DNA of 63,187 bases, the filler included, from Choristocarpus tenellus KU-1152 (Eukaryota > Protista > Phaeophyceae), in the NCBI GenBank assembly GCA_964200185.2. It is 11 parts of 11 records of this genome, joined end to end, with 100 filler letters (N's around TTAATTAATTAA, not from the genome) between each part and the next. Parts side by side here need not be neighbours in the genome. Positions count along the whole stretch, not along the records: positions 23,831 to 30,103 come from CAXNAD020008512.1; positions 30,204 to 36,406 come from CAXNAD020008693.1; 9 more parts are not named here. One strand, given 5' to 3'. The notes beneath the pieces are model-generated. The model had not been told where the DNA came from, searched no databases, and worked only from the letters and a program-made list of their open reading frames with translations. Position 1 is the stretch's first letter, and every line of letters begins with the position of its first letter. A program made the translations under genes and the position numbers. This document shows positions 1 to 63,187 of this stretch, one piece after another.

Positions 1-42
1 CTCTTGTTTTGTCATGATAGGCGAGGGGTAGAAATTATATAT

Positions 43-301
43 GAGTCGAAGTACTTTACAGGGTAGAGCTGCGTCCGTTTGGGGGCCAAAATTTATTGTT
101 GCGTTTTTTTTTGTAATTTTGGCTCTCATGTTGTTAGGAAGTGTCGATATCCTTGTTTTGGACACACCTTTTCATAAGATACACATTTTACATACTCCGA
201 AATGTTATGGAGTAGGCAAAATGTCACAAAAAAAACGTGGGAAGTCAAGCCCGAAGTGGATAAACAGGGCAAAAATCTTACCCTCTGAGATACACTCACT
301 C
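43..301 (+). mobile_element. MITE family A copy (~260 bp, non-autonomous TIR element)
   Basis: Diverged match to the family-A consensus GAGYCAAAGTATCTTAGAGGGTA...TACCCTCTAAGATACTTTCACTC. Flanked by ATAT/ATAT (4-bp TSD). Confidence 0.85.
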
Positions 302-1522
302 ATATATGGCTCTTTAGTTGGTGGTAGTATGGAACGTGTTGAGCGTTTGCGTGTTCCAATGTTGTAGGCCTGTTGGAACATAATATATGAAACGGTTGTG
401 TTTCTCGACACACCTTTGAGTGGCCTTGGTGATGTAGAAGGGTCTCCACTTCACGAATGTGGACAGGCAGGTTATCGGTCCAGACGTTGCCTCCATCTCA
501 AACCTCTATTTGAAGTTTGCGTAAACATCATCATCGGTCCCAATCTGTATCCTGTGAACTTATACTGGGGAGAAATGTATGTATGTATGTCGTACAGATG
601 TTTCTTCTTGTATTTCGAGGAGAGAGTGTACACGATTGTCAGGGTGAAGGAATAGGTTGTAAGGCAGGAAGTAGAGTACTTTCGGTTGATGGTGGTTTGA
701 ATACAGTACCTCTGAGCGTGTTGCTGACACCGTGCATCTGGGTGGCACATCCTTTTATTGGTGTTAGGGTCCAGGGAGTGTATGCCCTCGGCGGAATCGT
801 GGGAAGTTATTGGGTTGTGGGGCATGGCCGTGCTGTTGCTCTCCCACACGGTTATCCCAAGGACGTGCGTTTGAGGGTGCTGCACATCGAACCGTCGCGA
901 GGAGCTGTCTCTTATCGCGTCGAATATCCTAGCCCTGTCCTTCTTCATCGTAATAAAATCGCGGTCGAAAAAAGGAGTTAATGTTGGAATAAGTGATGTA
1001 GGCTGTGTTTCATTTTTTGTCGAGGGTTTCGGATACAGTATTCAGCGTTCGAACCCTGGTCGAAGATATGTTTTTTATGTGGATGTCGGGATTCTGGGTC
1101 CGAACCCTGGCCGAAAAGTGCTTTTTATGTTGGGGTGGACACCCTTACTTGCCTAGTGGGGGATGGTGCAAGGACTGTAGGTCGTGGGTGTCATAAGTGG
1201 GAGACGACTCTACAATACCATTTATAGGCATAGCACTGAAACACTCCCTGTCGTGGATGAATTCTGTGTGTTTCATTGCCGAAGATCTGAGGGTGTCAAT
1301 CTTGATGTATTTCTTGGCCGTCTTGGACAGACTGGGTTGGTACGTGGACGTTACCCTGTCATCAAGCACTTTCACATCGGGAGCAATGCCCGTGAGGATC
1401 AAGTTGTGGACCTAGCGAATGTGCTCGTTGTTAAGATCTTTCTTCATCGATTCGAGGAAGGTCCTGACCTTTTTCAGATGTGATTGACGAGCACACAGTA
1501 GGTTCTCTACCCTCAAAACATG

Positions 1523-1884
1523 TTTCAGGTAGAAGGGTAAACGTGCTCGATTTTTCTCATGTCAATCGACGGGGGAAAAGGATGTGTATTGGGTTTGTGT
1601 TTGACGATTAAAAAAAAGTCTAGTCTGCTGATTAAGTTGGAGGCTCGTGGGGATTATTGTGCTGTTGATGGAACTGCCTTTGCCATTGATCATGCACAGT
1701 GTTGGGGTCAGGTCTCCAAATAGAAAGGTTGGGTGTATCAAACATTTTTCAGGTGTAAAGGTAGACGTGCTCGATTTTTCTCCCCTTGAATGACAGAGGA
1801 AAATGATGTGTATTGGGTTTTTGTTCGACGATTAGAAAAAGTCTAGCCTGCCAATTAAGTTGGAGGCTCGTGGGGATTGTTGTG
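1523..1884. repeat. Diverged ~138-bp direct repeat pair (1523-1661 and 1747-1884)
   Basis: Both copies share acgtgctcgatttttctc...gatgtgtattgggttt...attaagttggaggctcgtggggatt. Confidence 0.8.
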
Positions 1885-2916
1885 TGGTTGGTACAGAAAG
1901 GTTAGGTATACTTGAGTTAGGACTAGGGATATCTGTTGTGAGGGGATAGAGTTAGGGTTTTGTTGAAAGGAAAAAAGGCGTTCTGAAATGCTGGATGTCG
2001 ATGGGTTAGGGTTGTGACCATACCAACTGCGCACCTGTGTCACATGAATGGGGGTTTCTTTCTGGGTGTCCCACCTTTAGGTTCGTTGCTGTTGATTGAT
2101 CTCATCCATTGTGTTTTGGAAGGGAATGGGATATGTACAAGTGGTTGCGCAGGGGTCATCTAACCCTAACGCTAACGTTTTCCCATTTATATATGGCTTT
2201 AATGATGAGGACGACAAACATTGAACATTATGCAGGGATACGGCGTGTCGACGATTTCTATTTTGAAGATATTGGTTCAATATCGTACAGTACAGAATAA
2301 TAATTCTTCTCTTATATCGTGTATATGTATCATTGAATAATGATTGCCGTATTTTCCAGGGTGCCTCCATTACACGGGCGTATGCAAAGTGGTTATGGGG
2401 GGTGAGCCGTACCTTTTGGGTGTTGCGGGATGGGTACTCGGCAGGTCGAACCCCTCTGTTGGTAAGGTCTCGTAATGGCTGTGGGGTGGCCATCCCATGT
2501 GTGAGATGTGATGGTTCTAGTCCTCCCCACGAATAGCGCTGAAGATTGGCTTGGATGTTTTGCCTTGCGTCCTTGCTCGTTGTGTGTGAGTGAATGAGCA
2601 AATGGCTTGAGGTGGGGCGAGTTTAATGGACGGTTTCCTCTTTGTATGATTGTCATTGGGTTTTTTTCGTATATATGAAAACAATTCTGCACGTGGGGGT
2701 AGATTTGATGCGAGAGGAGTGATGGGAGCAAGCTAGTTTCGGGCAGAGAATAAGATCTGAATCATTCCACATTGACGTTCTATTCTTCTGTTCTGGATCG
2801 AAAATTTGAAGAAAAATATCACATACACAGCGAGAATTAGAAACATGGAATGAGAGCCAACATTCTTGTCAGTCTTAAGCAGGGAGGGGGGCTGTCCAGA
2901 GTAATTGTGGAGAGGT

Positions 2917-2970
2917 GAGTCAAAGTATCTTAGAGGGTAGAGCCGCGTCCATTTGGGGGCCAAAATCCAA
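2917..2970 (+). mobile_element. MITE family A left end, truncated by contig end
   Basis: GAGTCAAAGTATCTTAGAGGGTAGAGCCGCGTCCATTTGGGGG runs into the linker. Confidence 0.9.
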
Positions 2971-3070
2971 NNNNNNNNNNNNNNNNNNNNNNNNNNNNNN
3001 NNNNNNNNNNNNNNTTAATTAATTAANNNNNNNNNNNNNNNNNNNNNNNNNNNNNNNNNNNNNNNNNNNN
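2971..3070. other. Artificial contig linker (N44-TTAATTAATTAA-N44); first of 10
   Basis: Identical 100-bp spacer with stops in all six frames at 2971-3070, 10685-10784, 17250-17349, 23731-23830, 30104-30203, 36407-36506, 39140-39239, 42269-42368, 47255-47354 and 55408-55507. Confidence 0.98.
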
Positions 3071-3192
3071 GTGTAACAAACGCTTGCACTTCGTTGAAAT
3101 ACAAGAAGAAAAGCTCGCGCTATTCGCGTGTAACAAACGCTTGCACTTCGTTGAAATACAAGAAGAAAAGCTCGCGCTATTCGCCTGTAACA
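3071..3192 (-). mobile_element. 5' end of an LTR-like repeat with an internal 57-bp tandem duplication
   Basis: The reverse complement begins TGTTACAGGCGAATAGCGCGAGC, matching the start of the insertion at 58659. The unit gtgtaacaaacgcttgcac...gctattcgc occurs twice. Confidence 0.65.
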
Positions 3193-3360
3193 GTAGTACA
3201 ATATTGATAATAGTGAAGTAGCTGTGAGATTAGTGGTGGTTTTCACATTTACAGTGTTTTCACATTTATTTCTTTTGGACTTATAATGACATATGTATAG
3301 TTTTCATTAGTTTTCCCCCTCACACATCTGCAAAATGTCAGAGGGAATAATAATATAATA
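3193..3360 (+). mobile_element. Isolated 3' UTR/tail of the CRE-like non-LTR retrotransposon
   Basis: Matches the reverse complement of ~46981-47168. Ends in the hairpin cccctcaca-catctgcaaaa-tgtcagaggg plus an AT-rich tail. Confidence 0.7.
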
Positions 3361-4072
3361 GTCTAGTACATCGAATTTTCCTTCACCAACTTATCAAGTT
3401 ATACTGAAAAAGATTTTTTCGCCTCCAAATCCAAAACCACTAATAACAAGATTGAGAATTATGGTGGCTAACGTGCCCCGTAGCAAAGGGCAAAAAAGAG
3501 ATCAGGAAGGCCACCACGGCTGTTGATGTTGGTAGAAATTTTGTTCATCAGGTGGAACAATCTCATATTTTTATTGTGCAGTAGGTGTGTTAGAATGGTA
3601 GGTGGTAGTTTATTTTCACACATGCTATTCCATCCGATGTTGAAGAATAGGCAACTTGTTAGAATCAGGTAGTAGAGGTAAGAAGTTCATATGAACAAGG
3701 TCAGATTGGTTATCATGTGCAAGTAGATCGCTACATTGCGATCCTTTCCTAGAGATTTGTTTTTTGCCAATAGTTCAGAGCGACAAAGTTGTAGAGATAA
3801 AATTTGCGCTGGTATGGATGTTCAGGTATTTAAGGCATAGCTCGCCGCTTGCAAGGTCACAAAGGCCTTAAAGGCGTAGTCCTGGGTCAGACATTGAGGA
3901 GATATGTTGTGGTCAGAGGGAACACAGAGGAGCTCCCACCCATCAAGTATGGGATTGTAAGGGTGATCAAGACTTACTACAGAATCGCCGAGAGTTCGGG
4001 TCCAATGTTTTTGTGAGAGTCTAGGGCTTAGTGTAAGAAAATATGGAGTACATAGAGACTACTTCAACTTGA

Positions 4073-4330
4073 GAGTCAAAGTACCTTAGAAGGCAGGACC
4101 GCGTCCATTTCGGGGCCAAAATCCAATGTTGCGATTTTGATTTAATTTTGACTATTGTGTGTGTTAGGAAGTGTCAATATCCATGTTCCAGACAGCTTTT
4201 CATAACGCATACATTTTACCCTCTACAAAACATATTGGAGTAGGAAAATGTCATAAAAAAACCCGATGGGAAGCCAAACCCCAAATGGACAAACAGGACA
4301 AAACTCGTACCCTCTAAGATACTTTCACTC
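4073..4330 (+). mobile_element. MITE family A copy
   Basis: TIRs GAGTCAAAGTACCTTAGA / TCTAAGATACTTTCACTC; TSD TGA/TGA. Confidence 0.9.
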
Positions 4331-4991
4331 TGAGTTTCCCCTGAGAAGCAGCTCAATGAGATTGCAGTGGCAACACCCACATGGTATCCGGTACGTCATG
4401 CAAGTGCTGCTGACACACACCATATATATGGTGCTCTTATTGGCATAGTTGTTCAAGCATGGGCAGGAGACAGACGAGTTACACTGCAAAAGGGGGCAAA
4501 AACCAGGATGTGGACAGGTCCTGACTTTGATCATTTCTCACTTACTCCCACTTCAGAAACCATACAGTAAAAGAAACAATACAGCATACAACCTGCCTAC
4601 TTCCCAAAACCTTTAATGTATCATCCACAAAAATTATCTAATTGAATCTGTATATGACACTTGAAAGGACAAGACACATGAAAAACATACGGAAAGGACT
4701 ACTGATTTTGGGGAATGGAGAGCGGGGTGGGGGTGGGGAGGAATCTCATCGATGTACTAAAAGTGGGGAAAGTAAGAAGTGAAAAATTTAGGAGAAAGGA
4801 TTCTTTGACACAAGGGAGATCAATAATACTCAAGATACTTCAAAGTAAACGCCTCTTCGGCCCACTTCCAGGTTGTAAACAGTTGTTAAGCAGGGTGAGT
4901 TAGCTACTCCCCCAATAACGCAAAGCTAGACAAAGTATACCATGTGCAACTAAGCACAGATCGAGACTCATCAATCACTTCACGAGACAGC

Positions 4992-5741
<750 letters not shown>

Positions 5742-6531
5742 ATGCCGACCTATTCTGAGGTAAGGAGGTTTCTAATTTGATTCTACCATTAGTTGCAAGC
5801 TTGTTGTTCTTTGTAATCTGATTTGTACTGGAATGCTGCTTGGAAACATTGTCCAAACTCCTATCGATGCAGATGGTTGTGGAGGCTATCCTAGCACTCA
5901 AGGAGCGAACCGGCTCCAGCGTGCAGGCGATCAAGACGCACATGACCACAACGAATAAGGACCTAACTTTTGCGCAACACCAGCTTCGCAGTGCCCTCAG
6001 GAAGGGTGTCGAGGCTGGCAAGCTGGTAAAGGTCAGTAACTTCTAAAGTGTTCCTATGCATAACAAAATCTAGGACATGCTATTCATCCCTCCCGTTTAA
6101 ATATTAAAGTGTCGCAGCTTCATTGTTTGTCGCCCTACGAACACGCACAGATCAAGGCCTCGTACAAGCTGTCCCCGGAAGCAAAGGTCGCCGCCATGAA
6201 GCCGCTAAAGGCCGTCCCTAAGAAGGTAGCCGCCAAACCTGCCGCTAAGATTCCTGCTCCCAACAAGGCTCTTCCAAAGAAGCCCACTACCAAGCCTTCT
6301 ACCAAGAAGAGTGTCGTCAAAACTGTAGCGACCAAAGCAACCCCTACGAAGAAGGCAGTTGTGAAGGAGACCGTGACAAAAAAGGTCACGGTTGCTAAGA
6401 AGACCACCCCGAAGAAGAAAGCTGCCACTACCAAAAAGGTTCTTACCAAGAAGAAATCTGCTCCCAAGAAAAAAACTGCTCCTGCTCCTAAGAAGAAAAC
6501 TGCTCCCAAGAAGGCAGCCACAAAGAAATAA
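5742..6531 (+). CDS. H1: Linker histone H1, 3 exons (5742-5759, 5873-6031, 6151-6531), ~185 aa
   Basis: Two phase-0 GT-AG introns give MPTYSE|MVVEAILALKERTGSSVQAIK...ALRKGVEAGKLVK|IKASYKL. This is an H15 winged-helix globular domain followed by a K/A/P/T-rich tail ending in TAA. Confidence 0.95.
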
Positions 6532-6604
6532 ATAAACTCAAGGTGCTCCATCCGCCTATCTTCATCTGACTCAGATGTGGTTGAACCCAACACTCGGACG
6601 AACT

Positions 6605-6620
6605 GGTGTTTTATAACACC
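6605..6620 (+). promoter_or_regulatory. Histone mRNA 3' stem-loop-like element
   Basis: GGTGTT-TTAT-AACACC: perfect 6-bp stem starting GG, 4-nt U-rich loop, 73 nt after the H1 stop. This is the geometry of the replication-dependent histone 3' stem-loop. Confidence 0.75.
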
Positions 6621-7770
6621 TCCCTGAATCGGGAAGACAACGCTTCAGGTTTTAACTTCCACAGAAAAATGCAAATTAAAAACTTCCTACTCTATATTTC
6701 CTTTTTGGAGAGAGTAGGCTAACTAATGGGTATCTGAAGTGCAGTTTATCATGAGTCACATTGTGAGGGGCAAGAAAGAGTCATACAAGTTCCACTACCC
6801 CTACCCTAGAACCCAATGAGCAAGATCTACTGAGCCCAACAATACATCGCACAATATCACAACAGTTTGAGCCCTCAGAGTAGGGAGTACCTTACAACTT
6901 TCTAGTCATGATATTTTGTAGAAGTTCACCAGAGTCTTCAATAAGGCGAGAAGGGTATGCACAAAGATAGAAAAGCGTATGTCCTTCACAAATAAATACA
7001 ACATTGGTCACTGCAGCTTATGGTTTGTGTATTACTCTTTTGTAAGACGTTCAGAGATTAATGCAATGCACAAAGTTTTGAAACAATGCCTTGTTTCTTT
7101 CTCCTGCTTGGTAGTGAGAGGGTGAAAGGATGGGGGAATATTGATACCAATACACACTTTAGAGATTAAAATTTGTCTCAAATATTGTACCTTTGATTCT
7201 GAGCAACTGATCATAGGTGAGGTGACGTACTTTGTATCCCATGCAGGACACCGTTAAAACAGAAACTCTCATTGGCATAAGGTTATGTTCAATAGTTCAG
7301 TTTGTGGGGATTGTACTTGGGTGGTTTTACTTGTGTTTAATTGCAGATGAACAGTATTAACAGCGGATTGACTTGTTTTTTCGTGGGACTTGCATCAGGC
7401 TTATTGTGCTCATTTTGAATATATTAGTTCTCAAGTCGTGAGGGGCAGAAAGGGGTTTGGGACTACTTGCTTGACAGGAAAAGGTTGTCACAAGCTCTAC
7501 GATGTAATTATCAACAGGAGGAACACCTCTTATGGTGGAGGTAAAGAACTATGAGCGGAGTATATAACTCGCAGAGTTCGATTAACCTCCCAATGGACCA
7601 TTAGAAGCAAGGGGTGGTGATGTAGAAATTATTTTTGTGGGTACCTTACAATTCAGATATACTTGAAACAACCGATATGGATCTCAGTTAGATCACAACC
7701 ATTGAAGAACTCATTAACTAATGCATACTAATAATACGATACATTTCACTCTACAACTAACTCAGCGATT

Positions 7771-8029
7771 GACCCAAAGCATTCAAGAGGGCAGGAGTTT
7801 TGCCTTGTTTGTACATTACTTGGGGCTTTGCTTCCCACGGGTTTTTATGCCATTTACGGTTTTCTGCGAGAACATAGTTACCTAAAATGAGTGCGACTAT
7901 GAAAGGTGTGTCCAGAGCAAGGATATTGACACTTGCTACCAAACACAATACCCAAAATTCATCAATATTGCAACACCGGATTTATGACCCCAAATGGAAG
8001 CTGGCCTACCCTCTTGAATGCATTGGGTC
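7771..8029 (-). mobile_element. MITE family A variant subfamily
   Basis: Interior homologous to family A. TIRs GACCCAAAGCATTCAAGAGGG / CCCTCTTGAATGCATTGGGTC; TSD ATT/ATT. Confidence 0.85.
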
Positions 8030-8107
8030 ATTTTGGAGCATGCTTTTATAATTCAAATCTCGAGCTCATGTTGAACTGTGAAAATGTACGAATAAGCCAG
8101 GACTATT

Positions 8108-8366
8108 GGGCCAAAGTATCTTAGAGGGTAGAGCCACGTCCACTTGGGGGTCAAAATCCAATGTTGCAATTTTGATGTAATTTTGGCGATTGAGCTCGTT
8201 AGGAGATGTCAATATCCTTGTTCCGGACAAACCTTTTCATAACTTGCACATTTTACCTACTCTGAAATATTTTGGAGAAGGTAAAATGTCATTAAAAACC
8301 TATGGGAAGACAAGCCCCAAATGGACAAACTGGGAAAAACTCGTACCCTCTAAGATACTTTCACTC
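8108..8366 (+). mobile_element. MITE family A copy
   Basis: GGGCCAAAGTATCTTAGAGGG...CCCTCTAAGATACTTTCACTC; TSD TATT/TATT. Confidence 0.9.
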
Positions 8367-8983
8367 TATTTGTCTATTGCAAACGAATATATGATGTGCA
8401 ACTCCTAAACTCATCCATACTGTAAGTCCAATCAACAACATATTCCTCTTGAACTCGAGTAGTGCATTTATTATGCATAGGCTAGGACAATTTTTTTTCT
8501 GTTCAAATTCGTGTATACAGATACGAACATATAAATGTACCGGTAACCCCAACTGTTCCAGTTCCAGTCCAAATTATTGACTAATCTTAAGCATGATTAA
8601 TGATCTGCAGTCGTAGTATACATAGGGGTAATACCAAGTAGTATAACCAAATATCTTGATTCGTGGGAGTCAACTCAGATACAGTTCAACACATACATGC
8701 ACCATTTCCGCTCATTCAAACGTATAGAAAACTCTTTAGGATACCTCAGAACAGAGCGTAAGTAAGCAATCCAAGTTTAGCTGCAAATAAAAATATGTAA
8801 GGGATAGGTCACATTTGGGATCTCTGACACATTGATGTGGATATCATGTTCAGTCGTATCCATTGCATGCCCAACCTTCTGCCATCGGGGTTGCTCAAGC
8901 AATCAGTCAATAGCCTAGACATACTCACATGATCCGAATCTGGATGAACAGCAAGAACGGCAGTCAGATTGAACACCCACAGT

Positions 8984-9244
8984 GAGCCAAAGTATCTTAG
9001 AGGGTAGAGCCGCGTCCATTTGGGGGTCAAAATACAATATTGCAATTTCGATGTAATTTTGGCTATCGTGTTAGTTAGGAAATGTCAATATCCTTGTTTC
9101 GGACACACCTTTTCATAACGTATGCATTTTACCTACTCCGAAATTATTTTGGTTTGGGAAAATGTCATTAAAAAAACCCGAGGGAAGCCAAGCCCCAAAT
9201 GGACAAACAGGGCAAAACTCGTACCCTCTAAGATACTTTCACTC
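8984..9244 (+). mobile_element. MITE family A copy inserted in the left TIR of an older related element (~8974-9771)
   Basis: TSD AGT/AGT. Removing the copy restores cacccacAGTatcctagtggg, which is inverted to ccctctaggatacttttggcc at ~9749-9769. Confidence 0.85.
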
Positions 9245-9360
9245 AGTATCCTAGTGGGAGGGTCAGGTGTCCATTTGGGGTCTTTGTGAATTTGTAGTGA
9301 TTTCCATGCCATTCGAGTGGACGAGTCAGATGTAGGGGCGATTTCCTTTATCTGGATATT

Positions 9361-9613
9361 GATCCAAAGCATTTCAGCGGGTAGGACTGCGTCCGTTCGG
9401 GGTCATAAATCCAATGTTTCGATTTTGATGCAATATTGGCTATCGTGTTTGTTATCAAATGCCAATACCCTTGCTCTGGACACACCTTTCATAGTTGTGT
9501 ACATTTTACCTACTCTGAAATAAACCGAAAAAAGGGAATAAAAAGATCGTGGGAAGCCAAGCCCCGAACGGACAAACAGGGGTAATCTCCTACGCTCTGA
9601 AATGCTTTGGATC
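9361..9613 (+). mobile_element. MITE family A variant nested in the older element
   Basis: TIRs GATCCAAAGCATTTCAG / CTGAAATGCTTTGGATC with a family-A interior. No clear TSD. Confidence 0.8.
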
Positions 9614-10619
9614 TGCACCTTCCTTTCCCATCCCCCTGCCTGGACCAAATCCAAAGAAAGATCACATGCTAAACGGGCATCAAAAATTGGTGTGGTTTTC
9701 AATACCCTAACAAGCCCCGAATGAACGATGTGGTCTACCCCTCCTCTACCCTCTAGGATACTTTTGGCCTCTTCTTGCTTCTTGCGCGTTGGGTTGAGCC
9801 ATCCTATCAGTTGTTGCTCCACTTCCTGCCTTATATCTTGTTGCGCCTAACCTTCCTCAGTGTTGGTCGGCAATGAGGCCTTGCCACCATTGTGCTATGG
9901 GGACAGGTAGTTCAGTACAAGTTATGCAACCCATACTGGTTGCCACATAGACTTAGAATGGTCGAAACCATATTTCCAGGATGAGAAATCTCACATCAGT
10001 GGCATGAAATCAATGCAACGAATCCTGTCCGTTGATCACTGAGCCATGAGGGTGTTCATAAATTCCAAACCCTACACGATAACCACTTTCACTGCTCGGT
10101 CAGTTTCCGACTGTGAAGGTTTGTCCAACCGTGTACAACATTACATGTAACAGTTAGGTATGTTGATATGATCACATGGCATTGTCTTTACTGCGGTAAG
10201 AAGAGAGGTTACAGAGGGAATTCTGATGATACGGTTCGGTTTTCCAAAAATATTTATCATTTAAGTGATATCATCATTGCAGTACAGTATCAGTTGTAGT
10301 ATTCATTTGACCCCACAATGCGTTCCAGGCTATACGCTAGGAGTTCTGTTATTAACAATACGGTTGCAGTAGCTGCTTCGACTCGGTGATGCAATTGCAT
10401 TTTGTATTTTAAAGCACAATCTCAGTTGTGCCTATTTTCACCACAGTCAACAATAATGACACCATGAACCTTCAAGGGATATGCACGGTAATGACGGGGG
10501 CTCTGAATCGATCTTGAGCGCAGGGAAGACATTGCAACCTTCGCCAATAAATGAAAAATATGGTTAGTAAGATTTTTGGGAGTGCTGAATCACAAAAATG
10601 TCAGGGTTCCACAGATAAT

Positions 10620-10684
10620 GAGTGAAACTATCTTAGAGGGTACGAATTTTTCCCTGTTTGTCCATTTGTGGGGCTTGGCTTCCC
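10620..10684 (-). mobile_element. MITE family A end, truncated by contig end
   Basis: GAGTGAAACTATCTTAGAGGGTACGA...GGGGCTTGGCTTCCC runs into the linker. Confidence 0.85.
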
Positions 10685-11550
10685 NNNNNNNNNNNNNNNN
10701 NNNNNNNNNNNNNNNNNNNNNNNNNNNNTTAATTAATTAANNNNNNNNNNNNNNNNNNNNNNNNNNNNNNNNNNNNNNNNNNNNGAGGAAAGACATGGGT
10801 ATGAAGGAGGTGAAGGAAGGGATGTTCTGTTGGTGAATAGTTTCAACATAGAGAGCCTCCCAGCAACTCCTCCGAGTGCATATCTTGTGATTTGAGTTAA
10901 TAATGTGCAGGTTTTGTTATAATTGGCAGACATGAATGTAGCCCACATCTTCAACTACGCAACGCCTTTTGTAACACTTTGCTATCGGTGGCAGGTGCCA
11001 TTTAGTGTGTTTTGGAGGTGAGTTTTTAGAGAATCACATTTGTGTTGTGTTTGTTTTGAGGTAGAGTGCTACGGGCTTAAACATAGTGCTATAACACAGT
11101 GTTGAGTGTTATGTTGTGTATTGTCCAAGGTGTTATATATGTATCCTATGTATGTATTTTTTGAGAGTATTGGCTGCCCTTTGAATCTCCTGGTTAGCTT
11201 TGAAATAGTGGTTCCAAATTTGTGTCTGCTTGAAGGGGGGGGGGGGAGGTAAAGAGAACCAGAGGTCAATCCAGTGCCTGGTTTTCATAAACACAATTTT
11301 TTTATTAACGCTACGTTGAAAATCTATTTTTTTATTATTATTATTTCCTTTGCAGTGATTTTCTCTTTTTGAATAAATTCCTGCAAAAATAATTTTTGGT
11401 ATTCCACAGACACCAGTGGTGATTTTTTGGAAATTAATTCAATCATTTGAAATGAAGTAATAATTAAAGTATAAACAATATTATTAATAAAGTAAGAAAG
11501 TGTCTATTGAATCGTGTTTGAATCATCGTCACTATTATTGTATTTGGTAG

Positions 11551-14500
11551 GTTGCGGCCCTGCACAACCTGGCCAAAGAGATGGCACGTGCAAATGTGGT
11601 GACCTACTCTGCAGCCCTCTCATCCTGTGCCAGACATGCCAAGTGGGAAGAGGCCCTGGGTCTGCTGAAGGAAATGAAGGAGGAGGTGAGCCAGGAGGGG
11701 GGGGGAGGGTTGTTTAATTTTTATTTTTCCGCCTGTTGTGTTCCAACCATGGATCAATGGAATATATTTTTTTAAATGACACCCTCAAACAAAAAAAGGC
11801 GGTAGGATGATAATAAGCGTGTGGGCCCTGAGTCTGCCTCTGTGAGTCCAAGTGGGAGTTGCCAAAACACAGCGTTAAATGTTTTGGACGAATGCCTTCG
11901 GCGTATTTATTTTTTTGTGTGTTTATTTATTATACTTATTATACTGTTCAGTACGGAACGGAAATATTTATTTTTATTTGGGGGGGGTTTGCGGTACGTG
12001 TTTGAATATATGTCAGGAAATTTCCTCCCCTCCCAAAAAAAAACAAAAAAACATACATATATATTTGTGGAAGGGTATGAAAATTGTAGGTGAGGTTGGG
12101 CAGAGGTGTACAAAATGGTGAAAATAATAAAAAGGATGTTGATATTAACTGTTGATATTAACTACTACTCCTACTGTGGTCAGGTTTTTGTACATAGTTC
12201 TATACTCGGTTGACCTCTAAAAAAAAACATATCTAGATATAGTAGCACAATGTGAGATGCTCTGGAGTACTTGATAACGTGCCATTTAAATAGTAGCACA
12301 ATCATGAGATAACACAGTTGTAGGACCTGAGAAACTCGGTAGAAGGACAGACAGACAACAACTTAATTCAGTATGAGATTACAAGATTACACAGTTGGAT
12401 GATGACCTGGTATGGCATAGCAGAATAGCAAATAATAACACAGCTCGATGTGAAGTAACACAACATCTTGTATGTAAGGGTGAAAGAATCTTAGAGGGTA
12501 TGTATATTAATCTTTTTCCCTGTTTGCCTATTCGGGGCTTGGCTTCCCACGGGTTTTTATAATATTTTCCTACTCCAAAATGTTTATAAATTAAAAAAAA
12601 AGGTGTATCTGGAACAAAGATATTGACATCTCCTAACAAACACGATAGTAGCCAAAATTACATCAAAATCGCAACATTGGTGGATTTTGGCCCCCCAAAT
12701 GGACACAGCTCTACCCTCTGGGATGCTTTGACTGTAGTTAACACACTGCTAAGTTTATGTAATGCAAGACCCGAACCATTGTTCCGTTATTTTGTTATAT
12801 TATTTTCCCACTCTGTCGCCGCATCCCCTCAGGGGATAGATCCGAATGACTACAGCTACAGTGCCGCTATGTGGGCATGTGTCAACGCAAAGCAGCCAAA
12901 GAGGTGCGGAGCTTAAGAGGGGAGGGGGGGAGGGGGGGGGGGGACTATTTTTAAAATCGTCCTGTTTTGAAATTGGTATCTCTGTTGTGGACGTTCGTCC
13001 AATTTATTTTTTATATTTTTTTGTTTTTTTATTTCATTATATAATAATTAATGTTTACACCTCTGTCCCTTAGAGTCTGTATTGTTACGGGGGGGATCTT
13101 TTTCGAATGTGAGATTCAGAAATATAAAGCATGTTGAAGATATTTGTGTGCAAGCCGAAGCTGTTGGCTTTCGAACAATATTTATTTTTCGTTTCTGATT
13201 CTCAGAACAATATTATTTCTCACATTCGAAATTGTTTGAAATGGTTATTCACCAAATACCTTTGTCAATACAGACTTCTGGGATATAGGAGTATATATAT
13301 TGTATGTTGTATTTTGTGTGTATCTATGGAGAGAGATGGGTTTCGGGGTTTGTACACCTCCCTAGTTCTTGTGTGGCCGTTCTGAACCCATCATATCTGT
13401 TTACATCAATAATATCAATACTGACAGTGATATTTGATAGCAGTAACGGAATGTACTAGAGAAAGTGAGTGAAAATATCTTAGAGGGTACAAGTTTCACC
13501 CTGTTAGTCCGTTTGGGGCTTCGCTTCTCACGGGTTTTTTGTGACATTTTTCTACTCCAAATGTTTCAGAATAGGAGAATGTATACGTTATGAAAAGGTG
13601 TGTCCGGAACAAGGATATACACACTTCCTAACGAACACGATACCTAAATTACATCAAAATCGCAACATTGGATTTTTGCCCCCAAATGGACGCGGCTCTA
13701 CCCTCTAAGATACTTTGGCTCAGTATTAAATGATCTTAAATGATACACGTGTGATCTCCTTACCCTCAGTGTGTGTGTTTGTGTGTGTGTGTTTTTTTTT
13801 AGTTCTGCCTTTTAAAAGAAAAAAAAACTTTTCTGAAGTATGTATACATAAATACATACATACACATATATACACATGCAGACGCGCTCATACTCCCATA
13901 AACCCCAATGTGAAACAAGGGCATTGGCCCTGTTCTTGTCTGTGAAGGACCTGCCCAGGGCTGGGGGTGGGGGTGAGGGAACCACACTGAGTCCAGAGTG
14001 TTACTATGTTGGGATCACAGCTTGCGATAGACTAGGTGACTTCAACCTCGCCCAAGCCCTCCTGAGGCACATGAGGAGCAAGGTAAGAGGTACATTTATT
14101 TATTTTTTTATAACTGTTCACCTCTAAACTAAGGAAAAAAAAAAGTAAAACGTTTTGTTTTTTTTCAGTCAAAAGAAACGTGATAGGGGGGAGACGTTGC
14201 CTCTTTGGTTTTGTCAGCCTACTCTACTCTGACTCTGACTCTTACTCTGAGTCTGAATTTTCTGGTGAAAGGCGTTATTGTAGTATTGCTGTAGTCTGCA
14301 GGCGTGTAAGTGTGTTTTGGTCTCTATTGTAGGGGCTACATTTTTTTTTTTGCATACATCTCTTTCTTAACGAAGAAGAATCGATGACGACTGAGAGACA
14401 CACAAGACACAGCATGTTTCTCTTGTCTTTCTGATTTGTGTGTGTGTGTATGTGTGTGTGTATGTGTGTGTGTGTGTGTGTGTAGATAAGGATACAGTTT

Positions 14501-15830
14501 TTATTTTTTGTTTGTCATTGACTCTACCCCTAACCCTAACCCTATCCTGTTCGAACCCTTACCGAGACGTACTTAAACGGATTCGTATCCAAGTAAATTT
14601 TTCTGGCAGAAAATTATTTTGTATGCAACAAATTCTACCCTCTGCATAAAAATATGAACTATATCCTGAGCACATTGTTGAATATCATTTAACTAATTTT
14701 CTAGAGATGATTTTTTTTTTTTTGGGGGAGGGTGGGAGCTGTTTTTCTAAAAGAGTTGAATTGATGTTAACTCATCTCTTTTGTACATTATCCGGAGTAG
14801 CTCTTGATATGAAATTAATTGTCGCAAGGGCGGATGACACTCACCTCGGATGGCACATGTCTCACCTCTCCTATTTAATTCCTGAGATACTTCCTGATTC
14901 AAACCTCCAGTAGCAATCGCCTGTGCTTCAACTTCCACCTTCTTGTTTCCTCTCCCAGCCTCCTTTGTTGATTATTGCTTTTTTTTAATCTTGATGTATC
15001 TGACTTTGTTGTGACCCCTAACCCTTTTATGGACATCGTGTAACCACCTCCACAAATTTCTTTTTTCTTTTCAAAACCGGAAACAAAATGAGATTAAACA
15101 AAAAATTCCCCATGTTGGTTCTCCTTCTCCATGCATGCTGACAGAACTCCCAACAGTTCATCCCCTAACACTAGAGGCTTTACGGTCCCCTACCTCCTTC
15201 CCCACCTTCCTCCCACCACTTTTTTTTTTTATGGTTTGTTTCTTTTTGGGGTTGTGGGGGGGGGAATAAAAATTCACACAAACAAAAAAGGGTGTGAGAG
15301 GAAGCCTGGCGGTGTACAATCTTGCTCTGAGCATGTGTGAAAGGTGAGTACAATACATTTATTTTTCATTTTATTTGTGTCAATGGACATCGGAATGTGA
15401 TGTAGAGTTAGGGTTAGGGTTAGGTTTAGGCCCGTTCCTAACAGCAACAAAAAACCGACAACAGCAATGAACATGAAAATTTTTCATATTGTCTTTTGAA
15501 AGAAGAAAAATTTCTCTTTTTTTTTTTAACTTGGATATTTTATTGCAAAATGAATGGGCTCATCTAGACGTTGGACTCATCTACACACAACTTTTGGGAC
15601 TATAGACTAGCAGGTCCTCGCCATGTTTTTGACCTGTCTGCATGAAGGTCTCACCATGTTTTTTTTGTAAGGTATCCGAAATTAGTTGGGGTAATATTTC
15701 AATGACAATACTATGGAAAAGTAAATATCTGTTTCCATTACATTTCTAATCTTTTTGTAATTTTGCAGAAACAAATTCAGAAATTTTCGGCAGGAATATA
15801 TTATCATCAGGAACAAGGCTTGGAGTCAGG
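11551..15830 (+). CDS. Pentatricopeptide repeat (PPR) protein, partial; exons 11551-11685, 12833-12903, 13920-14082, 15291-15343, possible micro-exon 15811-15830
   Basis: Phase-compatible GT-AG splicing gives ...ANVVTYSAALSSCARHAKWEEALGLLKEMKEE|GIDPNDYSYSAAMWACVNAKQPKR|ALALF...ECYYVGITACDRLGDFNLAQALLRHMRSK|GVRGSLAVYNLALSMCER|NKAWSQ. These are successive ~35-aa PPR motifs. Confidence 0.88.
12478..12734 (-). mobile_element. MITE family A copy (intronic, decayed)
   Basis: Reverse-orientation family-A sequence inside the PPR intron, with degraded termini. Confidence 0.8.
13467..13721 (-). mobile_element. MITE family A copy (intronic)
   Basis: GAGTGAAAATATCTTAGAGGG...CCCTCTAAGATACTTTGGCTC; TSD AGT/AGT. 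Confidence 0.9.
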
Positions 15831-16381
15831 GTTAGGGTTAGGGTTAGGGTTACGACTGAGGTCAAGATTGCCTGGAGGGTATTGTGTACAGATTGTATCT
15901 GTCACTAAATGGTTTGGTACTTGTCCTCTATTTGATTGACTGGGGTATTAATATTATTATTATTACTTTAGAGAGCTTGTGTGTCTATATTGCTATTATA
16001 TAGTAGTAGGGAAGAAAAGAGGAGATCTTGCCACATGTGTGGGATGCGTTTCTTGTTTCATTTTTTTTTATGAAAAAAAATGATATTGTTATTAGTGCGG
16101 GGTAGATTTCTTTTTTCTATTTTAACATTTTTTATTGGAAAAGAGGAAAATGTTGATTCGTTTTTTTATTTTTTTATGGTTCTCCTCTAAGCAGGGTGCG
16201 GATTCCCGGTAGATTTTTGTTGCTCATCGGTCGGTTTTTTGAACAAAAAAGAACAATTTTACTTTTTATTCTATGGAATAATAATAAACGTAATAAGATA
16301 GTAGTCTAGTGGTATATCCCCTTGTATTCCTGGCGCTACGGGGCACCACTTTTTCTTCTCTTTCTTTTTTTAATTTTTTTA

Positions 16382-16521
16382 GACCTAAAGTCTACACCAG
16401 AACCAGGAAAGTACACTTTCATTATCCATCCAACGTATGCAACCAATCACCCAAAAATCAAGACATGAAAAAATTAGCTGCAAATGGACAGCCGACACAG
16501 ACCCCCCAGATACATCGACCC
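16382..16521 (+). mobile_element. MITE family C copy, internally deleted
   Basis: Shares accaggaaagtacac...cattatccatccaacgtatgcaacc...cagatac with 18085-18263; TSD TTTA/TTTA. Confidence 0.7.
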
Positions 16522-17013
16522 TTTATCTTTTTATTTTTCTAAAAAAAAATGAATGTTTTGATTTTTGATTTTTGATTTTTTAATCAAAAACAGAACATTT
16601 TCCAAATTGGTATTTTTAGAACGACAGCGGAAACTTCTTGCAAGAACACATCAGGCTAACTCTTTGGTGGAACAATGTGGGGTGGTGGTGGTTATTTTGT
16701 TATTTATTTCGATATGGAAGGGAAATTTATGAGTTGAGAGAGCCGGTGCAAAGGTACAACCAACTATCTTCCGCGAAAAGAAATCAATGACAGAGGTATG
16801 AATTATTATTGAATATATACCGTCATTGGTAGGTATACATGTATATAAATATATTTATAGAGAGAGGTGTGTGTTTTGTGTGTCTTAATTGGTAGTATAC
16901 CTTGTAATGTCATACCCACAATTCAGCCGATCCCCCCAATGTATCTCCAATCCGTCCTAAAGATCTTTCTCTGTCTCTCTCTCTCTCTCTCTTTGGTTCT
17001 GTGGACTACATGG

Positions 17014-17249
17014 ATTATACATTTAATACATACATTATACATTTAATTCATACATTATACATCTAATTCATACATTATACATTTAATTCATACATTATAC
17101 ATTTAATTCATACATTATACATCTAATTCATACATTATACATTTAATTTATACATTATACATTTAATTCATACATTATACACCTAATTCATACATTATAC
17201 ATTTAATTTATACATTGTACATTTAATACATACATTATACACCTAATTC
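17014..17249. repeat. 20-bp minisatellite (tacattatacatttaattca)n, about 12 units, truncated by contig end
   Basis: Direct head-to-tail repeats with single-base variants and no spacers. Confidence 0.95.
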
Positions 17250-18084
17250 NNNNNNNNNNNNNNNNNNNNNNNNNNNNNNNNNNNNNNNNNNNNTTAATTA
17301 ATTAANNNNNNNNNNNNNNNNNNNNNNNNNNNNNNNNNNNNNNNNNNNNCCCCTCCCAGATACTTTGGGTCAAACCCTGTCAGGGTCAATGCTGTTGAGA
17401 AAGAGAGTACAGCTAGTTACAAAATGGAATTTTCTGAACTCTCTGATTCAAAGAATGCTCCAAACAGACACAAATAAATCCAAGTCCAACACGATAAGTC
17501 TACTAACCTATAGCGAGCCTTTGAAGTTCAGCAAAAACGTTTTATGGACACAGCAGATGAGGAATGTCAATTTAGCTCTTGGTCACATATATTTCACTAT
17601 TGTAATCACTTTAAGTCAGTAATGCTACTACTACTACTACTACTACTACTACTAATAAAATAATGCAAGAGCAATGGACTTGTAAAACGCGACTTCTAAA
17701 AGGTCAAAATCCGTAATGCCAGACACAACTAACAACCCGGAATCCATCATGACTACCTATTCTTATAAGTAGGACTAATGACAATTACATTGATGCAAAC
17801 ACATGACAAACTACTGCAGTAGGTATCACATCCTGTAAGACATGGCACAGAGGGATACAGGCGCAGATTGGCCCATGGTGAGCAAACATAATGCACACAT
17901 CAAGAAATGTTGTATAGAGGCACAAAATCAAGCACCAGTCATAACTAGAAGTCAGTGCTACATAAATATCATCTTTGTAAATCCAGAAAAACTCTGGCAT
18001 GCAAACTGTACATTGTGTAAGCAATGGTGACAGACTCGGAAGAATCCAGACATCATGCCATTCCAAACACTTGAAATATATTCA

Positions 18085-18263
18085 GACCCAAAGTACCAGG
18101 GGGGGTGGGTGGGGTCTACACCAGGGTGTCCATTTGGACCATGACCAGGAAAAGTGCACTTACATTATCCATCCGACGTATGCAACCAAATCACTCAAAA
18201 ATCGCGACATAATAAAATTCCCCAAAATGGACAGCCTCCACCCCCCATCAGATACTTTGAGCC
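18085..18263 (+). mobile_element. MITE family C copy (~180 bp)
   Basis: TIRs GACCCAAAGTAcc / gaTACTTTGAGCC followed by G/C runs; TSD TCA/TCA. Other copies or ends lie at 17350-17371, 30204-30320, 39813-40103, 42250-42268 and 42369-42427. Confidence 0.85.
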
Positions 18264-21200
18264 TCAGGGTACCTCAATTGTCACTCTTCTATGCTATGAA
18301 AAGCAATCAAGAACAGAGTGCCCAGACACACACTGGAGGACATTAAATCATGCCACTCAATCAGCAACTTGCAAGTAGGCAAGGGTCAATATCACAAGAA
18401 CCTCCTAACAAATACTTCCAAGATGGACGTGTAATTTATCAGCAAATCCCTCTCAGAGGTTTACCTATATATTGCATGTGCCAGTACAAACTGGTACGGC
18501 CTATCACAATCACATGTTAGGGTGATGTCAACTACTTACTATTCAATCGCGCAACCAATCAGCTATGCAAGTGTTCAATGTACTTGTACAACACACTCCC
18601 CTACTATGAACAAACAGAGTGATGAACGTCATTCCTAACAAAGCAAAGGCAATGCCAATAACTCAGATGGGAGACTCCCACATTGCAACATGTTGTGGTG
18701 GGATATAATTTTTATGATATGGCCAAAACAAAGGTGGGAAAGTCAAGATCGGATTTCACTCGACAGGGGTGATCCTCCATCATGAGCTAACCAGGTGAAC
18801 ACTTGCAAGCAAGACTCAACAAATCAATGCTATTAGGTTGGGCATATCTAGCTGTAATAGCCACTGCAGTGATCTTTCACGATAAAATTTCCTTGCTACA
18901 CTTGAGGAACAGACTCACAAATGAACGAATCCCTTCATGTGCAACCAAACAACCATCAACACTTCATAGGTGTAGACTCTACCAACACATAAATAATGCA
19001 AGTCATCCTTGTCGTCTCAATTTTAATTAGTAAAAAAACAACAACTAAATAATAGTCACCAACAGGTAGCGCAAAACTCATATCTCCGGACAAGTATCAA
19101 CCTTATCCGTTTAATGACGTATGGCATTCGGTGTGGCTCAGATCAATCAGGCAAGAGAGGGAAAGATAAATATCCCAGTGCAAAATAAATTTGTGCATAG
19201 CACAATGCATTATTTGGTCAAACAGAGATTCAACAAATTTCTCCTACTAGAATAGATCATTAGTGAATGTTTCAAAGTGCAGATGCAAAAAGTAAAGGGT
19301 TCATAAAGACTAAATTGCAATCCTTACTTGACATCAAGATCGTGTACTCCTCCAGGATGCACAAGTTCTTCCAGATTGAATAACTTGGGTATGCTCCAAT
19401 GCACCCTATAGCTGATACTGGTCACCCCAAGCCCCAATCAATGCAGCACCTCCTGAAGAGTTGCCATGCCACTTGGATTTCCATGTGTAGTCAGCATGAG
19501 GGTCGATCATACATGATACACTTGAGCTGAAATCATCCACCATGCATCCCTGGAGATTTCTTTTGTGGAACCTCTCCAGTCAAGTAGTGGGCCAGGCAGC
19601 ACATGGGAGGAGAGGGGGTTTAACCTTGACTAGGCTTAGCAATATGCCATGCAGTCCCTCCCTGGCTTAGACACGTGGAACTCCATACCTGGTGGCCAAT
19701 GATAAGCACATTGAAAGTGCTTCTTGTTCTACCTACTTCGCCCTGCAGTGGGACAGGCAATACGTGGGGGCATAGGGGGGTTAAATGAATATTAAAGCCT
19801 AGACAACATGCCACATCTTCCCCTCCCTTGATGAGGCCTGTGAAGCTTCATCCACCCAGTCTCACCAGTCTTGTGTAGGCAGCCTTTGCCGACTACCTGC
19901 CTCGTCTGGGTACCTACCCTACGAGAGTCATCAAGGTCTGCCATCACGGCAAGCACCCTGGAAGTAGCAACACCTCCACCTACCGTGGCTAGTTGCTTGA
20001 CTTCTCCTCCCGTAAGAGATGGAGGCTTACCTCAAGCACTCTTGCAGGCGAGCAGGGGGACATCGAAGTCTGCCATCACGGCAAGCACCTCGGTACGAGG
20101 AAGGCTTCTCCCTCTAATGGTTGCCGACTTGGATCCTCCTCCCTTGGGAGTTGGAGGCTTTACTCTACCCCTTTACGGGCAAGTGGGGGGTCGTGGAGGG
20201 ATAACATCCCGGCAATCACATCAGATGTAGTTGTTTTTCCTTGTCAGGTGAAGGCTTTAGCTACGACTTCTTCTGGTGGTGTCCTGCTCCCCTTAGCTAC
20301 CGCCTTAGGTAGCCCTGTCTCCTCTAACTATACCAGATATCGGTAATAGGAGTTAGAATACAAGAATTATTAGTTGGTAAACACAGATTTGTTTTTGTGT
20401 TTGAATAAATTGTTAGGAATTGATCCTATTAAGCATGGTGCTTTGAGGTTGTATGGTCGGCTCCCTGCTCGAGATGAATTACTCTCAACATGTGGCAACA
20501 TTCGTGTATTTTATCTCTTCAATCCATGCATGAGGGCGGAGATACTTCAACAAGCCACTTCGCAGTAGAGGAAAGTTGTCCTAGACGATCTTCAGCAAGG
20601 GGGATCGCCTCACTTTGACCCCTACCATGGTTTGGTATCTCCCCTCCATGCAGGGACATGATAAATGCGAGTTAGAAACCTAGGGTTCCAATACATTGTG
20701 TTGAAGCATCCCACGACTCAAGTAAAGATGGAGTGATAAACAGGTATATTGCCAAATGTTGTAGAGGAGTGATTAACGTCAAGGAGCGAGACGACTAGCA
20801 ACGTCGAAGCACCTTTTTAGCAACACAATCGTGTTAATCTATCCATTCACACCATAGAACATTTCTGGGTTTACCAACTAATAAACGTTGTATCCTGACT
20901 CTTCATATTACTAGTGATCTAATACACTTGCAGTCTATTTGAATAGAAAAACCTTCAGTAGGTATTAAGAAGGGAGCTTGACAGACATAGGGTTGCGAAT
21001 ATCTCCACGTTGTATCCCACTTGGCCACTCCAACTATCGAAGACAGGAGTGGTACTTCATTTTTTAAAATCCATATGCTTTGCTCATTTCAGGGTTAACC
21101 ACTTCAACCACCATATTGTACGTATGTGATAGAGGACCATAACGCATTTTTGGACTTTTCACAACTCGATGTGTAGTCCCTGGATATCTCCACCTTTCCT

Positions 21201-21899
21201 TTGAGGGGGTTGCCTAGTCTACACCCTTCCTAGGTCATTGTCCCTATTTTTTAATTTTAGAAAGAACGAACATCAAATTGTATACATACTTGCTTCCTAC
21301 AATATTTACATATATGACAATTTAAGACCCAAACAACGACCAAACAATAATATGCCCTAACTCAACAAAGCAACCAATAACAGTGTCTGGGACAAGTGCA
21401 CCTGCCCTAAGAGACCATTTAACCATTTCTTCAGGCTTATGCGGCAACATACAATATATATCAAGTCTGTATCACTTTAAATATTCGGAATAATGGTTAA
21501 TTACCGTCATCTTCCTCTTTCCCTTCACTGTTTGACTATACCCCCAATCACATCTTCATGCCCCAACCAGTGAAGTAGCTACACCTACACCAACACAACC
21601 TCCATTGCACCTGAACAGCTACACCTCGCTATTGAGGCGTGCTGCTAGACTGGCCGTACTCGAGAGCCGCTGGGGTAGTCTACAACCTTAGATTGAAGGT
21701 GCACAAGGTGAAGATCTTGCTGTGCAACGGACGGGTTGTGCGAGAAACCTAGGGCAACACAGGTGATCCAAGCTATTGCCCCAAGAGGAACAAGGTGTAG
21801 TGGTCTCAAGTGAACTTTGCTGTCTTGACGACCCTTAGGCCGTGAAGATCAGTATCAAGTAGCCAGGGATTGCGGATTGGTGGGTGTCTACGAGTCGTG

Positions 21900-23730
21900 A
21901 TGACAATGCCCATGAAGCCAAGCCACACCTTTGGATTGCACCCACCGCATGTCATTGACTTGCTTGGGTCAGATCAATTTCATAATCAAAGGGCCCCGAG
22001 TTTTGGTCCCCATAGCGTTCCACCCCCACACCCGGGGTTGACTTCCCAGCACTTTCGTGGACCACCTCCACCGCCTGGATGCTTCAGTGCACACCCTCGG
22101 GCCCCTCCACCACCCCCACCTAGGCCGTCGACACCACCTGGTGCACACCCTTCTCCCCGAGGGCCAATGGTCCATATTGACTTCTCAGCACATCAGATTC
22201 ATGGCCATCCCGCACACCATACTGCTGGACCAGCACCACCGTCGCACTTTTTCCATCGCGGTGGACCGAGTCCTCGTGCCGTATCTTCTCTGGGAGGCGC
22301 GATGCGCCCACTTGGGCCAGGTGGGAGACGCCGGCCAGAAAGGCTCCACATCGTCGGCTCCATGGGACTTGGGGAGTCTATCTTCATTGGTTCGCCGACG
22401 GCCCTTGGGACATCCATGTCAGGACCGGAGACAGTGTCGCGAGTGCTGATACCCAACCTTAAGATCGGGGCAGTGATTGGTAAGGGTGGGGCTATCATCA
22501 AGCACATCAGAGAGGTAAGGGTCACCCCGTTGTTCTTCTAGGGAATATTTTTCACTAGGAGCGTTGTGAAAGGAGTGATTTCAAAGTACACCAATTTTTC
22601 CGTCTTTTTGATCCTAATCTCAAGCTGATGCTAAGGTGAAGGTTGCGACGAATAGCATGTTCTAATTCAATCTTGACTTTTTGCTGCTTTGTGCTTCACA
22701 TTATCGGGACCTCGTTTGTTGCTCAGTTATGCACCCTCCACCTTGCTTTCTTCTGCTCTATTCTCTGCGAAATCCTCAACATCCCTTCTCCATTCGTCAA
22801 GTTGTATTGTAATGGATTAGCTAATGCAAGATTGTGATGTTCCGAGACTGTAGTAGGGCATTCTTCCAAACGATGGCCACGATACCAAGGCTCTTCTGAC
22901 GCACAGACTCGCTTTTTTTTTGTTGGCACAAAGGCCATTAGAGGATGACCCACAACAAGACGATGACCATAGGAAAACAACCATATACATTCAAATGATG
23001 TAAGTAACTTTCTGGCTGAGTACAGGTATCTCCCCAATGCATGTTACCACAGCATCAACTCAAGAGTACACTCCTTTAAGCCGATCAAAAAGTTGGGAAT
23101 TGAGATTCTACAAAGATGACAGACCTTTTCTTTTATAAATCTTTGGTGCATGATCTCATAGCACCACCTTCTCCACTCTGTCCTACTGGTGAAATAGGTA
23201 TCAGGTGCGAAGGTGACCATCAGTGACAGCTGCACAGGACTGCATGATGAGGCTGATGATCGCATGGTGACTGCCGCTGGCATGTTTAACTCTGTTCAGG
23301 TAGCCTTCTCCCATATACTTAGTCATGCTGGATACTTGGGGCCAGGGGCCGAGCCATTAGCTGATTTGACTGGAGATCCCGAGTGTGTCCCAAACTCTTT
23401 CCGCTTGCTGATCCCAAATATCAAGGCTGGCGGACTCATTGGACGGGGGGGTATGACCATTAAGGCCATCCGGGAGCATAGTGGAGCTCGTATTGAGATC
23501 TCTAGCCATGCCTTCCAGTTCCATCATCTCCATGGACCCCTGCCACCCCCCCCAGGACCACCTCTGTCTCCACAGCTACTCATGGACCGGGTAATGACAG
23601 TTACAGGCAGCTTTGATGCTTGCCTTCGGGCGCACCACCTAGTTGCTTCTAAGCTAATGGAAGTGCGCCCCTCCCCTCTCCCCTGCCCTGGGCCTGGCCT
23701 GGGCCCTTGCTCTGGAGGTCCGGGTCTTGG
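21900..23730 (+). CDS. KH-domain RNA-binding protein (PCBP/Nova-like), 3'-partial; exons 21900-22514 and 23198->23730
   Basis: Pro/His-rich N-terminus, then two type-I KH domains: RVLIPNLKIGAVIGKGGAIIKHIRE|VSGAKVTI...DRMVT and FRLLIPNIKAGGLIGRGGMTIKAIREHSGARIEI...DRVMTVTG. Phase-0 GT-AG intron. The start codon is uncertain. Confidence 0.92.
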
Positions 23731-23830
23731 NNNNNNNNNNNNNNNNNNNNNNNNNNNNNNNNNNNNNNNNNNNNTTAATTAATTAANNNNNNNNNNNNNN
23801 NNNNNNNNNNNNNNNNNNNNNNNNNNNNNN

Positions 23831-24000
23831 GGTGAGGTGGGAGGTGGCCTGTACCTCTGCGAAGGTGATGTCCAGTAGGAGACCTTTGTCCCTGTAGGGA
23901 GCAGTTCCAGCATCTGCTAGTGCCCCTGCGTGAAACACCAGATTCATGCGAAGATTACGGTCCACAGTGAAAGGGCTACCGTCCTCCATAGTGCAAGGGA
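23831..24000 (-). mobile_element. CRE-like non-LTR retrotransposon fragment (RLE domain)
   Basis: Encodes MEDGSPFTVDRNLRMNLVFHAGALADAGTAPYRDKGLLLDITFAEVQ, near-identical to the peptide at ~46318-46460. Confidence 0.85.
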
Positions 24001-27000
24001 TGAATTTATTCGTCCATATGGTACGGTAAAATATTTGAGCAGTTCGGTACGGTATTTATGTGTTACAATAACTCTTGTTTTTACGTACACTAAGGCCGAG
24101 GTTCGACTTTCGTTACGTTTTTGTTTTCAGGATTTTTTTCATGGAATGGTATGGTAGAGATTTCCGTTATTTTTTTTGCCCAGCAAAAATACTGTCGTTT
24201 TGGAATTACCATAGCACGGCACAATAGGGTTTACAATTGAATGTTATTGACAGTATATGGTGCAGTAATTCTGGAACTCACAATTGTTGGATGCAGTAGT
24301 GATTACCTTCGTCAGAATCCTACAGTCCAAAACCATAATCATTACCTTGACAGTCGTCACCGTGACAAGGTTACCCTTTCAAGGTGATGTACCCAATACC
24401 ATTGATGGAACGTGTCCAACCATTTCTAATTTATTTTAATCTAAAATTAAATTCACTGTCGAGAGGAAGGGTCTATTCAGTCGTACTAGCTAGTGAATTC
24501 AACTATCAACTGGTGGTCCCAATGCACCTGGCGTGTCAAAGAAAAAAACTTCGGGCGTGGCGTTGAGATACGCAGTTACCTGAGGGACGCATATGGACAA
24601 AATAGTGAAGGAACAAGTCATTCAGGGTTTGTTCATTCACCTCATGCTCGTTTGCTGGGGTACCGTTTTCTTCTTAGTCGTGACTAACAAACAAATTCTG
24701 GATCGACCTTGTGAGAACATCCAGATGAGGTCTGGTACAGCGACACATTACCTACCATCCTTGTCAGATTAAAATAATTTAATCGTAGTCAGGTCCTTAA
24801 GTGATGGAGTGTTTAGTCAGGTCCTTAAGTGATGGAGTGTTAAGGATTTAAGGGTGGTTAGTTATTCGACCATTGATTGAACTTATCTGTCCATGACTTG
24901 GAATCTGGTCCGAGGATGGCTGTAGTACTGAGACCACTTGTGCATGGTCATGGAGTCTGTTGGAGGTGAAATTCATGAGGACTTTCTCCACTGCGTCCTT
25001 CCCGAGGGCCTTCCTTGGTTTTGGCTCTTCAGAGTCAAAGCTTTCCTCCAGGACTGCAAACTGATTGCCAGATGGGGGTGCCATACTGCCGGGGGGACCT
25101 GTTGCTGGGTTGAACCCCCACCGCCCCATCTTATTCAAGCAAGCCTCCTAGGACGCCCAACCAAACTAGATGATGGAATATCGTTGCTTCTCCCTCATGT
25201 CTAGCTCGGAATAGTCTTTGTCTCGCTTGGGTCAGTGATCTTCCCTCTACCCTTCTCGTTGTTGTCTCTCTTCTTCCTGTCTTTGGTGACTTCTTTTACT
25301 GGTACATCCATCCTTTAGACTGTTGGCATGAGTACCAGTGTTGTGAGGTAGGGTCCAATCAGTCGTGGGGGGTGTTCAGAATCACCAGTTATGCCAGGTG
25401 GGGTTGGTTCCAGCAAAACCACAAGTACTCACAACCATCAAATCTTGGGATGAAGTTTGAATTGAAGCTTGGATCCGATGAGTGACGTTACATAGGGGGT
25501 CCACTACTTTTTGACGCTAATGTGAAAATCAATAAAGATCACCAGTAACAAAGAAAAGTAGAAATGTGGGAACAAGAAACTTACGTGTGGGGGGAAAATG
25601 TATTTGAATCCCAAACGAACTCTCTCACAACCTCTAATATGTTTTTTTTCTTCTTTTTCTATCGCATATTTCTTTTAGTCTTCTTTTTCCTGGAAACTGT
25701 TGCCCTCTTATTTTGTCACATCCACTACTTATGACTTAGACCATTTCTTTTACAGGACCGACCAATGTTGGCGTAGTTTTTATTCAATCTTATTTTATGA
25801 ATTAAAATACACTATCAATGGGATAAGATCACACTATGGTGATAGCGACCAAATTACACTATCGCGCAATCTTTGTTGTGATCGATATTCTTCCAAAACA
25901 AAAAATATTTTACTTTCAAATCCATGATCCTTCTAATATAGATGAAGCCACTTGCTATATATATGATCAACACAGACATTTTTTCACAGAAAATCCAAGT
26001 ACAACTATACTTTCAACTGGATTTCTCTAAGAATACTCCCAAACAACCAGCCTATAACATGAGAAGACATACCGTCACAATCCTCCTCATTAAGGCGTCG
26101 CTTTGAGAGTTGCTATCCCATTCCCTCTTTCGTGGGTATACACTGACGACAGAGGGCGAACTGGTACTGTGTCAGGAACCACCTTGTCTAGCGACTTGAG
26201 GTCTTGTTGTGTTGTGAGGATTTAGATTCTCGTGCAAAGTCAATCGAGGGTGGCACTCTAGCTTCACGCCTTAGTAGACAGCATGCAAAGCTTTGTTGGC
26301 TTGATAAGGGGGAAAAAGGTCAGTGGCACGAAGTTGAGCGCATTGTCAAACGCCACTTCTTCCTGGATAATAATAGGACAGCTTCATATGAGCAATTACA
26401 CGGTTGTAACTTGAAGGACACTCACTTTCCTCTTTCTAACGCGCACTATCGTGACTAGTCGTGTTCGGATTGTAACATGAGTCCTGGGGTGCAGGTCCCT
26501 AAACTTCCACCCTCATGCCCATTTCCGTTCTCTCGTTGTTGTTGACTTGAGATGAACTCGCACTGTGCTTGTCCGTGACGAGGGTTGGGATATTGTGGAT
26601 GACATAAGCTGTTACTTTAGACAGTGGTGTGGACGTGACTGTGATTCTGAAATGGAGCTTGCTAGGACGATATTTGGGGTTTTGCTTATGCTCAATGGTC
26701 AAGTGACGTTAACACCTCAAGATCCCTCAGCCCTGAAATATGTCGATGTGTGTATGCCTTCCCCGCTAAAATGAATGACCCTAGAAGGCGCACCTCTTCA
26801 CCCTTGCCCCACCGTCCTCCACCCTTCTCCACCTCCCCAGATACCTCGCGCCGGTCCTACTTCAGAGGCGAAGGGTACTCGCACACCCCCCTTCCAGGGT
26901 GGTACTGCAGGTATCCCCAACACAACTGGAGGCAATGATAGAAGTAGATCGAACGAGGGCCTAGAGTCCTTACTACTGGGTGACCTACCAGAAGCAGCAA

Positions 27001-27801
27001 TCAACGGGGGAGCGTTCGGGGGTAGCAGGTCTGGGGGCGATGCGATCGGTGTCGGTAAACAATATGCAGTGAAGCCAGGCCTGACACCAATCGAGGACCT
27101 TCTGTTCCAATCTGATGAAATCCCAGCCACCCTCCACGATGAGACAAACATAAGCAGGAAGGTGGTAGTGGGTGCTATTAAAGGTAGTGCAGGCTGGGAA
27201 GACGACATGGCGAAGCCTTCGCAGGTGGTGAACTAATTCGTGTGGGCTTAGGCTGATGGTTTGGTGTCGGGTCAGAACTGGGGCTGGAGTTGATTTACCT
27301 ACTTGTACTTAGTCAAATAGATCCAGTAGGTTGTGATGATCTTGCCACCGATGATAGGCCTGAATATGAAATTTATACGGAAGGAAGGTAGGGTTGGCGT
27401 TACTTTGGTATGGGGCAGAAACCAAGGAGTGTTATATAGGATATAAGAGTAGGGCTAGGCTTATGGTGTGAGTTTGAGAGAAATTTGTATTAGCTCTCCC
27501 TTACAGTAGTACCTTCAATACCTTTTTTTACAACTATCCTACATTTCCTGAGATTTCCCATGTGAGATTAGGAATCTCTACCAAGTTGCTACAGGGATTT
27601 CACACAAGAGGCCGAAGGTGGTGCATTCAGCCTTTCATATTCCACTTCATCTGATCCTCCATCTCTTTTGCTCTAACCCTAACCACTTCAGTACCAACAT
27701 CTTCCCTACGACCTTGATAATTTGTGGTATGGATCACCTTGGAGGGCTTGTTTTTATGTGTGTACGTGTATTTATTTTACTTCCCTTTTGTTATCCCAAA
27801 G

Positions 27802-28933
27802 GTGGTCAGGGGTCGTACTGACCTCAACAACAAACTCAGGGGTGGTCTCCCTCGACAAGCGTATCAGCAAAATATGGCATCTCCAGTGGTCCCCCCCCAT
27901 AGGCCGCATTCGCAGGTACAGAAGGAGGGTTTGGGGTGTATGAATAGAGCCAGCTCAAGAAATATGTATCTGTACTCAATTAAAATCTAAAGGAAACGTC
28001 CGAGGGGTGCTGAGCATTGCCCAAAGGAAAAAAAGTTGAAATAAAGAAAAGTAAGATTTCATTTTTTTTTTTGTTAGTCTTTATAACTGCCACGATTTGC
28101 AAGATCATTTTCTGATCTTGACATTTGTCAACAAGGTGGGCAATCAATATATGTACAAGAATTCATACACGAGGAATAGAGCCAGCAAGATAAAATTATG
28201 TATTTTTATTACTGGGTCAAATGTTTTTTTTTTGTGACAAAAATTCTTGTTGCGGTTAGGACTGAGGAGTACATGCTTGGTCTCAATATTTTGGTGTGTT
28301 GACTATATATTTTTTTAATATAAATGTAAGAGTATTTTATTTTTTAATGTGCTGTATGCGACCAAGATATTTTGTTTTTATTTTTTAATAAGACAACAGC
28401 ACTAGAGATGGTATTATGTAAGTATTAGTTCTATGTATGCAGAACTGAGGGGAGAAAGTTTTCTTTTAAAAGTTTTGATAATAATGATGATTCTCGAGTG
28501 GATCTGTTGTTGAGGAAATTATTATTTTTTAGAATAGTAATAGTAATAATAATACTCAAGTAGATTTTTTGCTGGGGAAATTAATAATAATAATAATAAT
28601 AATAATAATGCTCGAGTAGATTTGTTGATGGGGAATGTTTTGAAAAATATATACTAATAATACTCAAGTAGATTGTTGACAAGGTCAGGTTCTAGTTTTG
28701 TGACATGTGATGTATGTTGGGTACAAACTATTCAGTAGGTGCAGTACAGTCCTTCACAGACACCCGAGCAAATGGTCATCCATCCATCCACCCATCCATT
28801 CATGTGTGTGTATCATCCCTAACCCTTAACTCGGTCGCGGTCCCTTTTCCCCTCTCAATGCTGTTATCTGAAAAATAAAATAATGAAAGATTCAGTGAGT
28901 ATAAATAGAGGTATCAATGTAGAGGAAGCAAAA

Positions 28934-28968
<35 letters not shown>

Positions 28969-29683
28969 GTAGTATTATTACAAGCAAACCAAAAGTTTAT
29001 ATGCATAATGAAACAGTTGATTTGTTTTGAAAGGTATCCATTACAATTTTGATTATTTTTTGTTGAATTGTTTGCTATAGCGGTTAATCACTGACTTTAT
29101 ATTTTTTAATTCTTTTAATTCACTTTATTTGAATCGTCGCGATTCAGAACACTACTCCACTTCCCTCTTTTGGTTATATTTTTATTAGAAATACACGCCT
29201 GCTTTTGTATGATTAGGGTTAGGGTTACCTTGAGTTATCCGTCTGTGCGCCTACGTGTCTGCTGTGTGTGCACGGAATGGTTCCCTCAGTATCGACACCA
29301 ATTCCTCCTCTGTTGTTCAAAAAAGGTACACCTTGCAGCACTATGTACAAGTCGCTCGACTGTAGTTATCTATCAATACATTCACTTATCCATATTTCCA
29401 TCCATCCATCCATCCATCCATCCATCCATCCATTCGTTCACGCATACATCCACCGCGTCCTGACCCTAACCCTAACCCTAACCCTAACCCTGTATCAATC
29501 CCTCCCATTTCATTTAAAAAAAACAACAATAATACCCCTTCTGGTTCGTGTACCCGATCGATAGAACTCTGGCGACCTCAGGCGCAAGTCTCAGGAGAGG
29601 TCTTTCTTCTGGGGTCAGGATGGACAGCGGCGAATGGGGAACTACAAGATACTTCGACACCTTGGGGAGGGATACAGCTCAAA
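27802..29683 (+). CDS. Protein kinase, N-terminal exons only (27802-27915 with candidate ATG at 27874; 29565-29683)
   Basis: Spliced MASPVVPPHRPHSQ|NSGDLRRKSQERSFFWGQDGQRRMGNYKILRHLGEGYSSK|gt. YxILRxLGEGxxxK is the kinase subdomain-I Gly-rich loop. The remainder lies beyond the contig end. Confidence 0.72.
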
Positions 29684-29801
29684 GTGAGACGGAATGAAGA
29701 AAAAAAAAAATGAGTATAAAAAATAATAAAATAAAAAAAGAAGAGAGGAGAAAAACTCTTACGGGAGAGGGACGTTTTTTTAATATTATTTTTTTTACAA
29801 C

Positions 29802-30103
29802 GGTGGTGGTGGTGTAGTGCTGGTGTAGTAGTGCTGGTGGTGGTGATGGTGGTGGTGATGGTGGTGATGGTGGTAGTGATGGTGGTGATGATGGTGGTGA
29901 TGGTGGTGGTGATGGTGGTGATGGTGGTGGTGATGATGGTGGTGATGGTGGTGATGATGGTGGTGATGGTGGTGATGATGGTGGTGATGGTGGTGATGAT
30001 GGTGGTGATGGTGGTGGTGATGGTGGTGATGGTGGTGGTGTAGTGCTGGTGGTTGGGCTGGTGGTGGTGATGATGGTGGTGATGGTGGTGGTGATGGTGG
30101 TGA
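29802..30103. repeat. Degenerate (GGT/GAT)n trinucleotide microsatellite
   Basis: About 300 bp of ggtgat/ggtggt units running into the linker. Confidence 0.95.
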
Positions 30104-32200
30104 NNNNNNNNNNNNNNNNNNNNNNNNNNNNNNNNNNNNNNNNNNNNTTAATTAATTAANNNNNNNNNNNNNNNNNNNNNNNNNNNNNNNNNNNNNNNNN
30201 NNNTTTTTGGGTGATTGGGTTGCATATGTCGGATGGATAATGTAAGTGCACTTTTCCTGGTTTTGACCCAAATGGACACCCTGGTGTACACCCCCCCCCC
30301 GCCTCCAGATATTTTGGCTCACTAAAATGTACATAATACATGTATGTGTCGTTATGGGGGTCTGTGTTTCACTGTGCAAGCTTGACCTTGGAGGTGGGAA
30401 CCAGGAGATTCAAAATTCAAAATAAGAAAGGAGGAATCACAGGCCAGGGCTCTGTCAGAAAATCATACTTTGGGTCAAGCATTCCCTCCATAATGTTATT
30501 TTTTTTGTTGGACTACACAACAGGGTGAAGTTAGGGTTAGAAGAGAAGGAACATTTTTTTCGGTCATCCATAACTTCGTAATGCGTATTGTCCAGCAAAA
30601 GAATGTTTGACTAGAGTTAGCTTACAAGAAAATGCAGTAATGGCTCTAGAGACATATAATTACAACATCCGATGGTGTTCATGTAGGGGTAGCTACTATG
30701 AAGAATAATACGGCCATACTATGTTTGTCGTTATTCACTCTTGTTGTGTTTCGACTTTTTCCTTACGTGAATGAATGGAGGGGCGGCATTGACTCTTTTC
30801 CCTGGTATTGATTGGTGTCAGTTCATTCTCTACTATTTACTACATGATAGTTGTAACATTATTAACAATAATAAAACAGTACCACTACTATTGATGAATA
30901 GAAGTACACAAAAATAAAATAGCATAGTAGTATTTTACTATTTTGCCCTGTGACATTATCCAGATGTGGCAATAGTAGTATCGTTTTAGTACACGACTGT
31001 CTAGTGAATGAAGAAAGCAATAATTTCGTTGTTGTCGAGTTTTATTTCCCTTTCCCTTTCATGTTATTCCTTATTTCTTTTTGTCCATACACTGTAATCT
31101 TTGTGATTATTCGTCTCAATGGTTAGAACATTTTTTATTTTCTACCCAATCAATGAACTCATGTCTTTGCCTTTTTTTTAGTCTTCCATCACAAACTTCA
31201 GGTCTGACATCTATTCAGGTCTGATATCTATTCAGGTCTGACATGACGACTTGCTGCTATTATATAGGTTTCTGCTCTGAGGATCTTGTATTTTGTTCAT
31301 TTTCTCCATCATCATGGTAAACACTTTCCCCCCATAATGTTTTCGGGCATCGTTGTTGCATCCTTAATCCATAATGTCAAATAGTTTTTTGACCCGAAAT
31401 AATTTACGAATGACTGCGAATAAATAAATCGGGACACAAACACAGGTAAGTCATAGAGTGGTGCATGGTGCAGGGAGCCCAAAACTCCAAACTCTCCTCA
31501 ACATGTCGTAACAAACATCAGAACCCATGAACAACAACCAAAATGTCTGTGGGTATTAACAGGTTGTGATGAATATACTACTACTATTACTACTGCTATA
31601 AATATATTTTTCGTGATTCTGAAAGTTCATCGTCAAAGTTGTAGTTATAGATGTATTTTGATAATAACCCCTCCCCAACTGAATAACCGAACTCTTTCAG
31701 TTCAGTTTTCTAGTTATTCCGATTAATCGAACTTAAGCCGATTGAATTGTTGCGATTCACAATACAATTGATATGTATTTTACTATTAGATATATATATA
31801 TATAATTATTTTTTTACTCTTTTTTCCAAATGTGCTGTGTGTGTTCGTCATGTTGCGATAATATCGCTAGAATCGAGTAGAGAGAATATATCAAGAATAA
31901 CTCTATCAATAACAATATATATATGTCAATGAATACCATTGAAATATCGCGATCATTGCGAATTTATCAATATGGACCGTTCGCCGCCTGTGAAGGTTGT
32001 GAAGGTGGCTAAATTGAAGAACAACCACTTGGCAACCTGTGAACCCATCTTCATCCTCTGACACAGTTGAGGTTTAGGTAGTTGAGGTTGAGGTGTGAAA
32101 GTTCCCACCAGCTCTCTCGCTTGTCAGTATCAAAACCACACCACCCAAATCTTGGTAATCACACTTAAGGCTGCGAGGATACTCAACTAACTCCAAGAGG

Positions 32201-35200
32201 ATGAAAATCTTGAGGGTTGCAGTATTGGTTGGGACCCTGATTGGCTCGGTCGCGATTGCAGTGCCTGCAGCGGAAGTTGACATCGTCTCAGAAGTCGACC
32301 TGCCTAAGTATATCGGGAGGTGGTACCAGGTGAAGTATTCAATCATTGTGATCTGTGAGATATTGCAACAGTTACCCCAACCAGCCCATTGGACAGGTTG
32401 GCAATAGTAGGCGAGGTCTGAGTCATATCTTAATTTTGTGACCCCTTTTCCCACAGGCTTACGGAAATGCTTTCACCTTGGATACTGTTACGCCCGGTGC
32501 CACCTGTATCACTGCGGACTACACGCTGGTGGGTGAATACGCGTTGAAAGAGAGAAGAGTGTGCTAGTCTATGGAAACTGGTCACCAATTCCATCAATAT
32601 CCTCCCTCTTTGAGTATTTTTATATTCAAGACACAATGCTAGTTAAATGCACCCCTCTTGAATATCTTGTCTCTTGTCTTGTTCTTTGTGGGTGTGCACT
32701 CTCCGTTTTGTCTTACCCAGGATGAAGCGGCGAGCAGAATCTTGGTGACCAACGCCGATCGATTTCTTAGTCCAACTGGTGACCTCAATACTATCACAGG
32801 GTATGTCCTTCACACTGATTACCTAGCGTGCATACCACTCCCCACTCAAAAGTGTAGCCTGCTGCTAGTACCTGTGTGATTCTCCATAATCTGATTCCAC
32901 ATCCAAACCAAGTCCCTCACTGGCTTCACGGGCAACCCAATTCACCAAATGCTAACCCGATGGAACAAAAACATCTAACACGCTCGAAAAATGGTTTGGA
33001 TCACCGCACACTTTATCACTGTGTGATTTTCTATTTCCCGATGTATCTCATTGATACTTTTCTAGATAGAATTGCACGGGTTAGAGTTTTCGGGTACCAT
33101 ACGTTTGTTTCCACACCTGTAGGATTGTTCCGCCTTTAACCGCTTTTCCTATCTTGAATCCACCCCCCTAGCTCGCTGCACCTTCTTATGTGGTCTAATT
33201 CCTTGCCTCCAATGGAAAACAGTTATGCTTATGTGGTTGACGAATCCGAACCTGGAAAGCTGAAAGTGCACTTAGGTAATGTGCCGGTTGATGGAGACTA
33301 CTGGATTGCTGCCCTCGGCCCCAAGACCTTTGGTGATGACGGTGCTTACGAGTGGTCTATTGTCACTGGAAGGTGAGATTGCGTGCCGTGATTTCTTACC
33401 TTTGTGTAGGGTTATGGTAGATGCAATATTTGAATGTGTCTTTTTTGGAATGTTGAAGTTCTAGTGAAGAACATTAATATTTTGTACCACCGAAGAACTA
33501 GGATGCCAAAAAATTTGACTTGACAAAGAGGAAACACCCACTAGTTCATTGAATGATCACCTCATCCATCGAATATTCACCTCGTCATTTTTGCCTAATG
33601 ATCACCTTTTGCCATTTGTCACAATTGCTTCCCGTTGATCCCAACTGCCAACCCTAACCCTAACCCGACCCCCAACTCAATTTTCTGTCACAAGACGTTG
33701 ACATACTTTTCTCAGTGAACATTAACATACTTTTCCCAATGCATGGAAAAAAAAAAACTTGTACTGCGTACAGCCGGGGATTGCTACTCTTTGTTCTATG
33801 CAGGGATATGAAGACATTTGAAGAACTCTATGAGAAGGATGTACTGGCCATTGTGAAGGACCTAGGTTTCACTGGGCCTGTTACGAAGCCGGTCAAGGTT
33901 GTCCAAGAAGGGTGCTTGCCCTTCACGCCGGTAAATGCAATATTATTTTTTATAGTTGTTGTCCAACTTAAAAAACAAACTGGTCAGGGCTAGGGTTAGG
34001 GCATCATGGTCATGAGTTTTCGACATCTTCAGTGCATTCATTGTGCCTAGGGTTAGGCACAGTCTTAATTTATTTTTTGTTGCAGGTTTTTCCCGATGTC
34101 ATCATGCTCTTTAGGGTTAGGGTTAGGGTTATCATTATCTTTCACTTTCGACTGTACATGCCAGGAGTACCTCGGAGGTTGATACTCTCTATTAATTGGA
34201 GTACAGTAGTAAAAAATATTAAAAAAAAATATTTTTGGTTACGATGATACCTCATGTTTAGGGCAGTGAAATTCCCATGCCCATTGTCAAGTATGACCCA
34301 ATGGCACCCTCAAATCCCTTGCATTTGTTATATTGCATGTATTGCAGACAACTGTGGACACATTTGAAGGAGATGTGCAGGATGTGATTGCTGACTTTGG
34401 TGAGTCAGTTGTGACCCCACCTTCCACTGTGAACAGCCTCGACCTGTCTCGCTACGAGGGACGCTGGTACCAGGTGATTTGATTGGCTTACACATTGTGA
34501 TTTGATTGGCTTACACGTTTTTCTTGTGTTGAACTTTTTTTTTTTAGGCATTTTGTTTTGTGTTAGGGTTAGGGCTGGGGGGATTAGGTGTTTCTCAGGG
34601 AATTGGATATTGTGGGGAATTGAATGGCACTTGACAGTTTTTGATGATTGTAGTCTGTGATGTGAGGGGGAGCACACTCCTCTACTTGTGATCTGAATGA
34701 GTATTTGGTGATGTTTTTTTTTTGTTGCTTTTGATTTGGTTTTGACTTGTTTTTATGTTGGTATTGATAATGCTATTGGTAATGGTATTAATGTTGCTTT
34801 AATATGTTGGTACAGCCGGCCTTACTCAATGCTTGAAGGGGAGGGTGAAGGGCACCTCAAAAATGAAGTATGAAATTACATTCTATTGCTGAGTCAGGTC
34901 AACCCCAACCCCAACCCTAACCCTAACCCTATAGAGTTTGTCTTTCCGTAACCATAAATAACCCTAACCCTAACACTGTAATTTAACTGACCTGTACCAT
35001 CAACATTGCCATCATTTTACAATACATCAAGGCATATGGGTCACTGTCAACTAATGTTCTGGAGAGTGGTGGTGCTTGCGTGACTGCAGACTACAAGATC
35101 AACAAAGATGGTACCGTTGGCGTGACTAACTCTGCCAGGTAGTAACTACTTTTGATGAATTAGAGTTGGGTTCGGTTCGGGAATAAGGGAATGAAGTGCA

Positions 35201-35841
35201 TACACTAGATATGCTATTAACAACACATCTAAACCTCATTTTTTAAAATTTATTGCTTTTTGCACAGAGAGTCTTGTTGGGACCCATATCCGTGTATCTG
35301 ATGCGATATTGTCAGTGTACACCATATATTTATATTTATATTTATATTTATATTTATATATTTTTAGTCTTAGCTTTCAGCTGCCTTTAAGAGTATACAT
35401 ACCACCCTACCACTTAGACGTTTCACGTCTTTAAGAATATTCCTACCCTTTTTTTTTTTAACATTGTCCTCATTGTCCTCACCCTGTTACATTTCAGGCA
35501 AGTGTTCTACTGTCTATTGTATCATCTGTCCTATTACAATGCAATGATTATATTTGCAAACCCTGCAATGTCATATCATGTCATGCCATGTCATGCCATG
35601 TCATACCATTTCATTTACCCCTCCCCCTTAACTCTTAGCCCTAACCAATCATCTGAATTCATCCCCTTGTTGTCTCCTTGTTATTTGAGTCAGGTCAAAT
35701 GGTCCTGATGGGGAGGCTACAGTGATTACTGGCTCTGCAAAGGTGGTGGATGTATCCGAGCCTGGCAAGCTGAGTGTTCACCTTGGGGACATGCCCTTTG
35801 ATGCACCTTACTGGGTACTGGCTATTGGGGATAGTAGCAAG
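32201..35841 (+). CDS. Secreted tandem (at least two-domain) lipocalin, ApoD/Blc-like, 3'-partial; exons 32201-32329, 32457-32528, 32721-32800, 33223-33372, 33774-33930, 34348-34473, 35032-35138, 35694-35841
   Basis: Hydrophobic signal peptide. Domain 1: VDLPKYIGRWYQ...CITADY...EPGKLKV...YWIAALG...LFVLCR. Domain 2: LDLSRYEGRWYQ...CVTADY...EPGKLSV...YWVLAIG. All seven introns are GT-AG and phase-compatible. Confidence 0.93.
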
Positions 35842-36506
35842 GTGAGGTCATATATGATCATGTTCATAATGATGTCTCAGGCCATCAGGTGTGAATGAGG
35901 TGATGGTATGTCAAGAAGCACATATTTGTTTTACGACAGAGGTGATATGGTAGATTTTGATACTGCGAGGTATATAACAATGACAATGGGAGGAGACTTT
36001 AACAGAGAGAGCACGTATGTGATCACTTTGAAATTGCTTGGTTAATCATACTGTTGACTGCTTTGCTTTGCTTTGAATGTTAATGTTAATGTAGGAGAGG
36101 CGATAGAAATATCTCGCCTTAATGTGAATGTTAATCATACTGTTGTCATGGTGTAGTGACTGTTGTAGTTGCTAAGAAATACCTAGGAATACCTAATAAT
36201 ACCTAATAATACACTGGTGGTACTGTAAGTTATGTGATGTGAGATCATGCACTACCATTTTAATATTATTATTTATACTAAAATAAATGTTAATAGCAAT
36301 ATAATGCTACAAATTCTACTATTAATGCTAATTCTAATTTTGTAATATTAATATTGACATTAATGTAATGATCAGTTCTAATTTTTCTACTCTATTCCCC
36401 CCCCCCNNNNNNNNNNNNNNNNNNNNNNNNNNNNNNNNNNNNNNNNNNNNTTAATTAATTAANNNNNNNNNNNNNNNNNNNNNNNNNNNNNNNNNNNNNN
36501 NNNNNN

Positions 36507-38869
36507 TCCTCATCGCTAGTAGTCTACGCATTTTACCTACATGTACGATGCATTCGATTCAGGTTTCAACAGGTTATGAGCCTCACACGATTCCCCTTCA
36601 CCATGTACGAGTATCGAGATTGAATGTTGGCCACCAATACGAGTCTCTAACCTTATCGAACGTGGGTTTGAAACCTAAGTGACCTCCAGACAATGAATGG
36701 TCCTCACAAGCAAGGAGTACAAGACAAACTAACGAGTGAGGAACGACCAACTGGTCTCTAAATGTGCTCCAATTACGAAGATGGCCAGGTAAATACGAAC
36801 GATACAGTAAGCCATTATGAAGGAAAAAATACGACATAGACGTCGTTGATTCCTTATCAGGTGATGGGGCGACGTTGAGGAAGAGCAAATACCTGAAATA
36901 TGGTCCGAACTCGGATTCCTGCTCCTTGCGCAATTGCTCCTGGTCCACTCCCGGAAACACAGTAGTGGAACTAGTAAATAGTTCACGATCACTTTGGACG
37001 GGCGTTGCTTGGTCAAGGTTAGAAGCAGATAACTCATATTCCTTTTGAACACTTGTGGGAAATGCACGACTACCTTCAGGCACCTTATGACAGATTGGTG
37101 GCAGCATTGGAGCAACGGATTTCTCCTGTTCCTCAAACTTGAAAATACGAAATAGAGTATCAGGTATAACATTGAGCTTACCGGGCTTGTGCTTGACTGT
37201 GAAATCATAACCTTGAAAACAGCAATAGCCCAACGAGTAAGCATGTTACTGGTACCCTGCATTCTATACAAGTAACACAATGCGGAATGATCTGTGATGC
37301 AGGTGAAGTGTCTACCCCAAAGATACGGTCGCCAATGCGTGATGGCTGCAACGACTGCGTAACACTCTCTTAATGTAGCTGAATAATGACGTTGAGCTTC
37401 ATCACATTTCTTGCTGAAGTATGCAATGATACCTAGGTCTGCAGGATTATCGGATCGAGGTTGTGCTAAAAAACCTCCAGCACCACACTCACTGGCATCA
37501 ACATGGATGATGAATTCTTTGGTAAAGTCAGGAAACGAGAACCGGGGCAGCAGTGAGTAATTGTTTCACGTTAAAAAATGCCACATCCTGGTCCAATCCC
37601 CATTCTTTATCCACTCTCTTGTTGACACCTTTCTTAGTGAGAAGAACTAGTGGTTCGATTACTGTGGCTAAGTTGGGTATGAATTTACGCACAAAATTTA
37701 TCATACCTAGGACAAATCGAAGTTCTTTGATGGTGGTGGGTTTGGGTGATTTAGTGGTTGCACGGACACGATCCTCACAGATACGAATTCCTTCAGACGA
37801 TAAAATATGTGACCCAGGTAGCGTACTTCTTTGGGTCCAAACTGGATCTTCGACGGTTTCGAGGTGAAACCTGCTGCTTATAACGCTTTGAACTGCTGTT
37901 CTAGTAAGTGTATATGTCCTTCCCATGTGGGAGAACAAGCAATCAGACCATCCATGTAAACTAGTAACCCACTCAATGGACCAAAGTTGGCAAAGGCCAA
38001 GGACAAGATTCTTTGAAATTGCCAAGGGGCATTTGATATCCCAAAGAGCATCCTCATAAAAACATATTTTCCTCTAGACGTGACAAAAGCAGTTTTATCA
38101 ATGCCATCCTCAGCGACAGGAATCTGCCCATATGCACTCTGAGTATCACAAACGGTGATAAATTTTGCTCCCCCAACAGTATCAATATGAGACTCTATAT
38201 CAGGTATAAGCCAAGTCTGTCAAACAAGGTGTTTGTTAACAGTTGACCTATAGTCCACACAGAATTGTGGGGAGCCATCAGATTTCGCCACAATAGTAAC
38301 AGGACTACCCCAAGGGCTGGCACGCCAATAATGCCTTGCTCTTCCATAGTATTTACACACGAGTCAATTACTTGTTGAGTACGGAGGTTTGCTCTGTAAG
38401 GGTTCCTGTCAACAGGTTTGGTACCAGACTCTATAGGAATTTCTGCTTCAGCAAGGGTACATCTGCCTAGTTCTGCTGCATTCAACGAAAATACCGATCT
38501 ATAACGAGCACAGAGGTCTAAAAGCTGAGACAATTGTGACTGATTGAACGTGGTATCTTTGAATGAGTTTGACTTGGTGAAGGCTTGATGTAACTCTTCT
38601 CTAGCTTTACTGAATGGAGCAGAATCAGTATTTAGAGCACTAGTAGTAATTGGTACCTGATCTGAAATAGGGGTTAAGTGACCTATCACAAGATGCTTCC
38701 TGATACGTACTTTCCGTGTTGTTGAATTTTCCATTTGAACCAATACTGATCTATTACTTGCTGACCAAGTACTGAGAGTGCGAGCAGCTACGATACGATT
38801 CCATGGGTGTGTAGGTTCAGTGGTTTGATCTACAGCAAGCATGGAGTGCATGACTGGCTCCACTACCAC
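36507..38869 (-). mobile_element. Ty3/Gypsy LTR retrotransposon pol relic (RT-RNaseH-integrase N-terminus), frameshifted
   Basis: RT: GAKFITVCDTQSAYGQIPV...KTAFVTSRGKYVFMRMLFGISNAP and ELRFVLGMINFVRKFIPNLATVIEPL. RNase H: FIIHVDASECGAGGFLAQ...FTCITDHSAL. Integrase zinc region: GGHLGFKPTFDKVRDSYWWP. The RT-RH-INT order is Gypsy-type. Confidence 0.92.
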
Positions 38870-38871
38870 TG

Positions 38872-39138
38872 TGTTAAAGTATCCCCAAAGTCATCAAAGA
38901 GGATAAAGGTGACAAACCCGGTGAGATTGCTTGGTGTCTGAAGAGTGATTGACTAAATTTTGGTGGGGGACGCAAGGCCCCATAAAATCAGAAATATTTT
39001 CTTTTATATGAGAAAATTTCTCATTCAACTAATCACTAGTAAAAGGTTCTGATAACTCAACCACTAATTGATTGTTCCATTACTCCACACATATTTTACC
39101 GTAACTGTCTGATAGAGTTGGAAGGGTCTAATCGAACA
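38872..39138. mobile_element. LTR-like repeat (TGTT...AACA), also at 43579-43914
   Basis: About 240 bp alignable by eye with ~43673-43914 (aaagaggataaaggtga...ctaatcactagtaaaaggttctgata...gtctaatcgaaca). TG...CA ends. Confidence 0.6.
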
Positions 39139-39239
39139 CNNNNNNNNNNNNNNNNNNNNNNNNNNNNNNNNNNNNNNNNNNNNTTAATTAATTAANNNNN
39201 NNNNNNNNNNNNNNNNNNNNNNNNNNNNNNNNNNNNNNN

Positions 39240-39280
39240 CCCCAAATGGACGCGGCTCTACCTCTCAGATACTTTGGCTC
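39240..39280 (-). mobile_element. MITE family A end at contig start
   Basis: CCCCAAATGGACGCGGCTCTACC...GATACTTTGGCTC. Confidence 0.85.
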
Positions 39281-39812
39281 GTTAGTGTTAGTGGTAGTAT
39301 TAGGGTCAGGGATAGGGCTAGGGCTACGAACTTTACAAAGACATACCATAAAGAGAAAAAAATATTCATGCCGCAACCTTTTTGTTCTAATGTACTACTC
39401 TGAAAAATGAAATATATGAAAAAGTTGATGGGACCCCGATTTTGTCGCCGTATTTTATTTTTTATTTTGGTTTTTCACAAAGTACAAGGGATTCATAATC
39501 TAATTTGAGTCAAAGTAAATGAAAAGGACCCAGAGTTTAATTTTTAGGACTCCGAAAAATTTGTGCCAAATCCATCTGTTCTTACAAATGTGTGTAGGAT
39601 GTTTTTTGAGTTGTGTTGAAATTTTTCAAAAATAGAGAAATAAACCCTCTCAAGTCAAATTTGTCACTTCACCTATAGAAATATGGGTGAATTGCAAAAG
39701 ATTGAAAAACTGGCCAAAAATGCAAAAAACGGCCAAAACTTGGGTACCTGTCGTTTACCATTACTGTCATATATGAGGATTACTACAGCATGGAGGTGAA
39801 CAGACCAGAATG

Positions 39813-40103
39813 GGCTCAAAGTATCTGGGGGGGGGGGGGGGACGGCGTTCCCTTTGGGGGCAATTATTTTATTTGATGGGTATTACTAGGGGGGGGGGGG
39901 AAAAGGAGCAGAGGGGGCTAAATGTGGGGGGGGGGGGGGGGGGTGACGGCTTTCCATTTGGGGCCAATTTTTTCCATGTCGCGATTTTTGGGTGATTTGG
40001 TTGCATACGTGGGATGGAAATGTAAGTACACTTTTCCTGGTTATGTTATGGCCCAAATGGACACCCTAGTGTAGACCCCCCCCCCCTGCAGATACGTTGG
40101 GTC
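39813..40103 (-). mobile_element. MITE family C copy (longer form)
   Basis: GGCTCAAAGTATCTGGGG...CAGATACGTTGGGTC; TSD AATG/AATG. Confidence 0.85.
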
Positions 40104-42427
40104 AATGACGTAAACTATATTTGTGAAGAGTGCAAAATGGTCAACAGGTTTGTCAACAGGTTTGTCAACGGATTTGTCAATGGATTTTCCAACAGATATG
40201 CACTATCGTAGAATTGTTTTACAATAAAGAAGTAGCTTCAAACATGCAGTGCACCCTTAGCAGAAAACAAGGGAGATGCACAGGACACTCTCAAAATCTG
40301 GTGGTGCAGACAGGCAAAGGTGGGATTCATTCTGGAGGTGGATTGTGCACTAGTGGATTTTGAAGACTTCATGCTGCAGCAGTACGCAATTGATTAGTGG
40401 AAAAATCTATGATAGTGGCTGGTATCTCTGAGATTGGCATTGTGCTACTCTCATATTCAAAAGACTGTATACCTTGCCCACATTGCGGATACCCAGACTT
40501 CAAGGAGGACCTTGTCACATCTATCTGCAGAGCTCAAAGTTTGAGGCATTCAATCTTGGTTGAGTTTCCAGCCCATACAACAGTCGAACACTGCAAATAG
40601 GATGTAGGCTACCTTCGCAGGCAGGGTGGGGCAATATCGGGTGCCATTAGATCCATAAGGATGACTGGAACAAACTCATTGATCATGGAGGCAACAGGCG
40701 TGTGCTAGTGTTGATTGTGAACTGGACAGGTAATTGATCGTGGTGTAAGACCCAACAAAAGGATACCCATAATAGGGGTATGGTATATATAAAGTTTCAC
40801 AAAAATATTGCATTTGAAGTAACATAGGAGTGCAGTGCTCAAGTGCAATGAGGTAAAATTGAAAATAATCACGAAGGGTCCCCCCATGGAGATGACACTT
40901 CAAAGCTCATCAGAGGTATGTGTATATAGAGTGTTGCTACATGCTGTCTTGCACCGGGACTTAAGAGGCATGGAAAACTCTCTGAAAAGCAGCTGAGTAC
41001 CTTCCTTGTACCAACTTGTCACCTCCAGGTATGCAGATCTGGATAACTTACGAGGTACATTAGAGGAACCTTATCCAGCGATATGATAGGGAAATTACGT
41101 TGATCCTCATTATAATGTTTGTATCTGAATGGAGATCCAAGACTTCTTCCCAAGGACAGGCATAAAACCAAGAATATCCATAGCACCTAATGCCCCAAAG
41201 ACGTCCCAAGTCAGCACGAACCCAGCAAAATGGAAGGCGCCCTAACAGAAATCCGAACACTAAGCACGCTCTAGGATGTATTGCATGATGCTTTTTTTTG
41301 CTTTATTTCCCTCTTTCACTTAGTCCTTCTCGGATCATAGCACTCCACTATGCCTATCTACCCTCTCACCTTGGGCAGGCGGCTCGGAAACACAAAGAAA
41401 ATATGGAGATTGCAAAAGGTGTTGGCAAAGGAGACAAAGACAAAGTGCAAATGTCAAAGGAGACAAGGAATGGTTGCCGCAAGAAGGGATCGAGGTGAAA
41501 GGTGTCACAGGCTACTTGTTTTCGATACAAAACAAAACTAAGTCACTTTCCACTTCAAAGTACAGCATATTCCATAAATACGTTTCTCCTTCTGAACACC
41601 AAGCCATCAAGGGTCACTGAGAACGAGTGAAGGTCATAATAATAAGAGGAAACATATTGTTGTCTATTAACTGTATTGAGTACAACTACTACCACTACCA
41701 CTACCACTACCACTACTGCGACTACTACTACTACTATTGCCAAGGGGGTTGAAGGGGTGTCAAGGCGTAGGCATCCTCTTGTTCAGTCAATCATTGCCTT
41801 TCTTGTGTCATGGTCATGACCCTTTCCCGGGGAAGATAATTTTCCATTAAAGAAACATGTATACGTAGACATACTCCAGAGTATGCATATTCTACTTTCT
41901 GTACCATAAAATATTCTACGGTTGTGAAGGAACACACCAAGTGAATGGCCTGGCACTATACCCTCTGCCTATCCAGGTGAGAAATAGGACTCCTTTATTG
42001 AGGGGTTCACTGACCAAAACTTTCAAAAGTGATATTTCCGGTAGGTATCAGCACAGATACACTGTAGTTCCACCGAGAGAGGGAAGAGGCATGTAGTCCC
42101 TTTTTTTCGTTTCCTTCCATTTCATCAATGAACGATCAAAGGAGGCATGTACATCTGGCCTTCAAAACGGGGTGGATGGCTTTGATTTTTTTCGTCCACC
42201 ATTTACATGTTGAAATACCCACTCTTTTGTGGAAGGGAACATCACACAAGGGTCAAAGTATCTGGGGGNNNNNNNNNNNNNNNNNNNNNNNNNNNNNNNN
42301 NNNNNNNNNNNNTTAATTAATTAANNNNNNNNNNNNNNNNNNNNNNNNNNNNNNNNNNNNNNNNNNNNGAAAATCGAAAAAAGGGTGAAAAACGGACGCC
42401 GACACCCCCCCCCAGATACTTTGACCC

Positions 42428-43560
42428 ACTTGTCCTCAACAAATAAGCAATCACTCTTTCAGCCCCATTCCAATCCGTCACAGAGGGATTCACATACTGC
42501 ATCGCTAGGCTCCATACTGCTGATGCTACATCAAACCTTGTCATGATTGATACCCACATTTAGATACCAACGATCATAGATCTGTAGTTGTCTGGAATAG
42601 GTCCCTCCTGCTCCATTCTCTTTCTCCTTCCAATCATCCTAGTCCCGCCTTGGACCTCTCTACTCTCACTGTTTCATCCATCTGCCCCAGTCAAAGATGT
42701 AGTCCCAACTTAGTGAGTAAGTAAACTGAGTCTTTGAATGTCTGTTTTGTATGCCCATTTCCTCGTTCACAGCTCCATTCCGCAAAGGCCATTCCTCTGA
42801 CTCCATTGCTCTCGCATTTTCAATTCCTGCTTAATTTCAGGCAACTCCTCCATTAGTTCGCCCGGTTCAGATATAGGGTCATTATTCGGATCCACATGCC
42901 TTAGCACTTTGTTTCTCACACACCCCTGCTGTGACACTGGGTCCATATCACCAATGTCAGTGTTCAACCGTTCATCTAACTCCCTTTTCTCCATCATCAA
43001 CCCTATTGCATTTCCTGCTACCACAGGACTTAGCAGAGGTTTCTTAGAAGCATTTTGACTGGACTCATACATAGTCCCACCCAGACCTGGTTCAACGTCC
43101 TCAGCCATCAAACGCCCCACCCCAAAATCCATATATGGGGACTCTAATTTTGCATTCGCACATGTTGACCCTCCTGGATCAATAACTGCCCGTGCCATCT
43201 TTGGAGTGGGTCCGTCCCCCCCAACAATCCCTCCTGAGACTATGGTATTCACTTCAACCCCCTCAGGGGGAAACGTTCACTTCGCTATAGTGTCATCCAC
43301 TGATGTAGTAGTTAGTGTCAAACATCGATTCCCCACAATCGACATCGCCTCCACTCCCCTCTTGAGTGAGATCGACATCTCTAGCCCCAGCGTGGGTTAG
43401 GTCGATACCTCCAGTCTCATCCTGTGCGAAATCGACTCCTCTAGCCCCCTCCTGGGCGAGATCATCCGATATCACAACATCCTCCTCTGACGTTGCGTTA
43501 GCTCCAGTCGAGTCCACATAAACATCTTCCCCCTTTACCGAAGTGCGATTCTCCATCTCC
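42428..43560 (-). mobile_element. Ty1/Copia pol relic (INT-RT spacer and RT C-terminus), heavily deleted
   Basis: YRSMIVGI*MWVSIMTRFDVASAVWSLA...NPSVTDWNGAERVIAYLLRT matches the Copia RT C-terminal YRSxIGxLxW...TRPDIxxAV...PxxxHWxxxKRVxxYL motif. Confidence 0.75.
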
Positions 43561-43578
43561 TTTGGAATTGGATGCCTA

Positions 43579-43914
43579 TGTTAAAACATGGGCTACTCAT
43601 CTGTTTGTTCCTTGATACGATACAGTTCCACCAGTCAACACTGTCTGTTGGTTGGTCTGAGCCCACATTATTAAAGAGGATAAAGGTGATAGACCCAGCG
43701 AGATTGCTTGATGTCTGTAGAGTGATTGGTTAAAGCTAAGTGGGGCATGCAGCACCCCATAAAATCATAAATATTTCCTTTTATATGATAAATTTTCTCA
43801 TACAGCTAATCACTAGTAAAAGGTTCTGATATCTCAACCACTAATGATTGTTCTCTTACTCCAAAGATATTCTACCGAAACTGTTCGATAGAGTTGGAAG
43901 AGTCTAATCGAACA
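43579..43914. mobile_element. LTR-like repeat copy
   Basis: TGTTAAA...TCGAACA, homologous to 38872-39138. No matching TSD seen. Confidence 0.55.
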
Positions 43915-44522
43915 TAAGTCTCAGTGAGGTTAGCAATGATCTAGATGAAATGTGTGTGTATCTGAGGGTTCAGAAGCGAGACAATTGATTTCCATTCCAG
44001 GCTATGGACCCCATCTAGTATCCATGACAGAGAGGTGTAGGACAGGTCATCAATCTCTCCTTTGAACAAAAAATGCTGCAAGGAATTTGATCATATTGCT
44101 CCAAGGATGAGTCCAAGGAGCTATCTCCTCCCACTTACATGCATGTTTCATGTCACTCGTTGACCCAAACCAATTGAGAGGCAAGCAGGGTTGCATACTA
44201 AGGATCCCGAGAAAGAGCAAATGGGCTCCAATTTTTGCAATAGCAGAAAGGCCCTTTGCCAAGTTGTGGTGTAACTTCGTGTTTGGAGAGGGGTTGTATC
44301 AGCTTTTCGCAATCTGTTGTGCCATAATGCAATGAAATAGAGTGTACTGCACAGAGTAAGAGGGATGGCTTAGTATGCAAAAGGGTTCAAACCTGTCTAC
44401 CTCTCAATTGATTTGGCTCATTCCTCGCTGAAAGAGCAAGGGATGCAGGAGACGGGCAACTGTTCTTCCCTACTTCACATCAGCAGCAGATACCTTCCCC
44501 AACCTCTTCCTTACGGACTCAC

Positions 44523-44682
44523 CAAAGAGGTCGATGTCGAACACCTCCACAGGAAGATCCGTATTAATGGTTCCCTGAAGTTGCCACTGATATGTGAGTC
44601 CCTTCTGAGGTGTCCACCAGTCTTGTCCCTTTGTGATAGCAAGTATAGAGGCCGTGAGGAGCACAAGCAATGAAAATACCAT
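44523..44682 (-). CDS. First exon of a secreted GH114-like glycoside hydrolase (endo-alpha-1,4-polygalactosaminidase family); possibly a pseudogene
   Basis: Signal peptide MVFSLLVLLTASILAITKG, then WWTPQKGLTYQWQLQGTINTDLPVEVFDIDLF (GH114 N-terminal WxP...WQxQL...DIDLF pattern). Ends at a GTGAGT donor. No convincing intact exon 2 before the LTR/Copia relics. Confidence 0.72.
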
Positions 44683-45611
44683 GGTTTTCTTCCAGTATTA
44701 TTGACAGAGGATTGGGAGGGTAGTTGTGGTGCAGCAGTTGTGATGTGTGAAACTTGTGGAAGACGGTTACATGAGATAACCCCTTCAGAACGGTTTTGTG
44801 ATGTATTCTTGATGTATTTACTGTTCTATACAAATTCCGACTCTATATATATACAGCGAATACCACTTCAGAATGATTTCCAATCAATTATTCAAACATC
44901 TACAATAAAATGATTTCCAATCATGTATCTACTATATAATAAAACGGACGAAGATGAAAGGACATTATGGTATATATATAATATATATTTGTCATAGAAT
45001 TTCTTAAAATCAAAAGTTTGAACTGAAGGTAGTACCTAATGTAATTGTATTGCATCTTTTTGTATGGTAACATGGGGGTCTGGTCCTCTCCTCTATGAAA
45101 CATCGCCAACATGCGGCTTTCGTAGGATCACTGGTGGCTACTCTCCCCACCCTCCTAGCAAGGCAGCAAGGGCCTAATGGTGAGTCCTCCACACAAGCTA
45201 TCTGTACGAGCCCTACGACACAGGCCTTAGGATTATCCATTCACACCCTCCTTTCTACAGGTGTCCCCTCAGAAGACCTTTCGGAAATCATTGACCAACA
45301 CTGGGTAACCTGGGGGGGAACAACACCCCCTGCACCTGCCCCAGAGGTACACATCCTAGCTGCCCATGACGCCGGGATCACAAGGAGGGCTCAACATGAG
45401 ATCACACGCCTCCTCAACAGGATCCGTTTTAACTCCTTCAGGACACAACTGGCCGGCCTTCCAAATGAGGCACGCCAAGGTAGGGAAAGCTCCTCATTAG
45501 CCCTAGCGCGACACCGGAGCCAGTGTGGACAAGGGGCAATTGCGTGGGCCGCAACTCAACCACTGGAATCAGCATGCCAGATCCCCCCTCTAGAATTCAA
45601 GCTCACAGCCA

Positions 45612-45871
45612 GAGTGAAAGTATCTTAGAGGGTACGAGTTTTGCCGTTTTTGTCCATTTGGGGCTTGGCTTCCCACGGTTTTCTTGCGACATTTTCCTCC
45701 CTAGAAACCTTTCTGAGTAGGTAAACTGTATACGTTATGAAAAGGTGTGTCCGGAGCAAGGATGTTGACACTTCCTAACAACCGCGGTAGCCAAAATTAC
45801 ATCAAAATCGAAACATTGTATTTTGGCCTCCAAATGGACGCGACTCTACCCTCTAATATACTTTGCATCTC
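45612..45871 (-). mobile_element. MITE family A copy inside the CRE-like element
   Basis: GAGTGAAAGTATCTTAGAGGG left end. Splits LTA|SRSL, which is intact in the copy at ~60940-60965. Confidence 0.88.
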
Positions 45872-45897
45872 AGCAGATCCCTAGAGAAGGAGGAGGC

Positions 45898-46156
45898 AAG
45901 TGAAAGTATCTTAGAGGGTACGAGCTTTGCCCTGTTTATCCATTTGGGGCTTGACTTCCCATTGATTCGTTTATGACATTTTCCTAGTCCAAAATGTTTA
46001 GGAGTAGGTAAAGTATATAATTTTATGAATAGTTGTGTCCGAAACATAGATATTGACATTTCCTAACGAACATGATGGCCAAGATTACATCAAGATCACA
46101 ACATTGGATTTTGATCCCAAATACACACGACTCTACCCTCTAAGATACTTTAGCTC
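45898..46156 (-). mobile_element. MITE family A copy inside the CRE-like element
   Basis: 26 bp from the previous copy and in the same orientation; TSD AGGC/AGGC. Confidence 0.88.
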
Positions 46157-46980
46157 AGGCCCTATGAAACAGGTGCCCAGTGGCAGGGTGCAGGAGGCAA
46201 AATGTCGATACCAGACATACCCGCACCTGCCTCAGGACAGGAGGACAGGTACGACAGCACACTCCAATGATTAAACGCCTGCACCAACTATACAAGGGGA
46301 TGGGCATCCCGTGCACTATGGAGGACGGTAGCCCTTTGACAGTGGACAGGAATCATCGCATGGATCTGGTGTTCCATGCAGGGGCACTAGCGGACGCCGG
46401 AACAGCTCCCTACAGGGACGAAGGTCTTCTGCTCGATGTCACATTCGCAGAGGTACAGGCAACCTCCCACCTAACCCACTCATCCACCAGCAATGGTGTA
46501 GCTGCTGCTGCAGTCAAGGCGCAAAAGTGTACCCACTACGAGGGCTCCTTTGATCCTCATAGTTGTAACCTCAACACCTTTGGGCACCTCGGCAAGCAAG
46601 CGGAATGCTTCCTGGATGTGCTGGCTACTCACATGGTGGGGGGGAGAGGTACTGGAGGATTTAGCAGAAAAGAAAAGGAGTAGGCAGATCCCGGCTCCGC
46701 CAAATTGTTTCGGTGACTACACAAGTGGCACTGTCAAGACGTGTCGTGTGTCTTAAGCTAGAGTCACCAGGGATATGGGCACGAAGGGGTTTATTGGATT
46801 CTTGGGATGCCTCCCTAGCTCCTCCCCCCGGGGCGCTGGTGTAGGTAGATTGGAAGCACAGGAAGGCAGTAGTACAACATTGATACTGGTGAAGTAACAA
46901 ATAGATTAGTGTTTTTCACACTTAGAGTGTTTTTTTGTGTTTTTCACATTTATGATATTTTATTTCCTTAGGGCTTGTAA

Positions 46981-47254
46981 CTATATTTATATTATTATGC
47001 CCTCTGACATTTTGCAGATGTGTCAGGGGGGAAACCAATGAAAACTGTACATATGTCGTTATTAGCCCTAAAGAAATAAAATATCCTAAACATAAGAACA
47101 CAATAAAACATTTCAAGTGTGGAAACCACTAATCAGTTACTTCCCCAATATAAAATATTGTACTACTGTCGTCCTTTGCTTCCCATCTACCAACTCCTGT
47201 GCCCCGGGGGGGGGAGCTAGGGAGGCATCCTAAGAATCCAACAGACCCCTTCGT
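46981..47254 (-). mobile_element. 3' end of a second CRE-like copy, tail-to-tail with the first
   Basis: Diverged reverse complement of 46781-46980, plus the terminal hairpin (47000-47030) and AT tail. Confidence 0.8.
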
Positions 47255-47370
47255 NNNNNNNNNNNNNNNNNNNNNNNNNNNNNNNNNNNNNNNNNNNNTT
47301 AATTAATTAANNNNNNNNNNNNNNNNNNNNNNNNNNNNNNNNNNNNNNNNNNNNCCGAGGGAAGCCAAGT

Positions 47371-47630
47371 GAGTGAAGTATCTTAGAGGGTACGAGTTTT
47401 GCCCTATTTGTCCATTTGGGGCTTGGCTTCCCTCGGGGGTTTTTTATGACATTTTCCGACTCCAAAATACTTTCGGAGTAGGTAAAATGTATACACTATG
47501 AAAAGGTGTGTCCGGAACAAGGATATTGACACTTCCTAACAAACACGATAGCCAAAATTACATTGAAATTGCAACATTGGATTTTGACCCCCAAATGGAC
47601 GCGGCTCTACCCTCTAAGATACTTTGACTC
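47371..47630 (-). mobile_element. MITE family A copy, near consensus
   Basis: GAGTGAAGTATCTTAGAGGG...CCCTCTAAGATACTTTGACTC. Flanks do not form a TSD. Confidence 0.9.
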
Positions 47631-48661
47631 AACACTTATCAGTGAAGGAACTGTCTAATTTTTGTTCTGCATCGGATGTCTTGAAAGAAAAGCACACTTC
47701 CATTTTCGCCTTGTGCAGCTATATACAGGTATATTCTAGTCCACTCTCTTTAGCCTTCACCCCCAGAAAAAGAAAATGTGGTACAAATATCACTTCAACA
47801 AAGGGAGTCGGAGGAAGGCTCATCTCTTCATCGCCATCATCACCACCATAAATGCTCGTCCTAGCCCCACCTCTAACCTTAACCCTAGCCTTACGCGCCT
47901 GAACGATTAAGGCACATATGGCGCACCAGTTGGGTAGGTACGTTGGAGATCGGTCACATCAAATTATGCAAGTCTCCAAGGCACAATCTCCTCCATTAAT
48001 AACTGCTGCTGATAGGTGGTATCTTAACCCATAGAAGATAGGGTAGACCATATGCGTCAAGATCTAACCATTTGCTAGTACTTTTGAATGAAGTAAAAAC
48101 ATAACAAAAAAACTACGTCTGAGTAGCCCACATGATCACACACGACATGGATTCTTCATCTCCATAGTCACAAACCGTATATTTATCCATCCCTCCCCTA
48201 ACACACCTTCAAAATATCAGTGGGCACAATGTAATTCAATTTTTTTTTGTCTCAATCGCAGACCATACTACTCATAACCTAATAGCAAATAGATGGGTAT
48301 AGGCCTCCAATATTATGGAAGCAATCAGTATGGGGAGAGGGGGTGAGTAAGATTGAAATTGAAGGGTAGGTATTTTGGTTTAGGGTCGGAAACCGATGTG
48401 AGTTCGACAGTTATACTTACACGTGTATATGTTGTGGTTGTAGGTTGAAACGATTGGTTGGGTTCATAGGTTTATTGGGTTGATTGTTTGGATATTTAAT
48501 TTAAGGTTGAATATATTAATTATTGGGAAGCTATCTTGCTTAGATCGTGTAGTAGCGATTCACTTTTTTCATTCTACACGCACGATAATGTAGGACCCTC
48601 AAACCAGATAGTATTATTATTGTGTATGTGATGCAGAATATAGCCAGTTCCAATTAAAAGA

Positions 48662-49852
48662 GGAGAGAAACAAGAGGATATTGTTGCAAGGAACACCAAA
48701 CAGAGAAACAAAGAGCATGTTCGCCACACGTTAGTTTGAGGCACAAATACAAACACAGAAACACAGATGGAGTGCAAGTTACACTCCCACCCAGGTCCCC
48801 TTTACCTCCTGGACCGAAAACCACCGACTTTTCCCACAGAGAGGAAGGTGTGATGAAGCGAAGTTCTTCTCCATGTGCACCCACACAGATCTTAAACAAA
48901 ACCTTCGCGTCATCCAGTTTAAGTGGCAGGAAGCAGAGTTGCAAAAGTACTTTTTGTTGGGACGATCGCCAACAAACCCATGCTGAGAGTGATCTTGTCG
49001 CACTGGGAACAAAGAGTTTGAAAAGAGGGGCAAACAGTGTCAGATTGCTAGCGAACATTGGTTGCTGAGGGTACCAAGCGCAAACCAAGCCAGATACCCC
49101 CGAGGGATCCTTGTGTTCCCTGCTTGGGCAACTGGGTGCAAACAAGGACAAGTACCCCCAAACGATAGCATATAGTGGGAAAATATTTTTTTATTTGCAG
49201 CTGGCTCCATTCTGATACCAATAATCAGGAAAGGCGCGAATCCCGTTTGAGGGTTTACATTAGTGTACGTCTGGAAAGAATAAATATTCTCCCTAGCTTA
49301 GGTTAGCCTCACTTCACAATAAATCATTTCCCACATATATGCTACCCAGAGTCAGCGTTTGCGGGCACTTGCCCTTGTTTGCACACCCAATGCCCCAGGA
49401 AGGGAACATGAGTATCCCTAGGGTATATTTGGCTTGGTTTGCACTTGGTACCCTCGGCACCTAATGTTCATCAGCAGTCTGGAACTTTTTGCCCCTCTTT
49501 TCAAACTCTTTGTCCCCAGTGCGACAAGTCCTCTCCAAATATGTATTTGTTGGCAATTGTCCCAACAAATACTAGTTTTGCAAGCTGCTTCCTGCCACTC
49601 AAACTGGATGACGAGAGGGTTTTGTTGAAGATATATGTGAGCACATGAGGGTAAGGACTTTCCTTCATCAGACCTTCCAATCTGTGGAAATGTTGATGGG
49701 TTTGGGTGTGGGATGCAAGAGGACCTAGGTGGGAAGTTGACCTGCGCCCTATTTGTGTCTCTGTGTATCGCATATCTGTGCCTTAGAATAATGTCTCACA
49801 GACATGTGATGTATTTTTCCCTTGGGTTCCTTGCAACATCCTTTTTGTGTCC
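48662..49852. repeat. Large imperfect inverted repeat (~530-bp arms 48662-49188 / 49321-49852, ~130-bp spacer)
   Basis: The ORF track gives homologous peptides on opposite strands (LFAPLFKLFVPSAT at 48654-49151 on - and 49434-49628 on +; SSSLSGRKQ on both). Confidence 0.88.
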
Positions 49853-52034
49853 TTGGTCCCCGCACCTCCTGTTGTGATAACTTCTTTACGGTTTGTCATC
49901 ACAATTACACCTCTCGCAAGAACTACATGTGCTCAGACAAACCTGTTGTGACAATGTGGCTGGGCGGTAATCCTTTGAAGTACTCCTACATGGCTCACTT
50001 GCAACAAGCATATATGGACTATTGCCAATTTTCTGTGACCAGGATGGGGGTACGGCAGGGCTTGATGCTTTGAGCTGGAAACAAAGGGGGAATGAATGGC
50101 TGGGGGAAAAGAGAGGGAACTTCACCAGTTAGTACCTACTGTGCTCCCCAACAGCCCCAGGAGGAAAGAAACAGTGAGGTTCATGTGACTGTGGGTAATA
50201 CCGTAGAGACTGTGCTATAGGGGAAAAAAGGAAGGAGGAGGAGAACATTGTCGCCACTAAACAGCCATGATGCTTGGGCTGCAGAGGGGGGGAGGGTAGA
50301 AAGTGTGTGTGTCTGTATGCGTGTCCTTGTCTCTGGGAAAAGAGAGGAGAAGCCCCATCAAGTAGCAGACACAATGCTCCAGCTACACTAGGAGGAATGA
50401 CACTGTGTGTGTGTGCAGCTTGGCTAGGTAGAAGGGGTGGGGTGTACCAGGGGGGAGGGATCTCTGCTTCTCTGTGCAATTTTTGATGATCGACGTAAAA
50501 AAGTACATACATATGTTACCTGGGGGGTCTGTGTGTAACTTCAGGGTCTGTATGTACCCTCGACCTTGAAATCTGTTTACAAGGAATTCAAAATTATTAG
50601 TGAAATGGGCATCAGAGGCCAGGGCCATGCCAGAAAGTCACATTTCTGAGTAACCATTCCATCAACAATGTTCAACAAATAATATTGATCTTGTTTGACT
50701 ACAGGTAAAAGTTATGAGTAGGAATAAGGTTAGGAGGGAGACAAATATAATATCCGAACCAACCACCCCCTACCACTATCTGAATAATATTTTTTGTGGA
50801 CTAGAGGTAGAATGGAAGGGGGACGGGGGGAGACCTGAGTATTTAGTTAAGGGTGTGATCGAAGGAATCACACCTACCTATATATGTTACCACATCGAAA
50901 TAATATCTTTTTTGTATTACCCTATTCAATAACATTTTCGAAATGTGTCAGGGGTCTGGAGGAAGGAAAGATTTACGTAGTAGTAGTATAATGGTGTTGG
51001 AAGAAGTAACAAAATTGATGTAACAATATGATAGGCTCAGAGGGCATAATAATATAATATGATAGGCTCTTTACAGAGGAGTTATTGTAGAAGGTTTTAT
51101 CCACTATCTCCACTGACTTACGTATGTACACAATAGTGCATATTAGTAGTGGTAGTAAGTATGTAGTATATGTAGTATTATATTTTTGTGTATTATTTTT
51201 TGTAGCTTAAGTTATGTTTGACGCCATAACAAAAATATTTTCGTTTGACCTGTCTCAAAAAATCAGAAAGGAACCACCACCTTACAGAAAAAGGGTGAGA
51301 ACTACAGCTCCAGTAAACTTGTACACTGGTGCTATCCTCGAGCTCTCTAGCCCTCATATTCCCACTCAGCGTTCCATTTTCTGCAGCGCTCTGTTCCCTG
51401 TTCTTTGCTCGTGCTGGGCAGCAATCATAATTGCCCTTTGTCCTGGAGGAGGAGATTGTTCAAGGTACATACTACTACTACTACTACTGTTGTAGCTTTA
51501 CAGTGTGACCCAAGCCTGCAATCAAACCCCAACCTCAGTACTAATACAGTAATTGTACAAACTACACCACCACGAGATTGACCAAAAGCGGAAGAAGACA
51601 ACGTTTGTGGGGTGGATTTGGTTGTTGTTGAGGTCAAACTCACACGTTGCGTAACTGAGGAGTGCGACATTCCACTCCACTGCAGGGTCCGGGCCCTCAC
51701 TTGGTTGAAGTGTCTATTTAAACCACAGGATGGAAGCGCATAAGTGATTGTAGCACAGTAACGGAGAGTGCCATCTTCCATTTCTCTCTTACATGCTCCC
51801 AGGTTCACGGTCGCTGACTTCAAGGCTAAAAGCGCCGTGTTGTGATTTGCAAAGTTATCCAACTTACCCCAGGTTTGAAGTGATTCGCCTCATCGAGCAC
51901 AAAAATACTCAAGGAGAGTGTTGGTGGAGGGACTCACTTTCAAGGGCAACGGGGCCACCTTGTCTTTTCTCTTGTAGATTCGTCTGTAAGGCGGATCAAG
52001 GAGCCGGTTACCCCACCCGGGCTGAAGGGTGACG

Positions 52035-55000
52035 ATGATGTCTTCCGATTCTCACGCATCTAGAGATACCGGGGAAATATCTGTGCAAACGAACCGGCTT
52101 GGGCGCCGGTTCTCCGGGTTCACATCGAAGGAGTGTAGCCCAGAATCTGATCACACAGCTGCAAATCACCCGTTATCTTCGACTGAGGAAGTTGGCGACA
52201 AGGTATGCGACGGCCCTTACATGAAACAAGTCACCTCAATGGAGGGTGTGGCAACTCATCCAACATCGGCAAAGGAAGAAGTTGACAACAATGGAAACTC
52301 AGGCGCGGGAAAGGCTAGCAGGGTAGCGGTAGTAGGGAGCTCTAGCGGCGGGGGACATGACGGAGATTCATCTGGTGGTAGGAATGGGAGAGTTTCTGAC
52401 TGGAAGACAAAAAGGACAGGGTCGGGGTGGGGCCAGGAGCAGGAAAATTCTCCTTCAGGAGGCACGGTTTTGCTGCCATCGACTAAGGAGGAGGCTAAGG
52501 TGAGTTGTGCTGGATGCGCTTGTGCTTTTGGTTTGGAGGGGGGAGAAGTGTTGTGGTAGTGGGGGGATGGTTGGGTCTCTTGATCCAGCAACGTTATTCG
52601 GTTTCTTGTGCTCTGATTTTGTCAATTCTTCATCACGCTTTGCTCTGACCTTAATGTGTGGAAGTATTTAATCACTGGAAATAATTCCATCTGACTTTCT
52701 ATGTGGTGTAGACTGTGTTGCCAATGACCCCGGGCCCCCTCTTTTTTTTGTTGCAATCATGTTTGCAAAGTTACAGGGGTATTGATTTTTGTGCCCAAGC
52801 AGCACACCAGTGTCACTAGATTCCTTTACAATTTATGGCAGTGGACTGAAACCTGGGTGGAGTTGTCTTACTGCACACTCTGGATGTTTTACCTTTTTCA
52901 GTTTAACAATTTTCGTTTTGGCACCTCAATTCATGGGCATCCCAATCCTATACTAATAAAGCCACCACTTTATCTCTGATGCTCTATTCAGCCTTGACTG
53001 TGTAGCTTGTAATTGGTAGTGCCAGTGGCCATGTTATCACCAGAGTATAATGGGTGAGGTAGACACGAAAACCTGCAAATCCAGGTTGTTTTAACTCAAT
53101 GCATCCTTAAAAGTACAGACTTCTTGCCATAGAGTTCATATGAATATGCATATTTACCAAGCTCTTCCTGTTTCTCTATTACTCATGGCTGTACCTTAGT
53201 AGAAATATTATTCTTGGAGAGCATTGTTCTGTAATGTCAGAAATGATTTATGTCTGGCACACATATTCACCGATCTTTAGGACAGGAAAAGTAAATGGAG
53301 TTTTGTCCTCCCAGGTGGCAAAGTTTCGCTGGTATTTTCCAAATCCCCAAAAGTACCTCTCAACCTTTGCCTTCACCTTTGTCTGCTGTTGTCTCCTATT
53401 CTTTTCTTCTTCCTTTGGGGCTTCGGCCTGCACCCAATTCACATAGAAAACAGAGAAAACAGTGCTAGAGAGCGAGGGAAAGGAATCAGTTCATCATAGT
53501 GACTGTAGTGGCAATGGTGGTGGAATGAGTAATGGCAGACAAAATGATGGAAACTGCAGCAATGACAGCAATGATTCTGGCAAATATCACATGAATGCCA
53601 ATGGTAATGGTGAGGGACAGGTTGGAGATGGTGGAAATCCTTGTAAGAAGGGCGGAGGTGAGAACTCTAGTAACAGGGACTATGGTGTCGGTGGTAATGG
53701 TGTCTGCATCAGTGGCAGTGATGGTAGAGGTCGCAATATTGGTGGTAGGACTGGCTCCTGTGGCAGTGATGGCGGTAGAGGTACCAGTGCAGGCCGAACA
53801 TCTGAGCATGGGAATGTTGAGGGCCGTGATGGCAACCGAAACGATAGTCGATACAACCGCACCTATGGCAAGGCTAAGAAAGAGAGCAATCGGCGGAGGC
53901 GCTCGTGGTCTAGGGGCTCACTGCCTGAAGAAAGAGACCGGTATTGTCGATACAATGGTCGAGCCTTCAGCCGTAGCCGCAGTCGCAGCCGTAGCCGTAG
54001 CCGTAGCCGCGGTAGTAGGGGCAGCCGCCACAGGGGTCGGCTCCATTCGGATACAGTTCGTAGGGGAAGGGTGCACAAGCAAGATGGTGAGTGGAGCCCT
54101 CCCGCAGCCTTCTCCTCCCACAGTCCAGGGAAAGGGTGGCGACGCAGCTGTAGCCCACGAGGGCGTGATCAGAGCCCTGTCAATGCCACCAGCCGGCAAC
54201 CACTTGCCGGTGGCAGAGGGTATGGTCGCAGTGATGAGCACAGCCTGCCTGACCGATCCAGGAGAGAGGGGGACAGAGAAGGTCGGAGGGTATCCCAGAG
54301 GGAAGACCGCTTGAACAGTAGCAGGCAACGGTGCAGGGGAAGGGATGTCCGAGACCGAAGCAGAGGTGAGACTGGGGAGAGAGCTGAGAGTTCCAGGGGC
54401 GGTGGGGGTAGTGGGCGGATGCGTGAGTCAAGGGGAGACAGTTGGTCAGGACGGAGGAGGAGCCGTCAAGACCAAGGAAGTGACTACCGTACGTCAGGGG
54501 ATAGTTGGGGGTGCCAGGGTGGGCGCACGCTGGACAGAGAGGAAAGGGAGCGTAGTACTAAATTTCATAGTGTGGAGCGCAGGTCTGAGCAACTACGTGA
54601 GGGCCGCCAGTCATACAGGAGGAGTTTGGACCGCCATGGTAAGGCGGTGGGAAGGGGAGAGCAAGACTACCGTAGACGAGAACGACAAAGGCGGGACCAG
54701 GACAGTCACTACCACGAGGACCGTCGGGTGCAGCCACGCTCGGGGGGAAGGAGGGGGGCTCGTCAGGAGTTGACTGATGATGGCAACAGCCCCAGTGGTG
54801 GCAGGCGCGGTGGTGGCAGTCGAGGGAGGGGGAACGGTACTTCATTACGGAGGGGGGAGGGGAGAGACCTGAGCGATTGGGAGCGCGAGGAACGCCATCC
54901 CTTGTCTCGTGAAAACCGCTTCCGGGATGAGAAAATGGGGCGAGGTGGTAGACAATCACAGGTTCCACAGCAAGATTCACACAAAGATGATTTGCGGAGG

Positions 55001-55309
55001 TACTCTGCTTTGGGAACGGGCAGGGAGAATGGTGAGAGCAGGAACCGTCTGAGCTCCTCCCCGGAAAGGACGGAGGGCGCAGAGGTTGCACAAGTTGCTT
55101 CTGCCTTACCTCAGCCTCCGGTCCCTCTCCCACTTCCTCCAGGGGTGCTACCACACCAGGTGTGCCCTGAGGAGCCCGCCAGGAAACCGTTGCCAATATT
55201 TGCGAGTTTCACACAGGCGACATTCCAGGCCCCTCGTGCAGTCTATACGCAGTTCCTAGACCTGTTCCAGATCCTGGTCATGGAGCCCCAGTACTTCCCG
55301 CCTGGCAAG
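52035..55309 (+). CDS. Large low-complexity Arg/Ser/Gly-rich protein with an RS-dipeptide tract, 3'-partial; exons 52035-52499 and 53447-55309
   Basis: An 1863-bp open exon bounded by tag| and |gtgtgt splices in phase 0 to the upstream exon ending at a GTGAGT donor. Contains SRSRSRSRSRSR. A more ordered segment begins at LPIFASF...MEPQYFPPGK. Confidence 0.75.
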
Positions 55310-55517
55310 GTGTGTGTGTGCGTGTTGGCATAATCATGTGCGTGTGTACATTTTTATTTTTTGTTTTGTGAGGAGTCAGAGCAGAAGGAGAACCCAACAC
55401 CTCCGCANNNNNNNNNNNNNNNNNNNNNNNNNNNNNNNNNNNNNNNNNNNNTTAATTAATTAANNNNNNNNNNNNNNNNNNNNNNNNNNNNNNNNNNNNN
55501 NNNNNNNATGAAGCTTA

Positions 55518-55760
55518 TGATTGATTTCCCACCTCCCCACGATTAATCACTCGATTCCACGATTGATTTTCCAGCTCGCCACAATTAATTAATCGCGTCG
55601 ACGATTGATTTTCCAGCTCACCACGATTAATTACTCGATTCCACGATTAATCAGTTACTTCGACGATTGATTTCCCAGCTAACCACGATTAATTATTCGA
55701 TTCCACGATTGATTTCCCACGAATGCCACGATTGTTAGTCGATTCCACGATTGATTTCCT
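55518..55760. repeat. Degenerate ~42-bp tandem repeat (cacgattgatttcc.../cacgattaat...)
   Basis: About 5-6 alternating acgattgatttcc and acgattaat subunits. Confidence 0.85.
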
Positions 55761-56670
55761 GTTTTTGTACCAAGTGATACAAAAACGATACTGTACCACA
55801 TCAATTATGTACCACTTTTTTCGGGCATGCCCATGGGTGAACAAAATCGGGGCACCTACTGTATAACACAAACCCAGTAGTCATTAGGTTAAAAAGAAAA
55901 TAATGAGAAGGTGAACGAAGAGTTGAGTATTGGGTGGGTATGGTGTTGGCAGTCGCCTCTTCCATCAACTATGTGGTGACATAACTTTTGATCAACAACA
56001 TTTTTTTTCATGAAAAGTTGTTGTAATCGCATCAGCGTACTTAACTTAATTTGATGGGTCTCGGTTTGTCAAATTGGAGTATTCGTGAGAAATACAGGAC
56101 AATACTATAATCAAGTAGTCCGCACGCGAACCGCGCATTTAAGGATGATTTTGACGCCAGAAGAGGCCGTCTTCACCAATTCTCTTTACATTATTTTCCG
56201 TTAATGCTATGTTGTCACCTCCTGGATAAGGCTCACTCATGGGGGCCCAGGTCTCTGAACCAGACAATCCATGTCAAGTTAAATGAGGTATTCTGAAGGT
56301 GCAGACCTCCTGTGAGACTTAAATGTCTCGTACACACTGTCCAATTTGGTACACTTCATGCCTTTCTCGTTGCAATATATCAGGTGGTAAGCAATACTCA
56401 ACCTGAAGAACCTCTCCACAATTACTCTGGACAACCCCCCTTCCTCCTTAAGACTGATAGGAATGTTGGCTCTCATTCCAGGCAAGGTGTATTCATAGTG
56501 GCCTTGTACATAGTGCTTCGCCCGCCCCTAGACCATCTCTATCAAGTTCACATACTAGTAGTACTTTGGAAGTATCAAGCACTGTCCTCCAAGACGCTCA
56601 ACCAGAATCGTGTCTGTGAGTGACTTAAACAGGATTAAGCCGAGGTTAGCCCTCATACCGTTTTGGCGGT

Positions 56671-56986
56671 GACCAATCTTGATTTGTTTAAAATGGTTGC
56701 CCAACGAATTAATGGATGATCAGCATATCAAATGAAAGCTATGGATCTAGGCTATCGATTTACTCCAAGTATTTATTTTCAGGAAAGATATTTTTGTCGT
56801 GATAATTCATTCCGGATTATTTCCAAGATTATGCCGAAAACATTCGGTTAAAATTTAACCTTACCAAAATAATTTTCCGAAAGAATTTCTCTCTGGATAT
56901 TGATAGCTTAGATCAAGAGGTTTCATTCGATATACTGATCGTTGTTTAACTCGTTGGGAACCTTTTCAATAAAATCAAGGCTGGTC
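56671..56986. repeat. Fold-back (MITE-like) element with ~90-bp imperfect inverted arms
   Basis: gaccaatcttgattt...cccaacgaattaa...gatcagcatatcaaatgaaagc...gatctaggctatc is inverted to gatagcttagatc...tttcattcgatatactgatc...ttaactcgttggg...aaatcaaggctggtc. Confidence 0.75.
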
Positions 56987-57297
56987 TTATCCTAGAGGTG
57001 GCTGCCAACACTATACGAGGCTGAAGAGGTAGGAGAGAAGTTGATAGAAATGGGTGGTAGTTGGAAGCATGAGGTAGGAAGGGATGGATCAGTACATAAG
57101 GAAAACTTGAGGTTGGTAGGACAGGACATGCAAGGCTAGAACAAGGCAACATCCTAGCAATCTTTCTCACCCACCCACCCTTTCAATTGTTCACTACCGA
57201 ATGGGATCCTGGGGTTGAGTGGTGTTGTATGGTGCGGTGAAGCGGAAAGTGGTGGAAAGTGTTGTGGGGTTGAATCGTGGGGTGGAATGGAAAGTAG

Positions 57298-57454
57298 TGG
57301 TGACTGGAAATCAGTGGCTAAGGGGCCGCACATGGTTGGTCATGGGATGTGGTTGGTGACTGGAAATTTCTGGTGAACGGGGTTCCCACTGGTTGGTCAC
57401 AGGATAGGCTGGTGACTGGAAGTCAGAAACGAAGGGGTCGCACTGGTTGGTCAC
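57298..57454. repeat. ~56-bp tandem repeat, 3 units (ggtgactggaa...tggttggtca)
   Basis: Three diverged direct copies. Confidence 0.8.
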
Positions 57455-58658
57455 AAGTGGTGGTGCAATGGGGAGGTAGGATAGGTGGAATGCAAACAAA
57501 ATAAAATAAATAATAATATAGAATTCGTGAGCAAAGCAAAACATACATACACTGAAGACTGTAAATATTACATAAATATCATATTACTACCTCTGTGCCA
57601 TAAGGTTGTGCCGCGAAACATCTGGACTCACCAAGCAAGAACGGCGCCGAATCGGATGATAACCCCACAGAATGAAATCGGGTTGAAAATTTCAGCTTTC
57701 AGAAAGGTGGAGGTCGAGGACCATCAGGTACAGACAGACTCGAGATGCTTCAAGCCTTCAAAATAGGGGGTGATTTTGAGGCCAAAATTAGGCATGTCGA
57801 GGGTCAGAACATCGCCATGGCAACCCCCCCGTCAACCCCCCCACATAGGAAGGGTGCCCAATTGTCCCTGAATACCAGGGTTGCGCTTGCAGTGCGGCAC
57901 GCCCTCGTGATGGTTCCTGGTGAGCATAAACTGCCACGACACGTTGGGCTGACCCTCGCAGTAGAGTTTGGAGTGTCTGAGCGTTACGTGCGAGGGCTCT
58001 GGGAAGACGTCACGATCAGCTCGCCAATGGCCACAGGCTTGATCTAGGGGTGGCGGCGCGTAGTGGGCGGCCTTCGGAGCTCACACCAACCAAAATGGCC
58101 GCAATACATAGTATCAACTCCGATAATCGGTCATCCACAGTGCGTCAGGTGACAATGAAGATGGTCGCCAAGGGCCTGAATTATAGCACGAGCACCATAA
58201 ACAGGGGTTTGGATGATATGGGGGCCATGCCAAATTGCCGCTGGATCAAACCCAAGCTTAAACCATAGCAAAAGGTATGGGGAATGGACATTGTTTGTGC
58301 TTAAGTGAACCAGAAAAGTGGTGTATACGGCTCCATGGCGAACACGATCGATGTGGATGAAACCTGGTTTTACGTTATGGCTGATGGGAAAATGGTTAAG
58401 GCATTCCGCATGGGGGTGATAGCGATCTTCCAGGGTCCCCTACTGTGCAGCACAAGAGTCATATCCCCCAAACCATGATCATTGCAGCCAACACCCGCCC
58501 AGATTCGGCTCACAGCTTTGATGGAAATCTTGGTGTTTGGCGTGTACGTGCGCCAAAAATGGCAGATAGGACAAGCAAGAACCATAAAAAGGGGGATGTG
58601 TATGAGCAGGACTGTACTTCAGACAATTTGTTGTACAGAAAGTGGTACACGGATGTGT

Positions 58659-59457
58659 TTTTACAGGCGAATAGCGCGAGCATTTCTTCTCGTGTTCTAG
58701 CAAGTGCGAGCAGTATACACACTTAAGGATTCTTACAAGAGGAACCCCAATTTGCTAGAATATGCAGAGTTAGATTTGCAATGCATAAGTAATCTTACAG
58801 AATGAACACCGATTTGCTAGAAGTTGCAGAATAAGATTCGTAGCACATAGGCGACCTTACAGAATGAATGCCGATTTGAGTGAAAATATCTTAGAGGGTA
58901 CGAGGTTTGCCCTGTTTGTCCGTTTGGGGCTTGGCTTCCCACGGGTTGTTTTATTACATTTTCCTACCCCAAAATGTTTTGAAGCAGGTGAAGTGTAGAT
59001 GTTGTGGAAAAGTGTGTCCGGAACATGGATGTTGGCACTTCCTAACAAAAACGATAGCCAAGATTATATCAAAATCGCAACATTGGATTTTGACCCCCAA
59101 ATGGACCCAGCTCTACGCTCTAAGATACTTTGGCTCTTTCCTACAAGTTACAGAAAATATTTGTAATTTGAGTACTTATACAACAGCTTGCAGATGTCTT
59201 TCAAATTGTAGTGTGTAGAAATCGGGTTGGTGGTGCTAATAAATAAGAGTGCCTTCGACGTATCTATTTCACTCTTTTTCTCGAATAGAACATTAAGTCA
59301 AGCATTAAAGCTAAGTACTGAGTGAAGCATCGAGAGAAGAATGGCTGACACCCACACGTGGCTATCAACTGTGGAAATACCCCCATAGCGTCGTTTAAAG
59401 GTCGTTGGATTGGAGCTACACATCCTGTGGAGGTAAGTTCTGGAGCGCGTTGTAACA
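58659..59457 (+). mobile_element. Solo-LTR-like insertion in the transposase
   Basis: T(t)TTACA...TGTAACA termini; imperfect 4-bp TSD GTGT/GAGT. Removing it restores WYTDV|LLPAIK. Internal ~62-bp tandem repeats at ~58732-58877. Confidence 0.75.
58878..59136 (-). mobile_element. MITE family A copy inside the solo-LTR-like insertion
   Basis: Family-A TIRs; TSD TTT/TTT. Confidence 0.9.
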
Positions 59458-60074
59458 GAGTTACTGCCTGCAATCAAGACTAAGGCGCCTTGGTTGCAGG
59501 GGAAGCACATTGTCGTTCAGCAAGACTGTGCCACCCCCCACACGGGTAAGGGCAACTCAGAAACTTGTCAGGGGCAGGGAAGACTGATGGGGGGTCGATT
59601 AGGCTTGTGACACAGGCATTTAACTCCCCGACCTCAATATCATGGACCTGTGCTTCTTCAGGTCTTTAAAATGCTGGGTGATGGGGGAGCGGTTTGGGTC
59701 CGTCGAGGAGATGGTGAAGGTCATTAAGAAACAATATGAGGAGTATGATGAAAACACGCTTGAGAGGGTTTGGCAGCTCCTTTTCGTGGTGTACAATCAA
59801 ATTTACTTTGATACAAAGGGGGGAATGACTTCAGTGTGGAGCACACAGGGATAAGGAAGAGGTAGTTGTCTGGTAAGCTTGAAAACACGCCAAAGGTAAA
59901 CATGGAGGCTTTTTCTGTGGCTGATAAGTTGTGATTGATGGGGAGTAATAATATCAAAAAGTGCTGGCCCTAACCAGAATCCGTAAGGGATTCCAAATCT
60001 TCTGTCAGAAATGAATTCCATCATCTTCAAAAGTTATGGATAACGCGGCACAGACTTGTGGCACGGAGGTAGTA

Positions 60075-61375
60075 TATATATGATATTATGCGCTCTGACA
60101 TTTTGCAGGTATGTCAGGGGAAAAGCCAATGAAGAGTCAATTCAATATCAAAAGAACCCCGTAAAAGAAACAGTTGTCGTAAATTTGAAAGATATCTCTA
60201 TGGAATATATTTTCTATTTGAATCCAGCTAAGCTACACCACTCCCCTGCTATGCCTCCAACCTACTTTAGACCTACACCACAGGGCGAGGAGCTAGGGAA
60301 GATTCCAAAGAATCTGACAGACCTCTCCTTGCCTATCTCCCTGGTGTCTCCAGCCCAAAATATATGACACGTCTTGATAGAGCCACTTGTGTAGTGACAC
60401 TACCTGTTGTGCACGGAATTTGACAGCCCCTTTCCTGCTGTAGCCTCCCACCCCTCTCCCCCCTACCACATGCGTAGCAACTCATCCAGAAAACCTTCTG
60501 CTTGCTTACCGAGGCACCCAAAACTTTCCACCGCGAAGGTATTGAGTGAGTTAGTGGGTGCACTTCTGCACATCAGCTGCAGCAAGAGCTATACCATTAC
60601 TGATGGATGAGTGTGGTAGATGGGATGCTGCTTGCACTTCTGAAAACATAACATCCAGGAGGAGGCTTTACCCTGATAGGGAGCTGACCTGGTGTCTGCA
60701 AGTGCCCCAGCATGAAAGACCACATTCATGCGGAAACTTCTGTCCACTGTGAATGACCTACCGTCAACCATAGTGCAAGAGATGCCCATACTTTTGCAAA
60801 GTTAACCTAGACGCTTCAACATTGGTGTGTGTTGGTGTACCTGCCTCCCTGCCCTAGAGCAGGTACGAGCATATCTAGTGCCCACATTTTGCCTCGTGCA
60901 CCCAGCCACTCAGCACCTGTTGGATAGGCCCTCCTCCCTCCCTAGGGATCTGCTGGCAGTGAGTCTAAAGTCTATGGGAGGAATCTGGAGTGCTGGTTCC
61001 AGGGGTTGTGTGGAGGCCCATGCATTTGCCCCTTTGTCCACACTGGCTCTGGTGGTGGACCAGGGCAAACAAAGAGCTTTCCCTCCCTTATTTTGCATCC
61101 TCTCGTAGGTTGGCCAATTGCGTCCAGAAAGAGTCGAAGTGGATCCTGTTCAGGAGGTGGGTAATCTTGTGTTGTGCGCTCCTTGTGATCCTGGCATCAT
61201 GGACTGCTAGAGCGTGGAATCATGGGGCAGGTGTGGGGTTTGTTGTTCCCCCCCAGGCTACCCAGCATTGGCAAATTTCCGTCAAATCTTCTGAAGGGAC
61301 TCCTGTAAAGAAGAGGGTGTGGATACATGGTCCCAGGACCCTAACTGTGGGGCTACGTAGACAGGTTTTGTGCCC
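60075..61375 (-). mobile_element. 5'-truncated CRE-like non-LTR retrotransposon copy
   Basis: Peptides IHTLFFTGVPSEDLTEI, AWASTQPLEPALQIPPIDFRLTASRSLG and RMNVVFHAGALAD are homologous to 45095-46683. The same 3' hairpin is at 60093-60120. Confidence 0.85.
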
Positions 61376-63187
61376 TCTCATATCATATCGCACACAGAAC
61401 ATACCGTATCGCCATTTCCAATATCAAAAACTCCTTCACGTCACTGACAAATGTATTCAGAGCGCACTTTATTCATCCTGTGTAGTAGATGGCGTTCTCA
61501 GGGGGGGAATTACTGTGAGGTATTGTAGGAATTGTGTGTGCATTACGTTCTTTTTAGCAAGTGCAGACCAGCAACGATTTCTGAAAAAAGCAGAAAAAAA
61601 TACAGAGAAAAACAACAAAAAGCAGTCCCCTGAATACAAAGAAGTATTCTGGTCAACGATTGTCATGGAGTAAGCGACATAAAGACTTAAGAAGGCAACG
61701 TACTCACATGTCATGCCCCCACCCAAAATATCAAATTGGAAATAGCAAGGGCAGTGGCAATGAATATATACAGTGCATGAATTTTCATTTCATGTCTACA
61801 GTAGCTACAGTTGTAATGCAAGACCCACAAGGAATAATCCTCCATGGCAAACAATTTTCCGCTGCGAAAAACCCTGCGGATCTTGCCGGGCCCCCATCCA
61901 TGTCCAGCTGCTGGAAAATACGCTCCCCACCAAGTTAAAAGATACCCCACGCCCTTCAAGAATTTTGGATTCCAGGGACATGATCCTTAGCACACAATAC
62001 CACACTGTATACGTGAAGTGTACGTCTTCCTAAGTGGTACCTCTGCAGTCAAGGGAGGGCAGTACATTCCTCTATCCTTTGCATTCCCTAACCCTAAGCA
62101 GGAGGGGGAAAAAAAGAAGAAAATCTATTGGCGGTGAATTGGAAGAATCATAAACGGAAGCTAGAAGCACTGTTATGTTGCAAAGGGATGCAGCCATTCT
62201 TGGATGTTCCCGGAACAACATCAAACGCTAGGAAGCTTTGGAGAAAGCTACATACAGGCAGGTGTCACCAAAAGTGAAGGAAAGGATGTAGTACAGCCCA
62301 ATAAAAAGGCAATCTGGGATGCATCACACAAAGTGGCACCGCTCTTGCTATGACACATTCCACCTCTCTTGAACCCTGCTCGCATCCCTGGAAATAATTT
62401 CTCCAATGTCCTCCCGCCCCTGCCAACATGATACATGACTAAATGACCCCAGAGTGTTTAATCCGTGATTGCCTATCGACTGACTCCCTCACGCTCTTCC
62501 AACCCACTGGAGCGGCTCCAAATGCCATCTCACACCGCCTCTGAAAACCCCATCCAACCACACCACAATATATCAATTACTGTGCTCTGAAAAACTAAGC
62601 ATGCACCACAAACCAGCTAGCTATGCGCCCACAACATCTTGGTCAAGAAAATGCATCGGTGGACTTCACAGAATGCTGAGGTTGCAGTCATAGGTAATCT
62701 GGGAAATCATCGTGATTCCTTGCGTTGGACCAGCTCGCGCCATGGGCACCATCATCCCAGGACCGGAGAGCACCCCCGAAGGTCCCACCACAACCATCAG
62801 CCTCATTCTCAGTAGTGGCTTCCACTGTAGACCATGCAGTGACCTCCTCGTCAGTGTGGCGACATATCCGCCGAGTGGGCCTGGGAACTACCTTCTGCTT
62901 TGCTGATGAGTAGTACCTTTTGGCATTGTGTGAAAATCAATCAGTCGACAGGGTTTGATAATAGTAGCTTAGAAAAAAGAAGAAGATAATAATATATATA
63001 TATATATTTGAAGTGAGGCTATATGCAGTACAGCATATAGACTGAGGGAGTGGCTAAAGAATGAAACAGAATGTTGCTGATGTTTAGGACAAAAGGTGGG
63101 GGCAGCGACAGGGGGCGTGAGAGCCTATGGCATGGTGATGACCACACTCGATAAATTACCATTATCACTTTGTTTGCCGGGTTGGGG

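What the first reader, a model, noticed from the sequence alone, without database searches (positions are those of the whole stretch)
27385..35693. Polarised telomere-type repeats in introns: (GGGTTA)n near donors and (TAACCC)n near acceptors, a candidate RNA-pairing system bridging splice sites
Seen, on the sense strand of plus-strand genes. Lipocalin intron 4: tagggttatgg 33407-33417 then (aaccct)n 33650-33666. Intron 6: gttagggttaggg 34562-34574 then (aaccct)n 34901-34930 and 34959-34974. Intron 7: ttagagttgggtt 35160-35172 then cccttaactcttagccctaacc 35625-35646. Kinase intron: (ttaggg)n 29213-29227 then (ccctaa)4 29463-29491. Upstream of exon 27802, G-type motifs at ~27388/27449 precede ctaaccctaacc at ~27672. 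PPR introns carry G-type tracts just after donors (15403-15430, 15831-15852) and G-runs after the donors at 11686 and 12904. Exceptions: lipocalin intron 5 and the intron at 15344 have only the G-type; the intron at 14083 has mostly the C-type; one C-type tract (~28817) precedes the G-type tract in the kinase intron. Known: complementary AC/GT repeats at opposite ends of teleost introns base-pair and assist splicing; CTAAC matches the branch-point consensus; UUAGGG binds hnRNP A1-type proteins and can form G-quadruplexes. Inference: this genome may have co-opted the telomere hexamer as a strand-polarised intron-definition code, through an end-to-end duplex and/or multiplied branch points. The sample is small, about ten introns.
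Basis: partly seen in the sequence, partly recalled or inferred. Interest (0 to 1): 0.78.

Follow-up and report, generated by a model that had tools for sequence, protein, structure and literature searches.

The report
Oriented telomere repeats in seaweed introns
In three genes of a brown seaweed, short runs of the chromosome-end repeat sit inside introns with the G-rich form near the intron start and the C-rich form near the intron end, likely because the splicing machinery reads the C-rich form as a branch signal and the G-rich form as a false intron end; pairing of the two forms across the intron is predicted but untested.

Summary
Observation largely confirmed; RNA-bridge reading unproven. 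The window is from a brown alga (closest named hit Discosporangium). Spliced RNA contigs fix 10 introns. TTAGGG/CCCTAA is the commonest of 350 hexamer tandem classes. 11 of 12 tracts of 12 nt or more are intronic (21% of bases) against 31 of 82 other microsatellites; 13 of 15 tracts in closed introns have the claimed polarity (coin p 0.004). But introns are G-rich then C-rich even with tracts masked, which alone predicts about 10 of 15 (p 0.08). Co-occurrence across introns is not significant (p 0.12), most introns fold no better than shuffles, and one C-tract prefers a partner across an exon. G-then-C order is reverse-complement symmetric, so it cannot show an RNA mechanism. Best reading: telomere-type microsatellites oriented by an existing G-to-C intron gradient and filtered by splicing. 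No genome was held, so the sample is 16 closed introns, with tracts in three genes. Ten paper searches found no report. The scan noted telomere-repeat introns of other kinds on other DNA, not this pattern.

The parts
26319..26840 (+). Kinase gene intron (GT-AG), no telomere-type tract
   Evidence: RNA joint
27225..27801 (+). Kinase gene intron, 577 nt; weak G motifs at 27389-27395 and 27450-27459, C-tract 27673-27684 (117 nt from acceptor, outside the AG-free zone)
   Evidence: RNA joint
27916..29564 (+). Kinase gene intron, 1649 nt; C-tract 28817-28826, G-tract 29213-29227, C-tract 29463-29491 (73 nt from acceptor, inside a 199-nt AG-free zone)
   Evidence: RNA joint
28777..28900 (+). Candidate hidden acceptor in mid-intron: (CCAT)n, C-tract, pyrimidines, A-rich run, first AG at 28888-28889, then 5 nt, then a consensus donor at 28895; same layout as the true acceptor region 29397-29564. 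Inferred 5-nt microexon, not seen in RNA
   Evidence: not in the spliced contig
33373..33773 (+). Lipocalin intron 4; G-tract 33407-33414 (35 nt from donor), C-tract 33650-33666 (107 nt from acceptor, outside the AG-free zone)
   Evidence: RNA joint
33931..34347 (+). Lipocalin intron 5; three G-tracts 33991-34001, 34048-34057, 34111-34131, no C-tract
   Evidence: RNA joint
34474..35031 (+). Lipocalin intron 6; G-tract 34562-34574, C-tracts 34901-34931 and 34959-34974 (the second 57 nt from acceptor, inside the AG-free zone)
   Evidence: RNA joint
35139..35693 (+). Lipocalin intron 7; degenerate G motif 35160-35172, C-tract 35639-35646 (47 nt from acceptor, inside the AG-free zone)
   Evidence: RNA contig pieces and loose ends
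32100..35841 (+). Lipocalin-like gene, first 8 exons, open frame of 324 codons from 32198; introns 1-3 (32330-32456, 32529-32720, 32801-33222) lack tracts of 8 nt or more
   Evidence: weak Lipocalin_2 hits on two exons, below the curated cut-off
14083..15290 (+). PPR gene intron 3 (frame-based); C-tracts 14528-14544 (5' half, an exception) and 15016-15025
   Evidence: PPR Pfam hit on exon 11551-11685
15344..15852 (+). Start of PPR intron 4 (end not in the contig); G-tracts 15407-15424 and 15828-15852
11686..13919 (+). PPR introns 1 and 2 (frame-based): no telomere tract, but G-runs in the first 3% of each

Best explanation
Short telomere-type repeats lie in this brown alga's introns with the G form toward the donor and the C form toward the acceptor, likely because they arise as microsatellites along an existing G-rich-to-C-rich intron gradient and are then likely filtered by splicing. 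Shown: the tracts, their intron enrichment, their polarity, and a gradient that persists with tracts masked and also appears as plain G-runs and C-runs. Inferred: the C form spells a branch-site-like CUAAC every six bases and has no AG, so it is tolerated or used near acceptors; the G form spells UAG/G, an acceptor mimic, every six bases, so it is removed there and survives in the G-rich 5' part, where it may act like other G-rich enhancers. The two forms would act separately; pairing between them would be a side effect. Origin (telomerase seeding or slippage) is not determined.
For: Unit specificity and intron enrichment over other microsatellites, 11/12 against 31/82, Fisher p 0.0009. Masked GC skew falls from +0.19 in the first fifth to -0.26 in the last; 7 of 8 G-runs of 6 or more lie in the first 26% of their intron and 5 of 5 C-runs of 5 or more in the last 26%, two of these five inside a MITE. 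No exact G-tract of 8 nt or more within 216 nt of an acceptor. In 3 of 6 introns with an acceptor-side C-tract it lies in the AG-free zone, including the 199-nt and 95-nt zones. One-sided introns exist (lipocalin 5 G only; lipocalin 7, kinase 3, PPR 3 C only within 200 nt). UAG/G as acceptor mimic and CURAC as branch consensus are recalled, not from a call.
Against: 3 of 6 acceptor-side C-tracts are followed by other AGs, so are unlikely to be the branch used. Polarity (13 of 15) is somewhat above the skew expectation (10.2), p 0.08, and co-occurrence leans toward introns (odds ratio 9, p 0.12) rather than exons (odds ratio 1.0, p 0.71), as a bridge would predict. The filter does not explain why C-tracts avoid donors. 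9 of 16 introns have no end-proximal tract and the RNA-confirmed ones among them are spliced. Much non-intron DNA here looks transposon-derived by eye, which could inflate intron enrichment. No branch-point or mutation data.
Confidence: 0.42

Rival explanations
1. RNA bridge: the 5' G-tract and 3' C-tract of one intron base-pair and bring donor and acceptor together, as AC/GT repeats do in fish.
For: In single-intron folds the tracts pair: 7.7 of 8, 13 of 13, 6.9 of 7, 13.1 of 15 and 4 of 13 expected pairs; duplexes -10 to -29 kcal/mol. In lipocalin intron 6 complementarity runs past the perfect repeat (24 nt at 83%; 15 nt at 100%). Co-occurrence leans to introns, not exons. Several acceptors lack a pyrimidine tract, as in the fish class (PMC4691745, passages).
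Against: Complementary repeats pair in any fold, so pairing is no test. Only 3 of 16 introns have both ends. Of 7 introns folded against 12 shuffles each, only lipocalin 7, whose G motif is degenerate, is clearly more stable (z -3.2); introns 4, 6 and kinase 2 give +0.5, -0.8, +3.2. Folded with neighbours, the intron-4 C-tract pairs with an intron-5 G-tract across exon 5 (16.8 pairs) and not with its own (0.0); the two longest inverted repeats of the locus span exon 6. The kinase pair closes only the last 350 nt of a 1649-nt intron.
Confidence: 0.2
2. Neutral by-product: telomerase or slippage extends G-rich seeds on whichever strand is locally G-rich, so orientation simply follows the skew gradient and the tracts do nothing.
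For: Local masked composition favours the observed orientation for 11-13 of 17 tracts; the positional profile is not rejected (p 0.08). Tracts are short (8-29 nt exact), with decayed edges, and absent from most introns. TTAGGG is the Ectocarpus telomere repeat (PMC11541908, passage), and short internal tracts are common in many genomes (PMC3622300, passages).
Against: Intron enrichment far above other microsatellites. A flanking direct repeat longer than 4 nt was found at only 1 of 12 tracts, so no general insertion signature. The gradient itself needs a cause.
Confidence: 0.24
3. DNA-level marks: a double-strand telomere-repeat-binding Myb protein binds the tracts, which flank exons in a mirror arrangement, and affects chromatin or elongation.
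For: The arrangement is reverse-complement symmetric (logic). Brown algae have single-repeat Myb proteins resembling telomeric DNA-binding proteins (PMC8854648, passage). Most tracts hold at least two units.
Against: No co-occurrence across exons (odds ratio 1.0). A double-strand binder gives no obvious reason for orientation. No binding data.
Confidence: 0.09
4. The tracts are ends of a foldback or introner-type mobile element that spans each intron.
For: An inverted-repeat element would read G-then-C on either strand; MITEs are abundant in the window.
Against: With tracts masked, all-against-all blastn of 15 introns shows no shared sequence among tract-bearing introns; the only strong cross-intron hit is a MITE in the tract-free PPR introns 1 and 2. 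Tract positions and numbers vary.
Confidence: 0.03

Closest known systems
Teleost (AC)m-(GT)n bridged introns (Lin et al. 2016, PMC4691745; abstract and passages read)
   Same: Complementary simple repeats at opposite intron ends, mostly within 200 nt of the splice sites; some weak pyrimidine tracts
   Different: Unit is the telomere hexamer; tracts are short; co-occurrence across introns not significant here; introns mostly not more stable than shuffles; no functional test
[quoted passage not shown]
   Same: Same polarity, G-rich after the donor and C-rich before the acceptor; G-runs and C-runs follow it here too
   Different: There triplets lie within 40 nt of the ends; here hexamer tracts lie 35-181 nt and 47-117 nt away and carry CUAAC or UAG/G
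Interstitial telomeric sequences, e.g. pervasive TTAGGG tracts in the intron-rich haptophyte Calcidiscus (PMC13518057, passages) and short internal tracts in many eukaryotes (PMC3622300, passages)
   Same: Same unit, short internal tracts, many loci
   Different: The passages read give no intron position or polarity; here tracts are intron-enriched and oriented; flanking duplications mostly absent
Plant telobox / fungal Tbf1 sites (recalled; not from a call)
   Same: Short telomere units inside genes
   Different: Those are promoter or first-intron DNA sites; here tracts occur in internal introns of coding regions with end-specific orientation

Membership tests
Repeat-bridged introns (teleost AC/GT type) | Complementary repeats peak at opposite intron ends | tested here: met
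   13 of 15 tracts concordant; sign-flip p 1/64; one window only
Repeat-bridged introns (teleost AC/GT type) | Co-occurrence across introns, not across exons | tested here: inconclusive
   Intron 3/1/3/9, p 0.12; exon 2/4/3/6, p 0.71
Repeat-bridged introns (teleost AC/GT type) | Introns markedly more stable than dinucleotide shuffles | tested here: not met
   1 of 7 introns at z -3.2; the three folded introns with both tracts near their ends give +0.5, -0.8, +3.2; 12 shuffles each
Repeat-bridged introns (teleost AC/GT type) | Pairing needed for correct splicing; U2AF2 independence | not testable with these tools
   Needs minigenes or editing
Branch-point tracts | CURAC motif inside the AG-free zone before the acceptor | tested here: inconclusive
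   Met in 3 of 6 introns with an acceptor-side tract
Branch-point tracts | Lariat branching at tract adenosines | not testable with these tools
   Only assembled contigs were available
Telomerase-inserted interstitial telomeric sequence | Unit equals the lineage's telomere repeat | tested here: inconclusive
   TTAGGG is telomeric in Ectocarpus (PMC11541908); not checked in this species
Telomerase-inserted interstitial telomeric sequence | Empty site in relatives, with or without a flanking duplication | tested here: inconclusive
   No orthologous genomic locus obtained; flanking repeat over 4 nt at 1 of 12 tracts
Introner or foldback element | Shared sequence between introns beyond the repeats | tested here: not met

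The most novel reading that the evidence does not exclude
A basal brown-algal lineage has recruited the telomere hexamer as a genome-wide two-strand splicing code: the C strand multiplies branch points, the G strand marks the donor side, and the two pair to bridge introns of 400-1600 nt; tracts in mid-intron mark hidden splice sites, such as a 5-nt frameshifting microexon at 28890-28894 in the kinase gene.
Probability: 0.2. Interest if true: 0.82.

Novelty: new variant of a known kind. Interest (0 to 1): 0.5.

Why it matters
Repeat-based intron architecture is established in fish and suggested for human G/C triplets. An independent case in a brown alga, built from the telomere repeat, would link telomere-repeat turnover to splice-site definition and give a unit whose two strands each mimic a splicing signal. 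Even the filter reading is useful: it predicts that interstitial telomeric tracts, often treated as assembly nuisance in algal genomes, are sorted by the spliceosome. One metaplot on the full genome would decide most of it.

Tried and rejected
No whole genome held, so no genome-wide metaplot. Run search listed 4 runs, none on record as RNA; two of them gave spliced joints. Orthologous loci: 80 metagenome loci (667,791 nt) held 6 single tracts of 9 nt or more; the two best, read in full, are intronless; I recognised none as brown algal. The window's MITE pattern: 0 hits in genome and viral collections. KH exon in viral contigs: 0 relatives. Telomere-pattern scans gave 125 viral and 123 prokaryote-genome loci; tract lists for all and by-eye reading of 9 and 6 loci showed no alternating intron-end pattern; these collections are poor in eukaryote genes, so this says little. 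No PN, LT, RV or LG repeat of 5 residues or more in 103 homologous proteins, some of which seem to run into introns: weak hint that the pattern is not general. Protein searches with a lipocalin exon and a PPR exon found nothing; Atlas search nothing; Rfam nothing. Joints between opposite tract types on contigs from elsewhere in the genome (C-then-G in 22, G-then-C in 9 contigs of X1 among the rows shown, 52 rows hidden) cannot discriminate, since both orders are expected. ORF lists gave no clear gene for the tracts at 1951-2170 or 62086. Two papers opened for G/C-rich algal introns had nothing relevant in the passages seen. Supplements, including the splice-site logos of the brown-algal genomes preprint, were not seen.
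Full report
Setting. No genome is held for this window. It consists of contig pieces joined by N spacers; the KH and kinase genes do not continue across their spacers, so I treat the PPR, kinase and lipocalin pieces as three loci. A KH-domain exon has brown-algal best hits, the closest named one from Discosporangium mesarthrocarpum at 93% identity over 44% of the query. TTAGGG is the telomere repeat of Ectocarpus (PMC11541908, one passage).

Gene structure. Two of four runs carry spliced contigs. They give GT-AG joints or adjoining contig pieces for lipocalin introns 32330-32456, 32529-32720, 32801-33222, 33373-33773, 33931-34347, 34474-35031 and 35139-35693, and joints for kinase introns 26319-26840, 27225-27801 and 27916-29564. 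Six more closed introns (PPR 3, KH 1, H1 2) rest on reading frame; spliced frames of the lipocalin, kinase and PPR exons are open. Four intron stretches are open-ended. One further likely intron near 52500 was left out because its end is uncertain; it has no tract of 8 nt or more.

The observation. The window has 14 G-type and 16 C-type exact tracts of 8 nt or more. The unit is the top of 350 hexamer classes, and at 12 nt or more has 12 tracts against at most 1 for each of nine classes of equal composition. 11 of those 12 lie in intron DNA (13,363 of 62,307 bases), against 31 of 82 other microsatellites, the GGT array excluded. In the 16 closed introns, 5 of 6 G-tracts are in the 5' half and 8 of 9 C-tracts in the 3' half; looser definitions give 7 of 9 and 9 of 11. 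On RNA-confirmed introns alone the sign-flip test gives 1/64. The tracts are not peculiar to this window: 120 contigs of run X1 and 39 of run X3 carry the repeat with unrelated flanks.

A logical point. An intron with G-type first and C-type last reads the same after reverse complementing.

Background gradient. With tracts masked, intron GC skew runs from +0.19 to -0.26 across fifths, and the first 150 nt are more G-skewed than the last in 13 of 14 introns of 190 nt or more. Plain G-runs and C-runs show the same polarity, also in tract-free introns. A model that orients tracts by this composition expects 10.2 concordant of 15; 13 are seen (p 0.08). The telomere tracts thus look like one form of a general G-rich to C-rich architecture, with the polarity of the human GGG/CCC class mentioned by Lin et al. 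(PMC4691745, passage).

Pairing. Folded alone, introns pair their G and C tracts at 37 and 15 C, which complementary repeats will do regardless. Tests that define the fish class are weaker: co-occurrence 3/1/3/9 across introns (p 0.12) and 2/4/3/6 across exons (p 0.71); stability above global shuffles in 1 of 7 introns, 2 of 7 against block shuffles. With neighbours included, the intron-6 pair holds (14.8 pairs) but the intron-4 C-tract pairs across exon 5, and the longest inverted repeats span exon 6. A generic repeat has no partner specificity unless splicing outruns transcription (inference).

Branch sites and the filter. In lipocalin introns 6 and 7 and kinase intron 3 the C-tract lies in the AG-free zone before the acceptor; in lipocalin 4, kinase 2 and PPR 3 it does not. 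No exact G-tract of 8 nt or more lies within 216 nt of an acceptor. Since the C form contains CUAAC and no AG while the G form contains UAG/G (consensus motifs recalled), selection on 3' splice-site choice would sort the two forms. This is my best reading (0.42); it is inferred, not tested.

An exception that may not be one. The mid-intron kinase C-tract (28817) follows a (CCAT)n run, as the acceptor-side tract does, is followed by 61 nt without AG, then an AG and, 5 nt later, a consensus donor; 13 of 424 intronic AGs have such a donor within 10 nt. A 5-nt microexon is possible, but the spliced contig skips it and the argument is post hoc.

Other origins. No shared element among tract-bearing introns; a flanking direct repeat over 4 nt at 1 of 12 tracts; no Rfam match. 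No orthologous genomic locus was found.

Literature. Ten searches listed no paper on oriented telomere repeats at intron ends; the library lacks most subscription papers. Passages read: the brown-algal genomes preprint (10.1101/2024.02.19.579948; introns canonical, mostly ancient, no such motif in the 12 of 22 places shown), PMC13518057, PMC3622300, PMC4691745, PMC11541908, PMC8854648, PMC10226581 and PMC8226300 (nothing relevant). No supplements seen. Earlier scan notes concern introns made of, or born from, telomere repeats in other genomes; none matched this pattern by words, place or sequence.

Verdict. A real, specific and apparently unreported feature, resting on three genes. It works like G/C-polarised intron architecture; it fails one and leaves open another defining test of repeat-bridged introns, so it is not filed as one. 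New variant of a known kind; interest 0.5.

Noticed in passing
L083, L090, L094, L114, L118, L137, L144 (viral contigs, 2.1-2.4 kb): Small CRESS-like contigs carry (CCCTAA)n on the Rep coding strand: 7 of 7 where a Walker A regex hit, of 44 small contigs examined. In five the tract is 39-112 nt upstream of Walker A; in L083 and L144 it follows a donor-like site of an apparent Rep intron, i.e. C form near the donor, opposite to the alga. Family label recalled.
   Followed up: partly
L209, L227, L244, L252, L253, L255, L264, L265, L275, L280, L282 (genome contigs): Eleven of the 80 listed loci are from records titled Peribacteria or Peregrinibacteria and carry telomere-like tracts of 19-39 nt; in L253 they appear intergenic and include facing G and C tracts about 40 nt apart.
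   Followed up: no
window 28582-28609 and 28934-28980: A second complementary microsatellite pair, (TAA)9 and (TAT)15, inside the long kinase intron, about 325 nt apart.
   Followed up: no
window 28888-28900: Candidate 5-nt microexon behind the mid-intron C-tract; absent from the spliced contig.
   Followed up: partly
window 4072-4330, 8110-8370, 8990-9245, 12490-12730, 13466-13722, 45605-46155, 47375-47630, 58880-59135: A family of about 250-nt elements with terminal inverted repeats (MITE-like), two inside PPR introns; coordinates approximate, read by eye. A second very high-copy element at 30204-30310.
   Followed up: no
window 32100-35842: Lipocalin-like gene with two tandem domains, very deep in run X3; run X4, labelled another organism, holds a matching spliced transcript at low depth, possibly carry-over.
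   Followed up: no
window 4990-5402 (-) and 5742-6530 (+): Divergent histone H3-like (intronless) and H1-like (two short introns) genes; names from reading the sequence, not searched.
   Followed up: no
window 1951-2170: G, G, C tract order on the first contig piece with no gene identified; may be an unannotated intron.
   Followed up: partly
acceptors at 13919, 15290, 33222, 35031: Several acceptors are preceded by A/C-rich rather than pyrimidine-rich sequence, with or without tracts.
   Followed up: no
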